This document shows positions 1-64,000 of a DNA stretch of 64,000 nucleotides, piece after piece. Below the pieces are notes generated by a model. The model did no database searches, was not told where the DNA came from, and saw only the letters and a list, made by a program, of their open reading frames with translations. This DNA is from Candidatus Micrarchaeota archaeon CG1_02_47_40. Lineage in GTDB: Archaea > Micrarchaeota > Micrarchaeia > Anstonellales > CG1-02-47-40. A program made the translations under genes and the position numbers. The stretch is from positions 13,114 to 77,113 of the forward strand of contig MNVE01000009.1 of assembly GCA_001871475.1 (NCBI GenBank), given 5' to 3'. Within the stretch, counting starts at the first letter, position 1. Every line of letters begins with the position of its first letter.

Positions 1-4
1 GGAA

Positions 5-1078
5 TTGGTGGCTGAATATTTGGGATGCGAAAAAGAGGAGCTTGTGCAGAGGATGCTAAAGGCAATTGAAAAGCCCGCAAAGCCAAAGGAAGTAAAGACT
101 GCTGCATTTCTTGAAAATGAGGCGGATGATTTGAACGGCCTCCCTCTCCTCTTCCACTATCCGCAGGATGGGGGGGAATATATCACAAGCGGAGTCGTTA
201 TTGCGCAGGATGAGAAATACGGGAGAAATTGCTCATTCCACCGGATGATGAAGATAGGGAAAGATAAGTTGGTTGCAAGAATATTGGAGAGACACCTCAA
301 TGAGTTCATAAAAAGGGCGGGCGGGAGAAAGGAGATTGCAATATGCGTCGGTCTGCCCCCCAATATTTTGCTTGCGGCTGCCACTTCCGTGGAATTGGGA
401 GTGGATGAGCTGGGTATTGCGAATTCTCTCATGCCTCTTCAAACCGTGAGGCTGGAGAATGGCATTTCAGTGCCTGCCGAGTCCCAGATTGTGATGATTG
501 CGGAAATCACTCCTGAACTGGCTGATGAGGGGAAATTTGTTGATTTGACGAACACTTATGATATTGTGAGAAAGCAGCCAGTAGTAAAAGTGAAGAAGAT
601 TTACTACAAGACTGGAGCATTTTATCATGCGCTCCTTCCAGGGGGAAATGAGCATAAGTTATTGATGGGAATGCCGCGCGAGCCCACCATCTGGAGGGAA
701 GTAAGCAGGGTTTGTGAATGCAGAGGAGTGAATTTGACTTTTGGAGGGTGCTCCTGGCTGCATGCAGTGGTAAGTATAAGGAAGAAAAAAGAGGAAGATG
801 GAAAAAATGCTCTTGAAGCCGCTTTCAGGGGGCATTCTTCCCTGAAGCACGCAGTAATAGTGGATGATGACATAGACATTTACAATATGGAAGAGGTTGA
901 GTGGGCGGTTGCTGTGCGCTTTCAGGCGAAAAGAGGGCTTGTAGTGAAGGAGAATGAGAAAGGCTCTTCCCTTGACCCGTCCGCAGACCCCGCCACGCGC
1001 GCAACTTCAAAGATGGGAATTGACGCGACGAAATCACTTATGAGTAAAGGTAAAGATTTTGAAAGGGCACGGATGTGA
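5..1078 (+). CDS. UbiD-family (prFMN-dependent) decarboxylase, 5'-truncated at window edge; likely anhydromevalonate-phosphate decarboxylase of the archaeal mevalonate pathway
   Basis: 357-aa translation has UbiD-like architecture and sits directly upstream of the AcnX large/small pair. The start lies outside the window. Confidence 0.55.
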   Translation: MVAEYLGCEKEELVQRMLKAIEKPAKPKEVKTAAFLENEADDLNGLPLLFHYPQDGGEYITSGVVIAQDEKYGRNCSFHRMMKIGKDKLVARILERHLNEFIKRAGGRKEIAICVGLPPNILLAAATSVELGVDELGIANSLMPLQTVRLENGISVPAESQIVMIAEITPELADEGKFVDLTNTYDIVRKQPVVKVKKIYYKTGAFYHALLPGGNEHKLLMGMPREPTIWREVSRVCECRGVNLTFGGCSWLHAVVSIRKKKEEDGKNALEAAFRGHSSLKHAVIVDDDIDIYNMEEVEWAVAVRFQAKRGLVVKENEKGSSLDPSADPATRATSKMGIDATKSLMSKGKDFERARM

Positions 1079-1147
1079 AGCAAAATATGCTCCTTGCAAG
1101 AGAAGAAAAGGGAATGCCCGCTGGAAAGCGCAGGATGGATTGATTCT

Positions 1148-2341
1148 ATGCTCCTAACAAAAGAAGAGAAGGAAATGCTCTCCGGCAAATGCGGAAAAGC
1201 CGCCAAAAAGTCAATGGAAATTCTGGCAGCACTTGGGAAAATATACGGGGCAGCAAGACTTGTTAGCATCCGTTCTGTTCAAGTGGCAGGCGTTTCCTAT
1301 GACAATTTAGGGGAGGCTGGCTTGGAATATTTGGAGGAGCTTGCGCGCGATGGAAAGGTGAGAGTGCTAACCACCCTGAATCCAGCAGGGATGGATTTGG
1401 AGAATTATAGGAAGCTGGGGATAGGAGAAGAATTTGCAGGGAAACAGAAGCGCGTCATCAACGCATTCGTGAAAATGGGCATCGTCCCTTCCTGCACCTG
1501 CACCCCCTATTTCATCGGAAATAAACCCAAAAAAGGGGAGCACGCTGCCTGGAGCGAATCTTCTGCCGTATGCTTTGCGAATTCCGTCCTTGGGGTGCGC
1601 ACAAACAGGGAAGGGGGCCCTTCTGCGCTTGCCGCCGCGCTTACAGGGAAAACTCCGCTTTACGGGATGCACATTGAAAAGAATAGGCAAGCGCAAGTAT
1701 TGGTAAGAGTGGAATGCGAACTAAAGGAAACCTGCGAATTCGGCGCGCTCGGGAAGGCGGTCGGGGAAAAAATAGGAAATAGAATACCCCTGATTGTCGG
1801 GGTAAAGAAGGAAAATGCCGGCATTGAGCAGTTAAAATCGCTTTGCGCGTCCATCGCCACTTACGGAGGAACCGCGATGTTTCACATGAAGGGGATTACT
1901 CCTGAAAAAACGGAAATGCCAAAGGAGGAGTTGCTGATTGGCAGGAATGAAATCTCTACCGCTCTAAAGGAAATGAATGACGACTGCGAGCCTGATTTTG
2001 TCGCGCTTGGCTGCCCTCACCTCTCCCTCTTTGAGTTGAGAAGGATTGCTAAAATGGTAAAGGGAAAGAAGGTAAAGCTGGAAACCTGGCTGTGCGTCTC
2101 GCGGGGAGTGAAAAAAGAGGCGGAAAAGGAGGGAATTGTTCAAGCCATAGAAAACGCCGGAATTAAATTCGCCTGCGACACCTGCATGGTGGTTTCTCCC
2201 ATTGCCGGAAGGTTTAAGTGCGTGGCGACTGATTCAGCCAAAAGCTGTTATTATTCAAGGGCAAAGCAAAAGTTTAAGGTAAGGGTTGGAAGCTTTGAGA
2301 AATGCGTTGAATGCGCTATACGAGGTAAATGGGATGGCTGA
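1148..2341 (+). CDS. AcnX-family (DUF521) large subunit; putative phosphomevalonate dehydratase large subunit
   Basis: Aconitase-X type I-like sequence. The internal ATG at 1148 (MLLTKEEKEML) is preferred over ORF start 1094. It overlaps the small-subunit gene by 8 bp. Confidence 0.6.
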   Translation: MLLTKEEKEMLSGKCGKAAKKSMEILAALGKIYGAARLVSIRSVQVAGVSYDNLGEAGLEYLEELARDGKVRVLTTLNPAGMDLENYRKLGIGEEFAGKQKRVINAFVKMGIVPSCTCTPYFIGNKPKKGEHAAWSESSAVCFANSVLGVRTNREGGPSALAAALTGKTPLYGMHIEKNRQAQVLVRVECELKETCEFGALGKAVGEKIGNRIPLIVGVKKENAGIEQLKSLCASIATYGGTAMFHMKGITPEKTEMPKEELLIGRNEISTALKEMNDDCEPDFVALGCPHLSLFELRRIAKMVKGKKVKLETWLCVSRGVKKEAEKEGIVQAIENAGIKFACDTCMVVSPIAGRFKCVATDSAKSCYYSRAKQKFKVRVGSFEKCVECAIRGKWDG

Positions 2342-2789
2342 ATTTTCAGGCAGGTGCATTTTCTCCGGGAAGGCACATGGGGAGCTTCTCTTCTCCTCTG
2401 CGTCCATTTCCTTCTACGGGGGAGTGGATGCAAATACGGGCATTGTTGTGGAGAAAGGGCATCCCCTGCAGGGTAAGTGCATTGCGGGAAAAGTGCTTGC
2501 ATTTCCTCACGGAAAAGGCTCAACTATTGGCTCGTATGTGCTTTATCGCCTGAAGAAGAATGGCAAGGCGTCTCTTGCGCTCATAAACGAAAAAGCAGAA
2601 GCAATTATCGCTGTTGGGGCGATAATTTCCGAAATTCCCATGATTGATAAGGTTGATTTTGGAAAGCTGAAAGGATGGGATGGGAAGAAAGTAAGAGTGG
2701 ATGGAGATGCTGGGATTATAAGATTGGTTGATGGGGCGGGAAAAGTAAAGATGGATGCAAAAATGGGGAGCATACGGTTGATTCAATGA
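2334..2789 (+). CDS. AcnX small (swivel, DUF126) subunit; putative phosphomevalonate dehydratase small subunit
   Basis: About 150 aa with the GRCIFSGKAHGELL...FYGGVDANTGIV pattern typical of the AcnX swivel domain. Translationally coupled to the large subunit. Confidence 0.55.
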   Translation: MAEFSGRCIFSGKAHGELLFSSASISFYGGVDANTGIVVEKGHPLQGKCIAGKVLAFPHGKGSTIGSYVLYRLKKNGKASLALINEKAEAIIAVGAIISEIPMIDKVDFGKLKGWDGKKVRVDGDAGIIRLVDGAGKVKMDAKMGSIRLIQ

Positions 2790-3877
2790 AAGTCAAAGAA
2801 AACGGCATAACGCTCTCCGTCCAAAAGGGAGTTTTTTTCAACCCCAATATGGAAATCTGCCGGGATATCTGCTCTCTTGCGATTGGAGCTATTGGAAAAA
2901 AAATGGATGTTTGCGATGCATTCTGCGCAAGCGGGGTGCGGGGGATTAGGTATAAGAAGGAGAATAAGAACGTTGGAAAAACTCATTTCGTTGATTTCAG
3001 CGAGAGGGCAGTTGAGTGCGCAAAAAAGAATGCGAAGGCAAATGGGATGAATGAGTGCTCATTCGCCAAAGAAGAGGTCAGCCGCTTTCTCCTCTGCACC
3101 GATTCAGACTTCCAATTCCTGGAAATTGACCCGTTTGGCTCTCCTGCCCCTTACATTTTTGACGCATGCAGACATCTTTCGCGCATGGGAAAAGGGGAAA
3201 GGTATCTCTCAATTACCGCCACCGATACTGCCGTTCTTTGCGGGGCAGAGCATTCCGCCTGCGTGAAAGATTACATGGCTGTGCCCCTGCACAATGAATT
3301 GTGCCACGAGGCAGGGGTGCGCATACTGATTGCGTATGTGCAGAAGATGGGGGCGCAGTTTAACCTGCATCTTGAGCCTCTTTTCTCCCTCTCTGCTCTG
3401 CACTTTTTCAAAATAATTTTCAGGGCAGAGCAGGATGCGGGGAAGAGTTTTGAGGAGTTGCAGGAGTTGGGCTATCTCCTCTACGAGCAGAAGACGCTGG
3501 AAAGGAGGATAATGGGGAAGCCATTTGCCTGCGAAAGAAAGGAGCATGAGATTGTTGGGGGTCCTTTTTACCTGGGAAGATTACACTCTGAAAAATTGCT
3601 TTTGAAGATGATAAAGAAAAATGGAAAGAGAAAGTATGCGCAGAAGGAGAGGATTGCAAAACTGCTTTTGCTCATGAAAAATGAAAATTCACTTCCTCCT
3701 TTTCACTACGATTTGCACAGGATTGCGGACAGGTATTCTCTGAATCCTCCGAAGACGGATGCTGTTATTGAGATGCTGAAAAAGAAAGGGTTTTCTGCTT
3801 CAAGGACGCATTTCTGCCCCACTGCGGTGAAGACGACAGCGGGGTTGGAGGACGTGCTCAAAGGGATGAGAGTGTGA
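2786..3877 (+). CDS. trm1: tRNA (guanine26-N2)-dimethyltransferase Trm1
   Basis: FNPNMEICRD and DAFCASGVRGIRY motifs. 363 aa is the typical archaeal Trm1 length. Confidence 0.8.
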   Translation: MKVKENGITLSVQKGVFFNPNMEICRDICSLAIGAIGKKMDVCDAFCASGVRGIRYKKENKNVGKTHFVDFSERAVECAKKNAKANGMNECSFAKEEVSRFLLCTDSDFQFLEIDPFGSPAPYIFDACRHLSRMGKGERYLSITATDTAVLCGAEHSACVKDYMAVPLHNELCHEAGVRILIAYVQKMGAQFNLHLEPLFSLSALHFFKIIFRAEQDAGKSFEELQELGYLLYEQKTLERRIMGKPFACERKEHEIVGGPFYLGRLHSEKLLLKMIKKNGKRKYAQKERIAKLLLLMKNENSLPPFHYDLHRIADRYSLNPPKTDAVIEMLKKKGFSASRTHFCPTAVKTTAGLEDVLKGMRV

Positions 3878-3934
3878 AGGGGCGTGTGGCTCCAAGTCTT
3901 GCTTGGGGCGAAGAAGTTTTTGCATTGCTGATAT

Positions 3935-4783
3935 TTATTGTTTCTCCTGCAATGCATCGGTTAGATTGCCGAGAAGATTGAGAGTTTTTGCAGGCAGATT
4001 GGCAATGTCTTCCGGCTTCAGCTGGGATAACTTTGCCATAAGCGCGCCCAAATCCAGCGCGGGCGCATTCGCGCCCGTTTTTTCAGTCAGCACCCCGAGG
4101 CGGTTAGAAGGCCGCCTGCTGGCGTCGGCGTACCTGCCGTAGTAGTTGAGGATGATGTCGCAGCCAAGGGCGAAAAGCCCGCTCCAATTCACACCGTCCG
4201 ACCTAAAGAACTTTAAGGCATTTGGATTGGAACGTGTTGAAGGCACCCAAACATTGTTTTCAAACACATGCCAGCCGTTTTTTGTGAAGACGGGAACGCA
4301 TATCATTTTGTCAGGGTTTGCCCGCACAATAATTGCATTTTCCTTATTGTCAATCTCGTACTGGATTACCGGCTTGTCGTTTACAAGTCCAAGCCTTGCT
4401 AAAAGGATGTTATCTACCGCATTCAGAACGTCAATTTCATTCCCTTTTCCATCGGACAGATTCTTTTCCAGCTTGAAAAGGAGTTTTTTTGAGTTCCCTT
4501 TCTCGTCCTTATATTCAGAAACAATATAGCCATCATAGCGGCTTTCGAACTGTTTGTTTGCGTCCGCAAAAGAAACTCCCTGCGGTGCATACGAACCAAA
4601 ACGATCTGAAGCGCAAGGCAGATAAGCAAGAAAGCGATTACCGATTTTCCCCCATTCAGCAGCATATCTTTCAATTGAAATCGGGATTGCTCCCTTCGTT
4701 TGAAGGTCAAAAATTTGAGTAAGTGTCCTTCTCTGATTATTGTCAAACTTTGCGACTCCCAAAATAGTTCCCATTATGCCCAC
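3935..4783 (-). CDS. hypothetical protein (282 aa), divergent from AbiE module 1
   Basis: Long ORF with no recognisable motif. Its start is adjacent to the palindromic operator of the neighbouring TA module. Confidence 0.4.
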   Translation of the reverse strand: MGIMGTILGVAKFDNNQRRTLTQIFDLQTKGAIPISIERYAAEWGKIGNRFLAYLPCASDRFGSYAPQGVSFADANKQFESRYDGYIVSEYKDEKGNSKKLLFKLEKNLSDGKGNEIDVLNAVDNILLARLGLVNDKPVIQYEIDNKENAIIVRANPDKMICVPVFTKNGWHVFENNVWVPSTRSNPNALKFFRSDGVNWSGLFALGCDIILNYYGRYADASRRPSNRLGVLTEKTGANAPALDLGALMAKLSQLKPEDIANLPAKTLNLLGNLTDALQEKQ

Positions 4784-4897
4784 CTCTTGTGTTAGGTTAT
4801 GTAAAGAGAGTTTATAAAGCTTGTGGGAGTGTGTTTGAGGATGTGGTTAATGCCTTTCTCTCCTTGCAACCCTGCCAATTTAAATGTTTAACTAATC

Positions 4898-4920
4898 ATA
4901 ATTACCTTTTAGGTAATTAT
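4898..4920. promoter_or_regulatory. perfect inverted repeat ATAATTACC-N5-GGTAATTAT immediately upstream of the AbiEi-1 start; putative autoregulatory operator
   Basis: Palindrome read directly from the sequence and ending 1 bp before ATG 4921. AbiEi antitoxins are known autorepressors that bind inverted repeats. Confidence 0.4.
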
Positions 4921-5712
4921 ATGAAATCAAAAATAAGAGAGCGCGGGGGAATTGGAAAATTAGGCGCAAGACTCCTTTCCAAGATAAGTGCCAAAGAAAA
5001 AGAGGTTTTTACAGTAAAAGAAGCGGAAGAGGAGCTTGGCATGAAAGGAGGGAACTTGAGAAAACTGCTCTTCTCTCTAAACAGGAACGGATGGGTTGAG
5101 AGAATAGAGAGGGGAAAATACCTAATCCTGCCACTGGAAGCAGGCGCAAAACCAGACTACGGCACCCATCCATACATCATTGCCAGAAAGCTTGCAAATC
5201 CGTATTATATTGGCTTTGCGTCTGCGCTCAATTATTACGGGATAACGGAACAGGTTGGCAGAACCATTTATACCGCAACCTTAAAGTCAAAACTGCCTCT
5301 TGCCTTCCACTCGGAAAATTACCGCTTTGTCTGCCTTTCAAAAAAGCGTTTTTTTGGAGTAAGAGAGGAATGGATTGGCAATCTGAAATTCAATATCTCG
5401 GATAAGGAGAAAACGCTCATTGACTGCCTTTACCTGCCCGAATACGGCGGCGGCTTGAGCGAAACAGCAAAAACCTTTCGTGAAAAGCTTGATTATGAAA
5501 AATTATACGGTTATGCAGTTCGCATGAAGGATTTGGCAGTGTTAAAGAGGCTTGGATATCTTTTGGATATTCTGAAGGTAAAGACAAAGATAAAGGGAAT
5601 GCTGCTTGAAAAGATTGCCGGAGGGTATTGCCTTCTTGATACCTGCGGAGCAAATGAAGGAAAGAAAAATAAGAAATGGCGCGTAATTGAAAATGTGGAG
5701 GTGGAAGAATGA
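4921..5712 (+). CDS. AbiEi-like antitoxin/transcriptional regulator (TA module 1)
   Basis: N-terminal wHTH and a C-terminal SALNYYG-type AbiEi motif. It overlaps the downstream nucleotidyltransferase gene by 4 bp. The internal ATG at 4921 is preferred over ORF start 4789. Confidence 0.6.
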   Translation: MKSKIRERGGIGKLGARLLSKISAKEKEVFTVKEAEEELGMKGGNLRKLLFSLNRNGWVERIERGKYLILPLEAGAKPDYGTHPYIIARKLANPYYIGFASALNYYGITEQVGRTIYTATLKSKLPLAFHSENYRFVCLSKKRFFGVREEWIGNLKFNISDKEKTLIDCLYLPEYGGGLSETAKTFREKLDYEKLYGYAVRMKDLAVLKRLGYLLDILKVKTKIKGMLLEKIAGGYCLLDTCGANEGKKNKKWRVIENVEVEE

Positions 5713-6497
5713 TAACACAAAACACGCTCGCGCAAATATCAAGGAAGGAAGGCATAGGCTGGACTGTGGTGGAGAAGGATTATTTCCTTACACTGCTCCT
5801 TGACGCGATTGCGAACACTCCCTTCCTCCATGAAAACCTCATATTCAAGGGAGGCACTGCATTAAGGAAAGCATACTTTGGGGATTACCGGTATTCGGAG
5901 GATTTGGATTTTACGCTGAAAAAGGAGCTCGGAAGCGAAGAGGTACGGAGTTCGTTTGAAACTGCGCTTGCCTACTTGGAAGAGAAATACAATGCAAGCC
6001 TTGCCATAAAGGATTTTGACAGCAAGAGGCATTTCACAGATGTGAAAGTGCAGTTTGTCGGCTTGAAGGGCAATAAAAACAAAATTGCCGTGGATTTGAT
6101 TGCCGATGAGATAATTGTGGATGAGCCTCTTGAAAGGAAGATTTTGAATATTTATTACAAAAAAGAGTTTTCGATGAAAGTTTATTCGCTTGAGGAGATT
6201 GTTGCTGAAAAATTGAGGAGTTTTATGCAGAGAACGAGGGTAAGGGATTATTATGACGTATGGTATCTTCTAAAGCACGCCAATCTTGATAGGAAAAGGA
6301 TTGCGGAAATTTTCTCAAAAAAGGTTGAATACAAAAAACTCCCATTTGAAGGAAAGGAGAGACTTTTGAATGAGGAGAAGCTCGCGCAGGCAGAGGCTTA
6401 TTATGATTCGCAGATAGGCAACCAGCTCAAGAATTTGCCGCCTTTCAAAAAAATAGCTGATGAGTTGAGGAAAGAAATAGAAACGCTTGAGCTTTGA
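5709..6497 (+). CDS. AbiEii-like nucleotidyltransferase toxin (DUF1814)
   Basis: KGGTALRKAYFGDYRYSEDLDFT signature of the AbiEii/AbiGii family. Confidence 0.7.
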   Translation: MITQNTLAQISRKEGIGWTVVEKDYFLTLLLDAIANTPFLHENLIFKGGTALRKAYFGDYRYSEDLDFTLKKELGSEEVRSSFETALAYLEEKYNASLAIKDFDSKRHFTDVKVQFVGLKGNKNKIAVDLIADEIIVDEPLERKILNIYYKKEFSMKVYSLEEIVAEKLRSFMQRTRVRDYYDVWYLLKHANLDRKRIAEIFSKKVEYKKLPFEGKERLLNEEKLAQAEAYYDSQIGNQLKNLPPFKKIADELRKEIETLEL

Positions 6498-6498
6498 A

Positions 6499-7395
6499 TC
6501 ACATCGCCCGTAGCGCCTTCACTCTCTCCTCAATAGGCGGATGCGTTGAGAAAAGCCCTGCCAGTTTCCCTGCAAACGGATTCACTATGAAAAGGGGAGC
6601 GGTTGAATCCGACGCGCTCTTTAGGGGCTGTTTGTTCTTCCCAAGCTTTTCCAGTGCAGAAGCAAGCCCATCCGGGTTGCGTGTAAGCTTTGCAGCGGAA
6701 GCATCAGCGAGAAATTCCCTTTTGCGGGAGATTGCCAAACGAACAAGCTGTGCCGCAATAGGGGCGAGCACCATGAAAAGTATTCCGATTATGAGAATAA
6801 ACGCCCCTCCGCCTCCTTTTCTCTCTCCGCCGCCCCTTCCCCCTCCAAACCAGAAGAAATACCTCATGAATATGTTGCTCATTATGCCAATCATCCCTAT
6901 CAGCACCACCACTAAAGTTGCAAACCGTATGTCGTAATTTTGTATGTGCGACATCTCGTGCGCAAGCACTCCCTCAATTTCCTGCCTGTCCATCAGTGCA
7001 ACAAGGCCGCTTGTCACTGCAATGACTGAATTTTTAGGGTCCCTGCCGGTAGCAAAGGCATTCGGGGAGGCATCGTCTATTATGTATAATTTAGGGGCTG
7101 GGATGCCTGCTGCTATTGCCAAGCCTTCAGCGGTGTGAAATAAGTGAGGGTATTCCTCTTTTCGGACAGGGCGCGCGCCGGTAGCAGCAAGGACGATTTT
7201 ATCCGAGTAATAGTAACCGCCTAAAGAGTAAACGATGGCAAATGCTGCAACTGCAAACATTCCCAGCGGCCCTGCATCCATTAAATACGCAAAGAAGAAG
7301 CCAAGAATGAAAACAAGCGCGAGCACTGCCCCAAACAGCGCATAAGATTTCCACTTGTTCTCGGAAATCTGCGAGTAGAAGCTTTTGTGCTCCAA
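6499..7395 (-). CDS. htpX: zinc metalloprotease HtpX (M48)
   Basis: HEMSH zinc-binding motif and N-terminal transmembrane segments. Confidence 0.85.
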   Translation of the reverse strand: MEHKSFYSQISENKWKSYALFGAVLALVFILGFFFAYLMDAGPLGMFAVAAFAIVYSLGGYYYSDKIVLAATGARPVRKEEYPHLFHTAEGLAIAAGIPAPKLYIIDDASPNAFATGRDPKNSVIAVTSGLVALMDRQEIEGVLAHEMSHIQNYDIRFATLVVVLIGMIGIMSNIFMRYFFWFGGGRGGGERKGGGGAFILIIGILFMVLAPIAAQLVRLAISRKREFLADASAAKLTRNPDGLASALEKLGKNKQPLKSASDSTAPLFIVNPFAGKLAGLFSTHPPIEERVKALRAM

Positions 7396-7409
7396 GCAAA
7401 ATCACCTGC

Positions 7410-7982
7410 TCACTCAAACTTCACTTTGGGCAGTTTCTTTTCAGCTTCCGCAATCTCAAAGTAAGCCCTCTGCTTCAATCCCATGAAGCCGGCGAGTATG
7501 CTTGAAGGAATCGTCTGTATTTTTGTGTTGAATTCAAGCACAGAATCGTTGTAGAATTGGCGTGCGTAGGCGATTTTGCCTTCTATTCCTGAAAGTTCCT
7601 CCTGCAAAAGCTTGAAATTCTCGCTTGCCCTTAACTGCGGATAGTTTTCAGCAACAGCAAAAAGGGATTTCAGAGTTGAGGTAAGCATGTTGTCGGCTTT
7701 TGCCTTTGCTTCTACTGTTTTTGCGCCCATTATTGCAGAACGCGCTTTCGTAACATCCAAAAATACGCCCTTCTCGTGCTTTGCATAGCCCTTTACTGTC
7801 TCCACGAGGTTTGGTATCAAATCTGCCCTCTTTTTCAGTTGCACATCTATTTGCGCCCAGGAGTTGTCTATGCGGTTTTTGAGAGTGATTAAATTGTTGT
7901 AGATGAAAATGAGCACGAGTATTGCAAACAGGAGAACTATTCCTACAATCGCTAATATGTCAAGCCCGAACATTAAAACCAC
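7410..7982 (-). CDS. lemA: LemA family protein
   Basis: N-terminal TM segment followed by a LemA-like sequence. The HtpX-LemA pairing is conserved. Confidence 0.75.
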
Positions 7983-8067
7983 CCGAAAGATATACGGAGG
8001 GGCTGCTTAAAAAGAATGCGGTTTTTGTGGGGGTCGGAATCCTGCCCTCTGCGCTTGTATATAAACG

Positions 8068-8454
8068 GTGCAAAACGCACTTGTTTCGGGAAGCCGAAAG
8101 CATTATATATGGGATTTGATGCCATATATTGCAGGTTTCCACGGGGCGATGCCGATGGAAATCATAAGACAATACAAAAAGCAGTATCCGAATACGGATA
8201 GGAAAATAGTTGAAGTGATGAAGGTGGATGATGCAAGATATGCGGATGGCATAATCTACACGTTCAGATACCTGCGCTATGAAGCGAAAAAGGAAGAATA
8301 CGAAACCGCATTCGCAATAGAAAACTCGCATGGGCAGCCGCACATTCATCGCGAGAATAAACGGGAAGATGTAGATTTTGACTGGAAGAAAGCAATGTCT
8401 GAATTTGAACGGATGGTTAAGGGATATAGAAAAATGAAATATGGAAAAGATTGA
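8068..8454 (+). CDS. small hypothetical protein with an HGQPHIH motif; possible toxin-like partner of the downstream wHTH gene
   Basis: About 110-128 aa. Start is uncertain. Tightly linked (9 bp gap) to the downstream DNA-binding protein. Confidence 0.3.
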   Translation: MQNALVSGSRKHYIWDLMPYIAGFHGAMPMEIIRQYKKQYPNTDRKIVEVMKVDDARYADGIIYTFRYLRYEAKKEEYETAFAIENSHGQPHIHRENKREDVDFDWKKAMSEFERMVKGYRKMKYGKD

Positions 8455-8463
8455 GGTGAGTGC

Positions 8464-8820
8464 ATGGTGAAAATAGTGATAATGGATGACGAATCCATTC
8501 TCAAGGAAACGATAGATGCGGTTGAAAAGAGAAAAGTGCAGAAAGAGGATTGGATAATCTATTTCGATTCCATAGATGACTTCAGGAAGGTGCTGACGAA
8601 GGAGAGGATGAATGTGCTTCGGACTGCAAGGGCGCAGAAGCCTTCTTCCATTTATGAACTTGCAAAAATGCTTGGGCGCAATTTCAAAAGTGTTATGTTT
8701 GACGCGAGGCTGTTGGAAGATTTTGGACTTTTGAGCCTGGAAAAATACAAGGAAGGGATGAGGGTGAAGGTAAGGCCCGTCGTAAAAGCAAGGATGCTGA
8801 AGATGGAGATGAAGATTTAG
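8464..8820 (+). CDS. small winged-helix DNA-binding protein
   Basis: 118 aa with a predicted wHTH around NVLRTARAQKPSSIYELAKMLGRNFKSV. Confidence 0.35.
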   Translation: MVKIVIMDDESILKETIDAVEKRKVQKEDWIIYFDSIDDFRKVLTKERMNVLRTARAQKPSSIYELAKMLGRNFKSVMFDARLLEDFGLLSLEKYKEGMRVKVRPVVKARMLKMEMKI

Positions 8821-10052
8821 AAGTCGCTTAGTTTCCTCTGCCCTATTATCTGCGACTTTTTGAGGTATTCCGGAATAGGGACGCGCAATCTGCCTGCCAG
8901 ATGCTTCAGTGCTTCACCCACTTCTGCAAATACCTCCGGCTTTTCATCAAAGCAGTGCACCGCGTTCTCCCTTACTTCCCAGACTCCGACAGGCACTGTG
9001 TATTCTTCCCCTATTTCCCTAAAAACGACTGCGCGCGCCTGCCTTTTTACTTTATTCAATAAGCCCCAAAGAGTTCCATACCTTCCCGCGTAATACCCTC
9101 CTGCTTCGCTTTGCGCGTAAATGCTTCTTCCCCAGTTCGGTTCGTATTCGTGCGCTACGGAGAATGAGTTTGGCGCGCTCTGCGAAACGCTTGGCTCCAC
9201 TTTCTTCCTCGGCACAGAAATGTCAAGGCCCATCTCCTGCAGTTTCTGCATATTCCAGAGAGTGCTTGGAGCCCATGCCTCAAACTGCTCAAATTCCCAT
9301 GCGCCGGGAAGAAGGAGGATTTCAAAGTGGTTGTGCAGGTATTCTGTAGAGTAAATCCTTATTTCCGAAAGTTCGGGAAGCTGTTTCACCTCTTCCATCA
9401 TTTTCTTCCCAAGCATGTCATCCGTTGCGGTAATCGACCAGCGGGTTGGCACGAGCTTTTTGTTCTGCGGCTTTCCGAGTATGCCTGCAGTCAGTAATTT
9501 CGTTAAATAATAATTGTCAAATCCGTGCGAGTAAAGCTCATTTATCGCCTCCTTTGCAAGCATTCCCTCCTCAACTACCTCATCCACTTTCTTTGGAATT
9601 TTGGGATTGTCTGCAACCCGCAAATTTTTCAGGGGAGCGGAAGCGCCCATCGGCTGCAAGTGGGTGGAAACTGCTATCTGAAAGGAAGGCTTCTTCGTAA
9701 AGGAAATTTCCATATCAATCGCGGAAGTGCTCATAACCGCTTCTTGTGCTTCCAATAATTTCCTCTCCTTTGAGAATACGCCTGCTTCTTTCTTTCCCCT
9801 TATCAAAAGGGAGCAGTTTTCTATTATCTTTTCATAAGGCAAGCCCCACCAGTTCGCGGGATTGTCGTCCATCCTCTCAAAGGAAACCATCGGACCCCAG
9901 CTCACGCTTGGGTAGCCGTATGAGCCGACAAAAAGAAAGGGAGGGGTGGGACCGAACATTTCCTCTTTCATCTTTTCCTGCATGGAAAGCTGGAGCTGGA
10001 GCTTCTTTAGAATGAGAGGGCTTGCAAGCTCCTGCGGGAGACGGGGGTGCAT
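8817..10052 (-). CDS. Nre-family-like putative DNA repair protein with C-terminal PIP-like motif
   Basis: About 410 aa. The C-terminus ends IGQRKLSDF, matching a PCNA-interacting QxxLxxF pattern as in archaeal Nre proteins. The family assignment is from recall only. Confidence 0.3.
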   Translation of the reverse strand: MHPRLPQELASPLILKKLQLQLSMQEKMKEEMFGPTPPFLFVGSYGYPSVSWGPMVSFERMDDNPANWWGLPYEKIIENCSLLIRGKKEAGVFSKERKLLEAQEAVMSTSAIDMEISFTKKPSFQIAVSTHLQPMGASAPLKNLRVADNPKIPKKVDEVVEEGMLAKEAINELYSHGFDNYYLTKLLTAGILGKPQNKKLVPTRWSITATDDMLGKKMMEEVKQLPELSEIRIYSTEYLHNHFEILLLPGAWEFEQFEAWAPSTLWNMQKLQEMGLDISVPRKKVEPSVSQSAPNSFSVAHEYEPNWGRSIYAQSEAGGYYAGRYGTLWGLLNKVKRQARAVVFREIGEEYTVPVGVWEVRENAVHCFDEKPEVFAEVGEALKHLAGRLRVPIPEYLKKSQIIGQRKLSDF

Positions 10053-10084
10053 AAGAAGAGTTTGGAAATTGAGATTTAAAATTG

Positions 10085-10179
10085 CGTTATTCCACCAGTC
10101 TTTGACTGGCAGTTAGCATAGGTGGAATAACGGCTGTCAAAAACCGCCGGTCACTGACTGACGGCTTGCGGTTTTTGAC
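10085..10179. repeat. two tandem hairpins with perfect 12-bp stems (CGTTATTCCACC/GGTGGAATAACG and GTCAAAAACCGC/GCGGTTTTTGAC)
   Basis: Inverted repeats read directly in the 216-bp intergenic region between two minus-strand genes. Confidence 0.5.
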
Positions 10180-10267
10180 AAGAAAAGGAGGGGAGAAGTC
10201 CGCACCTTAAGGTGTTATGCCAAACGTAACGATTGTTAGTTTAAACATAACGATTTGCGTTATGATT

Positions 10268-11875
10268 TTACAGCGAGCTTTCCAAAGCATCCAAATCCAA
10301 GGGGATAATATATGAGGCATACGGAAACCACAAAGAAATCACAGCCCGTATTTCTTTCCCATCCGGTTCAGGAAAGATGTACCCCCCATAGCACTCAAAA
10401 GTGCATATATCCTTAAGGGAGGAGATTTCCGAGGTTTCCCAGGGACCCCACAAATTCTCCGAGCTTGCATACAGCATCCTGTTGTGGCCCTGCGTGGCTT
10501 CGGTTATTATGGAGATATATTTGCCAAGGTAGCCGCTCCATTGGACTGAAAACTCCCTGCCTCCGTTTATGCCAATAACTGGTTCTGCATCGGAGGGGCT
10601 GGAGGACCAGATAGGCTCATTGCTGCCGTCAAAACCCGTGAAATAGCGGTATTCGCTGATTTTTTCCACATCAGAAGCATAGCCTAAATAAACCGGGGAT
10701 TTTCCGTAATCTCCTGTCGCAAGGAAGAAGGTTGCCTCTTCCCCGTCCAACTGCCCGGCGATTGGCGCAATGTTGATGAACTTTGAGCCGGCTGGCCAGG
10801 AAACTCCCTCTACGAGCTCAAAAGTTTCGCCGTCATTTTCCGATTTCACAAGGTAAGAGTCTGTATTGGTGCTGACAGCCCCCCAATCAGGCACGTGCAT
10901 GATGTAAACGTAAATATTGCCGTTTAGGCTGAATGCGCCTGCCGGCACATGGGAGCCCGGAGAGGTTATCTGCCAGTCAATCATTGACTTGGCTAAATTC
11001 CCTTTTTTGAACCACTCCAATTCAGGGCAGTCGCCCTTGGCTGATTTCGCATAGGGGTCTTGCCCGGCCATTTCCCCGTGCTTGTCCCCGAAGAAGTAGT
11101 ATATCTTTCCCTTGTGCAGCGCGGTTGCGCCTAAATCAACCCCGTCAAGCCCGATGTCGTCCTCTCCGGCGGCTAAATGCCCGGTTAAGCTTGGGCTCAT
11201 CAGCCTGCATTCAAGCGGGGGATTGTTAATAATCTGCAGAAAGTCCTTTTCAAAGCATTTGCCTTTCGGAACTATTGAGCCTGTGTCTGAAGCCGAATAC
11301 GGAACGCAGTATGGCGTGCCGTCCGGACAGCCGCATTCCTCGCAATAGGCAATAAGCTCCAAGGTTCCCCGCTTGGGATTGAGGATGCATTTGTACGGCT
11401 GCCCGCCCTTTCCCCCCAATCCGGCGGAGCAGGAGCCAAGGGAGGTTCCGTCAATGCACTTTTGCGATTCGGTTGAGTTTGGAGCCGGCGTAGTGCCTGG
11501 CTCAATGCAGGCTCCGTTTTCGCAGGAAGTCCGGTATGCGCCTTTGCAGTCTATTTTTGAGTATTTCAGCCCTTCTGTTTTTGAGCAGGAAAATTCAAGA
11601 AGCGCCCCTTCATTCAGGCACCTGTCATAATATTCCGTTTCGGTTCCGTTGTTCATTCTAACGAGGGCATGGCTTTGGGAAAACGCGGGATTGGAGGCTG
11701 AAGCGTCAAAATCAGTGCAGGAATACTCTGATGGCTGGATATCCTTGATTGAACCTGCACCAGTGGGGGTTTCCCCGCCCCCTCCTTCCTGCGCACAGCC
11801 GCTCAACGCAATAAGGATAAACAGCGCAAGAATGCAGGAAAGCCCGCCTGATTTCATGAGTATTGTTAAGCACAT
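10268..11875 (-). CDS. secreted lipoprotein with Cys-rich N-terminal region and C-terminal beta-propeller-like (DUF4185-like) domain
   Basis: Signal peptide with lipobox LSGC. Many Cys residues. The C-terminal part has WGPWE / FPY motifs. Confidence 0.45.
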   Translation of the reverse strand: MCLTILMKSGGLSCILALFILIALSGCAQEGGGGETPTGAGSIKDIQPSEYSCTDFDASASNPAFSQSHALVRMNNGTETEYYDRCLNEGALLEFSCSKTEGLKYSKIDCKGAYRTSCENGACIEPGTTPAPNSTESQKCIDGTSLGSCSAGLGGKGGQPYKCILNPKRGTLELIAYCEECGCPDGTPYCVPYSASDTGSIVPKGKCFEKDFLQIINNPPLECRLMSPSLTGHLAAGEDDIGLDGVDLGATALHKGKIYYFFGDKHGEMAGQDPYAKSAKGDCPELEWFKKGNLAKSMIDWQITSPGSHVPAGAFSLNGNIYVYIMHVPDWGAVSTNTDSYLVKSENDGETFELVEGVSWPAGSKFINIAPIAGQLDGEEATFFLATGDYGKSPVYLGYASDVEKISEYRYFTGFDGSNEPIWSSSPSDAEPVIGINGGREFSVQWSGYLGKYISIITEATQGHNRMLYASSENLWGPWETSEISSLKDICTFECYGGYIFPEPDGKEIRAVISLWFPYASYIIPLDLDALESSL

Positions 11876-11947
11876 CGTTTTTATAAATGCGCTGTGCCTG
11901 CGGAAGGAAAAATAAACTTATTTAAACCCCCAGCCCAATAATATCCC

Positions 11948-13552
11948 ATGCAATCAAAGAAGAGGAAATTCATAGTGATTGTCGGTTCGCTCATGAGCGG
12001 TCTTGGGAAGGGAATCGTTTCTGCTTCTGTCGGGAAAATTTTGCAATCCATGGGATACTCGGCAGTGCCGATAAAGTTTGACGGCTATTTGAATGTGGAT
12101 TGCGGCACAATGAATCCCTTCAGGCACGGGGAAGTGTTTGTATTGGATGACGGGACTGAATGCGATTTGGATTTTGGCACTTACGAGCGTTTTTTGAATC
12201 TGAACCTGAATGCGGACAACAGCTTAACAGGAGGAAAAATATTCAAGAGAATAATAGAAAAAGAGAGAAGGGGGGAATTCCTCGGAAGGGACGTGCAGAT
12301 TGTGCCTCATTTGACTGATGAGATAAAAGGGCATGTAAGAATGGTGGGGGAGAAATGGAACGCGGATGTTGTGTTAATAGAGGTTGGAGGGACTGTAGGA
12401 GATTTGGAGAATGGGTATTTTCTTGAGGCGATGAGGCAGCTGGCAGTGGAGGAGGATGTGCTTTTCATACAATTGACATATGTGATGAGCATTTCTCCCG
12501 GCGAGCAGAAGACAAAACCAACCCAGCATGCAACACGATTGCTGTCCAGCCTTGGAATACAGCCGAAAGTGATTGTTTGCAGAGAAGACGAGCCCTTGGA
12601 TAAGGATGTGAAGGAGAAAATCGCGCTGTTCTGCAATGTAAAGGCGGATGCGATATTTGACGACCCTGATTTGGGGAGCATTTACGAGCTTCCCCTTCTT
12701 TTGGAAAAGCAGGGGATGAGCGAGGTGCTCTGCAGGGAGCTTGGGATTGCAAAGAAGAAGGTGGAGTTTGGGGAATGGGAAAAGCTCGTGGAGAGGATAA
12801 AGAATCCTTCAAAAGAGGCGACCATTGCGATTGCGGGAAAGTATACTGCAGTAAAAGACGCATATATTTCCATTTCAGAAGCGCTTGTGCATTCGGGCGC
12901 GAAATTTGGGGCAAGAGTAAGAGTAAAATGGGTGGAGACGAGCGAGGTGGAGAAGGGAAAGAAGCCTTCTGAAGTGCTGGAAGGGTGCGACGGGCTCATA
13001 GTGCCCGGAGGGTTTGGAAAAAGGGGCGCGGAAGGGAAAGTAGAGTGCATAAAATGGGCAAGGGAAAATAAAGTTCCTTATTTGGGATTGTGCTATGGGA
13101 TGCAGCTTGCATGCGTGGAGTATGCAAGGGATGTGTGCGGATTGAAGGATGCGAACACTACTGAAAATGATGAGAAAACTCCCCATCCTGTTGTGGATTT
13201 CCTGCCCGAGCAGAGAAAGATTACTGCAAAAGGGGCGACCATGAGGCTGGGGGCTTATGATTGCGTGCTTGAGAAGGGAAGCGTGGCTTGCAAGATATAT
13301 GGAAGTGAGAAGATAAGCGAGAGGCATAGGCATAGATATGAGATAAATAATGATTACGTGAAGAGATTGGAGGAAGGCGGGCTTGGTTTCTGCGGAAAGT
13401 CGCCTGCGGGAGATATAATGGAAATGATGGAGTGGAAGGAAGGGTTTGGGATTGGCACGCAGGCGCATCCTGAACTGAAAAGCAGATTTTTGGCTCCTGC
13501 TCCCTTGTTTGCGGCTTTTTTGGATGCGTGTTTGAAAAGGCAGAAAAAATAA
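11948..13552 (+). CDS. pyrG: CTP synthase
   Basis: IVGSLMSGLGKGIVSAS P-loop and a C-terminal glutamine amidotransferase domain with GLCYGMQ. 534 aa. Confidence 0.95.
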   Translation: MQSKKRKFIVIVGSLMSGLGKGIVSASVGKILQSMGYSAVPIKFDGYLNVDCGTMNPFRHGEVFVLDDGTECDLDFGTYERFLNLNLNADNSLTGGKIFKRIIEKERRGEFLGRDVQIVPHLTDEIKGHVRMVGEKWNADVVLIEVGGTVGDLENGYFLEAMRQLAVEEDVLFIQLTYVMSISPGEQKTKPTQHATRLLSSLGIQPKVIVCREDEPLDKDVKEKIALFCNVKADAIFDDPDLGSIYELPLLLEKQGMSEVLCRELGIAKKKVEFGEWEKLVERIKNPSKEATIAIAGKYTAVKDAYISISEALVHSGAKFGARVRVKWVETSEVEKGKKPSEVLEGCDGLIVPGGFGKRGAEGKVECIKWARENKVPYLGLCYGMQLACVEYARDVCGLKDANTTENDEKTPHPVVDFLPEQRKITAKGATMRLGAYDCVLEKGSVACKIYGSEKISERHRHRYEINNDYVKRLEEGGLGFCGKSPAGDIMEMMEWKEGFGIGTQAHPELKSRFLAPAPLFAAFLDACLKRQKK

Positions 13553-13554
13553 GA

Positions 13555-13953
13555 CTATCTTTTTCTGTATCCGAATACTTTGTCGTATTTTGGATGGTCA
13601 ATTATATCCAAAACATCAAGCCATATTGAAATTATCTCAATTTCTGCTTGCTCCCTTTGCGGCTGCTTGAGAGTGTAAATCATGCGCCAGTAGCCTGACA
13701 AATCAACTTTCCAGAGGTTGGTTACGCCGTATCCTTGGAGATATTTTGCTGGAATTGCTCTTCTTGGAATCTGAACTCCGTAATCGTAATTCGTTTTCAT
13801 GATTGCCAGCTTAGAGTCAATTGATTTTAGGAGCGTTTGATGGAAAGAGCTTTTTATGCATCTTTTCCTTTCGTCTTTCACTATCTCCTGCAGGTGCAGA
13901 TATTCGTCTTTCGCTTCTCCGAGAAGCTTCACGCTCACCTTCTTTTCTGCCAT
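13555..13953 (-). CDS. RelE/ParE-like toxin domain protein with N-terminal extension
   Basis: C-terminal GYWRMIYTL...IIDHPKYDKVF resembles the RelE/ParE core. Only 2 bp separate it from the upstream wHTH gene. Confidence 0.4.
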   Translation of the reverse strand: MAEKKVSVKLLGEAKDEYLHLQEIVKDERKRCIKSSFHQTLLKSIDSKLAIMKTNYDYGVQIPRRAIPAKYLQGYGVTNLWKVDLSGYWRMIYTLKQPQREQAEIEIISIWLDVLDIIDHPKYDKVFGYRKR

Positions 13954-13955
13954 TG

Positions 13956-14234
13956 CTACACTTCCAGCCCTTCAGCCTCTGCAATTGCAAGCCTCTTATT
14001 CGGATTAAAAGTCCAGATAAAGCCCTTTTTTGTTTCCAGCACAAGCCCTCTCTTCTCCATGTAATCAAGCGCGACATTGAGAGTGGAGCGCATCACTTTG
14101 GTGGGAAGAGCATCTATTATTTTGTTCCTGCTTATTGCAATATCTGCTTTCTCAACTGCCTTCTCAATTGCAAGTATTGTTTTCAGGGTAGGGTAATGCA
14201 CAATCTCCTGCGTTTGTTCTGCCATATTTACCAC
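13956..14234 (-). CDS. small winged-helix protein, putative antitoxin/regulator
   Basis: 92 aa. wHTH-like. First gene of a tight 2-gene operon with the RelE-like gene. Confidence 0.35.
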   Translation of the reverse strand: MVNMAEQTQEIVHYPTLKTILAIEKAVEKADIAISRNKIIDALPTKVMRSTLNVALDYMEKRGLVLETKKGFIWTFNPNKRLAIAEAEGLEV

Positions 14235-14306
14235 GCATAAGTTTATGCCCTAATAAGTATATAAGGCTTTCTTAAGAGGAAGGGTGGTTTTTCTTTCGCA
14301 GCCCTC

Positions 14307-14909
14307 TCAAACAACAGGAGCAGGCACCGGCGGCGCAATCCCTAAAGTCGTGTAGCAGCCAAGCGCGTCTATCGGCAAGCCCGCATTCGCAAAGGAAATC
14401 GCAATCTGGCAGGAGTCAAGCGCCTCCGTATTCACTACAGTGCTCATTCCCGCATTCACCACTAAAGTTACTGAAACAAGAACGCCCGCTATGAATATTG
14501 CCATTGCCACATTATTTTCTTTAAGTTCGTTTATTTCCGCTATGTCTTTTGTAAGGTGGTCAAGGAAGTTGAGCGCGACAAATACCGTTATTATTGCCAC
14601 TATCAAGCCAAATGCCAATTTCACTATGTTTATTACCGCAAGGGAAATCATCAGGGTGGCGGAATACATCGGGTCTATTCCGGCGGTGAATTGGGATACG
14701 CCCGAGCTCACTACGGAGGAGATGGCGATTATTACCGCAGCGATTATTATGCCGACGGCAGTATTGCCTTTTTTCAGCTCCTCCATTTCTTCTATTCCTT
14801 CAGTTAATCTGTCAAAGGCAAGCACTCCTGCATAAACAGAGCCGATTGCAAGCACAACGCTGAAAACGAATTTCACAAACCCGAAAAGAACGCCAACTAA
14901 AAGGTCCAT
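14307..14909 (-). CDS. membrane protein with tandem DUF350-like domains
   Basis: Two repeated TM modules, each followed by an EELKKGNTAVGII / ELKENNVAMAIFIAG motif. Confidence 0.45.
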   Translation of the reverse strand: MDLLVGVLFGFVKFVFSVVLAIGSVYAGVLAFDRLTEGIEEMEELKKGNTAVGIIIAAVIIAISSVVSSGVSQFTAGIDPMYSATLMISLAVINIVKLAFGLIVAIITVFVALNFLDHLTKDIAEINELKENNVAMAIFIAGVLVSVTLVVNAGMSTVVNTEALDSCQIAISFANAGLPIDALGCYTTLGIAPPVPAPVV

Positions 14910-14966
14910 TCCACCACCTGCAGATTAAAACAAAAGATAGTTTAAAAGTGTTTGCAGGGGGTCCTT

Positions 14967-15614
14967 TTAATCGGCAGAGTATTCGCTTAGCTTCTTCTGC
15001 CCCAAATTGTAAAGGGTTTTCCATTTCGTGCGGATGTATGGGGCAAGCTTCTCATCCCCTACGTGCTTTGAGAGAAAAGCCATTGTTCTCGTGTCGGAGG
15101 TGTATCCGCTCCCGAAATCCTCTCCCACTATCTCCTTTATTCTTTCTATCTCCCTGTCCCTAGTTACTTTTGCCATTATGGAAGCAGCCCCTACAATCGG
15201 GTATTTGTCATCCGCCTTGTTTTCGCAGATAAGCCCCATGGGGTTTTTGAGGTATTTTTTTATCCTCTTTGTGAAATTCTCCGCAGGGCAGTCAGGAGAG
15301 TCTATGAACACGCGCGTAGCCCTTGCTTTCATCTTGCCAAGGAGCACTACCACTTTTTGAGCTTCTATCTCATTTAGAGAGTAGGAATTCATCAGAATGT
15401 TGAGCTCGCTTGCAGGCACGCAAAGCACGTGCGTTTCGCAGATTTTCCTTATTTGCGGGTAAAGCTCCTCCCTTCTTGCGGGAGAGAGCCTCTTTGAGTC
15501 TTTCACCCCGAGCCCTTTGAGCTTGAATTCGTCCATTCCCTCAAGTGAGGCTATGCCGAATACCATGGGGCCGATTATGCAGCCCCTTCCCGCCTCATCC
15601 ACTCCGCAAATCAT
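14967..15614 (-). CDS. rnhB: ribonuclease HII
   Basis: MICGVDEAGRGCIIGPMV N-terminus with the DEAGRG catalytic motif. Confidence 0.9.
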   Translation of the reverse strand: MICGVDEAGRGCIIGPMVFGIASLEGMDEFKLKGLGVKDSKRLSPARREELYPQIRKICETHVLCVPASELNILMNSYSLNEIEAQKVVVLLGKMKARATRVFIDSPDCPAENFTKRIKKYLKNPMGLICENKADDKYPIVGAASIMAKVTRDREIERIKEIVGEDFGSGYTSDTRTMAFLSKHVGDEKLAPYIRTKWKTLYNLGQKKLSEYSAD

Positions 15615-15685
15615 ACGGGAAGAATAGGGAAAGAAATAGATATAATCCCGTAGGTAGGGGGGGTGAAATGAAAAGAAGAAGAAAC

Positions 15686-15967
15686 TTAATATCCGACGTG
15701 CTTCTTGTCTATTATCATGTGGTCGGAAGCAGCCAGCACCGCCTCGTAGGGCACTCTGGCAAGCCCTTCCTCCCTTTTCAGCTTCCTTGCCGTGGGATTG
15801 TCAAGATTCGGCTCAAAGAGCAGTGATTCGAGCTTTCCGGAACTCTCATTCACGGTAATATCGACGAGCTTTCCCAAGTCCTCTCCGTCGTTTGTTATGA
15901 TTCTTTTGCCTGCGAGCTGTTTTGCAATAACGAATTTTCCCATAATTATCACCTTTTGAAAGTGCAA
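15686..15967 (-). CDS. PRC-barrel domain protein
   Basis: About 85-93 aa with a PRC-barrel-like sequence. Start may be the internal Met at 15943. Confidence 0.45.
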   Translation of the reverse strand: MHFQKVIIMGKFVIAKQLAGKRIITNDGEDLGKLVDITVNESSGKLESLLFEPNLDNPTARKLKREEGLARVPYEAVLAASDHMIIDKKHVGY

Positions 15968-16200
15968 TACTTATTTTACTGAAATTTATATACCTTTCGT
16001 TGAGTTGATTGGACGCGGCTGGTTATGAAAGTGAAGAGATAAGAGGGGAAATTGAAACTGCAAAGCCCGCGAGGGAGAGCGTCGCTAGCGCGAGCAGAAA
16101 TACCAAAACCATCCACGCAATCCCTTTTTTGTATCCCATTGAAAAAATTGGGCGCGTGGTTTTATTTAAAAGGAAGCGTTTTTGTTCGGGAAAAAACGAA

Positions 16201-16917
16201 CTATTTTACAGAGGAAAGAAGCCGAACTGTGCCGCCCTTTCCATCCTCGCTTGCAACCATTATCCTCTTCCCTTCATCCACCCACTCAAAGTATGTGCGG
16301 TTTTCAGGAAGAACCGACACCCTCACGAGGTAAGTATCTCTTCCAAATTTCTTTTCCCTTCCAAGCGCCCTGTAATAATACTGCGTAATGCTCCTTATTC
16401 CCGGCGGCTCAAGAAGCACCGTGACGTTCCTTCCCCAGCTCCAGCCCTCCTTTACTGAAAGCATCCACTCCTCAAAGGGCATTCCTTCAAATGTCTTTGC
16501 GAAGCCGCTTTTTTCCCTCCCTAAATTATCAAGGCATCCTGAAAATACGCTGTAATTCTCAATGGAGAGATAGGCTTCAAGGCAGCCATACCCTGCTTTT
16601 AGGGAGTATGTGAAATTCTGCCCGTCGCTTTTTGCGTATGAGTAGTTTTCCCCGTCGGAAAGCTGAAGGGGCATAAGGGGAGTCAGAGTTTCCTGCGAAT
16701 AGGAAGTGGAAATTTTAGGGGGGGAGAAAAAGTTGAGGTAGAGAAAAAAGAGGAAAAAAATCGCAAGAAAAACGCCCAAAATGAGGATGAATTCCCTTCC
16801 TTTCTCAATGGCAACGGAGCGCATGGCTGAAGTGATTTCCCCGTCTGAAACGGGATTTTTTCTCTTCATTTCAACCACTAAGCCTTCTCTCTTTTCGTCT
16901 CCTTCTGATTTTTCCAT
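16201..16917 (-). CDS. membrane-anchored hypothetical protein
   Basis: Single TM helix followed by a soluble domain. The start is trimmed to an internal Met so it does not overlap the divergent IPK gene. Confidence 0.35.
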   Translation of the reverse strand: MEKSEGDEKREGLVVEMKRKNPVSDGEITSAMRSVAIEKGREFILILGVFLAIFFLFFLYLNFFSPPKISTSYSQETLTPLMPLQLSDGENYSYAKSDGQNFTYSLKAGYGCLEAYLSIENYSVFSGCLDNLGREKSGFAKTFEGMPFEEWMLSVKEGWSWGRNVTVLLEPPGIRSITQYYYRALGREKKFGRDTYLVRVSVLPENRTYFEWVDEGKRIMVASEDGKGGTVRLLSSVK

Positions 16918-17089
16918 TCCTTTCTTGTATCGGTGCACGATTGTATATACTTCTTGCTTGCTGCGGTTTCGTACATCTTGTAAACTATCGCCGCCAGGGC
17001 GGCACAGATGATAAAAAGAATGGGAAGGTCTTCCATATGGGAGAATGGGTGCGGAAAGTAATAAAAGCGCGCTTGCCAAACTCTCCCTT

Positions 17090-17851
17090 ATGATTGTAAT
17101 AAAAATAGGCGGAAGCGCCATCACGGATAAGGGGGGTTTTGAAAAGGCAAGAAAGGCAAGGATAGCGGAGATTGCGAAAGTAATAGCAGGGGCAGCAGAA
17201 AAGGGAAACGAGCCGCTAATTCTTGTGCATGGGGCGGGCTCTTTCGGGCACCCCCAGGTGATTAAATATAAGATAGCTGATGGAGTGCGTACTAAGAAGC
17301 AGGAGATTGGATTTGCGAAAACACATGCGAGCGTGCTGAAGCTTTCTTATTTGCTCATGAGGGAATTTGAAAAGAATGGGATGAAAGTTTGTTTATTTTC
17401 ACCGATTCATTTCATCCTGCAGGAGAAAGGAAAAATAAAAGAGTTTGACACGCTCTCTATTATGCGGGCGCTTGAAAAGAAAATTACTCCTCTTCTGCAC
17501 GGGGATGTGGTGTTTGATACCGTGCTTGGAGGGAGCGTGTGCTCTGGCGATAAGGTTGTTTCCCATTTGGGAAGGAAGGCAAAGAGAGTGATTTTCATTA
17601 CTGAAGTGAATGGTATATTGGATGGTAAGGGAAAAACCATTCGGAAGATTGGCAGGGAAGATTTGGAAAAGTTAAAAGGAGTTATAGGAAAGGCAAGAGG
17701 GCATGACGTTACTGGGGGCATGAAGGAAAAATTGCGGGAGATTATGAAAATCGGAAAACCGACATTTATTGTGGGGGCGGGAAATCTGAAGGGAATTGAA
17801 AACCTTATTTTAGGGAAAAAAGAAGAGAAGTGCACCAAAATTGTTTCCTAA
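17090..17851 (+). CDS. ipk: isopentenyl phosphate kinase (amino-acid-kinase fold)
   Basis: MIVIKIGGSAITDKG N-terminus and LILVHGAGSFGH motif. The start is set at the internal Met. Confidence 0.7.
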   Translation: MIVIKIGGSAITDKGGFEKARKARIAEIAKVIAGAAEKGNEPLILVHGAGSFGHPQVIKYKIADGVRTKKQEIGFAKTHASVLKLSYLLMREFEKNGMKVCLFSPIHFILQEKGKIKEFDTLSIMRALEKKITPLLHGDVVFDTVLGGSVCSGDKVVSHLGRKAKRVIFITEVNGILDGKGKTIRKIGREDLEKLKGVIGKARGHDVTGGMKEKLREIMKIGKPTFIVGAGNLKGIENLILGKKEEKCTKIVS

Positions 17852-19182
17852 GTGCCGTGCTCCCAAGCCGTTGAGTATTCTATTTGCTCTTTTGTCGGCT
17901 TTGGGAGAATTATTCCCTGCGAGAAGAGCGCCAATCTTGCAACCTCATCATCTATTCCGCAAGGCACGCTTATCACGCCTGCTTTCAGCTTCCCTTTATT
18001 CTTCACTAAGTATTCTGCCGAAAGCGCCTGCACTGCAAAGGAGCCATCCATTATTTCTATCGGATGCCCCTGCCCGGAAGGGCGCGCCAGATTCACCAAT
18101 CTTCCCTCTGAAAGGAGGTAAATGCATTTTCCATTTTTGAGAGTGAAGCACTCCAGATTCTCCTTGAGCACTTCTTTTCTTGCGCCCTTTTTTGTAATCC
18201 CCTCTATATCTATTTCGTTGTTGAAATGCCCCGCGTTGCAAACTATCGCGCCGTTTTTCATCTTTTCAATGTGTGAAACGTCTATCGCATTCTTGTTGCC
18301 TGTTGCGGTTATGAAAATGTCCCCTAATGAAGCCGCCTCATCAATTCCCATCACCCTAAAGCCGTCGTAGAGCGCTTCCAGCGCGCGGTGGCAGCCGGAT
18401 TCGCGCTTCTGTTGCGCGGAGGCGGGTTTGCATGCCCCGTCCTCCGTCCCGATTCCGCTTTCTCCAAGCCTGCTTCCTATCTCGCAAACTATTACGCTTG
18501 CGCCCATTCCCCGCAAACGTGAGGCAATTCCCCTTCCGCACCAGCCGTATCCGAGCACAACTGCGGTTTTTCCCGCAATCAGCTTGTTTGTTATTCTCAT
18601 TATCGCATCCAATGTGCTCTGCCCTGTGCCATATCTATTATCAAATAGATGTTTTGAGTATGCGTCATTCACGCTCATTACTGGAAATTTCAGCTTGCCT
18701 GCACTCTGCATCGCTTTCAGCCTTATCACCCCGGTGGTGGTTTCCTCGCACGCGCCTATTATTTGCGGGAGGAGTTCTTGCCGCTTGCCATGCAATAGGT
18801 TAATCAAATCGCATCCGTCATCTATCACTATTTGGGGCTTCTGCTCCAGCACTGCATTCAGACATCCATAATATTCTTCCTTTGACTGCCCGCTCCATGC
18901 AAATATTTCCATCTTCTTTGAGAGGGCGGCTGCAACAGAATCATCCGTTGTAAGCGGGTTGCAGGAAGAGGCGGCAATTTCTGCCCCGCCGGCTTGCAGA
19001 GTCTCAAGCAGTATGCCTGTTTTCTTCTCAAGATGCAATGCAACGGAGATGCGCACTCCTTTCAGGGGTTTTTCCTTCTCAAATCTTTCCCTTATTCCTG
19101 AAAGTATGGGCATGTTTTCCCTTGCCCAGGAAAGCTCTTTTTCTCCGGCAGCTGAAAGTGATATGTTTTTTACTTTGCTCAT
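17848..19182 (-). CDS. ahcY: S-adenosyl-L-homocysteine hydrolase, with an approximately 27-aa in-frame insertion in the NAD-binding domain
   Basis: Conserved SAHH blocks (NLLHGKRQ, GYGWCGRG). The usual EIDPI..ALQAAMEGY stretch is replaced by EIGSRLGESGIGTEDGACKPASAQQKRESGC-HRALEALYDGF. Confidence 0.85.
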   Translation of the reverse strand: MSKVKNISLSAAGEKELSWARENMPILSGIRERFEKEKPLKGVRISVALHLEKKTGILLETLQAGGAEIAASSCNPLTTDDSVAAALSKKMEIFAWSGQSKEEYYGCLNAVLEQKPQIVIDDGCDLINLLHGKRQELLPQIIGACEETTTGVIRLKAMQSAGKLKFPVMSVNDAYSKHLFDNRYGTGQSTLDAIMRITNKLIAGKTAVVLGYGWCGRGIASRLRGMGASVIVCEIGSRLGESGIGTEDGACKPASAQQKRESGCHRALEALYDGFRVMGIDEAASLGDIFITATGNKNAIDVSHIEKMKNGAIVCNAGHFNNEIDIEGITKKGARKEVLKENLECFTLKNGKCIYLLSEGRLVNLARPSGQGHPIEIMDGSFAVQALSAEYLVKNKGKLKAGVISVPCGIDDEVARLALFSQGIILPKPTKEQIEYSTAWEHGT

Positions 19183-19222
19183 GGAAATTGTTTGGAGGAA
19201 GAGATTTAAGAGGATATTGGAA

Positions 19223-20158
19223 ATGGCAAAAACACCTTCTTTGTTTGCAATCGGAACGCCAGTAATTGATTACTTTGCGAAAGTGCAAAGTGGAGAGTTT
19301 GGCGCGCTTGGGCTTAAGAGGGGTTCTACGAATCATTTTTTGGAAGGAGAAAAAATAGGGGAAATGCAGAAAAAATTGAAAATAATCGCAAAGGTGCCTG
19401 GGGACAATGCGCGGAATGCCTGCGAGGGTTTTTCCTCACTTGGGGGAAAGACAGAATATTTCGGGGCGGTCGGAAATGATGAAGATGGAAAGTTTTTTCT
19501 TGATGGGCTGGAGAGGGCAAAGATTGGCTCGCTTGTTGGAAGAATCAGCAAGCATTCAACTGGAAGGATAATCGCCCTAATTGATGAGGGATTTGAGAGA
19601 ACGTTTGCCGCTTACTTGGGGGCTGGGCTTGAGCTTGAAGGGAAGGAAATAGGGAGAATTGGCTCTGCCGATTTCTTTTACACCACTTCTATTACTACAA
19701 GCGGAAAAAATAAAACTGCGGAAACTGCAAAGAAGGCGCTGAAAAATGCGAAAGAAAGAGGAGTGAGAATCGCCTATTCCATTGAAAGCCCGAAAATGGC
19801 TGCGGAGGAAAAGGAAAGGATTTGGGAAGAAGTGAACGAGTTTGCAGATATTCTATTTGCGAATGAAGAGGAATTGAAAGCGCTTGGAAGGAATATGGAG
19901 GAGATAACGAGCCGCGTAAAAATTTTCTGCCTGAAGAGAGGAGCGAATGGAAGTGAAATATATTCAGAAGGGAAGGTTGTGAGAATCCCTGCACAAGAGG
20001 TTGAGAGCGTTATAGACACTACCGGGGCAGGGGATTGGTATGCCGGCGGGTTTCTTTTTGGGATTGGCAGCGGGAAGAATGCAAAGGAAAGTGGGGATAT
20101 CGCCTCAAAATTAGCTTCAAGGATAATGGGAAGGTTGGGGGCGAGTTTGAAATATTAG
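19223..20158 (+). CDS. PfkB-family carbohydrate/nucleoside kinase (possible adenosine kinase)
   Basis: DTTGAGD motif. The internal Met start avoids overlap with ahcY. Divergent from ahcY. Confidence 0.65.
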   Translation: MAKTPSLFAIGTPVIDYFAKVQSGEFGALGLKRGSTNHFLEGEKIGEMQKKLKIIAKVPGDNARNACEGFSSLGGKTEYFGAVGNDEDGKFFLDGLERAKIGSLVGRISKHSTGRIIALIDEGFERTFAAYLGAGLELEGKEIGRIGSADFFYTTSITTSGKNKTAETAKKALKNAKERGVRIAYSIESPKMAAEEKERIWEEVNEFADILFANEEELKALGRNMEEITSRVKIFCLKRGANGSEIYSEGKVVRIPAQEVESVIDTTGAGDWYAGGFLFGIGSGKNAKESGDIASKLASRIMGRLGASLKY

Positions 20159-20187
20159 AAAGGTTTATATATCTCTAATTATAGATA

Positions 20188-20207
20188 ATATCACTAAAAA
20201 GTGATAT
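20188..20207. promoter_or_regulatory. palindrome ATATCAC-N6-GTGATAT (and near-palindrome TATCTCTAATTATAGATA at 20166-20190) upstream of TA-like module 3
   Basis: Read directly from the sequence. Lies immediately upstream of the likely ATG at 20210. Confidence 0.35.
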
Positions 20208-20209
20208 AT

Positions 20210-20875
20210 ATGAAACCGACAAGCAGAGAAACCTACAGAATTATTCGCGCAATGCTGCGGATGAAAAGATTTACCCAATATGAGATAAGCAAAAAGGAAA
20301 AAATTACTTTCAGCCTCGTAAACCGCACGGTCAATTGGTTTGTTCAGCATGGATATGCTGCAAAACGGGAAGGGGAATATGAAATAACTGCGCCTGCTGC
20401 AATATTCGGGCTTTTCCCCCTCTACCGGAGCCTCAAGCCATACGCTGTTTTTGATGTGAATGTGAAAAGGGAGCGGGCTTTGGGGTTGGTAAAGAAAAGG
20501 GGGGCGCTGTGCCTGACCAGCGCGCTCTCATATCACGGCGACTATTATCGCGACCCGGCAGTTCATGCTTATCTTGATGATGAAAAAATTATTGAAGAAT
20601 TAAAACGAATGCCAAAGGGTTACTGCCGCATTGAACTTTACAGGGAAGATTTGAATAAGGATGATTTTGAGCAGACGAAGTCTGCGAAATACGTGTCCGA
20701 TGGAGGAAACCGGCAAAGGTTTCCGACAGACTTGTCCGAAGGACAAGCAGAAGGACACGGTATTGAGAAAGCAGGTAAGTATATCGTAACGAACAAAATT
20801 AGAACGATAATTGATTTGTTTTGCGCCAACAAGGCGTATGCGGCTGAAGGATTGATTAAAACGGAGTGGGCTTGA
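20210..20875 (+). CDS. AbiEi-like wHTH regulator (module 3); C-terminal region overlaps a hairpin repeat element
   Basis: N-terminal wHTH and a SALSYHGDYY AbiEi-type motif. Nucleotides 20669-20700 and the palindromes at 20704-20747 match the repeat family seen at 61741-61773. Confidence 0.4.
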   Translation: MKPTSRETYRIIRAMLRMKRFTQYEISKKEKITFSLVNRTVNWFVQHGYAAKREGEYEITAPAAIFGLFPLYRSLKPYAVFDVNVKRERALGLVKKRGALCLTSALSYHGDYYRDPAVHAYLDDEKIIEELKRMPKGYCRIELYREDLNKDDFEQTKSAKYVSDGGNRQRFPTDLSEGQAEGHGIEKAGKYIVTNKIRTIIDLFCANKAYAAEGLIKTEWA

Positions 20876-21610
20876 ATGAAAGAGCTTTACGCAAAGGAGA
20901 TTACCGATTCTAGCCTGAAAGAATTGGAGGAAATGGCGCGCTGGTACAATGAAAAAATCGGGAATTATCCGATTATTGTCGGAGGCTGGGCGGTTTATTT
21001 TTACATCGGCGGGCTTGGCTCAAAGGATATTGATGTCGTGTTCCTTGGCGACAGGGCGAAGGATGCGACTTTGGCGGCGTATTTCCATTCCCATGGATAT
21101 GCTGAAAAGCGCAGGGATTTTTTTGATAAGGAATACGTGAAAAAAGTGAAGGCAGGAGATAGGGAAATTGAGATAATAATAGACGCGGTTTCTGCAAAGA
21201 GAACAATTCTTTTTGACGGAAAAGACGCAAGAATCCCCTGGAGCCTGGCTGCAAAGCATAATGTTGAACGGAAAATAGGCTCGGCGAGTGTTTGTTTGCC
21301 GACTAAAGAACTGCTCCTGACATACAAACTTGGCGCGGTCTTGGGAAGAAGCATTCTTCTAAAAACAAGCCCTGAATTTGATTATTACCGCTCAAAGCTT
21401 TGGAAGGATGTTTATGATGCTGCCAGCTTGGCGGGCTTGAAGATTGAGCAGAAGACTGTTTGGGGGTTTCTTGGGCAGACCGGGCTGAAAAAATACGCTA
21501 AAGAAATAATGCAGATTATAGAGGCAAACTTTGATGAAGAGGCGAAATCGCTTGCGGGAGAGGAAGGTTTTCTGAAGATTAGAGGGATGCTTGGGGAAGA
21601 TTGGAGGTAA
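20876..21610 (+). CDS. nucleotidyltransferase-fold protein (non-DUF1814 type), putative toxin partner
   Basis: GGWAVYFYIGGLGSKDIDVVF fits the G[GS]x(n)DhD minimal NTase motif. The gene starts 1 bp after the upstream stop. Confidence 0.45.
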   Translation: MKELYAKEITDSSLKELEEMARWYNEKIGNYPIIVGGWAVYFYIGGLGSKDIDVVFLGDRAKDATLAAYFHSHGYAEKRRDFFDKEYVKKVKAGDREIEIIIDAVSAKRTILFDGKDARIPWSLAAKHNVERKIGSASVCLPTKELLLTYKLGAVLGRSILLKTSPEFDYYRSKLWKDVYDAASLAGLKIEQKTVWGFLGQTGLKKYAKEIMQIIEANFDEEAKSLAGEEGFLKIRGMLGEDWR

Positions 21611-21628
21611 ATTTGAGATGTTGATCTT

Positions 21629-23857
21629 TCACTGCTTTCCAGCCAGCACGTATTTTATCAGCTGTTCGCCTGAAGAGGAGAAGCGTATCGTGCTTATCGG
21701 AGTTTCGTAGCTCTCTATCGTTTTTGCGCTGTCAGCAATTGCAGCCGCAAACTCAACCGGTGCGCTGTAATTAAGGAGACTTGAGAGTATGATGTTTGTC
21801 ACCTCTCCTCTTCCGGTTGAGGTGTAGGAGATGAAATTAAGGTTTGTGTTCGGATTTGCCATTAAGTAGTCTGCTGTTGAGCCTGCACTGCCGCAGCTTC
21901 CGGGAATGAAGAGGATGTTTCCGGTGCTGTTTGAAAAGATGTTTGCAGGGAAGTTGTCATTCAGAGAATAAGAATGCCCTCTGAAGGTGAAGACGAGGTT
22001 TTGGTATTCGGATAACTTCTCTTTTATGAAGGATTGATTTTCCTGTTCATTTTCACCCATGTAGATAATTATTCTTCTGCCTCCCTTTTCATAGATGAAT
22101 TCGTTTTCAGAAGCCTTCTTCGGCGCTCCGTATTCTTTTTTGAACCGGTCTTTGGTCAGGCTCCAATGATCGTCTCTTTGCATGTCCTCCCTGTCAAATA
22201 CCTGCACTGCGGTTATGAAGCCGTCAGAATTGAGGTAACTGTTTGGGTTGAATTTGGTTTGTTTTTGGAGGTTTGCAATTTCTTGCTTTTGGGAGTTTGA
22301 AAGGAGGGTTGTTTCTGGATTGAGCAGATAAAGGGAGTATTCAAGGGCTCTCTGGATTTGTTTTTCCGACTCTGGAATTGCGGTCAGCCTTTCGGTTATG
22401 ATGCCCTGGAGCTTCTCCTTGTTTAGGACTTCCGACTTAATTGCGCTGTTTATTCCGTTTGCAAGAAGGGAGTAGTATTGCGCGTCAAAAACGGTGTTTG
22501 AGATTGGGGTTATAAGCGCCTTTGCCGCGCTGTTTATTTCTTCTTTTTTTAAGAGGGAGTTTCCCCTCCCGAACAATCTGTCGTAGTTTATTGCACGGAA
22601 AAGGAAGTTTCTGCCCAGTTCGGAGTCAAAGGAAACTCCTGCTATTTCCTTTAGGTATTCCTCAACTGTTTTTCCTTTCAGGTCTTTTTTTAATCTGTCA
22701 AAGAGATGGTCGTTTGTAGAGGTGTAGAAATATTCCGGTTTTGAGCAGAGGAAGGAGAATACTTGAACTGTGGTTAGAGAGGAGAGATATTTCATTCTTT
22801 CAGGCGTGTTGTCATGCAAATCGTCTAACGGTCTTCCGAGTTCTATTGCGAACATTGTGGAAAGGTGAAAGAGAAGTTGAGTTATTGTTATGTCATTTCT
22901 TGTGTATTTTAGGAATGCATTGTTTTCATCTGGGTTTGAAAGAAGGGAGGAGAAGGAGCGGAATGCTCTCCAAGTGGCATCTCCTTGGGTGTTTGAGATT
23001 ATTGCAGTAAAGATGGGGTTCCAGTATCTGTCTATCCAGCTTTCATTGAAGTTTGGGTTTGAGAGAAGGAAGGAGAAGGAGCTGAATTCTTCCCAGGTGG
23101 CGTCTCCTTTGGTGTTTGAGATTATTGCGTTTACTGTTTGGATGAGGGTGTTGATAAGGTAAACCAGACTTTGCGGATTTATCCAATCTTCTTGGAAGTT
23201 TGGGTTTGAAAGAAGGAAGGAGAAGGAGCTGAATGCGTATCTGGTGGCGTCTCCTTGGGTGTTTGAGGTTATTGCGTTTGTCGTTTGGATGAGATTGTCA
23301 ATAAGATATTGTTCGCTTTGCGGGTTTATCCAGTCTTCTGTGAAGTTTGGGTTTGAAAGAAGGGAGGAGAAGGAGCGGAATACTCTCCAAGTGGCATCTC
23401 CTTGGGTGTTTGAGATTATTGCGTTTACTGTTTGGATGAGGGTGTTGATAAGGTAAACCAGACTTTGCGGAGTTATCCAATCTTCTTGGAAGTTTGGGTT
23501 TGAAAGAAGGAAGGAGAAGTAGCTGAATGCGTAATAGGTGGCGTCTCCTTGGATGTTTTTTGCTATGTAAAGAGCTGTTTCAAAGGCTTTTTCATTGAAG
23601 TTTGGGTTTGAAAGAAGGGAGGAGAAGGAGCGGAATGCTCTCCAAGTGGCATCTCCTTGGGTGTTTTTTAGTATATGCGCGACCGCAGCATAAACGATTG
23701 TGTTTTCCTGCATCTTTTTCTTTATATCTGGCGGGATTTCGCTTTCTCTCTGTTTTATTATGTCATTCATCCAGGGTTCTATTATCGGAGTTGGGATGGT
23801 TTGGGATAAGCCGCTTGGCTTCTCTGTTTCTTGAAAGCGTATTTGGAAAATCAGCAT
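21629..23857 (-). CDS. large repeat protein: about seven ~45-aa tandem repeats N-terminal, C-terminal region with possible caspase/CHAT-like His...Cys dyad
   Basis: Repeat unit NTQGDATWRAFRSFSSLLSNPNF(N/Q)EDWI.PQS..YLI..LIQT.NAI.S. The C-terminal part reads RRIIIYMG...FTFRGHSYS...ILFIPGSCGSAGS. Confidence 0.5.
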   Translation of the reverse strand: MLIFQIRFQETEKPSGLSQTIPTPIIEPWMNDIIKQRESEIPPDIKKKMQENTIVYAAVAHILKNTQGDATWRAFRSFSSLLSNPNFNEKAFETALYIAKNIQGDATYYAFSYFSFLLSNPNFQEDWITPQSLVYLINTLIQTVNAIISNTQGDATWRVFRSFSSLLSNPNFTEDWINPQSEQYLIDNLIQTTNAITSNTQGDATRYAFSSFSFLLSNPNFQEDWINPQSLVYLINTLIQTVNAIISNTKGDATWEEFSSFSFLLSNPNFNESWIDRYWNPIFTAIISNTQGDATWRAFRSFSSLLSNPDENNAFLKYTRNDITITQLLFHLSTMFAIELGRPLDDLHDNTPERMKYLSSLTTVQVFSFLCSKPEYFYTSTNDHLFDRLKKDLKGKTVEEYLKEIAGVSFDSELGRNFLFRAINYDRLFGRGNSLLKKEEINSAAKALITPISNTVFDAQYYSLLANGINSAIKSEVLNKEKLQGIITERLTAIPESEKQIQRALEYSLYLLNPETTLLSNSQKQEIANLQKQTKFNPNSYLNSDGFITAVQVFDREDMQRDDHWSLTKDRFKKEYGAPKKASENEFIYEKGGRRIIIYMGENEQENQSFIKEKLSEYQNLVFTFRGHSYSLNDNFPANIFSNSTGNILFIPGSCGSAGSTADYLMANPNTNLNFISYTSTGRGEVTNIILSSLLNYSAPVEFAAAIADSAKTIESYETPISTIRFSSSGEQLIKYVLAGKQ
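22870..23740. repeat. approximately 135-bp tandem coding repeats (about 7 copies) inside the repeat-protein gene
   Basis: Recurring DNA blocks such as gaagtttgggtttgaaagaagg...gtggcatctccttgggtgtttgagattattgc visible on the plus strand. Confidence 0.7.
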
Positions 23858-25125
23858 ATTTTTTCCGCCTCGTTCTCTGCCTTCTCAATCACTTTCTCCT
23901 CGTCAAAGGAGAGTATTTTTCTCTCCTGCATTATGAGTTTTCCGTCAATTATTACGTCCATTACATTTCCCGCGTGCGCGGAATAAACTATATTTGAGAT
24001 TAAGTTGTGCGCAGGCTGTAAATTCACGGCTTTCGCGTCCAGCAGAATCAAATCTGCTAATTTTCCAGGTGTTATTTCCCCTGCATTAATTCCGAGGGCT
24101 TTAGCCCCTCCTTTTGTTGCAAATGCGAATGCCTCCTGCGCCTTAATCACTTCTGCGTCCCATCTTGCGTGCTTTTGCAGTAAAGAACAGGATTTCATTT
24201 CCTCAAACATGGAAAGGGAATTGTTGCTTGCGGCTCCGTCAGTGCCTAAGGAGATGGTGCAGCCTGCCCCCATCAATTCAGGAAGAGGAGCAGCGCCCCC
24301 TCCCGCTAATTTCATATTGGAAACAGGGCAGTGTGAAATGGATACGCCCTTCTTCCCAAGCAAAACCGCTTCCTGCGCTGAAATCCAAACACAGTGAGCG
24401 GCTAACACGCGCGGAGAGAGAAAGCCGAGTGAATCAAGGTAATCAACAGGCCTTTTGTTGGTTTTCTGCATTATCTGAAATAGCTCTTCCCTTGTTTCCG
24501 AAAGGTGAAGATGTATTTTGCAGTTGAGTTTATTGGCAATTTGCGCGGAGGATTGCAAAAGCTCCGAAGAGCATGTAATTGGAGAATGGGGCGCAATGCA
24601 AGTGCTTATTCTCCCTTCTTCTTTTCCGTTCCATTCCCGCGCAAACCTTTCTCCCTCCTTTAGTTCCTTTTCTCTTTTCCCTTCATCCCCTAAATCAACC
24701 ATCCCATAGCCGAGCATTGAGCGCATCCCTGAATCTGAAACTGCCTTTGCCACAGAATCCATCTGAAAATACATATCTGAAAAGGAAGTTGTGCCGCTTT
24801 TTATCATCTCGCAAATTCCAAGCATCGCGCCTGCATGCACGCTTTGCGCATTCATTTTCTTTTCAACAGGCCATATTCTTTCCTTGAGCCATTTGTGCAA
24901 TTCCATATCGTCCGCATAGCCGCGTAAAAGGCTCATTGCGGTATGGGCATGCGTATTCGCAAAACCCGGAAGAAGGAGCTTGCCTGATGCGTTTATTTTG
25001 TGCTCTGCAGAAGCGTTGATGCCTGGTGACGCCCTTGAAATTGTATTCCCCTCAATGAGCACATCGCATTTTTTCGCCTTTCCTTCGCGCGTTATTGCTG
25101 TTGCGTCTTTTATCAGAATTGACAT
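23851..25125 (-). CDS. mtaD: amidohydrolase, 5-methylthioadenosine/S-adenosylhomocysteine deaminase-like
   Basis: HTHAHTAM metal-binding motif, LGTDGAASNNSL and HCPVSNMKLA motifs typical of the MtaD/guanine deaminase subfamily. Confidence 0.75.
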   Translation of the reverse strand: MSILIKDATAITREGKAKKCDVLIEGNTISRASPGINASAEHKINASGKLLLPGFANTHAHTAMSLLRGYADDMELHKWLKERIWPVEKKMNAQSVHAGAMLGICEMIKSGTTSFSDMYFQMDSVAKAVSDSGMRSMLGYGMVDLGDEGKREKELKEGERFAREWNGKEEGRISTCIAPHSPITCSSELLQSSAQIANKLNCKIHLHLSETREELFQIMQKTNKRPVDYLDSLGFLSPRVLAAHCVWISAQEAVLLGKKGVSISHCPVSNMKLAGGGAAPLPELMGAGCTISLGTDGAASNNSLSMFEEMKSCSLLQKHARWDAEVIKAQEAFAFATKGGAKALGINAGEITPGKLADLILLDAKAVNLQPAHNLISNIVYSAHAGNVMDVIIDGKLIMQERKILSFDEEKVIEKAENEAEKIC

Positions 25126-25180
25126 AGGATAAGTGTTTGAAGGGGAGCGTTTTTAATGTTTGTAGGGGTTTGAGTTTCCG

Positions 25181-25540
25181 ATGCTTTCACTTGGCGGGCA
25201 GCAATTGCGCATTTTGGCTCTCTTTCTTTCACTTTTAGGTCTTGTTTTTCTCTTTTTCATACTTCAGGCTGAATATGCGAAAATGGAAGTTTCGCAAATA
25301 AAGGGAAGAGGAGAGGGAGAGAGGGTTTTCTTTTCGGGAATTGTGGAGAAAATTGATTACGCCGATTGGGGAGCGAAAATTTCCGTTTGCGACTCAAATG
25401 CCTGCATAAATGTAAAGGTGGAAAATGAAAAATATAATGCCGCCCTTCTCTCAAGAGGGGGGATTGTGAGGGTTTGGGGCGCTGTAGAGGAATATATGGG
25501 GGGAAAGAGCGTTAGTGCGGACAAGATTGAAAGAGCGTGA
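25181..25540 (+). CDS. small membrane-anchored hypothetical protein
   Basis: N-terminal TM helix followed by a roughly 80-aa soluble domain. Start uncertain. Confidence 0.3.
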   Translation: MLSLGGQQLRILALFLSLLGLVFLFFILQAEYAKMEVSQIKGRGEGERVFFSGIVEKIDYADWGAKISVCDSNACINVKVENEKYNAALLSRGGIVRVWGAVEEYMGGKSVSADKIERA

Positions 25541-25552
25541 ATACTGAAAAGT

Positions 25553-26851
25553 TTGAGCGTGTGCAGTATGATTGTTTACGCAATAATTCTCATTCTTGGA
25601 ATTCTTTTAGGCGTTTTTAGCGGGCTTCTTCCCGGCTTGCACCCGAATACGATTTCAGCCATCCTTGCAGGCAGTTTCTCTGGCGACTATTTAGGGGTTT
25701 TCATAGTTGCGCTTTTCGGGGCGCAGATAATGTTCGCATTCATCCCTTCCATATTTTTTGGGATACCCGATAGTGAAACGGTTTTGTCCGTGCTTCCAGG
25801 GCACCGCCTGGCAAGGGAGGGAAGGGGAATTGAAGCGTTGAAGGTATGCGCAATTTCCGCAGTCTGTGCCGCAATCCTCTCAATGCTTCTCCTTCCCCTT
25901 GCACTTTTCCTCTACCCGCTTGCTTACGGTATTGTGAAGGAGGGAGTTTGGATTTTGCTGCTGATTGCAATTGCAGTATTTGTTTTGCAAGAGAAGGGAA
26001 TTAAGGGAAAGGCGTCTGCCCTTCTTGTGGCAGTGCTTTCAGGCATGCTTGGTTATTTGGTGCTGAACTCGCAGGTGAATGATTCCCTCTTTCCATTATT
26101 TTGCGGGCTTTTTGCGGTAAGCGGAATGCTGTTTGCAATGAAAAGCAGGGAAAGTATTGCAGGAAATCAGGCTGAGGTGCGCCGCGTGCGCTTTGATTTT
26201 TGGAAGGAGGTGCTGCTTGGAACCGCGCTTGGCTTTTTTGCCGATTTGCTGCCTGGAATTTCATCCCCTGCGCAGATGGCTCTGCTTGGGGGGATTTTTT
26301 TTGGAGGGGTGCGTTATGCCGGAGGCAGGATGCGGGAGGGGCAGAAAAGCGCAGATAATGAAGCGGAAGGAAAAAGCAGAGTTGATGAAACGGAAGGAAA
26401 AAACAAATCTGATGAAGCGGAAGGGAACGATGCAAGAAAATACCTTGCATTGATAGCGGCAATTGCGGTTTCGCAGGGGGTTTTTGCATTTGCTTCTCTT
26501 GAAGGGATTGGAAAGGCAAGAGTGGGGGCGCTTGCAATCGCAGGTGAAACAACAGGAGGGAGCATTTACTGGATGGCAGGGGTGTTTGCAATTGCAATCG
26601 GAATGGCGGCGCTTTTACTTTCCCTTTTTGCAGGCGCACTTAAGAGATTTGATTTTGGAAGGGTGAAATCCGTTTACCCCGCGATAATTGCGTATTTGGC
26701 ATTGGCAGTATTTCTCGTGTGCGGCATTGAGGGGGTTGCCATTCTGGCGGTTTCGGCAATAATAGGATGCCTGCCGGTCCTTTTCGGGGTTTCAAGGATA
26801 CATGTGATGGGGTGCATAATAATTCCGACAGTGCTCTTGTATTTGTTCTGA
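25553..26851 (+). CDS. multi-pass membrane protein, TctA/DUF112-like
   Basis: About 12 predicted TM helices and recurring G..PG(L/I) motifs. There is an acidic insert (EAEGKSRVDETEGKNKSDEAEG) in a cytoplasmic loop. Confidence 0.4.
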   Translation: MSVCSMIVYAIILILGILLGVFSGLLPGLHPNTISAILAGSFSGDYLGVFIVALFGAQIMFAFIPSIFFGIPDSETVLSVLPGHRLAREGRGIEALKVCAISAVCAAILSMLLLPLALFLYPLAYGIVKEGVWILLLIAIAVFVLQEKGIKGKASALLVAVLSGMLGYLVLNSQVNDSLFPLFCGLFAVSGMLFAMKSRESIAGNQAEVRRVRFDFWKEVLLGTALGFFADLLPGISSPAQMALLGGIFFGGVRYAGGRMREGQKSADNEAEGKSRVDETEGKNKSDEAEGNDARKYLALIAAIAVSQGVFAFASLEGIGKARVGALAIAGETTGGSIYWMAGVFAIAIGMAALLLSLFAGALKRFDFGRVKSVYPAIIAYLALAVFLVCGIEGVAILAVSAIIGCLPVLFGVSRIHVMGCIIIPTVLLYLF

Positions 26852-26876
26852 ATTGCCAGCACAAAACAAAACGTTT

Positions 26877-26899
26877 ATAATAAACAAATTGTTTATTAT
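26877..26899. promoter_or_regulatory. perfect inverted repeat ATAATAAACAA-A-TTGTTTATTAT upstream of AbiEi-2
   Basis: Read directly from the sequence; it ends 4 bp before ATG 26903. Confidence 0.4.
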
Positions 26900-26902
26900 T
26901 GC

Positions 26903-27511
26903 ATGTCAAAGCTGAAAATTACCGAGGAGGTGCTCAAGGCAGTTGAATCTTCGCCATTTGGCATCGCTTCCTTGGAAGTGCTTGGAAGCCTTCAGCTCTG
27001 CTCCTTCCCTACCCTCAAAACCACGATTAGCAGGCTGAACAGGGCAGGCAGGATTATCAGGGTGAAAAGAGGCGTTTATTCCGCAACTCCTGTGCGGGAC
27101 CCTTATGCGCTTGCACAGGCGATTTTTGGCGGTTATGTTGGCTTCTCGGGAGCGCTTTATCTGCATAAGTTGAACACGGAGATGCCCTTCACTATTATCA
27201 TTGTCACGCCGCACCTCTCCAAAACAAGAAGTTTTGGCGAGTATGAGTTTAGGGCAGTCGCATTGGGAGATAGGGCGGTCGGGTTTGAACGGCTTGGAAA
27301 TTGCAATGTTTCAACGAGGGCGAAAACGCTCTTTGACTGCCTTTACCTTCCGCACTATTCCATAGAGGGACAGAAGCTCGTTGAGGCGTTTTCGCAGGCA
27401 AAGCTTGAAAGGAAGGAATGGAAAGAGTTTGAGTATTATGTCAAGAAATTTGCGGGAAAAAAGGCGGCAGTAGATATGTTTGAGGTAAAAAAGCTTATTC
27501 AAAGGAGTTGA
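26903..27511 (+). CDS. AbiEi-like antitoxin/regulator (TA module 2)
   Basis: wHTH N-terminus (LKTTISRLNRAGRIIRVKRGVY) and an SGALYLHKL AbiEi-type motif. Confidence 0.55.
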   Translation: MSKLKITEEVLKAVESSPFGIASLEVLGSLQLCSFPTLKTTISRLNRAGRIIRVKRGVYSATPVRDPYALAQAIFGGYVGFSGALYLHKLNTEMPFTIIIVTPHLSKTRSFGEYEFRAVALGDRAVGFERLGNCNVSTRAKTLFDCLYLPHYSIEGQKLVEAFSQAKLERKEWKEFEYYVKKFAGKKAAVDMFEVKKLIQRS

Positions 27512-27515
27512 TAAA

Positions 27516-28298
27516 ATGGAAATCAATCTTGAGGTGTGCAGGACTATTGCGGTGCAGTATGGGCTGCCCCTGCAGTTTGTCGCAAAGGAGTTCTACGTGT
27601 TTGACGTGCTCGGGCAGATTGCTGAACTGACTGCGGGAAAGAAGGAGCTTGTTTTCAAGGGAGGAACCGCGCTCAACAAGATTTACCTTGGGAAAATGCA
27701 GCGCTTTTCAGAGGATTTGGATTTTGATTTGAGCGCGGAGAGGGAGATTGGGCTGACGGAGTATTGCAGGAAGCTTGCAAAGGGGATTGAAGGCTACAAA
27801 ATAGGTGAATTTCGAAAAGTGCGCGGCACGCTGCAGCTTTACTGCGGCTTTGAAAGCCTGCTTGGCGGAACTGATCATGTTAGGATTGACATTGCCGCAA
27901 AAAAAATAATCACGCAAAACCCTACCGCGCTCGGAACTGCCTCCTCTTCGTATGCAGGGCGCTCCGTCGCAGGAATTAATGTGTATTCCCTTGAGGATTT
28001 GTGCGCAAGGAAGCTTTGCGCCCTCTGCGTTAGGGGGGAGGGAAAGGATTTTTACGACGTGCATAATGCCCTGCCTTTATGCGGCAGGATGAAGGGGGCG
28101 ATTGAAAAAATGCTCTTAAGCGAAGGAAGCGGGCAAACTGCGGAGGAATTTTTGGAGAAGGCAACTGCAACGGTAAAAAAGGCGGATGCAAAAAAACTTC
28201 GCAATCTTGCAAACCCGTTCATACCTGCAGGCTGCCGTCCAAAGGATTGGCTGGAGCTGAAAAACGACCTTGCAATGAAACTGGAAATGCTGGGGTGA
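27516..28298 (+). CDS. AbiEii-like nucleotidyltransferase toxin (DUF1814)
   Basis: FKGGTALNKIYLGKMQRFSEDLDFD signature. Confidence 0.7.
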   Translation: MEINLEVCRTIAVQYGLPLQFVAKEFYVFDVLGQIAELTAGKKELVFKGGTALNKIYLGKMQRFSEDLDFDLSAEREIGLTEYCRKLAKGIEGYKIGEFRKVRGTLQLYCGFESLLGGTDHVRIDIAAKKIITQNPTALGTASSSYAGRSVAGINVYSLEDLCARKLCALCVRGEGKDFYDVHNALPLCGRMKGAIEKMLLSEGSGQTAEEFLEKATATVKKADAKKLRNLANPFIPAGCRPKDWLELKNDLAMKLEMLG

Positions 28299-28312
28299 AA
28301 ATCTGTAATTGG

Positions 28313-29170
28313 CTATTCCAGCTCATCAAGCAATTTTGAGATATTCACATTAGAAATGCCGTGCTTCACAAGAGGTTTTTTCTGTATGTGCGGAATCTCA
28401 TCCTCATAAGTGGGGCGCTCTTCTGTATAGAATAAGCCTATGGGTATTTTCTTTTCCCCCCACTCCTGCGAGCGTGTGAATGCGGCAACCTTGTCTTGCG
28501 GATTGTGCCCTGTTCCCTCAAGTTTGTAGCAGTTCTTCTGATAATACTGGTAAGTGCCAAGCTGGTTGAAGGTGACGCAGGGCTGCAAAACGTCTATTAA
28601 GGAGAATCCCTTGTGCGCCAAACCTCCAGCAATTAAGGAGGAAAGGTGTTTTATATCCCCTGCAAAACCGCGTGCAGCATAGGTTGCTCCGCTTGCAATA
28701 GCAAGCGCCATGGGGTTTACGGGAATTTCTATAACGCCAAATGGAGTGCTCTTTGTTTTGAAGCCCTTGGGGCTGGTGGGAGAAGTTTGCCCGGTTGTCA
28801 AACCGTATACTTGATTGTCGGTTACAATATAATTTATGTCAAAATTCCTCCTCATTGCATGCACAAGATGCCCCATGCCTATCCCATACCCGTCCCCGTC
28901 TCCGCTTACTGCAATCACTCTTAAAGAGTTGTTTGCAAGCTTTATTGCAGATGCCACAGGCAATGAGCGGCCGTGCAGGGATTCAAACGCGTATGTTTTC
29001 ACAAAATGGGGCATTTTGCTTGAGCAGCCTATGCCTGAAACAATCACCGTTTCCTCCGGCTTGCACTTGCTTTGCAAGAGCGCATCCTTTAGCGCAAGCA
29101 GGATGGAATAGTTTCCGCAGCCCGGGCACCATTGGGGCTTGTGGGGCGAATCAAAGCAGGAAGAAGTCAT
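28313..29170 (-). CDS. korB: 2-oxoacid:ferredoxin oxidoreductase beta subunit (TPP-binding)
   Basis: WCPGCGN Cys motif and the GDGD TPP-binding motif. It overlaps the alpha subunit by 4 bp. Confidence 0.85.
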   Translation of the reverse strand: MTSSCFDSPHKPQWCPGCGNYSILLALKDALLQSKCKPEETVIVSGIGCSSKMPHFVKTYAFESLHGRSLPVASAIKLANNSLRVIAVSGDGDGYGIGMGHLVHAMRRNFDINYIVTDNQVYGLTTGQTSPTSPKGFKTKSTPFGVIEIPVNPMALAIASGATYAARGFAGDIKHLSSLIAGGLAHKGFSLIDVLQPCVTFNQLGTYQYYQKNCYKLEGTGHNPQDKVAAFTRSQEWGEKKIPIGLFYTEERPTYEDEIPHIQKKPLVKHGISNVNISKLLDELE

Positions 29171-30945
29171 TTGTGCAGCCTCCTTATTTCCCTTGCAATC
29201 TCATCCGCTTCAAACGGCCGCCCATCATACCTCAACAGCGCGTTTTTTATGTAAAATCCCGTCTTCTCCATTATCAGCGCGCGCATCTGCCCTTGCGAAT
29301 TCCCCTCGCATATCAGATGCATTTTGCTTTTTTTCAATTCTTCAAGCACGGTTTTTGAGTCAAAGGGGGAAACCCACGCAATGTGCATGAATTTGGTGCT
29401 GATGCCTTCCTTTTCAAGAAGCTTTTGCGCCTCCAAAACAGGCCCCTTTGTGGAGCCCCAGGCGGCTATGAGAAATTCCGCATCTTTCTTCCCGTATATT
29501 TTCGGCTTTATTATCTCCCTGTCCATCGCTTCAAGCTTTTTGGCGCGCTTTTGCATCATTGCAGTGCGCATTTTCCCCTCCTCGCATGAGAAGCCGGTCT
29601 CATCGTGCTCGTATGAGGAGGTCACGTGCATGCCGTTTTGCTGCCCTGGAAAGCATTGCTCTGAAATTCCGCTCTTTGTGAGGGAGTAGCGCTTGAAGTT
29701 TTTTGCATTTGCCATTTCTTTGTCGCCTGCCCTCCCTCCCCTCTGTACTTTTGCCTTTTTCATATCAAATCTCGGAGTGGTGCATAAGTGTTCCCCCAAA
29801 TATTTGTCCGAGAGCACTATTGCGGGCATTTGAAGCTTCTCCGCCCAGTTTAGTACATCTACCATTCCGTAAAAGCACTCCTCCACATCGCCCGGGCAGA
29901 ACATGAGGCGCGGGAATTCCCCGTGCGAGATGTGAAGCGCAAACTGCAAATCCGACTGGTCGGTGTAGGTTGGCAAGCCTGTTGAGGGGCCTGCCCTTTG
30001 CACCTCCACTATCACTATGGGCTGCTCTGCCATTCCTGCCATGCCTATCGCTTCTGCCATTAAGGAGAATCCTCCTCCTGAAGTGGCAGTTATGCAGCGC
30101 GCGCCTGCAAATGCCGCGCCGCAGAGCATGTTCACTGCGCAGATTTCATCTTCAGTGTGCTTTACGACAAGCTCAAATTCCCTCTCGTGCGCAGCCATGA
30201 AGTGCAGAACGGAACTTGAGGGGCTCATAGGATATTCCGCAACGAATTTGCATCCTGCGCGCAGTGCGCCAAGGCAGATTGCATCGTTTCCATTCAGGAG
30301 AATTGTGGAGGGGAGTTTCTTTCTTATGGGTATGGAAAGGCGCGCTTTTGAGAAGTTTTTTGAAATGAACTCGTAGCCCGCCTTTGCGGCTGAAATGTTT
30401 TTTTGCACTATCTCCGCCCCTTTGCGCGAAAATGCCTTTTCCATTTCCTTTTTTGCAATTTCAAAATCGGCTTCCAAAAGCGCAAGAGCGGCGCCTACCG
30501 CAACCGAGTTTGTGAAAATCGGGTTGCCTTCCTTTTGCGCAAACTCCAATAAGGGCACGGGAACGTAATTTACATCCTTTCTCTTTTCATCTTGCGCAAA
30601 ATTCACGCTTTCCCCCTGGTGATTCGACTCAAAAATAACGCTTGCCCCCTTTTCAAGCTCATCCTTGTGCAGCACTGCCGTCTGCTTGTTTAGGCAGATT
30701 AACATGTTCACCTTTCCGCAAAGGGAATGTATTTTCTGTGTGCTTCCCCTTACGCTTACTGTGTTGTGCCCCCCTCTAATTAGTGATGGGTAATCATTCT
30801 CCGAGAATACGTGCATTCCCGCGTCTTTGAGGCATCTTGCAATCGCAAGCCCTATTATCGCTACCCCGCTTCCGGCTTCTCCGCCGATTTTTATAGTAAT
30901 ATCCTCTAGCATGGAAACTGCCTTTGCATTTTTCTTTCCTTTCAT
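29167..30945 (-). CDS. korA: 2-oxoacid:ferredoxin oxidoreductase alpha subunit with fused N-terminal gamma domain
   Basis: 592 aa. N-terminal IKIGGEAGSGV (gamma-like) then a pyruvate/2-oxoacid oxidoreductase alpha core. Two-subunit OFOR arrangement. Confidence 0.8.
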   Translation of the reverse strand: MKGKKNAKAVSMLEDITIKIGGEAGSGVAIIGLAIARCLKDAGMHVFSENDYPSLIRGGHNTVSVRGSTQKIHSLCGKVNMLICLNKQTAVLHKDELEKGASVIFESNHQGESVNFAQDEKRKDVNYVPVPLLEFAQKEGNPIFTNSVAVGAALALLEADFEIAKKEMEKAFSRKGAEIVQKNISAAKAGYEFISKNFSKARLSIPIRKKLPSTILLNGNDAICLGALRAGCKFVAEYPMSPSSSVLHFMAAHEREFELVVKHTEDEICAVNMLCGAAFAGARCITATSGGGFSLMAEAIGMAGMAEQPIVIVEVQRAGPSTGLPTYTDQSDLQFALHISHGEFPRLMFCPGDVEECFYGMVDVLNWAEKLQMPAIVLSDKYLGEHLCTTPRFDMKKAKVQRGGRAGDKEMANAKNFKRYSLTKSGISEQCFPGQQNGMHVTSSYEHDETGFSCEEGKMRTAMMQKRAKKLEAMDREIIKPKIYGKKDAEFLIAAWGSTKGPVLEAQKLLEKEGISTKFMHIAWVSPFDSKTVLEELKKSKMHLICEGNSQGQMRALIMEKTGFYIKNALLRYDGRPFEADEIAREIRRLHK

Positions 30946-31061
30946 TTTTCTGCTCGCCTGATTCCACTTACAAGAAGAACATTAATAAACATTTTAGATG
31001 GGCAATTGACGAATTTTGCATTCACCAAAAATGTTATATATTCTGCCCGAGTGGAAGATGC

Positions 31062-31640
31062 ATGAAAACCGAAGTCGTTGTTTTGCTTCTGCTTGCCATC
31101 GTCGTGGCGCTGGTTATGCTCATGCCAAAGGGAAATGCCGGCGTTTCAATGCAGGATGCGAGGAATTTCGTGCTGGAGGATATGAAAACAAAGTACCCGA
31201 ATGCGGAAATTACCGAAGTAATCTCCTCAAAGGAGGAGAATGGAGCGTATAAGATAAAGGGAAGGGTCAGTTCTGCGCTTTCCTCCCCCTGCCCGCAGAG
31301 GCTGCACCTTTATTACGATTATCCCGTTTCGCATTTTGTCACCTGGGTGGAGAATATCACAAGAAACTGCAAAGTATGCGAAGGGCTGCCGGAGTGCGTT
31401 ATAGCATTTGAGGAGGAGGCGGTGGCTGCTTCCCACACTTATGCCGGAAGTGAGAGGGTGGGAGCGTATCTGGTGAAATATCCGGATGCAAAGGCTTCTT
31501 ATGAATTGCTTTCCGAATTTGAAGGGGAAACGGATGTCTGGCACGTCACTTGGGAAGGGGCGTATGCGGCAGTGAAGATGAATGTTTACCTCTCAAAGAA
31601 CAAGAATTCTATTTTGTGGGTAAGGGAAGAGGGGAAGTGA
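31062..31640 (+). CDS. membrane-anchored/exported hypothetical protein
   Basis: Internal Met followed by a hydrophobic helix (VVVLLLLAIVVALVMLM) and then a soluble Cys-containing domain. Confidence 0.35.
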   Translation: MKTEVVVLLLLAIVVALVMLMPKGNAGVSMQDARNFVLEDMKTKYPNAEITEVISSKEENGAYKIKGRVSSALSSPCPQRLHLYYDYPVSHFVTWVENITRNCKVCEGLPECVIAFEEEAVAASHTYAGSERVGAYLVKYPDAKASYELLSEFEGETDVWHVTWEGAYAAVKMNVYLSKNKNSILWVREEGK

Positions 31641-31731
31641 AGAGCTAGAATTTGGGAGGGTGAAACCCTTTCTTTTTGGGGGTGAAGCCCTCAGCACCTT
31701 TTTCTTTTGGAAAGAAAAAGGGGCTATGGGA

Positions 31732-31749
31732 GGGTCGGACTTCTGCCCT
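31732..31749. promoter_or_regulatory. 18-bp motif GGGTCGGACTTCTGCCCT immediately upstream of a TATA-like box and the uvrB start; exact second copy at 36756-36773
   Basis: Exact 18-bp repeat read in the sequence. Both copies are followed by AT-rich TATA-like sequences (CTTATTAA / GGTTTAAAAG). Confidence 0.4.
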
Positions 31750-31771
31750 GCTAAAACTTATTAACGCAAAA

Positions 31772-33751
31772 ATGCCTAACCCTCTTATGACTCGCCTTAA
31801 GCTTCACTCCGATTTCTCACCTGCAGGAGACCAGCCAGAGGCAATAGGGAAGTTAGCGAAAGGAGTGGAAAAGGAAGGAATGCAAACTCTTCTTGGAGTA
31901 ACCGGCTCCGGCAAGACGTTCAGCATCGCCTCTGTACTTGCAAAAACAAACCGCACCGCGCTTGTAATCTCCCATAACAAAACCTTAGCAGCGCAGCTCT
32001 ACTCCGAATTTAGGGATTTTTTCCCTGAAAATAAGGTGGGCTATTTCGTTTCTTATTATGATTATTACCAGCCTGAAAGCTACATCCCCCAAAGCGACAC
32101 CTACATAGAGAAGGATGCGCAGGTGAATGAGAAAATAGAGAGGCTGCGCCTGGCGGCTACTGCTGCGCTTGCAGGCGGGGAGCCCTGCATAATAGTTGCG
32201 ACCGTCTCCTGCATTTATGGAATCGGCTCTCCGGAAGAATGGAAAAAGATGACGTTTGAGATAAGGAAGGGGGCAAGGATTGCGAGGAGTTCTTTTTTGG
32301 CAAAGCTTGTTTCCATGCAGTATGAGCGGAATGACATGGCGCTTTCTTCGGGAAAATTCCGTGCGAAAGGAGATACTATAGAGATAATGCCAAGCTATTC
32401 CGAGGAAGTGGTTAGGGTGTCGCTCTCCGGGGATGGAGTGGAAAGCATAACTATTATGGACGGGCAGAACCGAAAAATGATAAGCACCCCTTCCTCCTTT
32501 ATTCTCTTTCCCGCAAAGCATTACCTCGTGCCGGAGGGGCAGAGGGAGAAGGCAATTAAGGAGATTGAGGCGGAATTGGAGCAGAGATTGCCGGAAATGG
32601 AGGAGATGAGCGCATACCGTCTTAAGACGAGAACGAAATATGATTTGGAGTTGATAAAGGAAATTGGATATTGCAACGGGATTGAGAATTACTCGCGGCA
32701 TTTTGACGGCAGAAATCCAGGAGAGCCTCCTTACTGCCTTCTTGATTACCTTCCCAAAGATGCGCTTGTAGTGATAGATGAATCGCACGTAACCCTCCCC
32801 CAACTGCACGGGATGCAGAAAGGAGACCGCTCGCGCAAGAAGGCGCTTATAGATTACGGCTTCCGCCTTCCGAGCGCATACGACAACCGTCCGCTTACAT
32901 TTGAGGAGTTTGAAGGGAAGCTGAAAGGGAAAAGTGCCATCTTTGTTTCAGCAACGCCTGCGGAATATGAGCGCACTCGTTCTTCTCAAATAGTAGAGCA
33001 GTTGGTGCGCCCCACAGGCCTGCTTGACCCGTCTGTAGAGGTGCGCCCAACATTCGGGCAGGTTGAGGATTTGATTAAAGAGGTGAAGAACAGGGCAGAG
33101 GCAGGCGAGCGAACTCTTGTAACCACCCTCACGAAAAGAATGGCAGAGGATTTGGCGGAGAGATTGGTAAGCGAGGGGGTTAAGGCGCGCTATCTTCATG
33201 CGGAGATAGAGACATTGCAAAGAAGCGAGATAATACGGCAGTTGCGCCTTGGGGAGTTTGACTGCCTTGTGGGGATAAATCTTTTGAGGGAGGGATTGGA
33301 CTTGCCGGAAGTGAGCCTTGTTGCGATATTTGACGCGGATAAGCAGGGGTTTTTGAGAACGGAAACAAGTTTGATACAGACGATTGGGAGGACTGCACGC
33401 AATCTGAATGCGCACGCGATAATGTATGCAGATGGAATAAGTGAGGCGATGCAAAAGGCGATTGATGAAACTGAAAGACGGAGGAAGGTGCAGGAGGAGT
33501 ACAATAGGGAGCATGGCATAACTCCGAAAAGCATCGTGAAGAAGATAAAGGAGAGAATAAGCGCTTATGAAGAGGAAGGGAAGGGGAAAGGAAGGGAGGA
33601 AGAAAGGCTGGAATTGGAAGAGGAGATAATAATTTTAGAGGAGGAAATGAAACAGGCGGCTGAAACACTTGAATTTGAGAAGGCGATTGAGCTCCGGGAC
33701 AGGTTATCTGAATTGAAGAGGATGAAAAAAGGAAGGAGAAAGAAAAGCTGA
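31772..33751 (+). CDS. uvrB: excinuclease ABC subunit B
   Basis: GVTGSGKTF Walker A, helicase motifs, and a C-terminal UVR domain (EFEKAIELRDRL). Confidence 0.95.
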   Translation: MPNPLMTRLKLHSDFSPAGDQPEAIGKLAKGVEKEGMQTLLGVTGSGKTFSIASVLAKTNRTALVISHNKTLAAQLYSEFRDFFPENKVGYFVSYYDYYQPESYIPQSDTYIEKDAQVNEKIERLRLAATAALAGGEPCIIVATVSCIYGIGSPEEWKKMTFEIRKGARIARSSFLAKLVSMQYERNDMALSSGKFRAKGDTIEIMPSYSEEVVRVSLSGDGVESITIMDGQNRKMISTPSSFILFPAKHYLVPEGQREKAIKEIEAELEQRLPEMEEMSAYRLKTRTKYDLELIKEIGYCNGIENYSRHFDGRNPGEPPYCLLDYLPKDALVVIDESHVTLPQLHGMQKGDRSRKKALIDYGFRLPSAYDNRPLTFEEFEGKLKGKSAIFVSATPAEYERTRSSQIVEQLVRPTGLLDPSVEVRPTFGQVEDLIKEVKNRAEAGERTLVTTLTKRMAEDLAERLVSEGVKARYLHAEIETLQRSEIIRQLRLGEFDCLVGINLLREGLDLPEVSLVAIFDADKQGFLRTETSLIQTIGRTARNLNAHAIMYADGISEAMQKAIDETERRRKVQEEYNREHGITPKSIVKKIKERISAYEEEGKGKGREEERLELEEEIIILEEEMKQAAETLEFEKAIELRDRLSELKRMKKGRRKKS

Positions 33752-33838
33752 ATTGGCGGGTAAGTTGGAGAGGACGATGAAGGGGAAGCGATTGAAATGG
33801 AAAAAAACATAATTGTCCGCGGAGCGCGCGAGCATAAC

Positions 33839-33907
33839 CAACAGCGAAGCTGTTGGGCCGTGTCCGCAAGGACACGTAGTGCGAGAGCGTGATGAATATG
33901 CAAAATA
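33839..33907. repeat. double-hairpin element (CAACAGC-GAAG-GCTGTTG and CGTGTCC-GCAA-GGACACG) flanked by imperfect ~30-bp direct repeats of the uvrA 5' end
   Basis: 33809-33838 (ataattgtccgcggagcgcgcgagcataac) resembles 33908-33936 (the uvrA start). The two hairpins lie between. Confidence 0.5.
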
Positions 33908-36708
33908 TAGTAATACGCGGAGCGCGCGAGCATAATCTGAAAAATATTGATGTTGATATTCCAAGGGATTCCCTTACGGTAATTACCGGCATTTCGGGAA
34001 GCGGCAAAAGCACTCTTGCATTTGACACTATTTACGCGGAAGGGCAGAGAAGGTACGTTGAATCCCTCTCCACCTACGCAAGGCAGTTTCTTGGGATAAT
34101 GGGAAAGCCGGATGTGGATTCTATAGAAGGGCTTTCCCCTGCCATTTCCATAGAACAAAAAGTAAGCGGGAAAAACCCCCGCTCTACTGTTGGCACGATG
34201 ACGGAAATTTACGATTACATGAGGCTCTTGTGGGCAAGAGTAGGAAAGCCCCACTGCCCAAAATGCGGTATTGAAATCGCAAGCCAGACCCCGCAGGCGA
34301 TTGTGGAGAATATAATGAAGGGAAATGAAGGGCAGAAGCTGGAGATACTCTCCCCGATTGTGCAGGGGAAAAAGGGGGAGTATGCGAAATTGCTTGAGAG
34401 ATTATCTGAAAGGGGATTTTCCCGCGCAAGGGTGGATGGGGAGGCGTGCGAGCTATCGCAAGCCCCGCCTCTGAAAAAACAGCAGAAGCATACGATAGAA
34501 GTGCTTGTGGACAGGTTGGCAATAATTGAAGCGGAAAAGAGCAGAATTTTTGAAGCGGTGCAGACTGCGCTGAAGGAAAGCGGGGGGGCGGTGATTGCAA
34601 AAATCGGAAAGGAGGAAAAACTGTTCTCGCAGAAAAATGCCTGCCTTAACTGCGGCATTTCTGTAGGCGAATTGGAGCCTCGGATGTTTTCATTCAATTC
34701 CCCTTATGGCGCATGCGAGGAGTGCCATGGCTTGGGAGTTAAGATGGAATTTGTGCCGGAGTTGGTAATTCCGGATATGGGAAAATGCATTGCGGATGGT
34801 GGGGTTGTTCCCTGGCAGAGCGCTGTTGGAAGCTATAGGGGGAGGATGCTGGAGGCGCTTGGCAAAAAGCTTGGCTTTGATATGTACACTCCGCTTAAGG
34901 ATATTGGAGAAGAGAACCTGCGCATAATACTCTACGGAACGGAAGAGAAAGTAAAATACAAGTTCAAATCAAGGAATGGAAATTCTTCTTTTGAGTATGA
35001 AGGCGGGTTTGAGGGGGTTGTGCCAAATTTAGAGAGATTGCATAAAGAAACGAAATCCGAATGGAGAAAGGAGGAGATTGCAAAATTCATACGCGAGAGC
35101 ACCTGCCCTAAATGCTGCGGGAAAAGATTGATGGAAAATGTGCTTGCGGTGAAAATACAGGAGAAATCAATAATGGATGTTTGCGAGCTTCCAATAGGAA
35201 AAGCAGGGGAATTTTTCAAGGGGCTGAAAACAGAGGGAAACGAAGCGATTATTGCTTCACCTGTGCTGAAAGAGATAAGGGAAAGGCTTGGATTTTTGGT
35301 GAATGTGGGCGTGCCTTATCTTACCCTCTCGCGCATTTCAGGCACGCTTTCAGGGGGGGAGATGCAGAGAATACGGCTTGCCACGCAAATCGGCTCAATG
35401 CTTACGGGTGTGGTGTATGTGCTTGACGAACCCAGTATAGGCCTGCACCAAAAGGACAACGGGATGCTGATAAAGACGCTGAAATCCCTGCGGGATTTGG
35501 GAAATACTCTTTTAGTGGTGGAGCATGACGAGGAGACGATGAGAAATGCGGATTATGTGGTGGATATGGGGCCCGGTGCAGGGGAAGCGGGAGGGAGAGT
35601 AGTGGTTGCAGGGAACGTGAAGGATATTGAGAAATGTGAAGAGTCGCTGACTGGAAAATACCTTTCAGGAAAGCTGAAAATACCGATTCCACAGAAGAGG
35701 AGAAGGAGCAGTAAGTTTCTGATTATTCGCGGGTGCGGGGAAAACAACCTGAAAGACATTGATGTTTCCTTTCCCCTTGGGACTTTCACCTGCGTTACCG
35801 GCGTTTCCGGAAGCGGAAAAAGCACGCTTGTGAATGAAACTCTGCACAAGGGGCTTGCGCAGAAAATATACGGCTCAAGGGAAAGGGCGGGAAAGTTTGA
35901 GAAATTTGAGGGGCTGGATTATATTGATAAGGCAGTTTGCATAGACCAGAATCCGATTGGAAGGACGCCAAGAAGCAATCCCGCAACTTATACTGGTGTT
36001 TTTACTCCCATACGCGAGTTGTTTGCAAAAACTCCTTCTGCGCGCATAAAGGGATATTCTGCCGGGAAATTCTCCTTTAATGTTGAGGGGGGAAGATGCG
36101 AGAAATGCGAAGGGGCAGGAATGCAGAGAATAGAAATGAATTTCCTGCCTGATATATTCGTGCCCTGTGAGGAATGCCAGGGGAAACGGTATAATTCGGA
36201 GGCGCTTTCCATAACTTACAAGGAGAAGAATATTTCTGATGTTTTGAGTATGAGCGTGGATGAAGCTGCCGCGTTTTTTGAGAACATTCCGCAGATTAGG
36301 GAGAAGCTCAAAACTCTGCGGGATGTGGGGCTTGGGTATGTGAAGCTTGGGCAGAGCGCAACCACGCTTTCCGGAGGGGAGGCGCAGAGGGTGAAGCTCT
36401 CAAGCGAGCTTTCAAAGAGGGGGACGGGAAAAACAATTTACATTCTTGATGAGCCGACTGTGGGACTGCACTTTGCGGATGTTGCAAAACTGCTTGATGT
36501 GCTTGTCAGATTGGTGGAGAAGGAGAATACGGTGATTGTTATAGAGCATAATCTGGATGTGATTAAGTGCGCGGATTATGTTATTGATTTGGGTCCGGAA
36601 GGAGGGGAGGGAGGCGGGAGAGTAGTTGCGCTTGGGACTCCGGAAGAGGTTGCGCAAAACAATAAAAGCTGTACAGGAGAGTATCTGAAGGGAGTATTGA
36701 AGTCATGA
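33889..36708 (+). CDS. uvrA: excinuclease ABC subunit A
   Basis: Two ABC ATPase modules (GISGSGKST, GVSGSGKST), zinc-finger Cys clusters, 939 aa. Confidence 0.95.
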   Translation: MMNMQNIVIRGAREHNLKNIDVDIPRDSLTVITGISGSGKSTLAFDTIYAEGQRRYVESLSTYARQFLGIMGKPDVDSIEGLSPAISIEQKVSGKNPRSTVGTMTEIYDYMRLLWARVGKPHCPKCGIEIASQTPQAIVENIMKGNEGQKLEILSPIVQGKKGEYAKLLERLSERGFSRARVDGEACELSQAPPLKKQQKHTIEVLVDRLAIIEAEKSRIFEAVQTALKESGGAVIAKIGKEEKLFSQKNACLNCGISVGELEPRMFSFNSPYGACEECHGLGVKMEFVPELVIPDMGKCIADGGVVPWQSAVGSYRGRMLEALGKKLGFDMYTPLKDIGEENLRIILYGTEEKVKYKFKSRNGNSSFEYEGGFEGVVPNLERLHKETKSEWRKEEIAKFIRESTCPKCCGKRLMENVLAVKIQEKSIMDVCELPIGKAGEFFKGLKTEGNEAIIASPVLKEIRERLGFLVNVGVPYLTLSRISGTLSGGEMQRIRLATQIGSMLTGVVYVLDEPSIGLHQKDNGMLIKTLKSLRDLGNTLLVVEHDEETMRNADYVVDMGPGAGEAGGRVVVAGNVKDIEKCEESLTGKYLSGKLKIPIPQKRRRSSKFLIIRGCGENNLKDIDVSFPLGTFTCVTGVSGSGKSTLVNETLHKGLAQKIYGSRERAGKFEKFEGLDYIDKAVCIDQNPIGRTPRSNPATYTGVFTPIRELFAKTPSARIKGYSAGKFSFNVEGGRCEKCEGAGMQRIEMNFLPDIFVPCEECQGKRYNSEALSITYKEKNISDVLSMSVDEAAAFFENIPQIREKLKTLRDVGLGYVKLGQSATTLSGGEAQRVKLSSELSKRGTGKTIYILDEPTVGLHFADVAKLLDVLVRLVEKENTVIVIEHNLDVIKCADYVIDLGPEGGEGGGRVVALGTPEEVAQNNKSCTGEYLKGVLKS

Positions 36709-36755
36709 AGTAATGAAGTCTTGGGGTATTGCCTGCATGGTCTTGAGGTCTTGGG

Positions 36756-36773
36756 GGGTCGGACTTCTGCCCT
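36756..36773. promoter_or_regulatory. second copy of the GGGTCGGACTTCTGCCCT motif, upstream of a TATA-like GGTTTAAAAG and the dcm start
   Basis: Exact match to 31732-31749. Confidence 0.4.
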
Positions 36774-36839
36774 AATAAGGTTTAAAAGAGAGGGAAGAAC
36801 AGCAATCATTGCAAGACGTAAATTATTGAGGCGGAATGG

Positions 36840-37916
36840 ATGAAAACTGAAATAAGAGTTATGTCGCTTTTCTCCGGCTGCGGAGGGATGGATTTGGGCT
36901 TCCTTTTGGCAGAGCATCCGCTTTACGAGTATAAAATGGTGTGGGCTAATGATTTTGAGAAATGGGCTTGCGCGACATACAAAAGAAATCTTAAGCATGA
37001 AATTGTCTGCGGAGATATTTGGAATGTTGACTTGGACAAAACGCCGCCGGCAGACGTAGTTATAGGGGGCTTCCCCTGCGAAGATTTCTCAATTCTTAGA
37101 GGCGATACGCGCCCAGGCTTTGAATCAAAAAGAGGCCTGCTTTATACTAAATTCGTTGAGGCAGTATCAAAAAAACAGCCTTTGTTTTTTGCAGCTGAAA
37201 ATGTCAGGGGGCTGTTAAGCGCACACGGAGGGTGGGCAATTAAAAAGATAAAAGAAGATTTTGAAAAAGTAGACCACATCGGGTATAATGTTGAATATAA
37301 ACTCATTAATCTCGCGGATTACGGCGTGCCTCAAAACAGGCAAAGAGTGATTATAGTAGGAATTAGAAATGATTTGAACCTTAAATTTGTCTTCCCGCAG
37401 CCGACGCATAAAGATAGGCATGTCAATACAAGAACTGCTCTTGAAGGAGTTGAAAAAGTTAAGTTAAATAATGAAAAATTGAGAATGCTTGATTCTACAA
37501 AAAAGAAAATTGAAAGAATTCCTCCGGGCGGAAACTATAAAGATTTAGCTGAATATTCAGGAAGAAACTGGATGAGCCTGATATACAAACGGCTGCATCC
37601 TGACGAACCTTCGCCTACAATAGTCGCCTGCGGAGGAGGCGGAACTTGGGGCTACCATTATTCTGAACCAAGACCTCTGACAAACAGGGAAAGGGCGCGG
37701 CTGCAGACATTCCCTGATAATTTTCAATTTTTAGGACCGGTGGGAGAGGTCAGAAAGCAGATAGGAAATGCTGTTCCGCCTTTAGGAATAAAACCTGTGG
37801 CGGAGCGGATTTTGGAAATGTTCAGCAGCTTGAAAGACGCTCAACATGAGGCTGCCTGCGCATTGGCTGCGGAAAAATGCCAAAAAATTGAGGCAGCTTC
37901 AGCTCTTGCCCGATAG
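36840..37916 (+). CDS. dcm: DNA (cytosine-5)-methyltransferase
   Basis: Motif I FSGCGGMDLGF, motif IV GGFPCEDFS and ENV motif VI. Confidence 0.9.
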   Translation: MKTEIRVMSLFSGCGGMDLGFLLAEHPLYEYKMVWANDFEKWACATYKRNLKHEIVCGDIWNVDLDKTPPADVVIGGFPCEDFSILRGDTRPGFESKRGLLYTKFVEAVSKKQPLFFAAENVRGLLSAHGGWAIKKIKEDFEKVDHIGYNVEYKLINLADYGVPQNRQRVIIVGIRNDLNLKFVFPQPTHKDRHVNTRTALEGVEKVKLNNEKLRMLDSTKKKIERIPPGGNYKDLAEYSGRNWMSLIYKRLHPDEPSPTIVACGGGGTWGYHYSEPRPLTNRERARLQTFPDNFQFLGPVGEVRKQIGNAVPPLGIKPVAERILEMFSSLKDAQHEAACALAAEKCQKIEAASALAR

Positions 37917-38294
37917 TCCAGCGCATGCCCGTTCAATATTCTTCTTGATTTGATGCTCCCAGATTATTTTGACTTTCCATCCATGTTTCTTCAGCGCTTG
38001 TATGCTCCGTTTGTCCCTCAATCTGTTGTTTCTTATTTTCGGCAGCCAGTAGCTCCTGTTTGTTTTCGGCTCTTTATAGCATTTTGGGCAGGCATGCCAG
38101 AAGCAGCCATGAAGGAAAACGGCAGTTTTGCTTTTAGGAAGAAGTATATCCGGACTGCCTCGCATTTTAGGATGCATTCTGCAGGTTATATTCCGCTGCT
38201 TCAAAAATCTTCGGACTAATCTTTCCTGAACCGTCCATCTGCTGCGGATTTTTGACATTGTCCTGCTGCGCTGGGTTTTGGTGAGATTATCCAT
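37899..38294 (-). CDS. vsr: very short patch repair endonuclease
   Basis: FLHGCFWHAC motif. 131 aa. Convergent with and overlapping the dcm 3' end. Confidence 0.85.
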   Translation of the reverse strand: MDNLTKTQRSRTMSKIRSRWTVQERLVRRFLKQRNITCRMHPKMRGSPDILLPKSKTAVFLHGCFWHACPKCYKEPKTNRSYWLPKIRNNRLRDKRSIQALKKHGWKVKIIWEHQIKKNIERACAGLSGKS

Positions 38295-38339
38295 GCTGCG
38301 AACCTGCTGATTTTTAAGATAGATGGCATTTATATCAAT

Positions 38340-39182
38340 ATGGACGAAGAAGAATACGGCGCAAAACAGGCATGCAAATATCTCGGCATTTCGGATTCTT
38401 TTCTGAAGAACAGCAAAGAGATACCTATTTTCAAAAAAGGAAGAAAACGGGTCTGCTCAAAACAGTCTTTGGATGAATGGAAAGCTGCACGCGAAAAAAG
38501 AACTCTGCTGCTTGATGTGCGTGACTATGCCAAATGCTTTGATTTCGCACTCGCAATGCATTACAGAGGGTATACTGCTGCAGATTGGGGCACTTCAAGG
38601 AAAAGAGAAGCGGGGCAGAACCTGACAAACTGGATTAGAGGGCAGCTTGGAGAGATTGCAGTTCAAAAATTCTTAAAGAGGGATTTTAATTTGGATGTTG
38701 AGTTGGATTTTGACCTGCATGATGAGATTGTTCCGCAGGATATTATAGGAGTCAAGGAAAAATCAGGGATTAGAGAACCTAAAATAAGAGTCGCAGTCAA
38801 AGCTACAAAGTTTCGGAACAGCTGGCTTATACTTGGAACCGCAGATGTTGAGCCTGCAAACAGGCAGTCTGACGCATATATTCTCACTAGAATTGACCTG
38901 CCTGACGACCACCTCATCAGAATTGCAAAGAAGGAGCTTAAAGAACTGCTGAAGAATGAAAAGCATTTTGGAAGCTATAGGGAAAAATTGGCTGATTTTG
39001 AACCGGTTCCCTGCGAAGTTGCGGGTTTTGCATACCGCAATGAACTTGAAAAAGTTGAGGACACGGCAAGACTCGCGGGAATTTTAGGTACACGGAATCC
39101 GACAGGAGCCAGATATGTGAAAGTGTCGGGAGAACTACGGATTTCAAAGGAAGATTGGAACGAACTGATTAAACGCATATAG
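38340..39182 (+). CDS. HTH (excisionase/MerR-like) domain protein with possible PD-(D/E)xK nuclease core; candidate restriction endonuclease partner of Dcm
   Basis: N-terminal AKQACKYLGIS...VCSKQSLDEWK HTH. The central region contains GEIAV...PQD(134)...K(154/157)...E(170), a weak nuclease-like pattern. It is adjacent to dcm/vsr. Confidence 0.3.
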   Translation: MDEEEYGAKQACKYLGISDSFLKNSKEIPIFKKGRKRVCSKQSLDEWKAAREKRTLLLDVRDYAKCFDFALAMHYRGYTAADWGTSRKREAGQNLTNWIRGQLGEIAVQKFLKRDFNLDVELDFDLHDEIVPQDIIGVKEKSGIREPKIRVAVKATKFRNSWLILGTADVEPANRQSDAYILTRIDLPDDHLIRIAKKELKELLKNEKHFGSYREKLADFEPVPCEVAGFAYRNELEKVEDTARLAGILGTRNPTGARYVKVSGELRISKEDWNELIKRI

Positions 39183-39190
39183 GCGGATTT

Positions 39191-39916
39191 ATGGCAAATC
39201 TTGCGCGAATTACAAGAAAGCACATGGAAGAGGAGGAAACAGGAGGTACGGGTGAGCTTCTGCGCCAGACAATTTTAGGGGGGCAGGATGGATTAGTGAA
39301 TGTGCTGGGAATAGTGCTTGGTGTTGCGGCAGCCACTTCCGATGCAAGGATGGTGCTGGTGGCGGGGTTTGCCGCAGCGTTTGCGGAATCGGTTTCAATG
39401 GCGGCGGTTGCGTATACTTCCACAAGAGCTGAACAAGACCATTACAGGAGAATGCTCGCGGTTGAAAAGTATGAAATGGAAAACCTGCCGGACATAGAAA
39501 GGGAAGAGATAAGGATGATTTACAGGAAGAAGGGGTTTTGGGGAAAGGATTTGGAGAGAGTGGTGAAGGTAATCACCGGCAATAAGAAGATGTGGCTGGA
39601 TGTAATGATGAAGGAGGAGCTTGGATTGGTGGATGTTGGGGGAATAAAGCCGAAGAATGAGGCTCTTGTTGTTGGTGTTTCTTCCTTTATCGGCTCTCTT
39701 CTTCCTTTGCTTGCATTTTTGGTGCTGCCTATTTCCTCTGCTTTTTTTGCGGCTATCGCCATCTCGCTTGTTATACTTTTTGCAGCAGGGATGGTTAAGG
39801 GGAAGCTGACTACTGGAAAGATACTGCATGATGGAGTGGAGATGGCAGTTATTGGAGGGCTGGCGGCGATTGTAGGATATCTGGTTGGCACGCTTGCAGG
39901 CGCAGCCGGGCTGTAA
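39191..39916 (+). CDS. VIT1/CCC1-family iron/manganese transporter
   Basis: QDGLVNVLGIVLGVAAAT motif and a C-terminal TM bundle. Confidence 0.7.
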   Translation: MANLARITRKHMEEEETGGTGELLRQTILGGQDGLVNVLGIVLGVAAATSDARMVLVAGFAAAFAESVSMAAVAYTSTRAEQDHYRRMLAVEKYEMENLPDIEREEIRMIYRKKGFWGKDLERVVKVITGNKKMWLDVMMKEELGLVDVGGIKPKNEALVVGVSSFIGSLLPLLAFLVLPISSAFFAAIAISLVILFAAGMVKGKLTTGKILHDGVEMAVIGGLAAIVGYLVGTLAGAAGL

Positions 39917-39929
39917 GGCGGTGCGGAAG

Positions 39930-41513
39930 ATGCGGCACTCTGCAAAAGACATTCCTTCCTCCCCTGGCGTCTATCTGATGAAAGGGAGCAGAGGGGAAAT
40001 AATCTACATAGGAAAGGCAAAGAACCTCCGCGAGAGGGTGGGAAGCTACTTTTCAGGTGAACAAGAGGGAAAGACTGCAAGGATGGTTGGAGAGATTAAA
40101 GATATTGATTTCATAGTCACGGATAATGAAACGGAAGCGCTCATCCTGGAAGCAAGCCTGATAAGGCAGAATAAGCCCAAGTATAATGTTGATTTGAGGG
40201 ATTCGGAGAGATTCACTTACATTATTTTCAGCAATGAAAGATTTGCAAGAATTTTTCTTGCGCGCAATCCAACAGCTTCAAGATGCGCGCGTGCAGGCAG
40301 TAAAGTTTTCGGTCCTTTCGCAAAAGGAAGCGCGCGCATACTCGTTGTGGACACCCTGCGCAAAATATTTGGGCTTCGCACCTGTAGAAATATGCCAAGG
40401 CGGGCATGTTTGCAATACCATATGGGAAACTGCACCGCGCCATGCGAGGGAAGAGTAGGGGAGAGAAAATATGCGGAGAAGGTAAAGGAAGTTGAGAAAG
40501 TGCTTTCCGGAAAAGGAGGGGGGTATGAGGGATTGCTGGAAAAGCTGAAGGGAGAGATGGAGTATGAAGCAGGAAAAAGGAATTTTGAAAGGGCTGCGAA
40601 ACTGCGGGACAGCCTGCGTGTTCTTGAAGGATTGCAGGAGAGGCAGAAAATAGAAAGGGTTGATGGAAAAGATGAGGATTATTTGTATTATGCCCGGAAT
40701 GCCAAAGGCGCCGTTTCATTGCAGATGTTCCGCGTGATTGGGGGAGTGATAAAGGAAAGAGAGAAGCACTCCTTTGAGGCGGAAAAAGGAAAGGAATTGG
40801 AGGAGTTTATGCTTGCGCATTATGCCGAAGGAAACATTCCGCAGAAGATTTACGTGCAGGAGGAATTTGGGGGAAGGAAGGCACTTGAAGGGTATCTTGG
40901 AGGGATTGCAGGCAGCAGAGTCGCAATAACTGTTCCGCAAAAAGGGGATAAGAAAAAACTGCTGGAATTGCTCGCAAAGAACATGGAAAGTGAGATACCT
41001 GTTGCACTCGTAAAACTCCGGCGCGCACTTTCCCTGCGTGAAATTCCGAGGGTTATAGAGTGCTTTGACGTTTCAAACCTTGGGAAGGAAGGAATTGTAG
41101 GAGCGATGGTGCGCTTTGTTGATGGGAAGCCGGACAAGGGGAATTACAGGAAATTTAAGATAAAGGAAGTGAAGGGGCAGGATGATTTTGCCTCTATGAA
41201 GGAAATAGTGTTCAGGAGGTATTTGAGATTGGGCAGGGAGAATGCAGAAATGCCGAATTTGGTGCTCGTGGATGGGGGGGTTGGACAGCTAAACAGCGCA
41301 ATGAAGGCGCTTTCAGAGCTGGGAGTGGATTTGGAGTGTATTTCACTTGCAAAGGAAGAGGAAAAAGTCTACTCGCCGAAATTTTCACAGCCCATCGCCC
41401 TGCCGAAAACGGATGAGGGGCTCAAAATACTCATGCACGCGCGGGATGAGGCGCACAGGTTTGCGATTTCATATCAAAGGAAGGTAAGGGGCAGAAGTTC
41501 GGGAATTGCTTAA
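39930..41513 (+). CDS. uvrC: excinuclease ABC subunit C
   Basis: N-terminal GIY-YIG (PGVYLMKG...IYIGKAKNLRERV), UVR domain, and the C-terminal endonuclease V/HhH region. Confidence 0.9.
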   Translation: MRHSAKDIPSSPGVYLMKGSRGEIIYIGKAKNLRERVGSYFSGEQEGKTARMVGEIKDIDFIVTDNETEALILEASLIRQNKPKYNVDLRDSERFTYIIFSNERFARIFLARNPTASRCARAGSKVFGPFAKGSARILVVDTLRKIFGLRTCRNMPRRACLQYHMGNCTAPCEGRVGERKYAEKVKEVEKVLSGKGGGYEGLLEKLKGEMEYEAGKRNFERAAKLRDSLRVLEGLQERQKIERVDGKDEDYLYYARNAKGAVSLQMFRVIGGVIKEREKHSFEAEKGKELEEFMLAHYAEGNIPQKIYVQEEFGGRKALEGYLGGIAGSRVAITVPQKGDKKKLLELLAKNMESEIPVALVKLRRALSLREIPRVIECFDVSNLGKEGIVGAMVRFVDGKPDKGNYRKFKIKEVKGQDDFASMKEIVFRRYLRLGRENAEMPNLVLVDGGVGQLNSAMKALSELGVDLECISLAKEEEKVYSPKFSQPIALPKTDEGLKILMHARDEAHRFAISYQRKVRGRSSGIA

Positions 41514-41739
41514 AAGATTTTCTCCTTCTAATTCCTCGCATGAGCGACCAGAGTTATTTTCAGGAGCTAGCCAAAGCCGGAAGCGGAAAGCCGCAAAGCA
41601 AAGTCGGGAGATTGGAAGGGATGGGAATGAGCGAACGGGGAGTTTATGAAGAGCTTGTGAAGTTCGGCATTCCAAAATTGGATGCGGGGATAATAACAGA
41701 CTGCCTGAACATGGAGAAGGCGTGCATGTGGCAGAATGA

Positions 41740-42125
41740 TGAGGATGGTTTGCAACGAGGGCGTTCTGCCAGCTCGTTGCAAAATTTTGAAAAAGCGCAG
41801 GGTAACCGTACAAGGGGCGCTTTTTCAAATGTTTCGCTGGAAGCGGTTGGGAAAGTGAATGAGTTTGTGAAGGGGAAGGGGCTTGGCATGAAGGTTGAGG
41901 CATCGGCTGGAAGGTATGGGAAGGTAGTTTGGGAAGTGAGGAAACCGCAAGGGTTGACACCGAAGGTGTCAAATTTTGACGCAGAAGCGTCAAATGTTTC
42001 CGAACGATTTGAAAGTTCCGAAGAACTTTCAAAATTTTGAAACGCAAAGCGTTTCAAACGTCTTGACGCGAAACCGACAGCTTTGCTGTCGGAACTTGCG
42101 CAGAGCGCAAGTAGAGCGTCAAGCG
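41740..42125. repeat. hairpin-dense non-coding region (at least 8 consecutive perfect palindromes, many with GAAG/AAA loops); candidate structured ncRNA or cluster of mini-repeat elements
   Basis: Palindromes TTGCAACGAG...CTCGTTGCAA, TTGACACC-GAAG-GTGTCAA, GTCAAATTTTGAC, GACGC-AGAA-GCGTC, TTGAAAGTTC-CGAAG-AACTTTCAA, TTTCAAAATTTTGAAA, TTGAAACGC-AAA-GCGTTTCAA, CCGACAGC-TTTG-CTGTCGG and CTTGCGC-AGA-GCGCAAG, all read directly. Confidence 0.55.
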
Positions 42126-42226
42126 AAGTGAAAAAGGAGTAGGAGATGTTACCCCGCACTGAAAAGTATGCGCGTTGCTTTTTCTTTTATTGCTTCTGCC
42201 GCTTCCCTGCCGTTTGCGTCTAATCT

Positions 42227-42281
42227 ATTGAAATCTCACTTTCAATTTTTGCCTAATTATTGAAAGCAGACTTTCAATAAT
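42227..42281. promoter_or_regulatory. two related palindromes (ATTGAAA-TCTCAC-TTTCAAT; ATTATTGAAAG-CAGA-CTTTCAATAAT) upstream of the AAA_14 ATPase gene; putative operator pair
   Basis: Read directly from the sequence, 20-75 bp upstream of ATG 42302. Confidence 0.35.
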
Positions 42282-42301
42282 GGAAAAGTATTTAAATACT
42301 T

Positions 42302-43645
42302 ATGCCTAAAATACCCTTTATGGAAATAGAAGGCATTGCAAAGCAGAACCCTTGGTGGGGGAACCCCAAAGGATGGGAAGGGCAGGACAGGCACTTTAGG
42401 CTCTTGGAAAATTATAAGTATGTGTATGAGAGGGAGGGCTATCTTCCGGCAAAGGAGGGGGTGGTTGTCCTCTACGGTCCGAGGCAGATCGGAAAGACTA
42501 CCTGGATAAAGAGAAGAATAGCAAACCTTCTGAAAACCTGTAAATCAACGGAGATATTCTACCTGAATGCCGAAACAGTCAGGGACAGGTTTGAGCTGTA
42601 TGAGGCGGTAAAGACTGCCGGTGGGCTATATTCCCCAAAATACATTTTCATTGACGAGATAAACGCGATAGCTGACTGGGAGAGGGGGATAAAGGCGCTT
42701 GTGGATGAAGGGGCTTTTGAAGGGAAATGCGCGCTTTTGAGCGGCTCAAGCTCCCTTAACATAATGAAAAAATCAGAGCGGCTTCCCGGAAGGCTGGCAA
42801 AGGGAAAGAACAAATACAGGTTTTACCCGCTCTCTTTCGCGGAATCGGCAAGGCTTTACGGGATGGAGTTTAAGGATGCAAAATCCGCGCTTGCCGGGCT
42901 GGATAAGCTGAACCCCCTCCTTTACAGATATTTCATACACGGCGGATTTATCCGGGCGCAGAATGCTCTTGAAGAAAAAGGAAGGCTGGACGAGGAGCTG
43001 TTTTCGGTGTATTCTGCGTGGATTGACGGGGAGCTTGCAAAAGTGAAAAAATCACCTGAAATCACGACTGGTATAATGGACGGAGCTGCCAATGCACTGA
43101 CGAATGAAACTACTTGGAGTGCAATCAGCAGAAGCGCAAGCCACCCGACAATAGCGGAGTATGTTGAGACTCTTAAGGACATGTTCGTGTTCGGATACAT
43201 AGAGAAATCAAGACGGGCAAAGGAGGGGATGCCCAAAAACAAGAAGATTTACTTTTCTGACCCTTTTCTTTACTGGCTTGCGCTTTATCGGGGCAGAAAG
43301 ATTGACGGCGCGGGAGTGGAGGATTTGGGTTTGGAAACCTGCGGAAAGCTTGCGGAGCTGTGCGTTTATTCCTGCCTGGTTGATTTTCTTGATGGGCAGA
43401 AGCAGGAGAGCGACTTTGAGCCGCGAAGGTATATTCATTTTGAGAGGGGGGAGGAAGGAGAGATTGATTTTTGCGTTAGACATGAGGGGAAGACTTATTT
43501 CCTTGAGTCAAAATTCGGGAAGGTGGAAAAGGAAAAGAAGGGAGTTATTTACATAACCAAAAATCAGTTCGGCAGGAATAAGATACCTTTGGCGGTTTTT
43601 CTTCTGCATCCTCTTGGAAGTTTGGAGCTGTGCAGGGCAGTTTAG
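42302..43645 (+). CDS. AAA_14/DUF4143-family ATPase
   Basis: Walker A LYGPRQIGKTT and Walker B IFIDEIN. The C-terminal region is DUF4143-like. Confidence 0.65.
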   Translation: MPKIPFMEIEGIAKQNPWWGNPKGWEGQDRHFRLLENYKYVYEREGYLPAKEGVVVLYGPRQIGKTTWIKRRIANLLKTCKSTEIFYLNAETVRDRFELYEAVKTAGGLYSPKYIFIDEINAIADWERGIKALVDEGAFEGKCALLSGSSSLNIMKKSERLPGRLAKGKNKYRFYPLSFAESARLYGMEFKDAKSALAGLDKLNPLLYRYFIHGGFIRAQNALEEKGRLDEELFSVYSAWIDGELAKVKKSPEITTGIMDGAANALTNETTWSAISRSASHPTIAEYVETLKDMFVFGYIEKSRRAKEGMPKNKKIYFSDPFLYWLALYRGRKIDGAGVEDLGLETCGKLAELCVYSCLVDFLDGQKQESDFEPRRYIHFERGEEGEIDFCVRHEGKTYFLESKFGKVEKEKKGVIYITKNQFGRNKIPLAVFLLHPLGSLELCRAV

Positions 43646-44145
43646 GAAATTCTTGCGAATATTACCGTCTTTTCCCCTCCCTGTTTCTTTGCGCATTTGG
43701 GGCAGTTTGCATACCAGAAATAGTATTCCAGGGGCTCCTTTTGGTATTTCTGCGTTACGTATTCCTTAAGCTCCTTTATTGCCGCTCCCATTTTGCTATA
43801 GCTTCCCTGATAAGCCTTTGAAACGAAAGTCCCTTCAAGGGAAACTATCTGCTTTGAAAGTTCCTTGTTCTCGGAAGGCTGTTTTTGAACCTCTAAAAAG
43901 AGTTTTGCCCAGAAAAGCCCTTCCTTTCCGTAAAGGAGCATTGGCTGCGAAGGCATTATTCCAGCCTTCTCTGCTGTTTTAAACGCGTATTTTACAGCCG
44001 AACCCATCCCAAGGGGTATGTGAAAAATATGCAGTATATTGACTGCTAAAAATGATTTGTTGCTCCACTTGCTTAATTTCAGGTCGTATTTCTTTATGTC
44101 AATATCAGAACAGCATTCTTCCTCTCCCATAGGCATCACGCTCAA
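43642..44145 (-). CDS. hypothetical protein (167 aa)
   Basis: ORF with a CPKC motif near the C-terminus and no confident family assignment. Confidence 0.3.
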   Translation of the reverse strand: MSVMPMGEEECCSDIDIKKYDLKLSKWSNKSFLAVNILHIFHIPLGMGSAVKYAFKTAEKAGIMPSQPMLLYGKEGLFWAKLFLEVQKQPSENKELSKQIVSLEGTFVSKAYQGSYSKMGAAIKELKEYVTQKYQKEPLEYYFWYANCPKCAKKQGGEKTVIFARIS

Positions 44146-44190
44146 AATAAAGGGGAGGGATTATATAAAGCTTTTGAGAAGAGATGGAGC

Positions 44191-44994
44191 ATGAAGAGAA
44201 TTTGCATTCCTGTATTTGACTGCAAAATGCTCAAAGAGGCGGCAGAAAAAACTGATTTGGTAGAGGTTAGGCTGGATAGGTTTGGGAAAAGGGAGAGGGA
44301 AAAACTCGCGGAAATAGCAAAAAAAATTAAAGCAAAACTCATCCTCACGATAAGGAAAAAAAGCGAGGGCGGGATTGAGCGGACGGGAGTCCGCGAAAGA
44401 TTTGACTCCCAAGAGTCAAACTGCCCGAAGCGGAGCAAGGGCGGGATTGAGCGGACGGGAGTCCGCGAAAGATTTGACTCCCAAGAGTCAAACTGCCCGA
44501 AGCGGAGCAAGGGCAGGAAGTTTAAAGGGAATGAACGCCAGAGGCTGGCGCTTTTTTTGGAAATGCTTAAAGCAGCAAGATTCGCATACGCCGATATCGA
44601 ACTTTCAAGCGGCAGGAAATTCATTGAAAAGGTAAGAAAAAAAGCAAAAGAGGCAGGCGCAAAGCTCATTCTCTCAAAGCACTATTTTGCCGGCACTCCA
44701 AGCAGGAAGGAGTTTTTGCAAACATATGCAAAAATGAAGAAGCTTGGCGCGGATATTTGTAAAATAGTAGGAACTGCAAGAAGTGAAAGAGACTGCGGGA
44801 ATGCAATGGAAGCGCTGAAAAAGGCAAAAAAAGACACTGCCATCTTCTTCTGCATGGGAAAGAAAGGAAAAAATACAAGAAGCGAGTGCTTAAAATTCGG
44901 CGCTCCTTTCACTTATGCCTCTTTAAAGAAAGGAAAGGAGAGTGCGAAAGGACAGTATGACTTTGGGAAGATGACAAAGCTACTCGAAGGATAA
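44191..44994 (+). CDS. aroD: 3-dehydroquinate dehydratase type I, carrying an in-frame 2x24-aa tandem insertion after the conserved EGG motif
   Basis: ICIPV...VEVRLD, LILTIRKKSEGG, ADIELS, KLILSKHYF and CKIVGTA blocks. The insert is GIERTGVRERFDSQESNCPKRSKG repeated twice. Confidence 0.7.
   Translation: MKRICIPVFDCKMLKEAAEKTDLVEVRLDRFGKREREKLAEIAKKIKAKLILTIRKKSEGGIERTGVRERFDSQESNCPKRSKGGIERTGVRERFDSQESNCPKRSKGRKFKGNERQRLALFLEMLKAARFAYADIELSSGRKFIEKVRKKAKEAGAKLILSKHYFAGTPSRKEFLQTYAKMKKLGADICKIVGTARSERDCGNAMEALKKAKKDTAIFFCMGKKGKNTRSECLKFGAPFTYASLKKGKESAKGQYDFGKMTKLLEG
44367..44510. repeat. perfect 72-bp tandem duplication (2 copies) inside aroD, internally palindromic (GAGTC...GACTC-CCAA-GAGTC)
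   Basis: The identical 72-bp unit gggcgggattgagcggacgggagtccgcgaaagatttgactcccaagagtcaaactgcccgaagcggagcaa occurs twice consecutively. Confidence 0.8.
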
Positions 44995-44996
44995 AA

Positions 44997-45815
44997 CTAA
45001 AATGACACTTCCTTTCCAGCCATCTTCAGCCTAATCAGCGCCTGATAAGCAGCTTTTCCCGCCTCCCCTGAAAGAAGAGAAAGAGCCTTTAATGCGGAAA
45101 CTGCCTCCATCTTCTCAAGGAAATGCACTGCTAAAAGAACCATCTGCACCTTTCCCCTCATCGCTACGGAGAGCAGTCCGTCTATTGAGTGCAATTTATT
45201 GAGCGCCTCTACTGCCTTTAGCGCAATTGAATCGCGCGCCTCAAGAGCCACTTCCACCAGTTCATTCACCGCTTTCATTTTCTCAAGGTGTGTTATCGCC
45301 TCAAAAGCCGCCTGTGCATTCCCCAAAAAGCACGCCTTTTTCAGAAGGGCCGCGTTGTTCAGTTTTGAAATGGCGCGCACAGAAGCGATTGCAACGGAAT
45401 CGCTTGCAGAAGAGATTAAATGAAAAAGGGAAGTTATGTCGCGCTCGCGCTCAAACACCTTCACCGAATCAAGGGATTTCTCCTCAAGAAAATGCGCCTT
45501 TGAATTCTCTCCGGGCAGGTCAAGTCTTTTGAGTTTGAAGGGAACCCTCTGCAGGCGGGAGGAGAGCACCAGAAGCTCAAAGGAGGCGGGATGCTCCTTT
45601 TGGGAAAGAGAATGGGCGTATTCAATGATTGGCAAAAGTGCTGACTGCGCCTCCTTATTATACTCTGCCGCCACTTTCAGCTGCCTTTCTATTTCAAGCA
45701 GGGAGTCTTTCACAAATTGCGCGTTTTTCTCCTCCCTTAATTCCAGCACTTCGCGCGCCATCTCCTCGCTTTTAAAAAGAACAAAATCCTTGCGAAGCAT
45801 TGAGGTTAACTCCAT
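44997..45815 (-). CDS. HEAT/PBS-lyase-like alpha-helical repeat protein
   Basis: Recurrent A..AL..L-type helical repeats (AIASVRAISKL, ALKAVEALNKL). Confidence 0.4.
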   Translation of the reverse strand: MELTSMLRKDFVLFKSEEMAREVLELREEKNAQFVKDSLLEIERQLKVAAEYNKEAQSALLPIIEYAHSLSQKEHPASFELLVLSSRLQRVPFKLKRLDLPGENSKAHFLEEKSLDSVKVFERERDITSLFHLISSASDSVAIASVRAISKLNNAALLKKACFLGNAQAAFEAITHLEKMKAVNELVEVALEARDSIALKAVEALNKLHSIDGLLSVAMRGKVQMVLLAVHFLEKMEAVSALKALSLLSGEAGKAAYQALIRLKMAGKEVSF

Positions 45816-45840
45816 GAATGGCTTTTTGCGCGCTTCCTAT

Positions 45841-46860
45841 TTAAAGAATGCGGCAGACCGCATCCGCCACCCTGCAGGAATAGCCCCACTCATTGTCATA
45901 CCAGGAGTAGGTTTTGCATAAATTTCCGAGGCATTTTGTAAGGGAGGAATCGAATATTGAGGAGTGCGCATTTCCAATAATATCCGAGGAAACTATTGGC
46001 TCTTCTGTATATTGGAGTATTCCCTTCAATTCACCCAAAGCGGATTTTTTCATCGCTGAATTTACCGTCTGCGCATCAGCCTCTTTCTTCAGAACGCAGG
46101 TCAGGTCATTCACCGAACCTGTGGGAGTTGGCACGCGCAATGCAATCCCGTCCAATTTTCCCTTTAAGGAGGGAATCACTTCCCCTATAGCTTTTGCCGC
46201 GCCGGTAGAGGTAGGGATGGTAGAGAGGGCGGCTGCCCTTCCCCTTCTCACATCTTTATCATGAAAAGAATCGGTGAGCAGTTGGTCGCCGGTGTATGCG
46301 TGCACCGTAGTCATAAAACCCGAAGAGATGCCGAATTCCCTCTCAAGCACATGTGCCACTGGCGCGAGGCAGTTGGTGGTGCAGCTTGCAAGGGAAATTA
46401 TATTATGCGCACTCTTGTTGTAAGCCTTCTCATTCACGCCTGGCACTATTGTCACGTCCGGGTTTTTTGCCGGAGCGGTAATAAGCACTTTCTTTGCTCC
46501 GGCGGAAATATGCGTGGCAGCGCCTTCCCTATCATTAAATGCGCCTGTTGATTCTATTACAACGTCAATGCCTAACGCGCTCCATGGAAGCCGCTTGGGG
46601 TCCCGCTCGGAGGTAATTGGAATCGGGCGTTCATTCACAATCAAATGCTTCTCATCAAACGAAACTTCCCCCTCAAAAACACCGTAAATTGAATCGTATT
46701 TGAAAAGGTATGCAATATCTTTTGGGGAGTGCGTGCAGTTTATCGCAACACAGTCAAACTTCTTCCCGAGCATTCCGCGCTCTGCCGCGGAGCGCAAAAC
46801 AAGGCGCCCTATCCTTCCAAAGCCGTTTATTGCAACCTTCATCCTCTTCACCTCATTCAC
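45841..46860 (-). CDS. gap: glyceraldehyde-3-phosphate dehydrogenase, class I (bacterial/eukaryotic type)
   Basis: INGFGRIGR NAD-binding motif and the ASCTTNCLAP active-site motif. 339 aa. Confidence 0.9.
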   Translation of the reverse strand: MNEVKRMKVAINGFGRIGRLVLRSAAERGMLGKKFDCVAINCTHSPKDIAYLFKYDSIYGVFEGEVSFDEKHLIVNERPIPITSERDPKRLPWSALGIDVVIESTGAFNDREGAATHISAGAKKVLITAPAKNPDVTIVPGVNEKAYNKSAHNIISLASCTTNCLAPVAHVLEREFGISSGFMTTVHAYTGDQLLTDSFHDKDVRRGRAAALSTIPTSTGAAKAIGEVIPSLKGKLDGIALRVPTPTGSVNDLTCVLKKEADAQTVNSAMKKSALGELKGILQYTEEPIVSSDIIGNAHSSIFDSSLTKCLGNLCKTYSWYDNEWGYSCRVADAVCRIL

Positions 46861-47654
46861 CGGATATAAGAAAGCCCGCTTCCCTGCCCTTCCGGCGGGG
46901 CGATTCCCTTCAGCTGCTTTTGCGCTTCATTCTCCATCTTCTTCATGAACATCTCGCTTTCCTTTGCCCTCTCATCCATTTTTGAGAGGTTCATGTTTAT
47001 TCCAAGCAGTTTTGAGAGGGATTCCAGGACTGCTTTTGCGCTTTTCGCGTCGGCAAATGCGCCGTGCGTCTCCCCCATCAGGCAGACTCCTCCCATTCCC
47101 TTTATCTTCCCCATGCCAAGCAGCAATCCTGCCACGCCTATTATGGAGCCGTGCGTTTCCCCGAATATCAGCCCGTGTTTTTTGTATTCGGGAATCAGCT
47201 TCTTGTGCGTTGCCGAGCCGAACACCTTCGGGTGCGTCGGAGTTCTTCCTGTCCCGTACCCGCCGAGCGTGTATATTGTCCTGCCGCCTATTGAGCGGAA
47301 ATACTCAAGGATTTTGCCGCAAACCTCGTACTGCGCCTCGCTGGTGATTGCCTGCACGTCGCCGGTCAGCACGATTATGCTCTGTTTTTTTTCGCGTATT
47401 AGGTAGAAGCGGTTTTTGAGCATCCTGCATACTCCGTTCTTTTGCATTATCACCTGGTGGGGAAAGTGCGGGGAGTAGAGCTCTGCTATTTTCTCCGCCT
47501 TGAGCTCCTTCACCATATAATCCACTGCCAGCTTTCCCACAAGCCCTATGCCCGGCAGCCCGGCAACCAACACCGGATTTTTGAGTGGGATTTTTCCCTT
47601 TTTCCTTACAATGAGCGTTTCAAACATATCAATCACTCTTGAGGGTATTTTCAT
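46857..47654 (-). CDS. PAC2-family protein (proteasome-assembly-chaperone-like)
   Basis: The VLVAGLPGIGLVGKLAVDYM N-terminal motif is typical of archaeal PAC2/PbaA-like proteins. The start is set at an internal Met downstream of nop10. Confidence 0.55.
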   Translation of the reverse strand: MKIPSRVIDMFETLIVRKKGKIPLKNPVLVAGLPGIGLVGKLAVDYMVKELKAEKIAELYSPHFPHQVIMQKNGVCRMLKNRFYLIREKKQSIIVLTGDVQAITSEAQYEVCGKILEYFRSIGGRTIYTLGGYGTGRTPTHPKVFGSATHKKLIPEYKKHGLIFGETHGSIIGVAGLLLGMGKIKGMGGVCLMGETHGAFADAKSAKAVLESLSKLLGINMNLSKMDERAKESEMFMKKMENEAQKQLKGIAPPEGQGSGLSYIR

Positions 47655-47694
47655 TCCTTTCCTTTGATTCCCGTTCATTCTCTTGAGATTATTT

Positions 47695-47844
47695 TCATTC
47701 CAATCCTGCCGCCTTTCTCCTGTAATCCGCAAACCTGTCCTGCAGTTTGTAAGGCGGGGGGTGCACGGATTTTGCGGCAAGCCCGCAGTGCGTCTGCTCA
47801 AGGGTGTAGGAAAGGCACGCTTGGCAGCGGCGTATTTTTTTCAT
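47695..47844 (-). CDS. nop10: H/ACA ribonucleoprotein subunit Nop10
   Basis: 49-aa translation MKKIRRCQACLSYTLEQTHCGLAAKSVHPPPYKLQDRFADYRRKAAGLE. Too short for the ORF track; found by manual translation between the aIF2-alpha and PAC2 genes. Confidence 0.8.
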   Translation of the reverse strand: MKKIRRCQACLSYTLEQTHCGLAAKSVHPPPYKLQDRFADYRRKAAGLE

Positions 47845-47854
47845 TTTTTATTCC

Positions 47855-48625
47855 CTACGTTTCAGTCCTTGAGTGGGTGAATGACGCATCCTGCCCTTTT
47901 ATAGTTTTCTCAATCTGCGCGACTATCGCATCAAGCGCCTTCTCCGCATCCTTGAAATCCGAAGCAAGCACCTTCAGCTGGTAGCGCGGCGAGCCAAGGA
48001 AGGTTATTGAGCATTCCGCGCCTGGCGGGGCAGTTATGGAGGAAAGGCTTTTCTTTATCGTTTCAAGCCCGTTTGGGGAGTAGCATACCAATGAGAGTGT
48101 CGCCTCTACCTCTGCCTTTTGCTTCTTTATGCTCTTTTTTGCAATATCGGAAATTGCCTGCGCGATTTCCTTCTCAACCCCTACTCTTTCAAGGGGCTCT
48201 TCCCCTTCCTCAAGCGCAGCCTCAAAAGCAGCCAGCACATCCCCGAAGGAGGAGTTTAACAGCTCAATTGTTTTCTGCTTTTTTGCATCAGGCATTTTCA
48301 GGGTTCTCTGCACAAGCTCTATCAGCTTTTCAGCCCGCCTTCCCCTCCTGATGGATTCCAGCTTCCTTTTCTTTTCCGCCTCTGAAACCCTTTTTATGGA
48401 TAAGTCTATCTGATTTTTTTCAGGGATTAAGCGATAAACGCGCGCAACGGCCGTCTGCCCCTCGCGCAGGTATTCGTGTATGTTCTTTACCCAGCCTGGC
48501 GAAACCTCGGAAATGTGCACGAACGCCTCAACGCCGGGATAATCCTCAAGCACGCAGAAAGCGCCGTAGGGCATTATCTTCTTTATCCTTGCAATAACGA
48601 ATTCGTCCTGCGCTGGCCCATTCAT
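47855..48625 (-). CDS. eif2a: translation initiation factor 2 alpha subunit (aIF2-alpha)
   Basis: N-terminal S1 domain (EFVIARIKKIMPYGAFCVLEDYPGVEAFVHISEV). Conserved operon context with S27e/L44e/nop10. Confidence 0.85.
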   Translation of the reverse strand: MNGPAQDEFVIARIKKIMPYGAFCVLEDYPGVEAFVHISEVSPGWVKNIHEYLREGQTAVARVYRLIPEKNQIDLSIKRVSEAEKKRKLESIRRGRRAEKLIELVQRTLKMPDAKKQKTIELLNSSFGDVLAAFEAALEEGEEPLERVGVEKEIAQAISDIAKKSIKKQKAEVEATLSLVCYSPNGLETIKKSLSSITAPPGAECSITFLGSPRYQLKVLASDFKDAEKALDAIVAQIEKTIKGQDASFTHSRTET

Positions 48626-48639
48626 AAAAATCAAATTTT

Positions 48640-48804
48640 CTAAAGCACTTTCACTATGCTTACTCCCTCTGCAAGCTTTACCTGCGCCCCTGTGGGGGTG
48701 GCAAGCTCCTTTGAGCATACCAAACAGCCCACCTTGCTTGAGGAGTGCGCAAATATAGTCTGCTCATTTCCACAGCCGCATTTTACTTTCAGGAATTTAC
48801 TCAT
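48640..48804 (-). CDS. rps27e: ribosomal protein S27e
   Basis: 54 aa with the C4 zinc knuckle CGCGN...CLVC. Confidence 0.85.
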   Translation of the reverse strand: MSKFLKVKCGCGNEQTIFAHSSSKVGCLVCSKELATPTGAQVKLAEGVSIVKVL

Positions 48805-48827
48805 AAAAAAACCTCCGATAAATCGGA

Positions 48828-49118
48828 TTACTTTCCAATTTCTATTTTCTTCTTCGTCCTTGTGCCTATCACACGCTCCTGCTTTTTCTTGCAAACCGGG
48901 CAGGTCAGCATGATTTTCTGCCTCTTTCCCTGCTTTTTGACCGTCTTTTCACCTTTGCGCTTTCCCCCGTGCCCCATCAATTTTCTTGCGTGCTTCCTGT
49001 TTCCGAAAGCCATTGGGCGCGCCTTGCCTTTTGAAGCAATCCTGACCTGCTGAACGGTATGCTTCTTGCAGATTGGACAATATGTTCTAAGCTCTTTTGG
49101 AAATTTCACGAATATCAC
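48828..49118 (-). CDS. rpl44e: ribosomal protein L44e
   Basis: CPICKKH...CPVCKK zinc-ribbon motif. 96 aa. Confidence 0.85.
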   Translation of the reverse strand: MIFVKFPKELRTYCPICKKHTVQQVRIASKGKARPMAFGNRKHARKLMGHGGKRKGEKTVKKQGKRQKIMLTCPVCKKKQERVIGTRTKKKIEIGK

Positions 49119-49126
49119 CTTGTATT

Positions 49127-49654
49127 TTACGTTTCTTCTGCCATCTTTGCCCCGACGAGAAATGATGCCTCTTCCCCTGGAAGCGCCGCCACCTCATCCT
49201 TCTTGAAGGGGCCGTATGTTTTCAGCTGGCTTCCCTTGTAAGCGGGAATATCTTTTAGGAATCTAACCTTTTTAACGCTTAGGGGCGTTTTCTCCTCCTG
49301 TTTCTGCGCCTGCATTGCAAAATCCAGCCCGTCATCCGTTTTTTTGAGGCACTCGCGCACCTCATCATACAGCTTGTGCTCCTCTTCAGTCATACCTGAA
49401 GAATCGTGCTCCGCCCCTTTGAGCGCACGAAAAAGTATTTTCTTCTGCCGGAGAGAGATGATGTCCTTTACCGTTTTTTGCACGTTGTCAAATTCTCGCA
49501 GTTCGCTTATAGAGGAATCCGTGCTGATGGATGATTTCCTCTCGCGCAAAAACTCAAACACCTGTGAGAAGTATTCCTTTGGCAGGGAGAAGAGGGTTGC
49601 GCTCTCCCTTTCTTTTCGCTGAAGTTCCCTTAAATCCGAGTAAGTAAGTGGCAT
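49127..49654 (-). CDS. GINS-subunit-like (Gins15/51-like) protein
   Basis: The N-terminal LTYSDLRELQRKERESATLFSLPKEYFSQVFEFL resembles the GINS A-domain pattern. Replication-gene neighbourhood (priS/priL nearby). Confidence 0.3.
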   Translation of the reverse strand: MPLTYSDLRELQRKERESATLFSLPKEYFSQVFEFLRERKSSISTDSSISELREFDNVQKTVKDIISLRQKKILFRALKGAEHDSSGMTEEEHKLYDEVRECLKKTDDGLDFAMQAQKQEEKTPLSVKKVRFLKDIPAYKGSQLKTYGPFKKDEVAALPGEEASFLVGAKMAEET

Positions 49655-49857
49655 AAAAAAACCTCTGGTTTTTTAGACTTGCCCTTTGGGCAAGCTGATA
49701 AAATTTGTCCCTCATTTATTTTGAGGATGGGAGTTTAAGAGGGTTTTGCCGAGAACTTGCAGGGGAAATGCAGACCAAACGCCATATATTTCATGTAAAA
49801 AAGTCGTTTTTGTAGAAAACGATATGTTTAAAAAGTCGTTCTGTCAAAAAACGATTT

Positions 49858-51117
49858 ATGGAAAACATTGGAGATGTGATTGGAGAATGGGCGCAAACGG
49901 CTGAAAAGAAGCCCTTAAGAGAAAGGGATTTTGACTTTGAAAGGGCGATAACGGAATCCCGTGATAGGGTGATTTCCATTACCGGAGTCCGTAGATCCGG
50001 AAAAAGCTCCCTGCTTATGCTGATTTACAGAAGAATTGCCGCAAAGGGAGGAAAGGCAGTTTATGTGAATGTTGAGGATGACAGGCTCCGTTTCAAGGGC
50101 GCGCTTGACGAGATTTTAAAGCACGCAAAGGATGCGGAATGGCTGCTTCTTGATGAGGTTGCGAACGCGCCGGGATGGGAAGGCTGGATGCATAGGATAA
50201 ATGAGATGAAAAGCATTCGCCTGATAACAGCCTCTTCGCTGAACAAACTCTCAAGATTCCCCCCGCGGGAACTGCGGGGAAGAATAACTTACTTTGAGCT
50301 TTTTCCGCTGTCGTTTAGGGAGTTTTTGGAGTTTAAGGGGATAGAGCCTGCAAAAACCGTTCGGGGGATTGGAGCGGCTGAACGCGCCCTTGAAGAGTAT
50401 CTTGTTTTCGGTGGGTTTCCGGAGGCTGTTATTTCCGAAAACAAGGCGGGGATACTGCAGGAATATGTGAATTCTATAGTTTCGCTGGACGTGGCTGCGC
50501 TCTCGGATATTCCGCTTAGGGTGGTGTTTGACTTTTATTCACAGCTTGCGGGGACGACGTTTTTCTCTGCAACAAAAACGGAAAGGGTGCTCAAATCGGC
50601 AGGGCATAGCGTGGGAAAGGGAACTCTTCTTGAGCTTGAGAGGCTTCTTGAAGCGGCGTATCTTGCGTTTTTCGTGCAGATTTATTCCACTAAGATAAAG
50701 GACAGGACGCTTTATCCGCGCAAGGTTTATCTTGTGGACTGCGGACTTTTTTACGCGGCTACCGGAAAGAAAGACTGGGGGAGATTTTACGAAAATGCGG
50801 TTTTTTTGCAGTTGCGAAGAAAACTCGGACAGCTTGAGCAGATAGTGTATTACCGCTCGCAGGAAAACCGCGAAGTGGATTTTGCCGTAAAAAGCGGCTC
50901 GCGGATTAAAATGCTGATACAGGTAGCTTATGAAATTGATGAGCGGATAAAGGAAAGGGAGGTTGGCGCGCTGGTTGAAGCCGCGCAAGAGTTTGGCTTG
51001 AGCGGAAAAGGCTCGGAACTGCTCGTAATTACGCGGGATTTGAAAAAAACAGAGGACGTGAGGGGAAAACGGATAACATACGTGAGGCTTAGGGACTGGC
51101 TGCTGGAAGAGGAGTAG
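49858..51117 (+). CDS. AAA_14/DUF4143-family ATPase (second copy)
   Basis: Walker A GVRRSGKSSL, Walker B LLLDEV, and a DUF4143-like C-terminus. Confidence 0.65.
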   Translation: MENIGDVIGEWAQTAEKKPLRERDFDFERAITESRDRVISITGVRRSGKSSLLMLIYRRIAAKGGKAVYVNVEDDRLRFKGALDEILKHAKDAEWLLLDEVANAPGWEGWMHRINEMKSIRLITASSLNKLSRFPPRELRGRITYFELFPLSFREFLEFKGIEPAKTVRGIGAAERALEEYLVFGGFPEAVISENKAGILQEYVNSIVSLDVAALSDIPLRVVFDFYSQLAGTTFFSATKTERVLKSAGHSVGKGTLLELERLLEAAYLAFFVQIYSTKIKDRTLYPRKVYLVDCGLFYAATGKKDWGRFYENAVFLQLRRKLGQLEQIVYYRSQENREVDFAVKSGSRIKMLIQVAYEIDERIKEREVGALVEAAQEFGLSGKGSELLVITRDLKKTEDVRGKRITYVRLRDWLLEEE

Positions 51118-51155
51118 GCAGTAATTGGGTGGCATATTTCTTTGAATACTGCAAC

Positions 51156-52316
51156 TTAATCAGCTGAAAATCTTGCGCTTCTCTTGCAAATTAAGTATAC
51201 TGCCAGCGATTCCGGCAATTCAACTTCTGCATCCGTCTCAAATGGTCCGTGAATAGAATTCAAAAACTGCAGCTCTGGCACCTTCTCCACTATTTTCACT
51301 TTCAGTGGTTTCTCCCCGAAAATGGCAGCTTCTTTTGTAGGCTCAAACTTCTCAAGCTCATTCAGTTTCATTCTTTTTGCGCACATTCCGCTTGAGCCGT
51401 GCAGGGAATCGGGCATGCGCAGTAATTTTGAGGTGTCAAACGTCACATTCGCATCTATTTCTGCAGATGAAACCGCCTTGAGCTCCTCGAATATTTTTTG
51501 GAATTTCTCATCCCTATTTCGAATGTGTATGGCATCCCAATTGCCTTCCCTTATCCCGCTTGCAAACTTCTCAATATTCTCCGCAGTGGCATTTTTTTTC
51601 CCTAAAAGCCATTCTGCAAACTCCTTCTCCCCAAGGCGCAGGATGGTTTTTCTTGCAAACTTCCCGAAATACCCCCCTTGCGAGGGCATCGGCTCGGTGC
51701 TTTTCCTTTCCTTGCTCGCTTCCTTTAGCTTCTGCTCCACGAAAGAGAAGAAATTTGAAAATCCTATTCCGGTTGCAAGCACATAATCAACTATTTCCCT
51801 CCTCTCCTCCCTTCCAAGGGAGAGCACTTCCTCATTTTTCACCCGCACGTGATACCCCCTATTCCCTGAAAAATTAACTGAAATGTCCTTTTTTTCAAAG
51901 CCAAAATCAGGAATCAAAAACTCCTCAATCAATTTCCACGCCTGCTCCTTTATGTGGGAAAAGCATTTCTCGCAGGTGAATTTATCGCAGTCGGGGAATT
52001 TCTTTTGCGTATCCCATTCGGAGTGCTTCGCATCCAAATCAAATATCAACTCCGCTCCCTTCCAGCTTTTTTTCACCATCGGGCGCGCATCCGGAAATTC
52101 ATAATACGCAGCAGAGTAGGAAATGAAAGGAGGCTTGTCATTGAGTATTCTTGCGAAAAGCTCCTCATTGCTCTTAAAGTGCATGTGCCTGTACTCTATT
52201 TTCTTCTCCCATGTTCCAAACCCGAATTCGCGCTTTTCAACATCCTCAACCTGCGGAGGGTGCGAGGAGTAATAGTCACGGAATTTTTGCAGAGTGAAGG
52301 TTTGCTCATCCATCAA
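51156..52316 (-). CDS. priS: DNA primase small (catalytic) subunit PriS
   Basis: Archaeo-eukaryotic primase motifs (IFDLDAKH, SGNRGYHVRV). Confidence 0.85.
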   Translation of the reverse strand: MMDEQTFTLQKFRDYYSSHPPQVEDVEKREFGFGTWEKKIEYRHMHFKSNEELFARILNDKPPFISYSAAYYEFPDARPMVKKSWKGAELIFDLDAKHSEWDTQKKFPDCDKFTCEKCFSHIKEQAWKLIEEFLIPDFGFEKKDISVNFSGNRGYHVRVKNEEVLSLGREERREIVDYVLATGIGFSNFFSFVEQKLKEASKERKSTEPMPSQGGYFGKFARKTILRLGEKEFAEWLLGKKNATAENIEKFASGIREGNWDAIHIRNRDEKFQKIFEELKAVSSAEIDANVTFDTSKLLRMPDSLHGSSGMCAKRMKLNELEKFEPTKEAAIFGEKPLKVKIVEKVPELQFLNSIHGPFETDAEVELPESLAVYLICKRSARFSAD

Positions 52317-53305
52317 ATGTCACCCTGTGTTTCCTTGTTTCTTGCAGTGTTTCTCAGCTCCATTCCTTTCCTATACCGTAACGGTGAAAAACAGCCGCAC
52401 CTTGCATTGCATATCCCATAAGTGTCCATCGTGGCGCAGGAGGGCATTTTATACCCTCTCTCTTTTACGTGCGTTATTTGGTAAAGTGTTGTTTCCCTTG
52501 AGTAGTCGGGAGCGGTTTTGAATATATTTGCAATTGCTTCTACGCTCATTCCGGCATTCACCAGATACACTGCCAGCGCCCAGCGGGCAGTGTGAGGTAA
52601 GTTTTCACTTACCGCCAGCCTTTCAAGCAAATCTCTTATGCAGGGAGGGAAATCCTCGGAAGCGATTTTTGAAACCTGCGTCTCCTGAACAGGAAGCTGT
52701 TTTATTATTTCATTTGCCGCCCCAAGCACTTGAGAGGGCACTTTTGCTTTTATGGGGAGAGAAGTTTCTATGCTCTTTTTCACCGCCTCCTCAGCTATTC
52801 TTGCAAGCTGCTGTTTTGTACAGAATACTGCACCCCCCTTCACCTCGCGGTTTACCAGCTTGTAATCAATTGATTTTGGGGAGTATTTTAGGTATTTTAG
52901 AACTGGTATTTTGAATGTGTCTTTTCCCTCCCGCGAGAATTGGATGCCAAATTCCAAAAGCGCCTTTGAGAAATTCCCGTCTTCTTCAGTGGAGAGGTAT
53001 TTTCCCGCCCTCTTTGCCTCCGCAACAGCATAGCGGCTTATGAAATACCTGCCCTTGGTTTGGGAGACAATCATCCTTGAGGCGGCGTAGGAAAAGATTT
53101 CTTTTGGAAGGTTTTCAGAGAGTACTTCAGAGAATTTTGGTATTTCTCCTTCCAAAAGAGCTGAAAGAACGCGCTTTTTTGCCCTTGCAATTATTTCATC
53201 GGATATTTTCGCTTCGCTCTCCTTAACGTATTCCCTTGCTTCTTTTGTGAAGGGGTATTTTGCGCAAAACAGGAGGTCTGCCATAGGGGGTTGTGCGCAT
53301 TGCAA
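52313..53305 (-). CDS. priL: DNA primase large subunit PriL
   Basis: Fe-S cluster cysteines (PPCIRDL ... CATMDTYGICNARCGCFSP). It overlaps priS by 4 bp. Confidence 0.85.
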   Translation of the reverse strand: MQCAQPPMADLLFCAKYPFTKEAREYVKESEAKISDEIIARAKKRVLSALLEGEIPKFSEVLSENLPKEIFSYAASRMIVSQTKGRYFISRYAVAEAKRAGKYLSTEEDGNFSKALLEFGIQFSREGKDTFKIPVLKYLKYSPKSIDYKLVNREVKGGAVFCTKQQLARIAEEAVKKSIETSLPIKAKVPSQVLGAANEIIKQLPVQETQVSKIASEDFPPCIRDLLERLAVSENLPHTARWALAVYLVNAGMSVEAIANIFKTAPDYSRETTLYQITHVKERGYKMPSCATMDTYGICNARCGCFSPLRYRKGMELRNTARNKETQGDI

Positions 53306-53307
53306 AA

Positions 53308-53772
53308 TTATATCCTTTCCGCCATCTTATACCCAATGTCAAAAACAGCTATTGAAAGAAAATAAAGCCACTCCCCTGTAAGCAGAGAGGTAAAAAGAGC
53401 GCATAATGGGAGAACCGGGCGCATTTTAAACGGCTCAAGCTCGTCCAGGGCGGCAGAGGTAAGAAAGAAGGCAAAAAGTAAAGTGGGAGGGAGGGGAATG
53501 GGGAAAAAAGGAAGGCAGAAAAGCACTGGCAACGCGCCAGTATAATGCAGTTTATTGTCTATTTTCCCTACTATGAGCATCGCAAGGAAAGCGGCAAGCC
53601 AGAGGGAGGAGGCGGAAGTGAAGAAGATGAAATAGGCAATTCCTGCCCCGTATAGCAAAGCAAAAGCATACTGCGCGATTCCCGCTCTCTTCCTTTTTCT
53701 CGCATCTGCAAAGTCATCCGTTTTCTTCACAAGGAAGCCGCTCAGCAGGGAGATTAGAAATTCCAGTATCAT
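53308..53772 (-). CDS. integral membrane hypothetical protein
   Basis: 4-5 predicted TM helices and no recognisable motif. Confidence 0.35.
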   Translation of the reverse strand: MILEFLISLLSGFLVKKTDDFADARKRKRAGIAQYAFALLYGAGIAYFIFFTSASSLWLAAFLAMLIVGKIDNKLHYTGALPVLFCLPFFPIPLPPTLLFAFFLTSAALDELEPFKMRPVLPLCALFTSLLTGEWLYFLSIAVFDIGYKMAERI

Positions 53773-53773
53773 T

Positions 53774-54622
53774 CTATCGCACCCATTCTTCCATCAGCAG
53801 TGGAAACAGTATGGTGGCATCCCCATACACCGTAACGTAATTTGCCTTTTCCTTTATTTTCCCCCAGCTTACGGCTTCTTCTGCGCGTGCGCCGGAGAGG
53901 GAGCCGTCAAACGGGGTATTTGTAGTAATATAGACTGCATAATCAAGCCCCTCGCGCAAAATATTTGAGGCGATTAGATAATGCTTTGAGATGCCTCCTC
54001 CAAGCACTATGCCTCCCGTTTTATTTGCATCAAGCACCATGCTCCCAAGCTTCCCCATATCAGCTACAACGTCTATGCCAAACTCTTTATGAGATTGTTT
54101 CCAGAAATAGCACTGCAAGCCTATTGCAGAATCCGTAATGCCCGGGCAGAATATTGGGATATTGTTTTTCTTCGCCCAGTAAAGAATGGAGGAGGAATCG
54201 CATTCGTCAGCAAGAAGGGAAATGAGTTCAGACGGGGAGATGTGACCCTTCACTTTTCCAAAAACTTTCCTGCATACTTTTTCCAAATAAATATATGCGG
54301 AATTCGGCACGAGCACGTTCCCAAGGCGGTTTATTCCTTTCTTATGAAGAGCAGTATCATTCTCGCCGAAAGAGCCTGCCGAATACTTCACTTTGCACCT
54401 TGCCACATCGTGGTCTATTGCCCCGCCTGCCGTTATTATAGCATCAACGAACTTTCCTTTCACAAGCTCGCGTATTGTATCTCTTAAGCCGGAGGCAACA
54501 AGATTTGAAGTAAAGGAGAGGAAAACGGTTGCTTTCTCTTTTTTCATCCCCCTTACTGCTTCCCTTGCACGGTAAAGCTCGCCTGCTCCAAAGCCGAAAT
54601 CGCGGAATTTATCTATTTGCAT
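53774..54622 (-). CDS. dys: deoxyhypusine synthase
   Basis: DHS family blocks (FLSFTSNLVASGLR, IITAGGAIDHD, GGISKHYL). Confidence 0.85.
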   Translation of the reverse strand: MQIDKFRDFGFGAGELYRAREAVRGMKKEKATVFLSFTSNLVASGLRDTIRELVKGKFVDAIITAGGAIDHDVARCKVKYSAGSFGENDTALHKKGINRLGNVLVPNSAYIYLEKVCRKVFGKVKGHISPSELISLLADECDSSSILYWAKKNNIPIFCPGITDSAIGLQCYFWKQSHKEFGIDVVADMGKLGSMVLDANKTGGIVLGGGISKHYLIASNILREGLDYAVYITTNTPFDGSLSGARAEEAVSWGKIKEKANYVTVYGDATILFPLLMEEWVR

Positions 54623-54660
54623 AGTGGGAGTTTTGCCTCCGCAGAATAAATAGCTTGCAC

Positions 54661-54975
54661 CTAACCTTTCAGCGCCCTTAGGACTGAAATTCTTATGGTG
54701 GCGTGGTTGATTGGCATGCTGCGCAATGCAGTTGCAGCCGTCTTCTCCCCCACCATCTCAAGCCAGGCGGAGAAGTGCCTCCCTTCCGTATGATATATGA
54801 GGGAGGGGAGGGGCAGTATCTTTATTATGTCCGTAAATTCTGAGATGTTTTTTGCCTTTCCCACAACCGTTCCGTTTGGCAGCTTGAAAAGAAATTCCTT
54901 TCCAGGCGGGCAGTTTCTGATTATTTTCATATGGATACCCCTCTGCCTTACGAATGGCAGAATGCTATTTGACAC
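54661..54975 (-). CDS. hypothetical protein (104 aa)
   Basis: ORF only. No confident motif. Confidence 0.3.
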   Translation of the reverse strand: MSNSILPFVRQRGIHMKIIRNCPPGKEFLFKLPNGTVVGKAKNISEFTDIIKILPLPSLIYHTEGRHFSAWLEMVGEKTAATALRSMPINHATIRISVLRALKG

Positions 54976-55017
54976 GAATAAGCGGTTTATAAGGTTTTCT
55001 TTTTGAAAAGAGATACT

Positions 55018-55719
55018 ATGGAGATATCGGTGATAATACCCGCTTATATGGAGGAAGGGGGAATAGAGCGCTGCTTAAAGGCAATAGTAGACCAGGAGTA
55101 TGAGGGGGGAGTGGAAATAATAGTGGCGGACGCTGAAAGCACTGACAAAACATTGGAGATTGCAAAAAAATACACCGATGATGCGTATGTTTTCAAAAAA
55201 TCAACCATTTCAGCAGGAAGGAAGGACGGCGCTGCCAAAGCGCACGGGGATATTCTGGTTTCTACTGATGCAGACAGCGTGCCTGATAAAATGTGGCTTT
55301 CGGAACTTGTAAAGGCGTTTGAAGACCAGAGCGTGGTGTGCGTGCACGGAAACGTTTACATGCTTGACGCGGGCCGGCTTGATGAGTTTTTCATAAAGCA
55401 CGTGATGCCCCTTTATTACGGATTTTTCAACTTCCTCGGACACCCGACCGGACCCGGCTCAAACATTGCCATAAGAAAGACTGCTTACGAGAAAATAGGG
55501 GGGTACGACCCGCTTTTGGTTACCTGCGAGGATTTGGATTTGCAGAGGAGGGTGAAAAAGGCAGGGAAGGTAGTGTTTGCCCCCAAAGCAATCGTTTACA
55601 CCTCCTCAAGAAGATTGCGCGCCTGGGGGCATCCCAAGTTCTTTTTCTTCCATTTCACCAATCTTCTGATGAACATACTTTTCAACAAGCCGGCGGAGAG
55701 GTATGAGCCGATACGGTGA
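55018..55719 (+). CDS. family-2 glycosyltransferase
   Basis: ISVIIPAYMEE and DAD (VSTDADS) motifs of GT-A fold GT2 enzymes. Confidence 0.7.
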   Translation: MEISVIIPAYMEEGGIERCLKAIVDQEYEGGVEIIVADAESTDKTLEIAKKYTDDAYVFKKSTISAGRKDGAAKAHGDILVSTDADSVPDKMWLSELVKAFEDQSVVCVHGNVYMLDAGRLDEFFIKHVMPLYYGFFNFLGHPTGPGSNIAIRKTAYEKIGGYDPLLVTCEDLDLQRRVKKAGKVVFAPKAIVYTSSRRLRAWGHPKFFFFHFTNLLMNILFNKPAERYEPIR

Positions 55720-55787
55720 ATGAAGAGGAGAGTTAATTTTTATCTGCCTGCTTCGTTTTTATTTGTTGAATAATACAAGTTTAGTAT

Positions 55788-55933
55788 GCAGGGGTGCCAG
55801 AGTTTGGTCAATTGGGCAGGACTTAAGAGCGCACTGGCGCGATGAAATCCTGTGGACTAGCTCCTTCGCAGGTTCTCGCAAATAATGCCAATATCGGGGC
55901 ATTGCTGGCGGCCTAAAAATCCTGCCCCCTGCA
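55788..55933 (+). tRNA. tRNA-Leu(UAA) with two introns (about 19 nt at the canonical 37/38 site and about 41 nt in the T-loop); mature length about 86 nt
   Basis: Manual fold: acceptor GCAGGGG/CCCCUGC; D-stem CCA/UGG; anticodon stem CAGGA/UCCUG; loop CUUAAGA (anticodon UAA); long variable arm GGA-CUAGC-UCC; T-stem GCAGG/CCUGC; T-loop UUC[intron]AAAU; discriminator A followed by TTTT. Confidence 0.7.
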
Positions 55934-55973
55934 TTTTGCTTGCAAAATGCGGGGCCTTGTCCGCAAGGACAAG
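55931..55973 (+). terminator. tRNA trailer: oligo-T plus two hairpins (GCATTTTGC-TT-GCAAAATGC and CTTGTCC-GCAA-GGACAAG, a GNRA tetraloop)
   Basis: Palindromes read directly from the sequence. Archaeal tRNA transcription terminates at T-runs. Confidence 0.35.
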
Positions 55974-56071
55974 TGTCCCCTGCATTCATTTATTTTTCTT
56001 CTTTTCCTTCCTCAAAACCAAAGGTTTATATGCTTTGTATTACGAAACTATCGTTTGGAGATAGTATTGTT

Positions 56072-56878
56072 ATGCAAAAGATAAAACGTTTCGGAGAGAT
56101 GGAATTGCGGCTCATGTTCACGCTTGAACAGCGCGAGAATCAGCTGTTCAGCATTGCGGATGCCAAGCGCATACTCGGCAGTTCAGACGCTTCCGTTTGG
56201 AATGTGCTCAAGCGCCTGATGAAAAAAAGAAGGGTTATCCGCCTGCAGAGGGGCGCCTATCTTTTTGCCCCGCTGCGCAGCGGCGAGGAGGGCTTATGGT
56301 CGGAAGATGCGTTTCGGGTGGTCCCCATGCTCGTAGGAAAGAGAAGATTTTACATCGGTTTTGTTTCAGCTATGAATCACTGGGGGATGACGGAGCAGCT
56401 GCCCATAGTGGTTTATGTTGCCCTGAAACGCCAGAAAAGAGGCATTGATGCGGTGCAGTCCCGGTTTGTTTTCGTCAAAAAAAAGCGGCTTGGGAAGTTT
56501 TTGCAGATTTCTCTAGGCGATACGAAGGTTAATATTTCCACGGTTGAGCAGACGATACTGGACGGGCTGTCCTTCCCGGAATACTGCCTTGGAATCGCCG
56601 GAATTGCCAAGGCAATCTGGTTTGTGCAAAAAGATATTGAGTGGCAAAAGCTTCTTTCCCTTGCAAAAAGCGAAAAAAACGCCGTGCGGAGGCGTTTGGG
56701 ATATCTTCTTGAGATTCTTGGTTTCAGAAGGCAGGCAAAGGAGTTGGAAGGTGTTTTTTCCGGCTATTTCTGGCTGGACCCGTCAAATCTGAGGGATGAC
56801 TTTGAATATTCAAAAAAATGGGGATTGAAGATAAATCTGAAAAAACGGGATTTGCTTGAATTCATGGAGGTGCACTGA
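56072..56878 (+). CDS. AbiEi-like antitoxin/regulator (TA module 4)
   Basis: wHTH (SIADAKRILGSSDASVWNVLKRLMKKRRVIRLQRGAY) and a FVSAMNHWGMTEQLP AbiEi motif. Start set at an internal Met. Confidence 0.55.
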   Translation: MQKIKRFGEMELRLMFTLEQRENQLFSIADAKRILGSSDASVWNVLKRLMKKRRVIRLQRGAYLFAPLRSGEEGLWSEDAFRVVPMLVGKRRFYIGFVSAMNHWGMTEQLPIVVYVALKRQKRGIDAVQSRFVFVKKKRLGKFLQISLGDTKVNISTVEQTILDGLSFPEYCLGIAGIAKAIWFVQKDIEWQKLLSLAKSEKNAVRRRLGYLLEILGFRRQAKELEGVFSGYFWLDPSNLRDDFEYSKKWGLKINLKKRDLLEFMEVH

Positions 56879-57628
56879 ATGAACGCCGAAGAATTGAACA
56901 GGAAGGCGGTATCCGCCGGCATTCCGCGTGCAATAATGGAAAAGGATTACGTGCTTTCGGTTGTGCTCTTCCATATTTCAAAATCCGTCCTTGCTGAAAG
57001 GATGCTTTTCAAGGGAGGCACTGCACTCAAGAAGGTTTATTTTCCCGATGCAAGATTTTCCGAAGATTTGGATTTTGCTGCACGGGCATCTGATGAGAGG
57101 ACGATAATGGATGAACTGAAGTCGCTTTTTGAAGACAGAGAACTCAAAGGCATCAGATTCGCATTCCTGGAAAAAGAAAGGTCGCACGCGGGCTTGAGGG
57201 CCGCCCTGAAATTTTCCTTCATTCTCGGGCATACGCAGAGAATCCGCTTTGATTTCAGTTTCCGCGAAAACGTCGCGTCAAAGCCGGAGAAAAGGGCGAT
57301 TGTGGATGAATATAATCTTGGCAATGCGGAATTGCTTGTGATTCCGCTTGAGGAGCTGTTTGCGGAAAAAATTAACGCGCTTTTTGGAAGAATTGCCGTC
57401 AGAGATTTGTATGATGTCTGGTTTCTGTTCAAACGCGGCATAAAGGCGGATAAGCTGATGATAAAAAGGAAGTTTGCCTATTACAATGAAGAATACGAAC
57501 CCTCAAAACTGAAAGGAAGGATAAACTTGTTCAGAAAAGACTGGAAGAGAGATTTGGCTCAATTCATGAATGACGTTCCGGATTTTGATGGAATTGCGGA
57601 TGAAACTGTGAAATTTCTTGAAGAATAA
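56879..57628 (+). CDS. AbiEii-like nucleotidyltransferase toxin (DUF1814)
   Basis: FKGGTALKKVYFPDARFSEDLDFA signature. It starts 1 bp after the upstream stop. Confidence 0.7.
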   Translation: MNAEELNRKAVSAGIPRAIMEKDYVLSVVLFHISKSVLAERMLFKGGTALKKVYFPDARFSEDLDFAARASDERTIMDELKSLFEDRELKGIRFAFLEKERSHAGLRAALKFSFILGHTQRIRFDFSFRENVASKPEKRAIVDEYNLGNAELLVIPLEELFAEKINALFGRIAVRDLYDVWFLFKRGIKADKLMIKRKFAYYNEEYEPSKLKGRINLFRKDWKRDLAQFMNDVPDFDGIADETVKFLEE

Positions 57629-57809
57629 TTGCTTGGTGGTTGGAGGATGCCAAAAACCCTTGTAGCCTTTGAAAGCAAATATGAAAGCGCAAGCGAAACT
57701 GCTTTTCGTAAAGGGTGAGGAATTACCACATAGTGTTTGAGGCAAGCGGTTCAGGCGTAATTTTATACCGCGTCAGAAAGAGAGATGATGCGTATGATTG
57801 AAATTCCAA

Positions 57810-58706
57810 TCATATGGTTGAATTTTTCAGCTTTGACAATTGAGAGTTAACATAGGCAAGATTTTCTTCTATTTCTTTCTTTTCTTCTTGGTCATCAGTA
57901 TGTTCCGAAGCCAGTTCTAGGTCTATCTTCGCTTTGTCAAACCTCTTAATTTGAACATAGGCCCTCCCGCGATTTATATAAGCCTTGAAAAAATTCGAAT
58001 CAAACGTAATCGATTTGGCATAATCTTTTATTGCCTGTTGAAAGTTATTGTAATATGTCCGATGTCTATTGCCTCTGCTGTTGTATGCGACAGCGTATTT
58101 AGGTATGCGTTTTACCGCTTCATTGTAGCACGCTAAACTTCGGTCAAAATGTTCTTCAAGACCAAACTTCAAGGCAGCCCGATAAAGCAATCCTTCGTTT
58201 CTGCTTCTTTCATGATAATGACCCAATGCGTGGTAGGTTATAGCTTGAATTTGTTTCACATCTGAACCTTTATAGTATCTTATTTTTTTATGAACTGGAA
58301 GCGCATTTTGAGTGGGATAAAACTGTCCGTTTGTCGTTTCAAAATAACCATTTTCTGTTCCAATAAAAACGTGCTCTGCCACAAGAATTATTTTGGATTT
58401 TACCCCTAATTCACGTAGAATGTCAAATACTAAAAAGGAGAGCGTGTCGCAATCCCAATCTCCATTATTTAACGCAGAATAAAGCAAATCGTCACGAATA
58501 TCAGATTTCGCAGTTATGCCTTGTGATTTAAGTGCACTTGCCAGATTGACAAACGATTTCTTTTCCTTACAGAGTGTTTGAATGCCGTTCGCTACTGTTG
58601 AAACGATGCGAGTATATTGCGAAGTATAAGCTGGTAGTTCTCCACATCTGTTGAGGGCTTTTAGCTCTATTTTCAGGCGTTCAACGCCCGCATAAATTTT
58701 CTTCAT
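57810..58706 (-). CDS. transglutaminase-like (Cys-His-Asp) domain protein with C-terminal TPR repeats
   Basis: GDWDCDTLSFLVFDIL (Cys), LVAEHVFIGTENG (His), then TPR-like YNEAVK..AYNSRG.. repeats. Lies in the AT-rich island. Confidence 0.4.
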   Translation of the reverse strand: MKKIYAGVERLKIELKALNRCGELPAYTSQYTRIVSTVANGIQTLCKEKKSFVNLASALKSQGITAKSDIRDDLLYSALNNGDWDCDTLSFLVFDILRELGVKSKIILVAEHVFIGTENGYFETTNGQFYPTQNALPVHKKIRYYKGSDVKQIQAITYHALGHYHERSRNEGLLYRAALKFGLEEHFDRSLACYNEAVKRIPKYAVAYNSRGNRHRTYYNNFQQAIKDYAKSITFDSNFFKAYINRGRAYVQIKRFDKAKIDLELASEHTDDQEEKKEIEENLAYVNSQLSKLKNSTI

Positions 58707-58736
58707 AAAAAGATGTAACGACGGAAGGATAAAAAC

Positions 58737-59165
58737 TTAATAGGGGTGGATTCTCCTCTTCACCCACGCTGCCAAACCCGCAATTATTCCGCCGAGGAGA
58801 GTGTTCTCCACCACTATTATCGCAAGCATAAAGAGCAGTGAAGGGATATCTGGCAAACGTATGCCAAGCACCGGAGCATTAAGAAAAAGATGGCTAAAAA
58901 GCTCCGAAAGGCAGAACGCGAGCGCTGAAGCAAATGAAACAAGCGCGCCGTATTTTGAAGCTGTGAAGATGCCTTCTTTTGCATAAATAATGCCAGTATA
59001 CGCAACTACTGCCAATCCCGCAAGCGAGAAAATAATGTTTGCAGGCGAGTAGAAAAGGACTGGTGGAATAACTCCTGATAAAATAAGCACCCCTTCAAGA
59101 AGGGAGATGAAAACTGCAAGGAAAACAAGAGGGCATGGGCTTTGCATTGCTTTTTTATCTTTCAC
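58737..59165 (-). CDS. small integral membrane protein
   Basis: Four predicted TM helices. Confidence 0.35.
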   Translation of the reverse strand: MKDKKAMQSPCPLVFLAVFISLLEGVLILSGVIPPVLFYSPANIIFSLAGLAVVAYTGIIYAKEGIFTASKYGALVSFASALAFCLSELFSHLFLNAPVLGIRLPDIPSLLFMLAIIVVENTLLGGIIAGLAAWVKRRIHPY

Positions 59166-59178
59166 GAGAGTTCACCTC

Positions 59179-59904
59179 TTAAAAATCCATTTTGATTTTC
59201 TCTTTAGCGGAATATAATTCAGGCAAGTGCTTTTCGCTTATTCTGAAACCAGCCCCATGGTCCCTAACTGATCCATTTTCTTTAATGTGCATGCGAAATT
59301 CCCAAACAATCACGCCATCAAGCAGCAGCTGTTCAAAATTCTCTTCGCTTAAATCGGAAAGGAAATAAGCTTCAGTATAATGGAATTGCTCTTTGCGTCT
59401 TTTCTTTCGTGTTTCGGCAAACACTATCAGCAGATTTTGGGATAATTTTTCTTTTATCTTGCCCATTAATTCTTTGATTTCAAAATAGCAAACGGCCCCA
59501 TTTTTTTTATGAATTATGTTAATCCTGTTGAGGGGCTTATTAATTTCCAATTTGAGCCTGTGCGTATTAAAATCAACGGCAGTAATTGTCACCTTTAATC
59601 CTTGTCTGCCTTTTGCGTCAGAATAGCCATATTTTCTTATTATTTTTTCGGCAGATAATGGATTCCAATGAGGCGATTTTGTTATCAAAGTCACTCTAGA
59701 ACTGGCAGTTGCTCGCTGGGATTTCAACTCTATTATTCGTCCTTCAAACTGAAAATCATTGGAAACGTTGTTTTCAGGTATGCCGAATAGCTCTTCAAGA
59801 GTTTTGCCTATGCCCGTGTTTCCTGAACGAAGCGATTCTATAAAACCCAATTTATAGATTCCCTTGAGCTTTTTTCTGAAATTTATAACTGGAAGCTTGC
59901 CCAT
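59179..59904 (-). CDS. MvaI/BcnI-family type IIP restriction endonuclease
   Basis: The C-terminal block IVFAETRKKRRKEQFHYTEAYFL...DGVIVWEF...RDHGAGFRI matches remembered BcnI/MvaI conserved blocks. Adjacent to a convergently arranged methyltransferase. Confidence 0.55.
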   Translation of the reverse strand: MGKLPVINFRKKLKGIYKLGFIESLRSGNTGIGKTLEELFGIPENNVSNDFQFEGRIIELKSQRATASSRVTLITKSPHWNPLSAEKIIRKYGYSDAKGRQGLKVTITAVDFNTHRLKLEINKPLNRINIIHKKNGAVCYFEIKELMGKIKEKLSQNLLIVFAETRKKRRKEQFHYTEAYFLSDLSEENFEQLLLDGVIVWEFRMHIKENGSVRDHGAGFRISEKHLPELYSAKEKIKMDF

Positions 59905-59946
59905 AGCGGGGCTTGCTCAATACAGAGTTATAAACCGCACACGCGC

Positions 59947-61272
59947 CTATTTGCGCACCACAATAATACTCTCTTTGTCCATAGTCCTCCCAACAATTCC
60001 CGCTTCATTTGTGGGGCTGTTGATTAGGGGAATTGTTTTATATGGAATATTTCTGCCGTTGTTCTCAATAGTTTCAAAGCCGATTTCCTCGCATAATTCC
60101 GAGGTTATGGTGCTTGAAGGGATAGATGTTTCTTTAACTGTCCTATTGCCGATTACTATGCCGGCAACCCCGTCTTTACGTAAAACTCGGTGCATTTGCT
60201 TGTAAACGTCATTTAGGTCTACAAAAAACCATGCTACTTCTTCGGCACGCTGAATATCCTTGCTAGCGATCGATTTAAGCACTTTATCAAGCGATTTAGA
60301 TTTTAAGGAGTAGTCGTAATTCTTCCTTAATGAGCCGCCTAAACTGGCTTTATCTAATTTAGTAATTTCCTCGTAACTTCCAATCTCATCGCAGTCTAGC
60401 CCTAACCATTGAAGAGAAAGCCTGGAAAATTGACCGTATGCTACTGTTGTTCTGCTGTCGCCATAAGGAGGGGAGGTGACTATAAGGTCAATGCTATTGT
60501 CTTTGATTATATTTTTTGTATATCTTGCGTCGGCTTTGTAAACACGGCAATGGCTTTGTAAATTGGTGGATTGGTTAAATTCCAGCAGACAGGACATTGA
60601 TTTTTTGAGCGCTTCTTTGAATATTTTCATAGTATTTGGATTGTGTTTTTCCAGGAGAGTTGGAGAATAACGGTATAACTTAAATTCGCCTGAGCGTGTG
60701 TTTGAAGCTTTGCGGACAGTTAATGAAAATGGAACTAAAAGAAAATTTCGTATTTCTTTATCCTCAACTTTAAAGATTTGCTCCCGAATTATCGCTAAAT
60801 CTGATATTATTTGGGGTTTAAACCAGAATTCTATATTCCCGAAATCTGGAGGAGATGGCTTTCGTTTATTTGACGTATCAAACTTGTTAAATTGAGAATT
60901 TAATTTTTCAAGAAACTCAAAAACTTGTTTCTTTAAATAATTGGTTTCAATTGGCGTTGTTTTCACTTTGGAGAGCAGGATAGCCAGGGGATTGAGGTCT
61001 GTTCCAATAGCCTGCCTTTCTGACAGCACTGCTTCCACAAGAACCGTGCCGCTGCCGCACATTGGGTCATAAACAAGCTCATCTGTTTGAGAGTATTTTT
61101 TTATCAGCTTTTCGGCTATCTGCGGCACCATCCTGGCAGGATAAGTATGCATGCCGTGAGTATTATGCCGTGTATCTGCTGTTTCAAAATCCCAATCTTC
61201 GGTCTTTTGGATTTGAACAACTGCCTGCCCGGAGGAATACATCTCAAGAGTTGAATCTTTCATGTTTTCCAT
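59947..61272 (-). CDS. N4-cytosine/N6-adenine DNA methyltransferase
   Basis: Motif I VYDPMCGSGT and motif IV TSPPYGD (SPPY). Confidence 0.8.
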   Translation of the reverse strand: MENMKDSTLEMYSSGQAVVQIQKTEDWDFETADTRHNTHGMHTYPARMVPQIAEKLIKKYSQTDELVYDPMCGSGTVLVEAVLSERQAIGTDLNPLAILLSKVKTTPIETNYLKKQVFEFLEKLNSQFNKFDTSNKRKPSPPDFGNIEFWFKPQIISDLAIIREQIFKVEDKEIRNFLLVPFSLTVRKASNTRSGEFKLYRYSPTLLEKHNPNTMKIFKEALKKSMSCLLEFNQSTNLQSHCRVYKADARYTKNIIKDNSIDLIVTSPPYGDSRTTVAYGQFSRLSLQWLGLDCDEIGSYEEITKLDKASLGGSLRKNYDYSLKSKSLDKVLKSIASKDIQRAEEVAWFFVDLNDVYKQMHRVLRKDGVAGIVIGNRTVKETSIPSSTITSELCEEIGFETIENNGRNIPYKTIPLINSPTNEAGIVGRTMDKESIIVVRK

Positions 61273-61361
61273 TGCATCAAAAAGATTTATTAACCTATCT
61301 ATTAACTATATTGTAATTAACTTGTAATTAAGTTATTATAAAAGTGTGACTAAATTTAGTT
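61273..61361. promoter_or_regulatory. AT-rich divergent promoter region with direct repeats TTGTAATTAA x2 and palindrome TAACTT-GTAATTA-AGTTA; candidate C-box-like operator
   Basis: Read directly from the sequence between the divergent MTase and small wHTH gene. Confidence 0.3.
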
Positions 61362-61640
61362 ATGGCAATTAATTGGAACCATTATGGATTTGTAAAGGCA
61401 AGCAAATACCGAAGTAAAATCGTGGAGGCTTTGGCTGCCGCCCCAAAAACTCCCTCGCAAATCGCAAACGAGATTAAGCTTTTCAAAACCCATACCAGTA
61501 CTGTTTTGAAAGAACTTGTAAATGAAAAGATAGTGGAATGCCTGACGCCAAACTTAAGACGCGGGAAGATATTTGGCTTAACCGCGAATGGAAAGGCAGT
61601 TGCTTCTCAAATGCAAGGCAAAATATCAAAAACAAGATGA
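61362..61640 (+). CDS. small winged-helix regulator, candidate controller (C) protein of the R-M system
   Basis: 92 aa with a wHTH (PKTPSQIANEIKLFKTHTSTVLKELVNEKIV). Divergent from the MTase. Confidence 0.4.
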   Translation: MAINWNHYGFVKASKYRSKIVEALAAAPKTPSQIANEIKLFKTHTSTVLKELVNEKIVECLTPNLRRGKIFGLTANGKAVASQMQGKISKTR

Positions 61641-61644
61641 TGAT

Positions 61645-61800
61645 TTGCAACGAGGGCTCTCGGCGGGCAAGCCCGCCGTATCCGCCAGCTCGTTGCAAAA
61701 TTTTGAAAATCGCTCCTCCCTGCGCGAAGCGCGGGGTATTGAGCAGACGAAACCTGCGAAATACGTATCCGAAGGATACGGTATCCGCGTAAAGCGATTT
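61645..61800. repeat. hairpin-rich repeat element (module A TTGCAACGAG..CTCGTTGCAAAATTTTGAAAA; module B GAGCAGACGAA..CTGCGAAATACGT.TCCGA.GGA) related to 41750-41798 and 20669-20700
   Basis: Shared modules identified by eye. Nested palindromes CGGCGGG-CAAG-CCCGCCG, CGCG-AAG-CGCG, GTATCC-GAAG-GATAC. Confidence 0.55.
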
Positions 61801-61852
61801 TCAAATGAGCTAATTCTTCCCTTCGCTCTTCCCGCAAAAATAAGCGCGCTTC

Positions 61853-62323
61853 TCACCTCATCGGCGTTATTATCACTATATCCGCAGTATTTCTCAATGC
61901 AACGGAAAAGCCCGGCTCCGCGCCTATTACAATGGTTTCCTTTCCAAGCTCTTTTGCTTTTATCAAAACAGGACGGAAATCATTATCCCTTGTCATTAAG
62001 GCAATCTTGTTGATTGCCGGATTGAAAACCTGCTGCATCGCTTCAACCGCCATTGTCACATCCACGTCTCCTGTTGTGATTATCGGCTCAAATCCCTGGT
62101 TGGTCATTGCCTCTATCAGCTTGTCGGAAGCATACTGGTCAAGGAATACCTTTGCCACTTTTATCTGCCCGTGCTTCTCCACTTCCCTTTTCACGGCAAT
62201 CAAATCCGGCTTCATCTCCCGTCTTATGGTGTTGGGGCCGTCTATGAGAAGAGCTATGTTCCCCTCTACCTTCTTCTGCTTTATCATTTTCTTGATGGAT
62301 TCAATCAAATTCACGTTTGGCAT
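61853..62323 (-). CDS. NYN/LabA-like (PIN-related) domain protein
   Basis: [10 protein letters not shown] start typical of NYN domains, with conserved acidic residues. Confidence 0.55.
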
Positions 62324-63054
62324 ATTACGTCACCGGGAATGCCGTAGAAGCGCAATGCGTTTTCGCATGTCTTTTCTGCAGCCTCTTCCTCAGTTATTTC
62401 CAGCTCTTTGCTTATTATTCTTATGGATTGGACAACGTCAAGCGGGGTTTTTCCTATATACGGCGCATCCGTTTCAGCCACGAGGCGGGAAATACCTACT
62501 TCCCTTATTGCCTTCCTTCTTCCTGCTGAAGGAAGCGGAGGGATGGAAATAATGCCTTCCATTTCAACTGCTCTTTTCGCATCCTTTTCATTGCCTGAAA
62601 AGCAGTGCAGCATAAAGGAGAGGGGAGAATGCGATTCCAGCACGTCAAGCACTTCCTTATACGCATCCCTGCAATGAATTACAAGCGGGAGGCGCATCTC
62701 CTGTGCAAGTGTTATCATCTCCCCAAAACATGTTCTCTGCCTTTCCTTCAACTCCTCCGTCTTGCCCCAGTGAAAATCCAATCCGGTTTCCCCTATTGCC
62801 ACGGGTTTGCTTTTGCGTATAAAATCACACCATTTTGGCAGTTCTTCCGCTAAATTCGCATATTGCTGCGCGGTTTGCGGCGCAATTCCCAAAGAGGCAT
62901 AGGTGTTTTTGCAACTGTGTGCAATTTCGGCGTTTTTCACATTGGATTCGTGGGAATAGCCGCAGGTAAATATTGTGAAGTTTGGCGGGGCTTTGAACGC
63001 GGGTATTGCCTCAAGGTGCGCATGCGCATCAGCCATCTTAATAGTCTCGTCCAT
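62311..63054 (-). CDS. tatD: TatD-family metal-dependent hydrolase/DNase
   Basis: DAHAHL N-terminus, GETGLD, HCRDA and ETDAPY motifs. Confidence 0.8.
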
Positions 63055-63119
63055 ACGGATGTTTTAAAAATTGTATCAAATATAACCCTTTGGTAGCTCA
63101 AATTTTAAGGGAGTGATTT

Positions 63120-63518
63120 TTGATGAGCAAGATTTTTTCAGTTGCAAAAGAATTAAAGGAAGGAAAATACGTGATGATTGACGACGTGCCGTGCAGGGTG
63201 GTGAGCATTGACTCCTCAAAGCCGGGAAAGCACGGGGCGGCAAAGATGAGGGTGGTTGGAATGGGCATTTTTGACAACCAGAAGAAAAACCTCCTCGTGC
63301 CATCCGATGCGGACATAGAAGTGCCTATTATTGAAAGAAAAAGCGCGCAGGTTATATCCGTTTCGGGAAGCACCATGCAGATGATGGATACTGAAAGCTT
63401 TGAAACTTATGAGCTTGCAATCCCTCCGGAGCTTGTGGGAAAGGTGGAAACGGGAAAGGAATGCGAAATGATGGAAGCGCTTGGAAGAAGGGCAGTCATT
63501 AGGATAAAGGGAGAATGA
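63120..63518 (+). CDS. eif5a: translation initiation factor 5A (aIF5A)
   Basis: Hypusination loop SSKPGKHGAAK and a C-terminal OB-fold. Confidence 0.85.
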   Translation: MMSKIFSVAKELKEGKYVMIDDVPCRVVSIDSSKPGKHGAAKMRVVGMGIFDNQKKNLLVPSDADIEVPIIERKSAQVISVSGSTMQMMDTESFETYELAIPPELVGKVETGKECEMMEALGRRAVIRIKGE

Positions 63519-63552
63519 AGAAGAGAAAATGGGAAGAGGAGAATAAAACAAG

Positions 63553-63942
63553 GTGAAAAAAATGGATATTCAAATAACAAAGGAAAAAGAAAACAAGACG
63601 ATTGGCAGAAGGGAAATTGAGTTTGCCGGAGAGGGGGAAAGAATTACTCCCTCAAGGGAGAAGGTGCTTGAAAAATTGGCTGAAAGGCTTGCGATTAGGG
63701 AGGAATTCATCACCATAAAGGAGATAAGAAATGTGTATGGAAGCCATTCCTTTACCGGCATTGCGCATGTTTACCAGAAAAAGGAGAGGATGGCGGAGAT
63801 TGAGCCGGGGTATTTATTGAAGAGGGGAGTGAAGGAAGAGAAAAAAGGAGAAGCACCAAAAGCCGCCGAAGAAAAGCCGAAAGAGCATAAGAAGGAAGAG
63901 GCAAAAAAAGAGGAGAAGCCTAAGGAAGCGAAGAAGGAATAG
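63553..63942 (+). CDS. rps24e: ribosomal protein S24e with lysine-rich C-terminal tail
   Basis: IGRREIEFAGEGERITPSREKVLEKLA matches the S24e N-terminal domain. The C-terminus is KE-rich low complexity. Confidence 0.7.
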   Translation: MKKMDIQITKEKENKTIGRREIEFAGEGERITPSREKVLEKLAERLAIREEFITIKEIRNVYGSHSFTGIAHVYQKKERMAEIEPGYLLKRGVKEEKKGEAPKAAEEKPKEHKKEEAKKEEKPKEAKKE

Positions 63943-64000
63943 ATAAAGAAGGCGGAAGGCAAGCCTGCTGAAGCGAAAAAAGAATAGGCGAAGAAAGCGG

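What the first reader, a model, noticed from the sequence alone, without database searches (positions are those of the whole stretch)
41740..42125. Hairpin-dense non-coding region between uvrC and the AAA_14 ATPase: candidate structured RNA or mini-repeat cluster
At least eight consecutive perfect palindromes within about 380 bp, several with CGAAG/GAAG or AAA loops. The ORF track's 166-aa protein here is probably spurious. Module A (TTGCAACGAG..CTCGTTGCAAAATTTTGAAAA) recurs at 61645-61715. This density of stable hairpins suggests an abundant structured ncRNA, a processing or termination array, or a nest of miniature inverted-repeat elements.
Basis: seen in the sequence. Interest (0 to 1): 0.6.

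Follow-up and report, generated by a model that had tools for sequence, protein, structure and literature searches.

The report
Palindromic mini-insertions inside a real gene
The hairpin-dense stretch is not an RNA gene: it is a small, conserved protein-coding gene of a Micrarchaeota (DPANN) archaeon that has taken up short, repeated, hairpin-forming DNA modules, which also sit in frame inside housekeeping genes of the same genome, as the palindromic elements of Rickettsia do.

Summary
The hairpins are real and far beyond chance: nine perfect palindromes lie in 41749-42125, with fold z-scores of -7 and -10. The region is coding, though. ORF 41540-42040 belongs to a conserved family of 85-118 aa proteins and lies just after uvrC, as it does in the nearest relative.

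Against nine homologues it carries an 84-nt in-frame insertion, the double hairpin A-B. A 192-nt hairpin cluster (D-H) at its 3' end is bounded by a GAAGTGA direct repeat. The original C-terminus, EVKKE*, survives in frame downstream of that cluster. Deleting both insertions restores a 108-aa protein that aligns without gaps to the 112-aa homologue.

The modules are dispersed repeats:
- A-B recurs at 61644-61805 and, antisense and in frame, inside trpE on another contig.
- A second module type sits in frame in aroD, within ORF 20201, and nested in a loop of A-B copy 2.

All stems are Watson-Crick with compensatory changes and no wobble pairs. Nothing in Rfam matches, and no transposase gene lies nearby.

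Best reading: selfish palindromic mini-insertion modules, analogous to RPE and REP elements, with an unknown way of spreading. Its "nest of miniature repeats" alternative is broadly right.

The parts
41510..41517 (+). TATA-like box (TTAAAAGA) about 30 nt upstream of the ATG at 41540. This spacing suggests a leaderless small gene.
   Evidence: Read from the sequence. The relative L048 has TTATAAATA at the same distance from its ATG. This is inference only.
41540..42040 (+). Real protein-coding gene, 166 aa as it stands. It belongs to a conserved family of 85-118 aa proteins of unknown function found in Micrarchaeota and relatives.
   Evidence: Ten homologues, E from 2.6e-29 to 6.8e-4. Invariant residues G43, L47, D48, C55, W64, N66, W131. 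The orthologue lies directly after uvrC in L048. AlphaFold pLDDT is above 90 for residues 31-66 and 100-134.
41750..41833 (+). Insertion 1: the 84-nt (28-codon) in-frame double-hairpin module A-B. Hairpin A is 41749-41783 and hairpin B is 41786-41829. The boundaries are ambiguous by 1-3 nt, and ATG(G)TT / ATGTT flank it.
   Evidence: The 28 aa are absent from all nine homologues. The stems are perfect. pLDDT is about 50 and the segment is coil. Four of six frames are free of stops.
41834..41939 (+). Conserved C-terminal half of the gene (…AVGKVNEF…GKVVWEV).
   Evidence: Alignment A1 and a gapless alignment after in-silico excision.
41940..42131 (+). Insertion 2: the 192-nt (64-codon) hairpin cluster, bounded by the direct repeat GAAGTGA at 41933-39 and 42125-31. 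An outer stem GGAAAC/GTTTCC (41940-45 / 41996-42001) encloses D (41954-72) and E (41975-94). F (42008-33), G (42036-58) and H (42059-42125) follow. H's outer stem is the same as E's and holds two nested hairpins.
   Evidence: The GGAAACC/GGTTTCC stem recurs at 20705-20724.
42038..42040 (+). Present stop codon (TGA). It lies in the AAAATTTTGAAA junction between hairpins F and G, so hairpins D-F encode a foreign 27-aa C-terminal tail.
   Evidence: The tail has pLDDT 50-66 and is coil.
42125..42142 (+). Relic of the original gene end: GAAGTGAAAAAGGAGTAG = EVKKE*. It is in the same frame as the ORF and is now untranslated.
   Evidence: Homologues end in WEVKK…. The reconstructed 108-aa protein aligns without gaps to P0123 at 60% identity, E 3e-46.
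42179..42188 (+). T5-C-T4 tract. It is a probable archaeal oligo-T terminator for uvrC and the small gene.
   Evidence: Read from the sequence. This is an inference from general knowledge of archaeal termination.
42226..42298 (+). Promoter region of the AAA_14 ATPase gene. It has two ATTGAAA-N-TTTCAAT operator-like palindromes (42226-46 and 42256-81) and a TATA box TTTAAATA (42291-98). The likely start is the ATG at 42320 (441 aa) rather than 42302. This region is not part of the repeat family.
   Evidence: Gene calls of 441 aa in most assemblies.
61644..61805 (+). Second copy of module A-B (A2 61644-61699, B2 61702-61805), directly after the stop of a small wHTH gene. Both loops are expanded by nested hairpins. 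B2's loop contains a 45-nt C-type module (about 61736-61780) flanked by GGTAT.
   Evidence: The B stem differs from B1 at five positions, all compensated.
44366..44514 (+). Two tandem 72-nt C-type modules (hairpins GCGGACgggaGTCCGC and TTTGACTCccaaGAGTCAAA) inserted in frame in aroD and flanked by AGGGC. Together they form a 48-aa insert between SEGG and KFKGNER.
20665..20775 (+). C-type module with two further nested hairpins, lying inside ORF 20201-20875 without a stop and flanked by T[T/A]TTGAG. The insertion could not be delimited against homologues.

Best explanation
The region is the 3' two-thirds of a genuine small protein gene of a Micrarchaeota archaeon from Crystal Geyser groundwater. 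Short, hairpin-forming, dispersed DNA repeat modules have colonised that gene.

**What is shown**
- An 84-nt double hairpin (A-B) is inserted in frame in a surface loop.
- A 192-nt pile of hairpins (D-H) is inserted seven codons before the original stop. It gives the protein a 27-aa foreign tail and leaves the old gene end as an untranslated relic.
- The modules belong to at least two repeat families, A-B and C, plus recurring single hairpins. They are scattered through this genome in intergenic DNA, next to a tRNA, and in frame inside housekeeping genes (trpE, aroD).
- They nest inside each other's loops.

**What is inferred**
- They are selfish or neutral DNA-level palindromes, analogous to Rickettsia RPEs and to REP/BIME clusters. 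I think they propagate through a hairpin-forming, probably single-stranded, DNA intermediate. The agent would be either an enzyme acting in trans that is not encoded nearby, or template-switch/microhomology repair.
- Copies survive inside genes only when their length is a multiple of three and the frame in use has no stop. In that case they are translated as disordered loops.
- Any role of hairpins G and H as a 3' mRNA stabiliser would be secondary.
For: - **The gene is real.**
- **In-silico excision works.** Removing both insertions gives a 108-aa protein collinear with the 112-aa orthologue, with no gaps.
- **Empty sites exist.** The nearest relative, L048, has the gene with neither insertion. 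L061 has no such gene at all.
- **The modules are dispersed.** A-B occurs at 41749, at 61644, and within trpE on L029, where it is antisense, 117 nt long and stop-free. C modules occur in aroD, in ORF 20201 and in the loop of B2.
- **Presence/absence differences.** The L029 copy of B lacks the 45-nt C module. aroD has one unit in one assembly and two in others.
- **The stems point to DNA-level palindromes.** About 200 bp of stems across the hairpins I tabulated are all Watson-Crick, with no G-T pairs. Compensatory double changes occur: five pairs between B1 and B2; CGTATCC versus CGTGTCC; GCAGAC versus GCGGAC.
- **Open frames are enriched.** Modules are stop-free in 3-5 of 6 frames.
- **Lengths are multiples of three.** Every coding insertion is (84, 117, 72, 192 nt), and so is every length difference between copies (21, 15, 45 nt).
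- **The inserts look disordered.** They model as low-confidence coil.
- **No known RNA family matches.**
- **Hairpin excess is lineage-specific.** Counts are 46 against 10.7 expected here, 14 against 3.7 in L048 and 11 against 4.8 in L061.
Against: - **Few copies seen.** Only three A-B copies and four C units (three sites) were found in about 87 kb of this organism. 16 kb of flanking DNA holds none. A genome-wide copy number is unknown.
- **No mobilising gene found.** No transposase, RAYT or reverse transcriptase appears among the called genes of the window.
- **Flanking repeats vary in length.** They are about 3-6 nt (A-B, imperfect), 5, 5, 7, 7, 8 and 20 nt long, whereas a single transposase usually gives a fixed length.
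- **One hairpin was built on the spot.** The hairpin beside the tRNA uses the tRNA's own 3' end as one arm. That points to in-situ palindrome formation rather than insertion.
- **No population variation at this locus.** All eight assemblies of the locus are identical.
- **The aroD difference may be an artefact.** The one-versus-two unit difference could be an assembly collapse.
- **No expression data.**
Confidence: 0.7

Rival explanations
1. The palindromes are made in place by DNA repair or replication errors, such as snap-back or template-switch synthesis and microhomology-mediated end joining at breaks. They are not mobile elements. Hairpin loops are fragile, so new palindromes arise inside old ones. 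The few identical copies would then reflect templated copying or gene conversion between loci.
For: - Flanking direct repeats vary in length, from about 3-6 nt up to 20 nt.
- Every stem is perfect.
- The hairpin after the tRNA, CCCC(T)GCATTTTG-cttg-CAAAATGCGGGG, uses the tRNA 3' end as one arm.
- Many stems share the foot TTTGA…TCAAA but differ above it.
- No transposase gene is nearby.
Against: - Sequences of 26 to more than 100 nt are identical at three unlinked loci, and the C core is shared by three loci. That requires copying between sites.
- The stems CTTGCCC/GGGCAAG occur both here and in a relative whose UvrC is only 56% identical.
Confidence: 0.2
2. The cluster is a structured non-coding RNA, or a cis-acting RNA array for termination, processing or 3' stabilisation, in an intergenic spacer.
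For: - Predicted folds are very stable on both strands.
- Loops are purine-rich and GNRA-like on the sense strand.
- Stems show compensatory changes.
- Hairpins G and H lie after the present stop and before a T-tract, where a stabilising role is conceivable.
Against: - Positions 41540-42040 are conserved coding sequence.
- A-B sits inside the frame and is absent from the orthologue.
- The same module is antisense inside trpE.
- There are no G-U pairs in about 200 bp of stems, which points to DNA symmetry rather than RNA selection.
- No Rfam family matches. The best hit scores 22.8 bits against a gathering score of 39.8.
- Archaeal termination does not need hairpins (general knowledge).
Confidence: 0.05
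3. The modules inside genes are small archaeal introns. They would be cut out of the mRNA by the broad-specificity splicing endonuclease known from Micrarchaeota, so the proteins would be unaffected.
For: - A tRNA in this window carries two introns, one of them in the T-loop.
- From my own knowledge, ARMAN/Micrarchaeota endonucleases accept relaxed bulge-helix-bulge substrates, and tRNA introns have moved between sites in some archaea.
Against: - Every coding insertion has a length that is a multiple of three and is stop-free in the host frame (84, 117, 72 and 72 nt). Spliced sequence would be under no such constraint.
- No helix joins the two flanks of A-B, so no bulge-helix-bulge motif can form.
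- The 192-nt cluster does supply the stop codon now in use.
Confidence: 0.04

Closest known systems
Rickettsia palindromic elements (RPEs; Ogata et al. 2000, as summarised in the MITE review PMC10969869)
   Same: - Both are short palindromic repeats, dispersed in a small genome.
- Both insert in frame into unrelated housekeeping genes without destroying them.
- Both are open in several reading frames.
- Both are also found in intergenic DNA.
   Different: - The host here is an archaeon (DPANN), not a bacterium.
- No sequence relationship to RPEs has been shown.
- These units are smaller (17-26 nt single hairpins, 45-120 nt composites), modular and nested.
- The same module is translated in different frames and orientations, so there is no conserved peptide.
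- Far fewer copies have been seen so far.
REP / BIME / REPIN elements of bacteria (PMC3116915; PMC3733652; archaeal REP-like palindromes in PMC12306157)
   Same: - Both are 20-40 nt hairpins clustered head to tail at gene 3' ends, as D-H are.
- Both show families of stems with compensatory variation.
- In both, clusters form by insertion into or next to existing copies.
- A single-stranded hairpin intermediate is suspected in both.
   Different: - REPs are by definition extragenic, whereas these also lie inside reading frames.
- These have no GTAG or CGTC head.
- No RAYT gene was found in the DNA available.
- The stems here are perfect rather than imperfect.
MITEs and modular repeats such as pneumococcal BOX elements
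   Same: - Both are non-autonomous, multi-copy and strongly folded.
- Both have a modular make-up (A, B and C modules in varying numbers).
- Both can create in-frame fusions with host ORFs (PMC10969869).
   Different: - These have no clear terminal inverted repeats beyond the shared hairpin foot.
- Their flanking duplications vary in length.
- No parent insertion sequence has been identified.
Small dispersed repeats (SDRs) of cyanobacteria (my own recollection of Elhai et al. 2008; cited in PMC3116915 only as a repeat class of unknown origin)
   Same: Both are very small hairpin repeats that insert within one another and into other elements, with no known transposase.
   Different: The resemblance rests on my memory of that work. 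I did not test it here. The hosts are from a different domain of life.

Membership tests
Rickettsia palindromic elements (RPE-like) | Palindromic repeat present at several genomic sites | tested here: met
   A-B occurs at three loci and C at three sites (four units, counting the aroD tandem pair).
Rickettsia palindromic elements (RPE-like) | Inserted in frame in protein-coding genes that remain intact | tested here: met
   The small gene carries 84 nt. aroD carries 2 x 72 nt. trpE carries 117 nt and keeps full Chorismate_bind and Anth_synt_I_N matches.
Rickettsia palindromic elements (RPE-like) | Each family encodes one conserved peptide, always read in the same frame | tested here: not met
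   A-B is read as LQRGRSASSLQNFEK… in the small gene. In trpE it is read on the opposite strand as …RFSKFCNELA….
Rickettsia palindromic elements (RPE-like) | Sequence homology to RPE families 1-10 | not tested
   No RPE library was available. Homology is implausible given the archaeal host.
MITE | Terminal inverted repeats | tested here: inconclusive
   The ends of A-B are TTTGCAA… and …TTTTCAAA. They are alike only because both hairpins share the same foot.
MITE | Target-site duplication of fixed length | tested here: not met
   Flanking direct repeats are about 3-6 nt (A-B, imperfect), 5, 5, 7, 7, 8 and 20 nt long.
MITE | A related autonomous IS or transposase in the genome | not testable with these tools
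   None appears among the Pfam-annotated genes of about 87 kb. The rest of the genome could not be fetched.
REP / BIME / REPIN | Extragenic location | tested here: not met
   A, B, D, E and F lie inside the reading frame of 41540-42040. Other copies lie inside trpE and aroD.
REP / BIME / REPIN | Conserved GTAG or CGTC tetranucleotide at the hairpin head | tested here: not met
   The hairpin feet are TTTGA/TCAAA, C[GT]T[GA]TCC and similar. No GTAG or CGTC tag is present.
REP / BIME / REPIN | Association with a RAYT (IS200-like Y1 transposase) | not testable with these tools
   None is present in the window.
IS200/IS605-derived palindrome-associated elements (PATE) | A hairpin at each end, insertion 3' of a fixed short target, and no duplication | tested here: inconclusive
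   A and B could serve as the left and right end hairpins. All three copies are preceded by ATG(A/G) and end in …CAAATG. Three copies are too few to judge, and no TnpA was found.
Known structured RNA family (Rfam 15) | Match at or above the family gathering score | tested here: not met
   There are no hits at gathering thresholds in the window. The best sub-threshold hit is AaHKsRNA22, at 22.8 bits against a gathering score of 39.8.
Archaeal bulge-helix-bulge intron | Bulge-helix-bulge motif formed across the two boundaries | tested here: not met
   The minimum-energy and centroid folds show A and B as independent hairpins with unpaired flanks. The flanking sequences are not complementary.

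The most novel reading that the evidence does not exclude
Micrarchaeota, and perhaps other DPANN archaea, harbour a previously undescribed class of very small, nested, hairpin-forming insertion modules. They invade housekeeping genes in frame, as an archaeal counterpart of Rickettsia's RPEs. They leave flanking duplications of variable length, which would imply a non-canonical way of spreading, for example through a single-stranded DNA hairpin, an RNA intermediate or a repair pathway. They would also be an unrecognised source of lineage-specific protein insertions in reduced archaeal genomes.
Probability: 0.35. Interest if true: 0.7.

Novelty: new variant of a known kind. Interest (0 to 1): 0.55.

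Why it matters
- **Annotation.** A hairpin-dense "spacer" is really a conserved gene with two insertions, so predicting an RNA gene here would be an error.
- **Genome evolution.** In-frame colonisation of housekeeping genes by palindromic repeats is a textbook oddity of Rickettsia. Finding the same behaviour in an ultrasmall archaeon with a compact genome suggests it may be a general outcome of repeat spread in reduced genomes. It could explain some of the unexplained insertions in DPANN proteins.
- **Mechanism.** Perfect stems, nesting in loops and variable flanking duplications together offer a tractable case for asking how very small palindromes move or arise without an obvious transposase.
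- **Assembly quality.** These repeats break or mis-join metagenome assemblies. One chimeric contig was seen here.

Tried and rejected
- **Genome-contig scan** for the 20-mer CTCGTTGCAAAATTTTGAAA.
- **Metagenome-contig scan** for a 19-mer. It returned 36 loci, of which 34 are chance hits. Only L024 (the same site as locus 2) and L029 (trpE) are real. Known JGI contigs carrying locus 1 were not returned, so absence from this collection means little.
- **Protein search with the minus-strand ORF 41644-42159**, meant to catch translated modules elsewhere. It found nothing.
- **Viral contig scans** for the A-B junction and the C core. They gave no hits and four unrelated hits respectively.
- **Walking 7.2 kb left and 9 kb right of the window.** No further modules turned up.
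- **Delimiting the insertion in ORF 20201** against in-window paralogues. There was no usable similarity.
- **Fold search of the small protein against the PDB.** No significant match, so its function remains unknown.
- **RNase P, SRP or another divergent known RNA.** I considered this and rejected it on the sub-threshold Rfam scan.
- **Replication origin or operator array.** Rejected, because the palindromes lie inside a conserved reading frame.
- **Contig L004**, which seemed to be a strain variant. It is a join of locus 1 and locus 2 across the shared 26 nt, most likely an assembly chimera.

Full report
**Source.** The window comes from a Candidatus Micrarchaeota archaeon (DPANN) from Crystal Geyser groundwater. 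Exact copies of its proteins are found in GCA_002762955.1, GCA_002499375.1 and a 173-kb ENA contig. The genome is compact: most gaps between genes are under 100 nt.

**Checking the observation.** The palindromes are present as described:

| Hairpin | Coordinates | Stem | Loop |
|---|---|---|---|
| A | 41749-41783 | 11 bp | 13 nt |
| B | 41786-41829 | 13 bp | 18 nt |
| D | 41954-41972 | 8 bp | GAA |
| E | 41975-41994 | 8 bp | AGAA |
| F | 42008-42033 | 11 bp | CGAA |
| G | 42036-42058 | 10 bp | AAA |
| H | 42059-42125 | outer 8 bp (42062-69 / 42116-23) | holds two inner 8-bp hairpins, 42074-92 and 42094-112 |

- Folding 41740-42135 gives z = -7.0 on the + strand and -9.8 on the - strand. No shuffle out of 100 is as stable.
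- The window holds 46 perfect short hairpins, against a mean of 10.7 and a maximum of 17 in shuffles.
- Module A with its junction recurs at 61644-61709 as a 26-nt exact match.
- No Rfam family matches, either at gathering thresholds or convincingly below them.

**The ORF is real.** The first word-based homologue search found only the organism itself. An exhaustive HMMER search of 1.84 billion representatives found ten relatives of 85-118 aa, with E down to 2.6e-29.
- The best relative (P0123, 112 aa, 61% identity) is the gene directly downstream of uvrC in the nearest relative, L048. That genome's UvrC is 56% identical, and the gene order uvrB-uvrA-VIT1-uvrC-small gene-hydrolase is the same.
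- The alignment has invariant residues G43, L47, D48, C55, W64, N66 and W131.
- It shows a 28-residue block in the window protein that all nine homologues lack. That block is exactly hairpins A and B (41750-41833, 84 nt).
- An AlphaFold model built on this alignment has pLDDT above 90 for residues 31-66 and 100-134. The insert and the last 27 residues score about 50-66 and model as coil.

**The 3' cluster is also an insertion.**
- Just after hairpin H, in the same reading frame, the sequence GAAGTGAAAAAGGAGTAG encodes EVKKE*, which is the family's usual C-terminus.
- The heptamer GAAGTGA occurs at 41933-39 and again at 42125-31. The two copies are 192 nt (64 codons) apart.
- Deleting the 84-nt and 192-nt segments yields a 108-aa protein. 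It aligns to P0123 over 107 residues without a single gap, at 60% identity and E 3e-46.
- The present stop, TGA at 42038-40, lies in the junction between F and G. Hairpins D-F are therefore translated as a foreign tail, while G, H and the relic gene end are untranslated.
- Within the cluster, an outer stem GGAAAC/GTTTCC encloses D and E. The same stem forms a simple hairpin at 20705-24.
- H has the same stem as E, with two hairpins nested in its loop.

**The modules are dispersed repeats that also sit in other genes.**
- *A-B, copy 2.* It lies at 61644-61805, directly after the stop of a small winged-helix gene, and both of its loops are enlarged.
- *A-B, copy 3.* It was found by the metagenome scan. 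It lies on the antisense strand inside trpE on contig L029, is 117 nt long and has no stop in the host frame. The host keeps full matches to both anthranilate synthase domains. It is about 60 residues longer than solved TrpE structures between the two flanking conserved blocks.
- *C inside A-B.* Copy 2 differs from copy 3 by a 45-nt module, C, in the loop of B, flanked by GGTAT.
- *C elsewhere.* C-type modules share the core ATTGAGC-RGAC-loop-GTCY-GCGAAA followed by a variable hairpin. One lies within ORF 20201-20875, with two more nested hairpins. Two tandem 72-nt units lie in aroD. There they form a 48-aa insert between SEGG and KFKGNER relative to solved dehydroquinases, flanked by AGGGC.
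- *aroD copy number.* One assembly has a single aroD unit. An assembly collapse cannot be excluded.
- *Recurring single hairpins.* Small hairpins with the same or compensated stems recur (CGTGTCC, CGTATCC, CTTGTCC, CCGACAGC/CCAACAGC, CTTGCCC). They lie before uvrA, after a tRNA, in front of the gene at 49127-49654, and in relative L048.

**Why DNA-level palindromes rather than a functional RNA.**
- About 200 bp of stems across the hairpins I tabulated are purely Watson-Crick. There is not one G-T pair, so both strands fold equally well.
- Stems differ between copies by paired changes: five pairs between B1 and B2, plus single pairs in both C hairpins.
- Most loops are closed by a C-G pair around GAA, GCAA or a similar sequence. 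From my own knowledge, C-GAA-G is a notably stable DNA mini-hairpin. That is a lead, not a test.
- The same module is used in both orientations relative to transcription.
- Modules are stop-free in 3-5 of 6 frames.
- Every coding insertion (84, 117, 72, 192 nt) is a multiple of three, and so is every length difference between copies (21, 15, 45 nt). That fits survival under translation and argues against splicing.
- No helix joins the flanks of A-B, so there is no bulge-helix-bulge motif.

**How they spread is not settled.**
- No transposase-like gene appears among the Pfam-annotated genes of the window and its flanks.
- Flanking direct repeats range from about 3-6 nt (imperfect, A-B) to 20 nt, which is unusual for one transposase.
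- The hairpin after the tRNA uses the tRNA's own 3' end as one arm. That looks like snap-back synthesis in place.
- Against that, identical sequences of 26 to more than 100 nt at unlinked loci require copying between sites.
- All three A-B copies are preceded by ATG(A/G) and end in CAAATG. This would suit an IS200/IS605-type single-strand mechanism, but three copies are too few to judge.
- Hairpin excess is strong here and in L048, and weak in the more distant L061. The expansion is therefore lineage-specific.

**Comparison with known systems.**
- In behaviour the closest analogue is the Rickettsia palindromic element (PMC10969869).
- In form, the 3' cluster resembles a REP/BIME cluster (PMC3116915, PMC3733652). 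REP-like palindromes have been reported in archaea generally (PMC12306157).
- The defining features of RPE (one conserved peptide per family), MITE (fixed-length duplication, parent IS) and REP (extragenic location, GTAG/CGTC head) were each tested where possible and not met. I therefore describe this as working like those elements, not as a member of any of them.
- A library search found no paper linking RPE-type elements with DPANN archaea.

**Verdict.**
- The "spurious ORF" and "structured ncRNA" readings are refuted.
- The "nest of miniature repeats" reading is broadly right.
- I rate interest at 0.55. This is a new variant of a known kind, with a plausible route to something more novel if a genome-wide census and expression data bear it out.

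Noticed in passing
window 55787-55928 (tRNA) and 55921-55979 (3' flank): A class II tRNA gene was missed by ARAGORN and Rfam because it has two introns: about 19 nt in the anticodon loop and about 41 nt in the T-loop. After I removed the T-loop intron by hand, ARAGORN calls tRNA-Ser(TGA); Leu(TAA) is my alternative reading. Two hairpins follow the gene directly, and the whole 43-nt insert is flanked by the 8-nt direct repeat CCCCTGCA. One hairpin arm is the tRNA 3' end itself.
   Followed up: partly
window 33797-33935: Upstream of uvrA lies a decoy start, MEKNIIVRGAREHN. It copies the true N-terminus (MQNIVIRGAREHN…) and is followed by two hairpins (33838-56 and 33859-76) and a stop. A 20-nt direct repeat, CGCGGAGCGCGCGAGCATAA, flanks the insert at 33818-37 and 33916-35. 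It looks like a hairpin insertion into codon 14 of uvrA that was rescued by duplication of the gene's 5' end.
   Followed up: partly
window 44366-44514; L007 3577-4308: aroD carries two tandem 72-nt units in most assemblies but only one in ERZ27293412; the sequences are otherwise identical. This is either a real copy-number polymorphism or a collapse in a k141 assembly.
   Followed up: partly
L004 (ena:ERZ27293400 k141_1330731), 1-1316: This contig joins window 41031-41793 to 61681-62262 across the 26 nt shared by the two A-B copies. It is most likely an assembly chimera. It produced a spurious 185-aa 'homologue' (P0002).
   Followed up: yes
window 10085-10180: An intergenic double hairpin has the same architecture as A-B: 12-bp and 13-bp stems, loops of 24 and 20 nt, and a 2-nt linker. 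Its second stem, TGTCAAAAACCGC, resembles B (TTTGAAAAAGCGC) with three compensated changes. It may be a diverged family member.
   Followed up: no
window 49656-49694: Two hairpins (AAAAAACCtctGGTTTTTT and CTTGCCCtttGGGCAAG) lie immediately upstream of the ATG of the minus-strand gene 49127-49654, between it and the nearest TATA-like sequence. The CTTGCCC/GGGCAAG stem also occurs in relative L048 at 68-84.
   Followed up: no
L048 60-150 and 14217-14262: The nearest relative (UvrC 56% identical) has its own intergenic cluster of C-GAA-G-type hairpins. It also has an adjacent pair of 9-bp hairpins inside a PIN-domain gene, which may be another in-frame insertion.
   Followed up: no
window 42226-42320: Upstream of the AAA_14 ATPase gene are two operator-like palindromes (ATTGAAA-N6-TTTCAAT, and ATTATTGAAAG-N4-CTTTCAATAAT). 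A TATA box at 42291-98 lies only 4 nt before the ATG at 42302. The real, leaderless start is therefore probably the ATG at 42320 (441 aa). This ATPase gene is absent from the same position in both relatives.
   Followed up: partly
window 5709-6497, 27516-28298, 56879-57628 (and possibly 20876-21610): The window holds several AbiEii-type nucleotidyltransferase genes, each preceded by a small putative antitoxin or regulator gene, plus two DNA methylases and an MvaI/BcnI-type restriction enzyme. That is a high density of defence and toxin-antitoxin genes for so small a genome.
   Followed up: no
modules at 41749-41829, 61644-61805 and L029 1832-1948: All length differences between copies are multiples of three, even for the copy lying outside a gene. 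A1 versus A2 is 21 nt, B1 versus the L029 B is 15 nt, and the L029 B versus B2 is 45 nt. There are too few independent cases to be sure (chance is about 1 in 27). It hints that variants arise or are filtered inside reading frames.
   Followed up: partly

What the first reader, a model, noticed from the sequence alone, without database searches (positions are those of the whole stretch)
44367..44510. In-frame palindromic insertions in housekeeping genes (aroD tandem 72-bp x2; ahcY; uvrA 5' end), resembling Rickettsia palindromic elements
aroD carries a perfect 2x72-bp tandem repeat that adds 48 aa directly after the catalytic EGG motif, and the repeat is internally palindromic. ahcY (about 18417-18510) has a ~27-aa in-frame replacement that contains a CGCGC..GCGCG palindrome. 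The uvrA 5' end (33809-33936) shows a double GAAG/GNRA hairpin flanked by imperfect duplicates of the gene start. Together these suggest small hairpin elements that insert into ORFs while preserving frame, a phenomenon not commonly described in archaea.
Basis: partly seen in the sequence, partly recalled or inferred. Interest (0 to 1): 0.6.

Follow-up and report, generated by a model that had tools for sequence, protein, structure and literature searches.

The report
Hairpin elements inserted in archaeal genes
A tiny groundwater archaeon (Micrarchaeota) carries small GC-rich double-hairpin DNA modules that sit mostly between genes but have also landed, in frame, inside working genes such as aroD, where one module has doubled in tandem and adds a floppy 48-residue loop; this behaviour is known from bacterial REP/RPE elements and mitochondrial hairpin elements, but I found no description of it in archaea.

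Summary
aroD (44191-44994) carries two tandem 72-bp units (44362-44518) right after its SEGG motif. A closely related strain has one unit, and no ortholog has any. Each unit is 59 nt folding into two hairpins plus a 13-nt junction repeat. The middle repeat is a hybrid of the outer two, so the doubling came from unequal recombination or slippage.

The aroD unit does match a covariance model built only from two other loci (20.66 kb and 61.74 kb; E about 0.001). It shares their layout: GAUUGA, hairpin, GAAAGA, hairpin. The uvrA hairpins recur at 42.07, 55.96 and 20.73 kb with compensatory changes.

I found a further in-frame case: a 31-aa insert in an AbiEi-like gene, made of one element nested in the loop of another. 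The ahcY insert is 18 aa, not about 27, and only weakly structured. The uvrA case is not in-frame. It is a duplicated gene start plus a double hairpin upstream of the true start.

All four insertion events inside ORFs are multiples of 3 and stop-free. AlphaFold models the aroD insert as a disordered loop. No transposase was seen, no BHB intron motif, and no copies outside this lineage. Best reading: a REP/RPE-like hairpin element family new to archaea, with the insertion mechanism unresolved.

The parts
44191..44994 (+). aroD, type I 3-dehydroquinate dehydratase, 267 aa including the insert
   Evidence: Pfam DHquinase_I, E 4.6e-46, matched in two stretches split by the insert. PDB homologs also align in two stretches. 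The AlphaFold TIM barrel has pLDDT above 90 outside residues 64-106.
44362..44374 (+). Left junction repeat AGCGAGGGCGGGA, encoding S-E-G-G
   Evidence: It is the first of three 13-nt direct repeats bounding the units.
44375..44433 (+). Unit 1 core, 59 nt: UUGA, hairpin 1 (44379-44394), GAAAGA, hairpin 2 (44401-44420), CUGCCC, GAAGCGG
   Evidence: Folding. Covariance model R1, built from other loci, matches 44371-44424 at 20.8 bits, E 0.0014.
44434..44446 (+). Middle junction repeat AGCAAGGGCGGGA, a hybrid with the 5' part of the right repeat and the 3' part of the left repeat
   Evidence: This is the structure expected from unequal crossover or slippage between the left and right repeats. It is absent from the one-unit allele L003.
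44447..44505 (+). Unit 2 core, identical to unit 1
   Evidence: R1 match at 44443-44496.
44506..44518 (+). Right junction repeat AGCAAGGGCAGGA. Its GGGCAG is the exact complement of the CUGCCC at the end of the unit.
18409..18462 (-). 54-nt (18-aa, ESGIGTEDGACKPASAQQ) in-frame insert in ahcY (gene 17848-19182). GC is 0.67 against 0.48 for the rest of the gene. It is flanked by an imperfect repeat of about 14 nt (AAAGCGGAATCGGG / AAGCGCGAATCCGG).
   Evidence: Absent from eight Micrarchaeota orthologs and from the DNA of the closest relative. It is the only structured insert in a census of about 20 ortholog pairs. Fold z-score is -1.86. No family relatives were found.
33797..33892 (+). 31-codon uORF upstream of uvrA: a diverged duplicate of the uvrA start (MEKNIIVRGAREHN), then the double hairpin, ending in a TGA that overlaps the uvrA ATG (TGATG)
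   Evidence: There is an exact 20-nt repeat, CGCGGAGCGCGCGAGCATAA, at 33818 and 33916.
33838..33876 (+). uvrA double hairpin: CCAACAGC-GAA-GCUGUUGG, then GC, then CGUGUCC-GCAA-GGACACG
   Evidence: Fold z-score -6.1. Hairpin A resembles 42074-42092 with an A-U to G-C swap. Hairpin B resembles 55956-55973 (19 of 20 bases, E 0.002; pattern found twice against 0 expected).
33892..36708 (+). uvrA, full length from this ATG
   Evidence: Pfam UvrA domains. The N-terminus aligns with chain 3pih_A from its residue 1.
20666..20758 (+). 93-nt (31-aa) in-frame insert in an AbiEi-like HTH gene (20201-20875). It is an outer double-hairpin element of 42 nt with a second element of 51 nt nested in the loop of its hairpin 2.
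   Evidence: Homologs of about 195 aa lack the segment. There is a 34/38 match to 61739-61776 (E 3e-11), and a 13/14 match that resumes after the 51-nt nested block. Fold z-score -6.1.
61735..61784 (+). Un-nested copy of the double-hairpin element (UAUUGA, GCAGAC-GAA-ACCUGC, GAAAUA, CGUAUCC-GAA-GGAUACG), inside a hairpin island at 61640-61800
   Evidence: Several assemblies break in or close to this island, some inside it and some in the adjacent NYN gene.
41954..42122 (+). Hairpin island upstream of an AAA_14 ATPase gene. It has four hairpins with UUUGA...UCAAA bases and a three-way junction, CUUGACGC[two hairpins]GCGUCAAG. That junction is the hairpin UUUGACGC-AGAA-GCGUCAAA with two hairpins nested in its loop.
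   Evidence: z -5.5. It shares a 28/29 block with 61.68 kb (E 8e-10).
55926..55986 (+). Intergenic double hairpin flanked by a perfect 10-nt direct repeat, CCCCTGCATT (55926 and 55977). Hairpin A pairs the left repeat with an inverted copy of it inside the insert.
   Evidence: z -5.2.
49656..49694 (+). Intergenic double hairpin: AAAAAACC-UCU-GGUUUUUU and CUUGCCC-UUU-GGGCAAG. The second hairpin's stem is identical to one in the relative L010 (1487-1503).

Best explanation
The aroD repeat is two tandem copies of an in-frame insertion made of a small double-hairpin element plus a 13-nt junction repeat.

The element belongs to a loose, dispersed family of GC-rich hairpin modules in this Micrarchaeota genome (Candidatus Micrarchaeota archaeon CG11, GCA_002762955.1) and its closest sequenced relative. 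The family layout is: purine-rich junction GAU(U/G)GA, hairpin 1, GA(A/C)A(G/U)A, hairpin 2. The stems vary with compensatory changes, and the loops are mostly purine-rich on the sense strand.

The modules lie mostly in intergenic 'hairpin islands', where they nest in each other's loops. Occasionally they enter ORFs. There, only copies whose length is a multiple of 3 and which carry no stop codon persist, and these are translated as extra, disordered surface loops. This step is inferred.

After a single insertion into aroD directly after SEGG, unequal recombination or replication slippage between the two flanking 13-nt repeats produced the two-unit allele. This step is shown by the hybrid middle repeat and by the one-unit allele.

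How the modules spread is not shown. The variable length of the junction repeats (about 6 to 21+ nt), and the fact that part of each insert is complementary to its own junction repeat, fit a copy-and-paste route through template switching or homology-guided integration better than a classical transposase.
For: - Insert present only in this species. 14 aligned homologs (all 41% identity or less) lack it; one-unit and two-unit alleles exist.
- The hybrid middle repeat fits unequal crossover.
- Covariance model R1, built only from 20.66 kb and 61.74 kb, ranks the two aroD units as the next-best hits in 128 kb of search space. They score 20.8 bits, E 0.0014, over the full model length with all 13 pairs formed.
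- R1 also hits an intergenic hairpin island in the nearest relative (L010, E 5.5e-5).
- Compensatory changes: GCGGAC/GUCCGC versus GCAGAC/GUCUGC in hairpin 1. The five hairpin-B copies are 100% paired, and 2 of 7 pairs changed on both sides.
- Nesting is shown directly between paralogous copies: 20.66 kb versus 61.74 kb, 61.66 kb versus 41.75 kb, and within the 42.0 kb island.
- Four independent insertion events inside ORFs (72, 54, 42 and 51 nt) are all multiples of 3 and stop-free.
- Inserts are richer in GC than their host genes: 0.59 vs 0.41, 0.67 vs 0.48, 0.52 vs 0.43.
- AlphaFold gives an intact barrel, with the insert at pLDDT below 50 and no secondary structure.
- Perfect-stem hairpins are about twice the shuffled expectation in the window (191 vs 83).
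- Published precedent for the behaviour: PMC3733652, PMC10969869, PMC4478555.
Against: - The aroD unit's similarity to the family is modest. Plain Smith-Waterman scores of 24-26 fall within the shuffled range of 23-32. The R1 E-value comes from a shortened calibration.
- No second copy of the whole aroD unit was found anywhere. The DNA collections evidently do not contain this genome, so the rest of its roughly 1 Mb is untested.
- The ahcY insert has no relatives and only a weak hairpin.
- The family was defined from few copies, partly by eye.
- No mobilising enzyme was found in the window.
- Translation of the inserts is inferred, not shown.
Confidence: 0.6

Rival explanations
1. These are not mobile elements. 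Each insert arose on the spot through replication or repair errors (template switching, snap-back synthesis, microhomology-mediated repair). Such errors create a hairpin together with a duplication of flanking sequence. The shared hairpins reflect copying from whichever hairpin template was nearby or ectopically paired.
For: - Junction repeats vary in length: about 6 nt at 20.66 kb, 10 nt at 55.93 kb, 13 nt in aroD, about 14 nt in ahcY, 20+ nt at uvrA.
- Part of each insert is the inverted complement of its own junction repeat: CUGCCC/GGGCAG in aroD, and GCAAAATGC-GGGG against CCCCTGCATTTTGC at 55.93 kb.
- The nested block at 20.70 kb contains a diverged duplicate of its host hairpin.
- No transposase, reverse transcriptase or HUH domain was found in the ORFs scanned.
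- The aroD and ahcY inserts are singletons.
Against: - Conserved junction sequences and a 34/38 identical block lie in unrelated contexts 41 kb apart.
- The same hairpin B occurs at five sites.
- There is a hit in another species.
- All of these imply copying from a shared source, not purely local invention. This rival overlaps the best explanation in mechanism and differs mainly on whether there is a self-propagating family.
Confidence: 0.25
2. The inserts are archaeal bulge-helix-bulge introns, or some other RNA-level intervening sequence, and are spliced out of the mRNA so that the proteins are normal.
For: To my knowledge, Micrarchaeota (ARMAN) have a splicing endonuclease of broad specificity, and archaeal mRNA introns exist (cbf5). 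I did not check this here. The inserts are strongly structured RNA.
Against: - A scan for two 3-nt bulges around a 4-bp helix, at any register giving 72-nt or 144-nt excision, found no motif with flanking helices at the boundaries.
- All four insertion events inside ORFs are multiples of 3 and stop-free. An intron has no such need; the chance is about 1 in 81 for length alone.
- The same modules occur between genes.
Confidence: 0.04
3. The aroD tandem repeat is an ordinary in-frame tandem duplication of coding sequence (or an assembly artefact) and is unrelated to any hairpin family. The resemblance to other loci is chance among GC-rich palindromes.
For: - Plain sequence similarity to other loci is not significant.
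- Three of the four assemblies come from one site and may share reads.
- Other in-frame tandem repeats without hairpins exist in the window, for example in TctA at 26358-26424 and the M48 peptidase at 6804-6846.
Against: - Even the one-unit allele is a 24-aa insertion absent from all orthologs, so a duplication alone does not explain it.
- The unit is 59% GC inside a 41% GC gene.
- A structure-aware model built from other loci recovers it with every pair formed.
- The hybrid junction needs real reads that span it.
Confidence: 0.08

Closest known systems
Bacterial REPs / BIMEs, including REPs inserted in ORFs (Di Nocera et al. 2013, PMC3733652)
   Same: Short GC-rich palindromes, mostly extragenic and often clustered or in mosaics. 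They are sometimes inserted in frame in ORFs as dimers encoding 20-30 aa, including in uvrA and other repair genes, and are sometimes nested inside other palindromes.
   Different: - No GTAG or CGTC tag at a constant end.
- No RAYT (Y1 transposase) seen.
- Very low copy number per 64 kb and high sequence heterogeneity.
- Junction direct repeats are present, which REPs are not described as having.
- The host is an archaeon.
Rickettsia palindromic elements (RPE; reviewed in PMC10969869)
   Same: Palindromic, inserted in frame in unrelated housekeeping genes, and encoding hydrophilic peptides judged compatible with the fold of the host protein.
   Different: - RPEs are about 100-150 bp and fall into families of clearly homologous copies (44 insertions in R. 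conorii).
- Here the units are 42-72 nt, the ORF inserts are mutually dissimilar, and the aroD unit is single-locus.
- No sequence similarity to RPEs was tested or claimed.
Mitochondrial double-hairpin elements (Allomyces; Paquin et al. 2000, cited in PMC4478555), yeast mitochondrial GC clusters (PMC4478555) and sponge repetitive hairpin-forming elements (PMC2800124)
   Same: - GC-rich two-hairpin modules in a genome that is poorer in GC.
- Found in intergenic regions, rRNA genes and occasionally protein genes.
- Units merge, shuffle and form tandem arrays, with short putative target duplications.
- The mechanism is unknown; DNA-level and RNA-mediated routes have both been discussed.
   Different: - Those are organellar elements with many copies and a defined target dinucleotide (AG for GC42).
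- Here the genome is a free-standing archaeal genome, the junction repeats are longer and variable, and the copy number is unknown.
Archaeal MITEs (Sulfolobus SM elements, haloarchaeal MITEs; listed in PMC10969869)
   Same: Small non-autonomous repeats in archaeal genomes.
   Different: MITEs have terminal inverted repeats matching a parent IS and a fixed-length target duplication. Neither is seen here.

Membership tests
Rickettsia palindromic elements (RPE) | Multi-copy family of clearly homologous units of about 100-150 bp within one genome | tested here: not met
   The aroD unit has no other copy in the window. A four-frame peptide search of 5.8 billion protein clusters found only aroD itself. 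The DNA collections gave nothing. The units are 42-72 nt. The rest of this genome could not be searched.
Rickettsia palindromic elements (RPE) | In-frame, stop-free insertion in housekeeping ORFs, absent from orthologs | tested here: met
   aroD, ahcY and the AbiEi-like gene. All lengths are multiples of 3.
Rickettsia palindromic elements (RPE) | Sequence homology to known RPE families | not tested
Rfam has no match in the window.
REP / BIME (GTAG- or CGTC-tagged) | Imperfect palindrome of 20-40 nt with a conserved GTAG or CGTC tetranucleotide at one end | tested here: not met
   The hairpins are 15-26 nt palindromes. GTAG follows only the uvrA hairpin B. No tag is shared across copies.
REP / BIME (GTAG- or CGTC-tagged) | Associated RAYT (Y1/HUH tyrosine transposase) gene in the genome | tested here: inconclusive
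   No Y1_Tnp or other transposase hit in the window ORFs scanned with Pfam, nor in the locus annotations. The window is only about 6% of the genome, assuming a genome of about 1 Mb.
REP / BIME (GTAG- or CGTC-tagged) | Mostly extragenic, clustered in mosaics, occasionally in ORFs as dimers | tested here: met
   Islands at 41.95-42.12, 49.66, 55.93 and 61.64-61.79 kb. ORF copies in aroD and at 20.66 kb.
MITE | Terminal inverted repeats matching an IS element, and a target-site duplication of fixed length | tested here: not met
   No terminal inverted repeats at the unit ends. Junction repeats are about 6, 10, 13, about 14 and 20+ nt.
Archaeal BHB intron | Bulge-helix-bulge motif (3-nt bulge, 4-bp helix, 3-nt bulge) at the exon-intron boundaries | tested here: not met
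   The script scan of all registers for 72-nt and 144-nt excision found no candidate with flanking helices at the boundaries. Relaxed motifs were not searched exhaustively.
Hammerhead or other Rfam three-way-junction RNA | Match to a curated covariance model or to core nucleotides (CUGANGA ... GAAA ... UH) | tested here: not met
   No Rfam family reached its gathering score in the window, and nothing relevant appeared at E up to 10 over the repeat. The junctions GAUUGA and GAAAGA do not fit the hammerhead core.
Mitochondrial-type double-hairpin elements / GC clusters (as a functional analogy) | GC-rich module of two adjacent hairpins, dispersed, polymorphic in presence and copy number, able to merge or nest and to form tandem arrays | tested here: met
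   Two-hairpin architecture at five or more loci. One-unit versus two-unit alleles. Nesting. GC excess. This shows similar behaviour, not homology.

The most novel reading that the evidence does not exclude
This Micrarchaeota lineage hosts a previously undescribed kind of self-propagating structured element. It is a 40-60-nt three-way-junction or double-hairpin module with conserved purine-rich junctions. It copies itself without any element-encoded transposase, for example through a single-stranded or circular intermediate that integrates where its own stem sequence finds microhomology. It prefers the loops of existing hairpins, and it remodels essential proteins by adding translated loops.
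Probability: 0.25. Interest if true: 0.75.

Novelty: new variant of a known kind. Interest (0 to 1): 0.52.

Why it matters
If the family is real, small palindromic 'genomic parasites' that enter housekeeping ORFs in frame are not confined to bacteria (REP, RPE) and organelles (GC clusters, double-hairpin elements). They would also occur in ultrasmall DPANN archaea, whose reduced genomes are usually thought to leave little room for such elements.

It also offers a clean natural example of how new protein loops arise: insertion first, then tandem expansion, with one-unit and two-unit alleles co-existing. It gives a defined set of loci on which to test whether spread happens at the DNA or the RNA level.

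There are practical consequences too. These modules break short-read assemblies, since several MAG contigs end in or close to the 61.7 kb island. They also inflate or split gene calls, for example ORF166 and the uvrA uORF.

Tried and rejected
- Rfam scans of the window (gathering threshold) and of the repeat (E up to 10) gave nothing relevant.
- The exact or degenerate aroD-unit pattern gave 0 hits in GTDB representative genomes and 0 in IMG/VR.
- The same approach gave 1 hit in JGI metagenomes. By its flanks it is a chance match in a GC-rich bacterial contig. These collections did not return even the aroD locus itself, so they do not test copy number within this genome.
- A peptide search using the four open frames of the unit against 5.8 billion protein clusters found only this aroD.
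- The block shared by 41.7 and 61.7 kb gave two chance bacterial hits in GTDB genomes and none in viral contigs. The family patterns gave none in viral contigs.
- The BHB-intron scan was negative.
- A hammerhead reading of the three-way junction was rejected on core sequence and on the Rfam result.
- Plain Smith-Waterman alignment of the aroD unit against the window was not significant. Only the structure-aware model separates it from background.
- Weak R1 hits at 21337, 31648, 48717, 26651 and 57231 were inspected and do not look like members.
- MAFFT alignment of five family members was too poor in register to build a second model.
- More distant relatives (L016 Anstonellales, L017 Gugararchaeum; 42 kb) have no R1 hit.
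- Extending the genome beyond the window yielded only about 11 kb of new sequence, with no new copies.
- A C/D-box sRNA reading of the UGAUGA motifs at 41.73 and 61.63 kb was considered and dropped, because there is no box D.
Full report
**Source and context**

The window is archaeal. It encodes Nop10, eIF2-alpha, GINS, primase and eIF5A. It is 100% identical to contigs of Candidatus Micrarchaeota archaeon CG11_big_fil_rev_8 (GCA_002762955.1) and to a 173-kb ENA contig from Crystal Geyser groundwater. Window GC is 46%.

**The aroD observation**

- Tandem Repeats Finder reports a 72-bp period, 2.2 copies, at 44362-44518. The two full copies differ at one base.
- The repeat lies in aroD (44191-44994; Pfam DHquinase_I, E 4.6e-46, match split in two). 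It adds 2 x 24 aa directly after ...TIRKKSEGG.
- Against 14 homologs of 199-242 aa (most 218-233), all 41% identical or less, the segment is a pure insertion (A1).
- Removing it restores ...SEGG|KFKGNERQR..., which aligns with the homologs.
- The Glu of 'EGG' corresponds, from my knowledge of Salmonella/E. coli AroD, to Glu86 of the catalytic dyad. It is not invariant among the homologs aligned here. His164 and Lys191 are invariant.

**Anatomy of the unit**

- Each 72-nt unit is a 13-nt junction repeat plus a 59-nt core.
- The three junction repeats are AGCGAGGGCGGGA (44362), AGCAAGGGCGGGA (44434) and AGCAAGGGCAGGA (44506).
- The middle one starts like the right repeat and ends like the left one. 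That is what unequal crossover or slippage between the outer two would produce.
- A contig from another sample (L003; 99.4-99.8% identical) carries exactly one unit, bounded by the left-type and right-type repeats. Copy number is therefore polymorphic and the one-unit state is the simpler form.
- The two-unit form appears in three assemblies, though all are from the same site.
- The core folds as GAUUGA, GCGGAC-GGGA-GUCCGC, GAAAGA, UUUGACUC-CCAA-GAGUCAAA, closed by GGGCGG (in the junction repeat) pairing with CUGCCC.
- It is 59% GC in a 41% GC gene and open in four of six frames.

**Is it a repeated element?**

- The whole unit occurs nowhere else in the window.
- A peptide search with its four open frames against 5.8 billion protein clusters found only this aroD.
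- DNA pattern scans of GTDB representative genomes, JGI metagenomes and IMG/VR gave nothing except one chance match.
- Those DNA collections did not return the aroD locus itself. They therefore do not contain this organism, and copy number in the rest of its genome remains untested.

**A hairpin family in the window**

A scan for perfect stems of at least 6 bp found 191 hairpins against about 83 in shuffles. They are concentrated in a few places.

- 41954-42122: a hairpin island with four hairpins on a UUUGA...UCAAA base. It also has a three-way junction, CUUGACGC[CCGACAGC-UUU-GCUGUCGG, A, ACUUGCGC-AGA-GCGCAAGU]GCGUCAAG. That junction is the neighbouring hairpin UUUGACGC-AGAA-GCGUCAAA with two hairpins nested in its loop.
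- 61640-61800: an island that shares a 28/29 block with 41.77 kb (E 8e-10) and differs by a nested hairpin, CGGCGGG-CAAG-CCCGCCG, in a loop.
- 61735-61784 and 20663-20766 share 34/38 bases (E 3e-11), then 13/14 more after a 51-nt block present only at 20.7 kb. That block is itself two hairpins with the same layout. It sits in the GAA loop of hairpin 2.
- 55926-55986 and 49656-49694: intergenic double hairpins.

The common layout is (G/U)AU(U/G)GA, hairpin 1, GA(A/C)A(G/U)A, hairpin 2.

**Does the aroD unit belong to the family?**

- By plain local alignment, no. Scores of 24-26 fall within the shuffled range of 23-32. The three best plus-strand hits are nevertheless the 20.7, 41.7 and 61.7 kb loci.
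- A covariance model built only from the 20.66 and 61.74 kb copies (R1) was run over both strands with filters off. It ranks the two aroD units directly after its own training loci.
- Those matches score 20.8 bits, E 0.0014, covering the full model with all 13 pairs formed, including a G-C to A-U swap in hairpin 1. The calibration is shortened, so the E-value is approximate.
- R1 also finds one copy in an intergenic hairpin island of the nearest relative available (L010, GCA_040960315.1, AhcY 72% identical; 24.1 bits, E 5.5e-5).
- That island also holds CUUGCCC-UCC-GGGCAAG, whose stem is the same as at window 49678.
- Two more distant, partly syntenic relatives have no hit.

**uvrA**

- The functional gene starts at 33892 or 33898. 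Its N-terminus aligns with solved UvrA from residue 1.
- Upstream, 33797-33838 is a diverged duplicate of the gene start, MEKNIIVRGAREHN, with an exact 20-nt repeat at 33818 and 33916.
- It is followed by CCAACAGC-GAA-GCUGUUGG and CGUGUCC-GCAA-GGACACG (z -6.1).
- The duplicate is out of frame with uvrA. It forms a 31-codon uORF whose TGA overlaps the uvrA ATG. This is therefore not an in-frame insertion.
- It looks like the same kind of event (hairpins plus a junction duplication) occurring at codon 15. The downstream copy of the duplicated start then serves as the gene start. Translational coupling is my inference.
- Hairpin A matches 42074-42092 with a compensatory swap.
- Hairpin B recurs at 55956, 20731, 61764 and as the outer stem at 20.69 kb. 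The five copies are 100% paired, with 2 of 7 pairs changed on both sides and none on one side only (13 of 500 shuffles reach this score).
- All four uninterrupted hairpin-B copies found by the pattern scan lie on the + strand. The other modules I examined likewise show their mostly purine-rich loops on the sense strand of the local genes (by inspection).

**ahcY**

- Compared with eight Micrarchaeota orthologs and with the DNA of the closest one, the insert is 18 aa / 54 nt (18409-18462). It is flanked by an imperfect repeat of about 14 nt.
- It is 67% GC. It was the only strongly structured insert in a census of about 20 ortholog pairs against two syntenic relatives.
- Its fold is only marginally better than shuffles (z -1.86), and it has no relatives in the window.
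- It may be an old or unrelated member. I would not lean on it.

**A further in-frame case**

The HTH protein at 20201-20875 belongs to a family of proteins of about 195 aa. Homologs up to 56% identical lack a 31-aa segment, which is exactly the nested element pair (20666-20758; 42 + 51 nt).

Four separate insertion events inside ORFs (72, 54, 42 and 51 nt) are thus all multiples of three and stop-free. The chance of that is about 1 in 81 for length alone. This argues that the inserts are translated rather than spliced out.

- A scan for bulge-helix-bulge motifs permitting 72-nt or 144-nt excision was negative.
- AlphaFold2 (37-sequence alignment) gives a confident TIM barrel, with residues 64-106 at pLDDT below 50 and without secondary structure. 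The insert is modelled as a floppy loop between strand 3 and helix 3.

**Mechanism**

- Shown: lineage-specific insertion; junction repeats; tandem expansion by recombination between them; nesting in hairpin loops; compensatory stem changes; the frame filter in ORFs.
- Not shown: how copies are made.
- The junction repeats vary (about 6, 10, 13, about 14, 20+ nt).
- In aroD and at 55.93 kb, part of the insert is the inverted complement of its own junction repeat. This fits template switching or homology-guided integration better than a transposase with a fixed stagger.
- No transposase, reverse transcriptase or HUH domain appeared in the roughly 50 ORFs checked. The window is only about 6% of the genome, assuming a genome of about 1 Mb.

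**Comparison with known systems**

- The behaviour matches bacterial REPs that enter ORFs as dimers encoding 20-30 aa, including uvrA, and that nest inside palindromes (PMC3733652).
- It matches Rickettsia RPEs (PMC10969869).
- It also matches mitochondrial GC clusters and double-hairpin elements, which merge, shuffle and form tandem arrays (PMC4478555, PMC2800124).
- Membership in any of these families fails on defining features. There is no GTAG/CGTC tag, no RAYT seen, no terminal inverted repeats, no fixed target duplication, units are much shorter than RPEs, and no multi-copy homologous family has been demonstrated.
- My literature searches found no description of such elements in archaea. 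That is absence from a partial library, not proof.

**Verdict**

This is best filed as a new, archaeal variant of the small palindromic-element phenomenon, with a well-documented tandem expansion in aroD. The size of the family and the mechanism of spread remain open.

Noticed in passing
window 41540-42040 (+): A called 166-aa ORF with no Pfam hit ends in a run of four perfect hairpins, so its C-terminus (...TPKVSNFDAEASNVSERFESSEELSKF) is encoded by palindromes. Either hairpin modules have extended a real gene's 3' end, or the ORF is an artefact of stop-free palindromic DNA.
   Followed up: partly
window 61588-62013 (+), 61640-61800: Gene callers place a 141-aa ORF through the 61.7 kb hairpin island. 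It overlaps the convergent NYN gene by about 160 nt and is probably spurious. Contigs of three other assemblies (L009, L014, L015) end in or next to this island, so it breaks short-read assemblies.
   Followed up: partly
window 22931-23677 (-), ORF 21629-23857: A 742-aa ORF with no Pfam hit contains at least 6 copies of a 147-bp (49-aa) tandem repeat at 75-99% identity. It is probably a repetitive surface protein.
   Followed up: no
window 26358-26424, gene 25553-26851 (+): The TctA-family transporter carries an in-frame 27-bp x 2.5 tandem repeat, seen as a 26-aa insert (SADNEAEGKSRVDETEGKNKSDEAEG) against the L016 ortholog. It has no hairpin potential. This is a different kind of in-frame expansion from the aroD one.
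   Followed up: partly
window 6804-6846, gene 6499-7395 (-): An 18-bp GC-rich repeat (CCCCTCCGCCGCCCCTTC x 2.4) adds a GGGRGG stretch to the M48 peptidase relative to its ortholog.
   Followed up: no
window 4789-6497, 20201-21610, 26903-28298, 55940-57628: There are three AbiEi/AbiEii (type IV toxin-antitoxin) gene pairs, plus a possible fourth at 20201-21610, in 64 kb of a very small genome. Two of them lie next to hairpin modules (20.7 kb and 55.9 kb). Compared with the syntenic relative L016, these pairs look like insertions between conserved housekeeping genes.
   Followed up: partly
window 42302-43645 and 49858-51117 (+): Two paralogous AAA_14/DUF4143 ATPase genes each have a hairpin island or double hairpin immediately upstream (41954-42281 and 49656-49694).
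   Followed up: no
L003 about 824, corresponding to window about 44730: The one-unit aroD allele also lacks one A in an A5 run (GCAAAAATG to GCAAAATG). This would truncate the protein after ...TYAK. It is either a real frameshift (a pseudogene in that strain) or an error near the end of a short contig.
   Followed up: partly
window 36840-38294; 59179-61272: The window holds a C5 DNA methyltransferase with an adjacent Vsr mismatch endonuclease. It also holds an N6/N4 methyltransferase with an MvaI/BcnI-type restriction enzyme. That is two restriction-modification-type modules next to the uvrABC genes. GAGTC and GACTC occur three times per aroD unit, but I did not test any link.
   Followed up: no
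L010 1470-1830 and 11312-11328: The nearest relative has its own intergenic hairpin island, between Trm56 and POR, with (N)UGCCC-loop-GGGCA(N) hairpins. One such hairpin lies 30 nt after the ahcY stop codon. This suggests these hairpins may also act as 3'-end or terminator-like signals.
   Followed up: partly

What the first reader, a model, noticed from the sequence alone, without database searches (positions are those of the whole stretch)
55788..55984. tRNA-Leu(UAA) with two introns, including a non-canonical T-loop intron, followed by a double-hairpin trailer
The 146-nt locus folds into a complete tRNA-Leu only if a ~19-nt intron at 37/38 and a ~41-nt intron inside the T-loop (UUC|intron|AAAU) are removed. 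Multi-intron tRNAs are confined to particular archaeal lineages, so this is a useful taxonomic marker and a point where standard gene finders may fail. The tRNA 3' end CCCCTGCA is repeated at 55977-55984, which weakly suggests an integration scar for the downstream island.
Basis: seen in the sequence. Interest (0 to 1): 0.5.

Follow-up and report, generated by a model that had tools for sequence, protein, structure and literature searches.

The report
Two-intron tRNA-Leu gene in a Micrarchaeote
This is a real leucine tRNA gene from a tiny groundwater archaeon, interrupted by two short introns (one in the T-loop) so that standard tRNA finders miss it; such genes are already known in this lineage, so it is a useful annotation fix rather than a discovery.

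Summary
Window 55788-55933 (+) encodes tRNA-Leu(UAA) interrupted by a 19-nt intron at 37/38 (55828-55846) and a 41-nt intron at 56/57 in the T-loop (55876-55916). ARAGORN and Rfam find no tRNA in the whole 64 kb. A covariance model built from 12 homologues, with the window excluded, gives one hit: exactly 55788-55933, 70.4 bits, E 1.5e-14, with its two insertions at the proposed junctions. The spliced 86-mer aligns end to end with an intronless Micrarchaeota homologue. Both junctions fit bulge-helix-bulge geometry only in relaxed form. Intron 1 has 3-4-3 spacing but only 2 of 4 central pairs. Intron 2 is HBh' type with no outer helix. The host is Candidatus Micrarchaeota archaeon CG11_big_fil_rev_8_21_14_0_20_47_5 (DPANN), a lineage where disrupted tRNA genes, T-loop introns and a broad-specificity endonuclease are published. 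It is therefore a new member of a known kind. The trailer hairpins and the repeated CCCCTGCATT are real. They bracket only a 41-nt palindromic insert, not the downstream AbiE/restriction-modification island, which has no integrase and no far-end repeat. A sibling hairpin insert flanked by a 20-nt duplication sits at the uvrA 5' end; its origin is unexplained.

The parts
55756..55764 (+). A/T-rich box TTTTTATTT, 24-32 nt upstream of the tRNA 5' end; candidate archaeal TATA element
   Evidence: Read from the sequence. Homologous Micrarchaeota genes have A/T boxes at similar distance. Function is inferred, not tested.
55788..55827 (+). Exon 1: tRNA positions 1-37 (acceptor 5' strand GCAGGGG, D-arm, anticodon stem 5' strand, loop CUUAAG with anticodon UAA)
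   Evidence: covariance-model alignment; 5'-half pattern shared with 119 archaeal tRNA-Leu(UAA) loci.
55828..55846 (+). Intron 1, 19 nt, canonical position 37/38 (AGCGCACUGGCGCGAUGAA). It carries an internal 4-bp hairpin GCGC/GCGC as h', and both splice sites lie in 3-nt bulges (AG|A and AA|A). The central helix CUUA/GAUG has only 2 of 4 pairs.
   Evidence: tied for top BHB score among 14,448 candidate sites; shuffled-intron P=0.0075.
55847..55875 (+). Exon 2: positions 38-56 (anticodon stem 3' strand, long variable arm with GGA/UCC stem, T-stem 5' strand GCAGG, UUC)
55876..55916 (+). Intron 2, 41 nt, non-canonical position 56/57 in the T-loop. Relaxed HBh' motif: central helix A51G52G53U54 / GCCU (4 of 4 pairs), 5' bulge UC|U, h' CGC/GCG, 3' site AA|A with no closing outer helix. 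It also has an inner hairpin AAUGCC/GGCAUU.
   Evidence: only 0.12% of all site/length combinations show H 4/4 with h'>=3; P=0.0007; HBh' conformer -16.1 against MFE -18.2 kcal/mol.
55917..55933 (+). Exon 3: positions 57-73 (AAAU, T-stem 3' strand CCUGC, acceptor 3' strand CCCCUGC, discriminator A73). No CCA is encoded.
55926..55935 (+). Direct repeat copy 1, CCCCTGCATT (last 8 nt of the tRNA plus TT)
55931..55950 (+). Hairpin 1, GCATTTTGC-TT-GCAAAATGC. It extends to CCCC(T)GCATTTTGC / GCAAAATGCGGGG, so its 3' arm is an inverted copy of the tRNA 3' end.
   Evidence: (alignment 55927-55956).
55955..55973 (+). Hairpin 2, CCTTGTCC-GCAA-GGACAAG, flanked by GGGG and CCCC. With the flanks it can form a longer hairpin, AUGCGGGG...CCCCUGCAU.
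   Evidence: A second copy with two compensatory changes lies at 33858-33876.
55977..55986 (+). Direct repeat copy 2, CCCCTGCATT, followed by a T-rich tract (to about 56006). It is probably the displaced ancestral tRNA 3' end with its native trailer/terminator.
Evidence: In one search, TCCCCTGCATTCATT is 15/15 identical to the tRNA end plus trailer of Micrarchaeota locus L021; by inspection of the two sequences the identity extends to 16 nt (TCCCCTGCATTCATTT).
56072..61272 (.). Adjacent defence-gene cluster, not part of the tRNA. It holds AbiEi (56072/56099-56878 +), AbiEii (56879-57628 +), a TPR protein (57810-58706 -), a 142-aa ORF (58737-59165 -), an MvaI/BcnI-type endonuclease (59179-59904 -) and an N4/N6 DNA methylase (59947-61272 -). 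GC is 0.40-0.44.

Best explanation
The locus is a functional gene for tRNA-Leu(UAA) of a Micrarchaeota (DPANN) archaeon. It is transcribed as a 146-nt or longer precursor from an A/T-rich promoter box. The archaeal tRNA-splicing endonuclease (EndA) would cut at two relaxed bulge-helix-bulge motifs. [quoted passage not shown] An RtcB-type ligase would then join the three exons into an 86-nt class II tRNA with a long variable arm and discriminator A73, and CCA would be added afterwards. Intron 2 offers only an HBh' motif and intron 1 has a mismatched central helix. The enzyme must therefore be a broad-specificity type, as described for the epsilon2 EndA of Micrarchaeum (ARMAN-2) and for loop-bearing DPANN EndAs. 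Shown here: gene boundaries, exon junctions, cloverleaf, and the register of the splice motifs. Inferred: transcription, cleavage, ligation and enzyme type. The double-hairpin trailer is a separate 41-nt palindromic insert. It sits between the tRNA 3' end and a displaced copy of that end, and does not mark the boundary of the downstream defence island.
For: The covariance model R1 was built from 12 homologues without the window. It gives a single hit at 55788-55933 (70.4 bits, E 1.5e-14), covers model positions 1-85, has no non-standard pair, and puts its insertions at the two proposed junctions. The in-silico spliced product is called tRNA-Leu(taa). It aligns end to end with the intronless homologue L029 and with 12 other spliced homologues. 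Cloverleaf covariation is strong: 94.6% of cells paired, 13 pairs changed on both sides, and 0 of 500 shuffles reach this. Four of the five T-stem pairs, which span intron 2, covary. The BHB register agrees. Intron 1 has exact 3-4-3 geometry with h=6 and h'=4 and ties for the best of 14,448 candidate sites. Intron 2 has H 4/4 and h' 3 bp exactly at the cloverleaf-defined junction. Shuffled-intron controls give P=0.0075 and P=0.0007. The host is identified by a deoxyhypusine synthase 100% identical to that of Ca. Micrarchaeota archaeon CG11_big_fil_rev_8_21_14_0_20_47_5. Other DPANN tRNA-Leu(UAA) genes have the same architecture: L078 (Micrarchaeota) and L008 (Aenigmatarchaeota) have two introns, and L013 has a T-loop intron only. 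Published work reports that ARMAN-2 has 56% disrupted tRNA genes, T-loop introns and an epsilon2 EndA that cleaves relaxed motifs (PMC3239211). 56/57 is a listed archaeal intron position (PMC4090602). DPANN EndAs with insert loops go with tRNA gene disruption (PMC5829648).
Against: There are no expression or splicing data. Neither junction forms a strict hBHBh' motif: the central helix of intron 1 has U-U and A-G mismatches, and intron 2 lacks the outer helix, ranking only about the top 1-3% in a naive BHB scan. Thermodynamic folding of the precursor does not give the cloverleaf or the BHB conformers as the MFE. No EndA gene lies in the window, so the enzyme type in this genome is unknown. I could not check whether a second, uninterrupted tRNA-Leu(UAA) exists elsewhere in the genome, which would allow this copy to be a relic. 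The two closest relatives have no tRNA at the syntenic site.
Confidence: 0.88

Rival explanations
1. The locus is a decaying tRNA pseudogene. The 41-nt T-loop insertion and the trailer duplication are damage from insertions or recombination at a rearrangement breakpoint, and a different intact gene supplies tRNA-Leu(UAA).
For: The locus sits exactly at a synteny break relative to the two closest genomes, which lack a tRNA there. Both BHB motifs are imperfect. The trailer carries an extra inverted copy and an extra direct copy of the 3' end.
Against: All 24 cloverleaf pairs and all conserved tRNA nucleotides are intact. The insertion boundaries coincide with BHB-register helices at P about 1e-3. 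Other DPANN genomes carry T-loop introns in the same tRNA. The locus is identical in independent assemblies of the population.
Confidence: 0.07
2. The gene is real, but the T-loop intron is excised at a different junction, for example 59/60 as in ARMAN-2, L078 and L008. Alternatively, intron 1 is excised inside the anticodon to give tRNA-Ser(UGA), as ARAGORN -i proposes.
For: ARAGORN accepts many alternative T-loop deletions and calls Ser(tga) with an intron at i(38,19) when only intron 2 is removed. 59/60 is the best-supported T-loop position in L008, L078 and the L142 tRNA.
Against: Only 56/57 restores the canonical 7-nt UUCAAAU loop found in the homologues. No other junction gives the same mature sequence. 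The BHB register at 56/57 is H 4/4 plus h' 3. Discriminator A73 and the intronless homologues with loop CUUAAGA indicate Leu(UAA). ARAGORN makes the same Ser(tga) call for five homologues: L018, L021, L033, L064 and L111.
Confidence: 0.04
3. The repeated tRNA 3' end is the attachment-site scar of a tRNA-targeting integrative element that delivered the downstream AbiE/restriction-modification island.
For: The defence genes lie directly downstream of a tRNA, have lower GC (0.40-0.44 against about 0.47) and are absent from the syntenic site of relatives. The second copy plus the T-rich flank looks like a displaced original tRNA end.
Against: Both repeat copies lie upstream of the island, 41 nt apart. 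No integrase or recombinase lies in 56-62 kb. No further copy of the 3' exon (up to 3 mismatches) or of the 8-10-mer lies near the far end of the island. No viral contig carries a matching attachment site. The flanking blocks differ from the relatives through a larger rearrangement, with about 30 kb (LSM to CarbK) missing between NYN and GT2, rather than a simple insertion.
Confidence: 0.06

Closest known systems
Disrupted tRNA genes of Candidatus Micrarchaeum acidiphilum ARMAN-2 (Fujishima et al. 2011, PMC3239211)
   Same: Same phylum-level lineage. tRNA genes there have introns at non-canonical positions, including the T-loop, have multiple introns per gene and relaxed BHB motifs, and are missed by default tRNA finders.
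   Different: The published ARMAN-2 examples are tRNA-Pro(GGG) with introns at 53/54 and 59/60 and tRNA-Cys with an hBH intron at 59/60. Here the gene is tRNA-Leu(UAA), with introns at 37/38 and 56/57 and an HBh' motif. The genome is a neutral-pH groundwater Micrarchaeote whose EndA type was not determined.
Multi-intron tRNA genes of Thermoproteales/Crenarchaeota (Sugahara 2007/2008; reviewed in PMC4090602)
   Same: Introns at 56/57 and other non-canonical sites, HBh'/hBH relaxed motifs, and dependence on a broad-specificity EndA.
   Different: A different superphylum. Those genomes use (alpha-beta)2 EndA with the Crenarchaea-specific loop. No evidence was found here for families of similar introns that would indicate intron transposition.
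tRNA-Leu(UAA) genes of other DPANN genomes found here (L078 Micrarchaeota SKW29; L008 and L013 Aenigmatarchaeota)
   Same: The same tRNA with a T-loop intron, with or without the canonical intron. All are missed by ARAGORN even in intron mode.
   Different: Their T-loop introns fit best at 59/60 (58/59 for L013), with the T-stem as outer helix (hBH type). The window's intron is at 56/57 and uses part of the T-stem as the central helix. The intron sequences are unrelated.
tRNA-gene-targeted integrative elements and genomic islands
   Same: A variable, lower-GC defence-gene cluster next to a tRNA 3' end, and a duplicated tRNA 3' terminus.
   Different: No integrase is present. The duplication is 10 nt, its copies are 41 nt apart, and it does not bracket the island.

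Membership tests
tRNA-Leu (class II tRNA, archaeal) | Complete cloverleaf: 7-bp acceptor, D, anticodon and T arms, after removal of intervening sequences | tested here: met
   Covariance model R1: 70.4 bits, E 1.5e-14, model positions 1-85, no non-standard pair. ARAGORN calls the spliced sequence. Covariation across 14 sequences.
tRNA-Leu (class II tRNA, archaeal) | Anticodon UAA in a 7-nt loop with U33 and a purine at 37 | tested here: met
   The loop is CUUAAGA after splicing at 37/38, identical to the intronless homologues L029 and L068.
tRNA-Leu (class II tRNA, archaeal) | Long variable arm and discriminator A73 (the Leu versus Ser distinction, from general knowledge of archaeal identity elements) | tested here: met
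   The variable arm has a 3-bp stem that covaries in the homologues. A73 is invariant in the alignment.
tRNA-Leu (class II tRNA, archaeal) | Expression and aminoacylation with leucine | not testable with these tools
   No transcriptome or biochemistry is available.
Archaeal BHB (EndA-dependent) tRNA introns | Strict hBHBh': two 3-nt bulges separated by a fully paired 4-bp helix and flanked by helices | tested here: not met
   Intron 1 has the right 3-4-3 spacing with h=6 and h'=4, but its central helix has only 2 of 4 pairs. Intron 2 has no outer helix h.
Archaeal BHB (EndA-dependent) tRNA introns | Relaxed motif (HBh' or hBH) in register with the exon junctions defined by the mature tRNA | tested here: met
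   Intron 2 has H 4/4, 5' bulge UC|U, h' 3 bp and a 3' cut 2 nt after H. Only 0.12% of site/length combinations do as well, and the shuffled-intron P is 0.0007. Intron 1 gives P=0.0075.
Archaeal BHB (EndA-dependent) tRNA introns | A genome-encoded splicing endonuclease able to cut relaxed motifs (epsilon2, (alpha-beta)2 or loop-bearing alpha4) | not tested
   No tRNA_int_endo domain protein lies among the window's ORFs. The expectation comes from the literature only.
Archaeal BHB (EndA-dependent) tRNA introns | Homologous genes lacking the intron, with the junction exactly at the proposed site | tested here: met
   L029 and L068 are intronless. Seven Micrarchaeota homologues lack the T-loop intron, and the spliced window sequence aligns without gaps at both junctions.
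tRNA-targeted integrative island | Integrase or recombinase gene at one end of the island | tested here: not met
   Pfam on the ORFs between 56 and 62.3 kb shows AbiEi/AbiEii, TPR, REase, MTase, an HTH protein and NYN, with no integrase.
tRNA-targeted integrative island | Direct repeats of the tRNA 3' segment bracketing the island | tested here: not met
   The only second copy is 41 nt downstream of the first, before the island. None lies at the far end.
tRNA-targeted integrative island | An empty site (tRNA without island) in close relatives | tested here: inconclusive
   The closest relatives lack both the tRNA and the island at this site and have a different gene block there instead.

The most novel reading that the evidence does not exclude
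The 41-nt palindromic insert after the tRNA is flanked by the 10-nt duplication CCCCTGCATT. Its sibling is a 78-nt insert at the uvrA 5' end, flanked by a perfect 20-nt duplication. The two share the hairpin GGCC-N-TGTCCGCAAGGACA-N-G with compensatory changes. Together they could be footprints of an undescribed small hairpin-bearing insertion or recombination process in Micrarchaeota that duplicates gene termini. It may be linked to the coming and going of AbiE toxin-antitoxin cassettes: one sits right after the tRNA insert here, and another occupies the uvrB-uvrA spacer in the nearest relative.
Probability: 0.12. Interest if true: 0.5.

Novelty: new member of a known kind. Interest (0 to 1): 0.3.

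Why it matters
Standard pipelines (ARAGORN; the Rfam tRNA model) report no tRNA in this 64-kb stretch. The genome would therefore look as if it lacked the decoder for UUA/UUG codons, which feeds the recurrent impression that DPANN genomes have incomplete tRNA sets. Resolving this gene adds a clean example of a 37/38 plus 56/57 two-intron tRNA in a non-acidophilic Micrarchaeote. That implies broad-specificity RNA splicing extends beyond ARMAN-2 within the phylum. Intron content of the same tRNA also varies sharply among related lineages (none, one long intron, or two), which bears on the debate over gain and loss of archaeal tRNA introns. It does not open a new kind of biology.

Tried and rejected
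- ARAGORN with default, intron and relaxed settings on the window found nothing or spurious kb-sized 'introns'.
- Rfam at gathering score and at E<=10 gave only chance hits to miRNA, snoRNA and U12 models.
- Thermodynamic folding of the precursor gives neither the cloverleaf nor the BHB conformers as MFE, so it is uninformative.
- I looked for an orthologous tRNA at the syntenic site of the two closest genomes; it is absent.
- I scanned viral contigs for the 3' exon and for hairpin 2 as possible attachment sites. The hits were unrelated coding sequences or contexts.
- I tested whether the uvrA insert or the 51-nt trailer unit could be BHB introns; neither has a BHB register.
- I tested whether the AbiE modules of the window are flanked by direct repeats or are close relatives of the uvrB-uvrA AbiE cassette of L146. 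They have no flanking repeats and are only 25-37% identical.
- I considered the hairpins as an AbiEi operator and rejected the idea, because the two inverted repeats differ in sequence and lie about 50-100 nt upstream of the likely TATA box (inference).
- A weak match to the 3' exon at 8037-8053 is not a tRNA.
- I found no sequence relatives of either intron in 1.1 Mb of fetched loci.
- EndA is not encoded in the window.

Full report
**What is there.** ARAGORN finds no tRNA anywhere in the 64 kb, with default, intron or relaxed settings. Rfam finds no tRNA at gathering score in the window, nor at E<=10 in 55600-56100. If 55828-55846 (19 nt) and 55876-55916 (41 nt) are deleted from 55788-55933, the remaining 86 nt are called tRNA-Leu(taa) by ARAGORN. 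Deleting only one segment gives no correct call.

**Independent test of the gene model.**
- I collected archaeal tRNA-Leu(UAA) genes with a degenerate 5'-half pattern: 119 genome loci and 3 metagenome loci.
- I spliced or took intact 12 DPANN and other archaeal homologues and built covariance model R1 from them, with the window sequence left out.
- Against the whole window, R1 gives one hit: 55788-55933 on the + strand, 70.4 bits, E 1.5e-14, model positions 1-85, no non-standard pair.
- Its two local-end insertions fall after CUUAAG (20 nt for 1 model position, meaning A38 plus a 19-nt intron) and after GGUUC (45 nt for 4 positions, meaning AAAU plus a 41-nt intron).
- The spliced sequence aligns end to end with the intronless Micrarchaeota gene L029 and 12 others.
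- On that alignment the cloverleaf has 94.6% paired cells and 13 pairs with changes on both sides (0 of 500 shuffles reach this). Four of the five T-stem pairs, which bracket intron 2, covary.
- The conserved features U8, A14, G18G19, U33, G53-T54-T55-C56, A58, C61, a long variable arm and A73 are all present. No CCA is encoded.

**Splice motifs.** I applied the canonical register: cleavage after the second nucleotide of each 3-nt bulge, with the bulges separated by 4 bp.
- Intron 1 has the exact 3-4-3 spacing. The outer helix is the anticodon stem (6 pairs), the bulges are AG|A and AA|A, and the inner helix is GCGC/GCGC. Its central helix CUUA/GAUG has only C-G and U-A pairs.
- In a scan of 14,448 site/length combinations, intron 1 ties for the best score.
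- Intron 2 uses A51-G52-G53-U54 paired to intron GCCU (4 of 4), a 5' bulge UC|U, an inner helix CGC/GCG, and a 3' cut AA|A two nucleotides after the central helix. It has no outer helix, so it is the relaxed HBh' type.
- Only 0.12% of all combinations have H 4/4 with h'>=3.
- With shuffled introns the observed register is reached at P=0.0075 for intron 1 and P=0.0007 for intron 2.
- The HBh' conformer is 2 kcal/mol above the T-stem conformer.
- ARAGORN tolerates many other T-loop deletions. The 56/57 junction therefore rests on the canonical UUCAAAU loop, the covariance-model alignment and the BHB register together.
- ARAGORN's alternative 'Ser(tga)' call is an artefact of introns ending in ...GAA, and it recurs in five homologues: L018, L021, L033, L064 and L111.

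**Host and context.**
- The adjacent deoxyhypusine synthase is 100% identical to that of Candidatus Micrarchaeota archaeon CG11_big_fil_rev_8_21_14_0_20_47_5. The UvrB matches isolate CG1_02_47_40. Identical DNA occurs in other assemblies of the population.
- Among Micrarchaeota tRNA-Leu(UAA) genes, L029 has no intron. L021, L039, L064, L076, L085, L125 and L127 each have one 37/38 intron of 54-191 nt.
- L078 has two introns (44 nt, plus 43 nt in the T-loop, best placed at 59/60). The Aenigmatarchaeota genes L008 and L013 also have T-loop introns.
- A relative's contig (L142) carries another disrupted tRNA with a 91-nt T-loop intron at 59/60.
- The literature already describes this biology. 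ARMAN-2 has 56% disrupted tRNA genes, T-loop introns and an epsilon2 EndA that cuts relaxed motifs (PMC3239211). 56/57 is a listed archaeal intron position (PMC4090602). DPANN EndAs with insert loops correlate with tRNA disruption and with incomplete tRNA predictions (PMC5829648).
- No EndA is encoded in the window.

**The trailer.**
- The last 8 nt of the tRNA plus TT (CCCCTGCATT, 55926-55935) recur at 55977-55986.
- Between the copies lie hairpin 1 (55931-55950) and hairpin 2 (55955-55973, CCTTGTCC-GCAA-GGACAAG). The 3' arm of hairpin 1 plus GGGG is an inverted copy of the tRNA end.
- The region folds with z about -4 to -5.
- The second copy and its T-rich flank (TCCCCTGCATTCATT) match 15/15 nt of the tRNA end plus trailer of Micrarchaeota locus L021. 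By inspection of the two sequences the identity runs one T further, to 16 nt.
- The simplest reading is therefore a 51-nt insertion (41 nt plus a 10-nt duplication) that displaced the ancestral 3' end and terminator. This is an inference.
- Hairpin 2 has one other copy in the window, 33858-33876, with two compensatory changes. There it is again the second of two hairpins, inside a 78-nt insert flanked by a perfect 20-nt duplication of the uvrA 5' end.
- Of 47 short-range direct repeats in the window, these two have the most structured spacers.
- In the nearest relative, the uvrB-uvrA spacer holds an RHH-AbiEi-AbiEii cassette flanked by a 16-nt repeat. In the window an AbiE module follows the tRNA trailer. 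The AbiE proteins are only 25-37% identical, so this link is circumstantial.

**The island.**
- Downstream lie AbiEi/AbiEii, a TPR protein, a 142-aa ORF, an MvaI/BcnI-type endonuclease, an N4/N6 methylase and two small ORFs. The conserved block NYN-TatD-eIF5A-S24e follows. GC falls to 0.40-0.44.
- Relatives are collinear with the window from 45.0 to 55.7 kb, but after GT2 they continue with CarbK/OMPdc. Their NYN gene is followed by LSM and about 30 kb of other genes.
- The tRNA and the defence cluster therefore sit at a rearrangement junction.
- There is no integrase, no far-end copy of the tRNA 3' segment, and no matching viral attachment site. The 'integration scar for the island' reading is not supported.

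**Verdict.** This is a real, correctly delineated two-intron tRNA-Leu(UAA) gene, and an example of an already described DPANN/Micrarchaeota phenomenon. It is valuable for annotation and mildly interesting for intron turnover. The unexplained part is the small duplication-flanked hairpin insert and its sibling at uvrA.

Noticed in passing
window 33797-33935: The uvrB-uvrA spacer holds a 14-codon relic of the uvrA 5' end (MEKNIIVRGAREHN) followed by a 78-nt insert, and only then the real uvrA start (VMNMQNIVIRGAREHNLKN). The insert has two hairpins, the second being GGCCGTGTCCGCAAGGACACG, a compensated copy of the tRNA-trailer hairpin. The insert is flanked by a perfect 20-nt direct repeat, CGCGGAGCGCGCGAGCATAA (33818-33837 and 33916-33935). 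It has no BHB register. Origin unknown.
   Followed up: partly
L146 2972-5400 (GCA_040960315.1, nearest relative): An RHH + AbiEi + AbiEii cassette is inserted between uvrB and uvrA, flanked by a 16-nt direct repeat (ACCGGATTTCCACCCT / ACCGGATTCCCACCCT). This is the same intergenic spot that carries the hairpin insert in the window.
   Followed up: partly
window 4789-6497; 26903-28298; 56072-57628: Three separate AbiEi/AbiEii type IV toxin-antitoxin modules lie in 64 kb. They are only 25-32% identical to one another.
   Followed up: partly
window 55720-62320 compared with L001, L003, L142: There is a synteny break. Relatives have NYN-LSM-(about 30 kb)-OMPdc-CarbK-GT2. The window has NYN-(defence cluster)-tRNA-Leu-GT2, and the 30-kb block is absent from the window.
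   Followed up: partly
L142 about 11190-11375, minus strand: A disrupted tRNA (acceptor GGGCTTG/CGAGTCC with G3-U70) has an anticodon-region intron and a 91-nt T-loop intron at 59/60 (H 4/4, h' 2, h 5). The intron contains repeated GACTTAAGAC / GTCTTAGGTC motifs. Its identity (Ala-GGC or Met-CAT) is not resolved.
   Followed up: partly
L078, L008, L013 (genome-contig loci): tRNA-Leu(UAA) genes of Micrarchaeota SKW29 and two Aenigmatarchaeota carry T-loop introns (43, 70 and 80 nt). ARAGORN misses them even in intron mode.
   Followed up: yes
L018, L021, L033, L064, L111 and the window locus: ARAGORN -i labels tRNA-Leu(UAA) genes whose 37/38 intron ends in ...GAA as 'tRNA-Ser(tga)' with an intron inside the anticodon. 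This is a systematic mis-assignment.
   Followed up: yes
window 23048-23558 (inside ORF 21629-23857, minus strand, 742 aa, no Pfam hit): A tandem array of 3.5 copies of a 147-nt (49-codon) unit, 80% matching, lies inside a large protein of unknown family.
   Followed up: partly
window 55949-55984: GCGGGG-[23 nt hairpin]-CCCUGCA forms an acceptor-stem-like minihelix with a G3-U pair and a 3' A. The Leu covariance model scores it 5.9 bits (E 0.9), which is not significant.
   Followed up: partly
L142 8742-9890: An IS605 OrfB/TnpB-like gene is inserted between eIF5A and TatD in the relative. It is absent at the same spot in the window genome.
   Followed up: no
window 2786-3877: A Trm1 gene (tRNA N2,N2-dimethylguanosine-26 methyltransferase) lies in the same window. 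The tRNA-Leu has G26.
   Followed up: no
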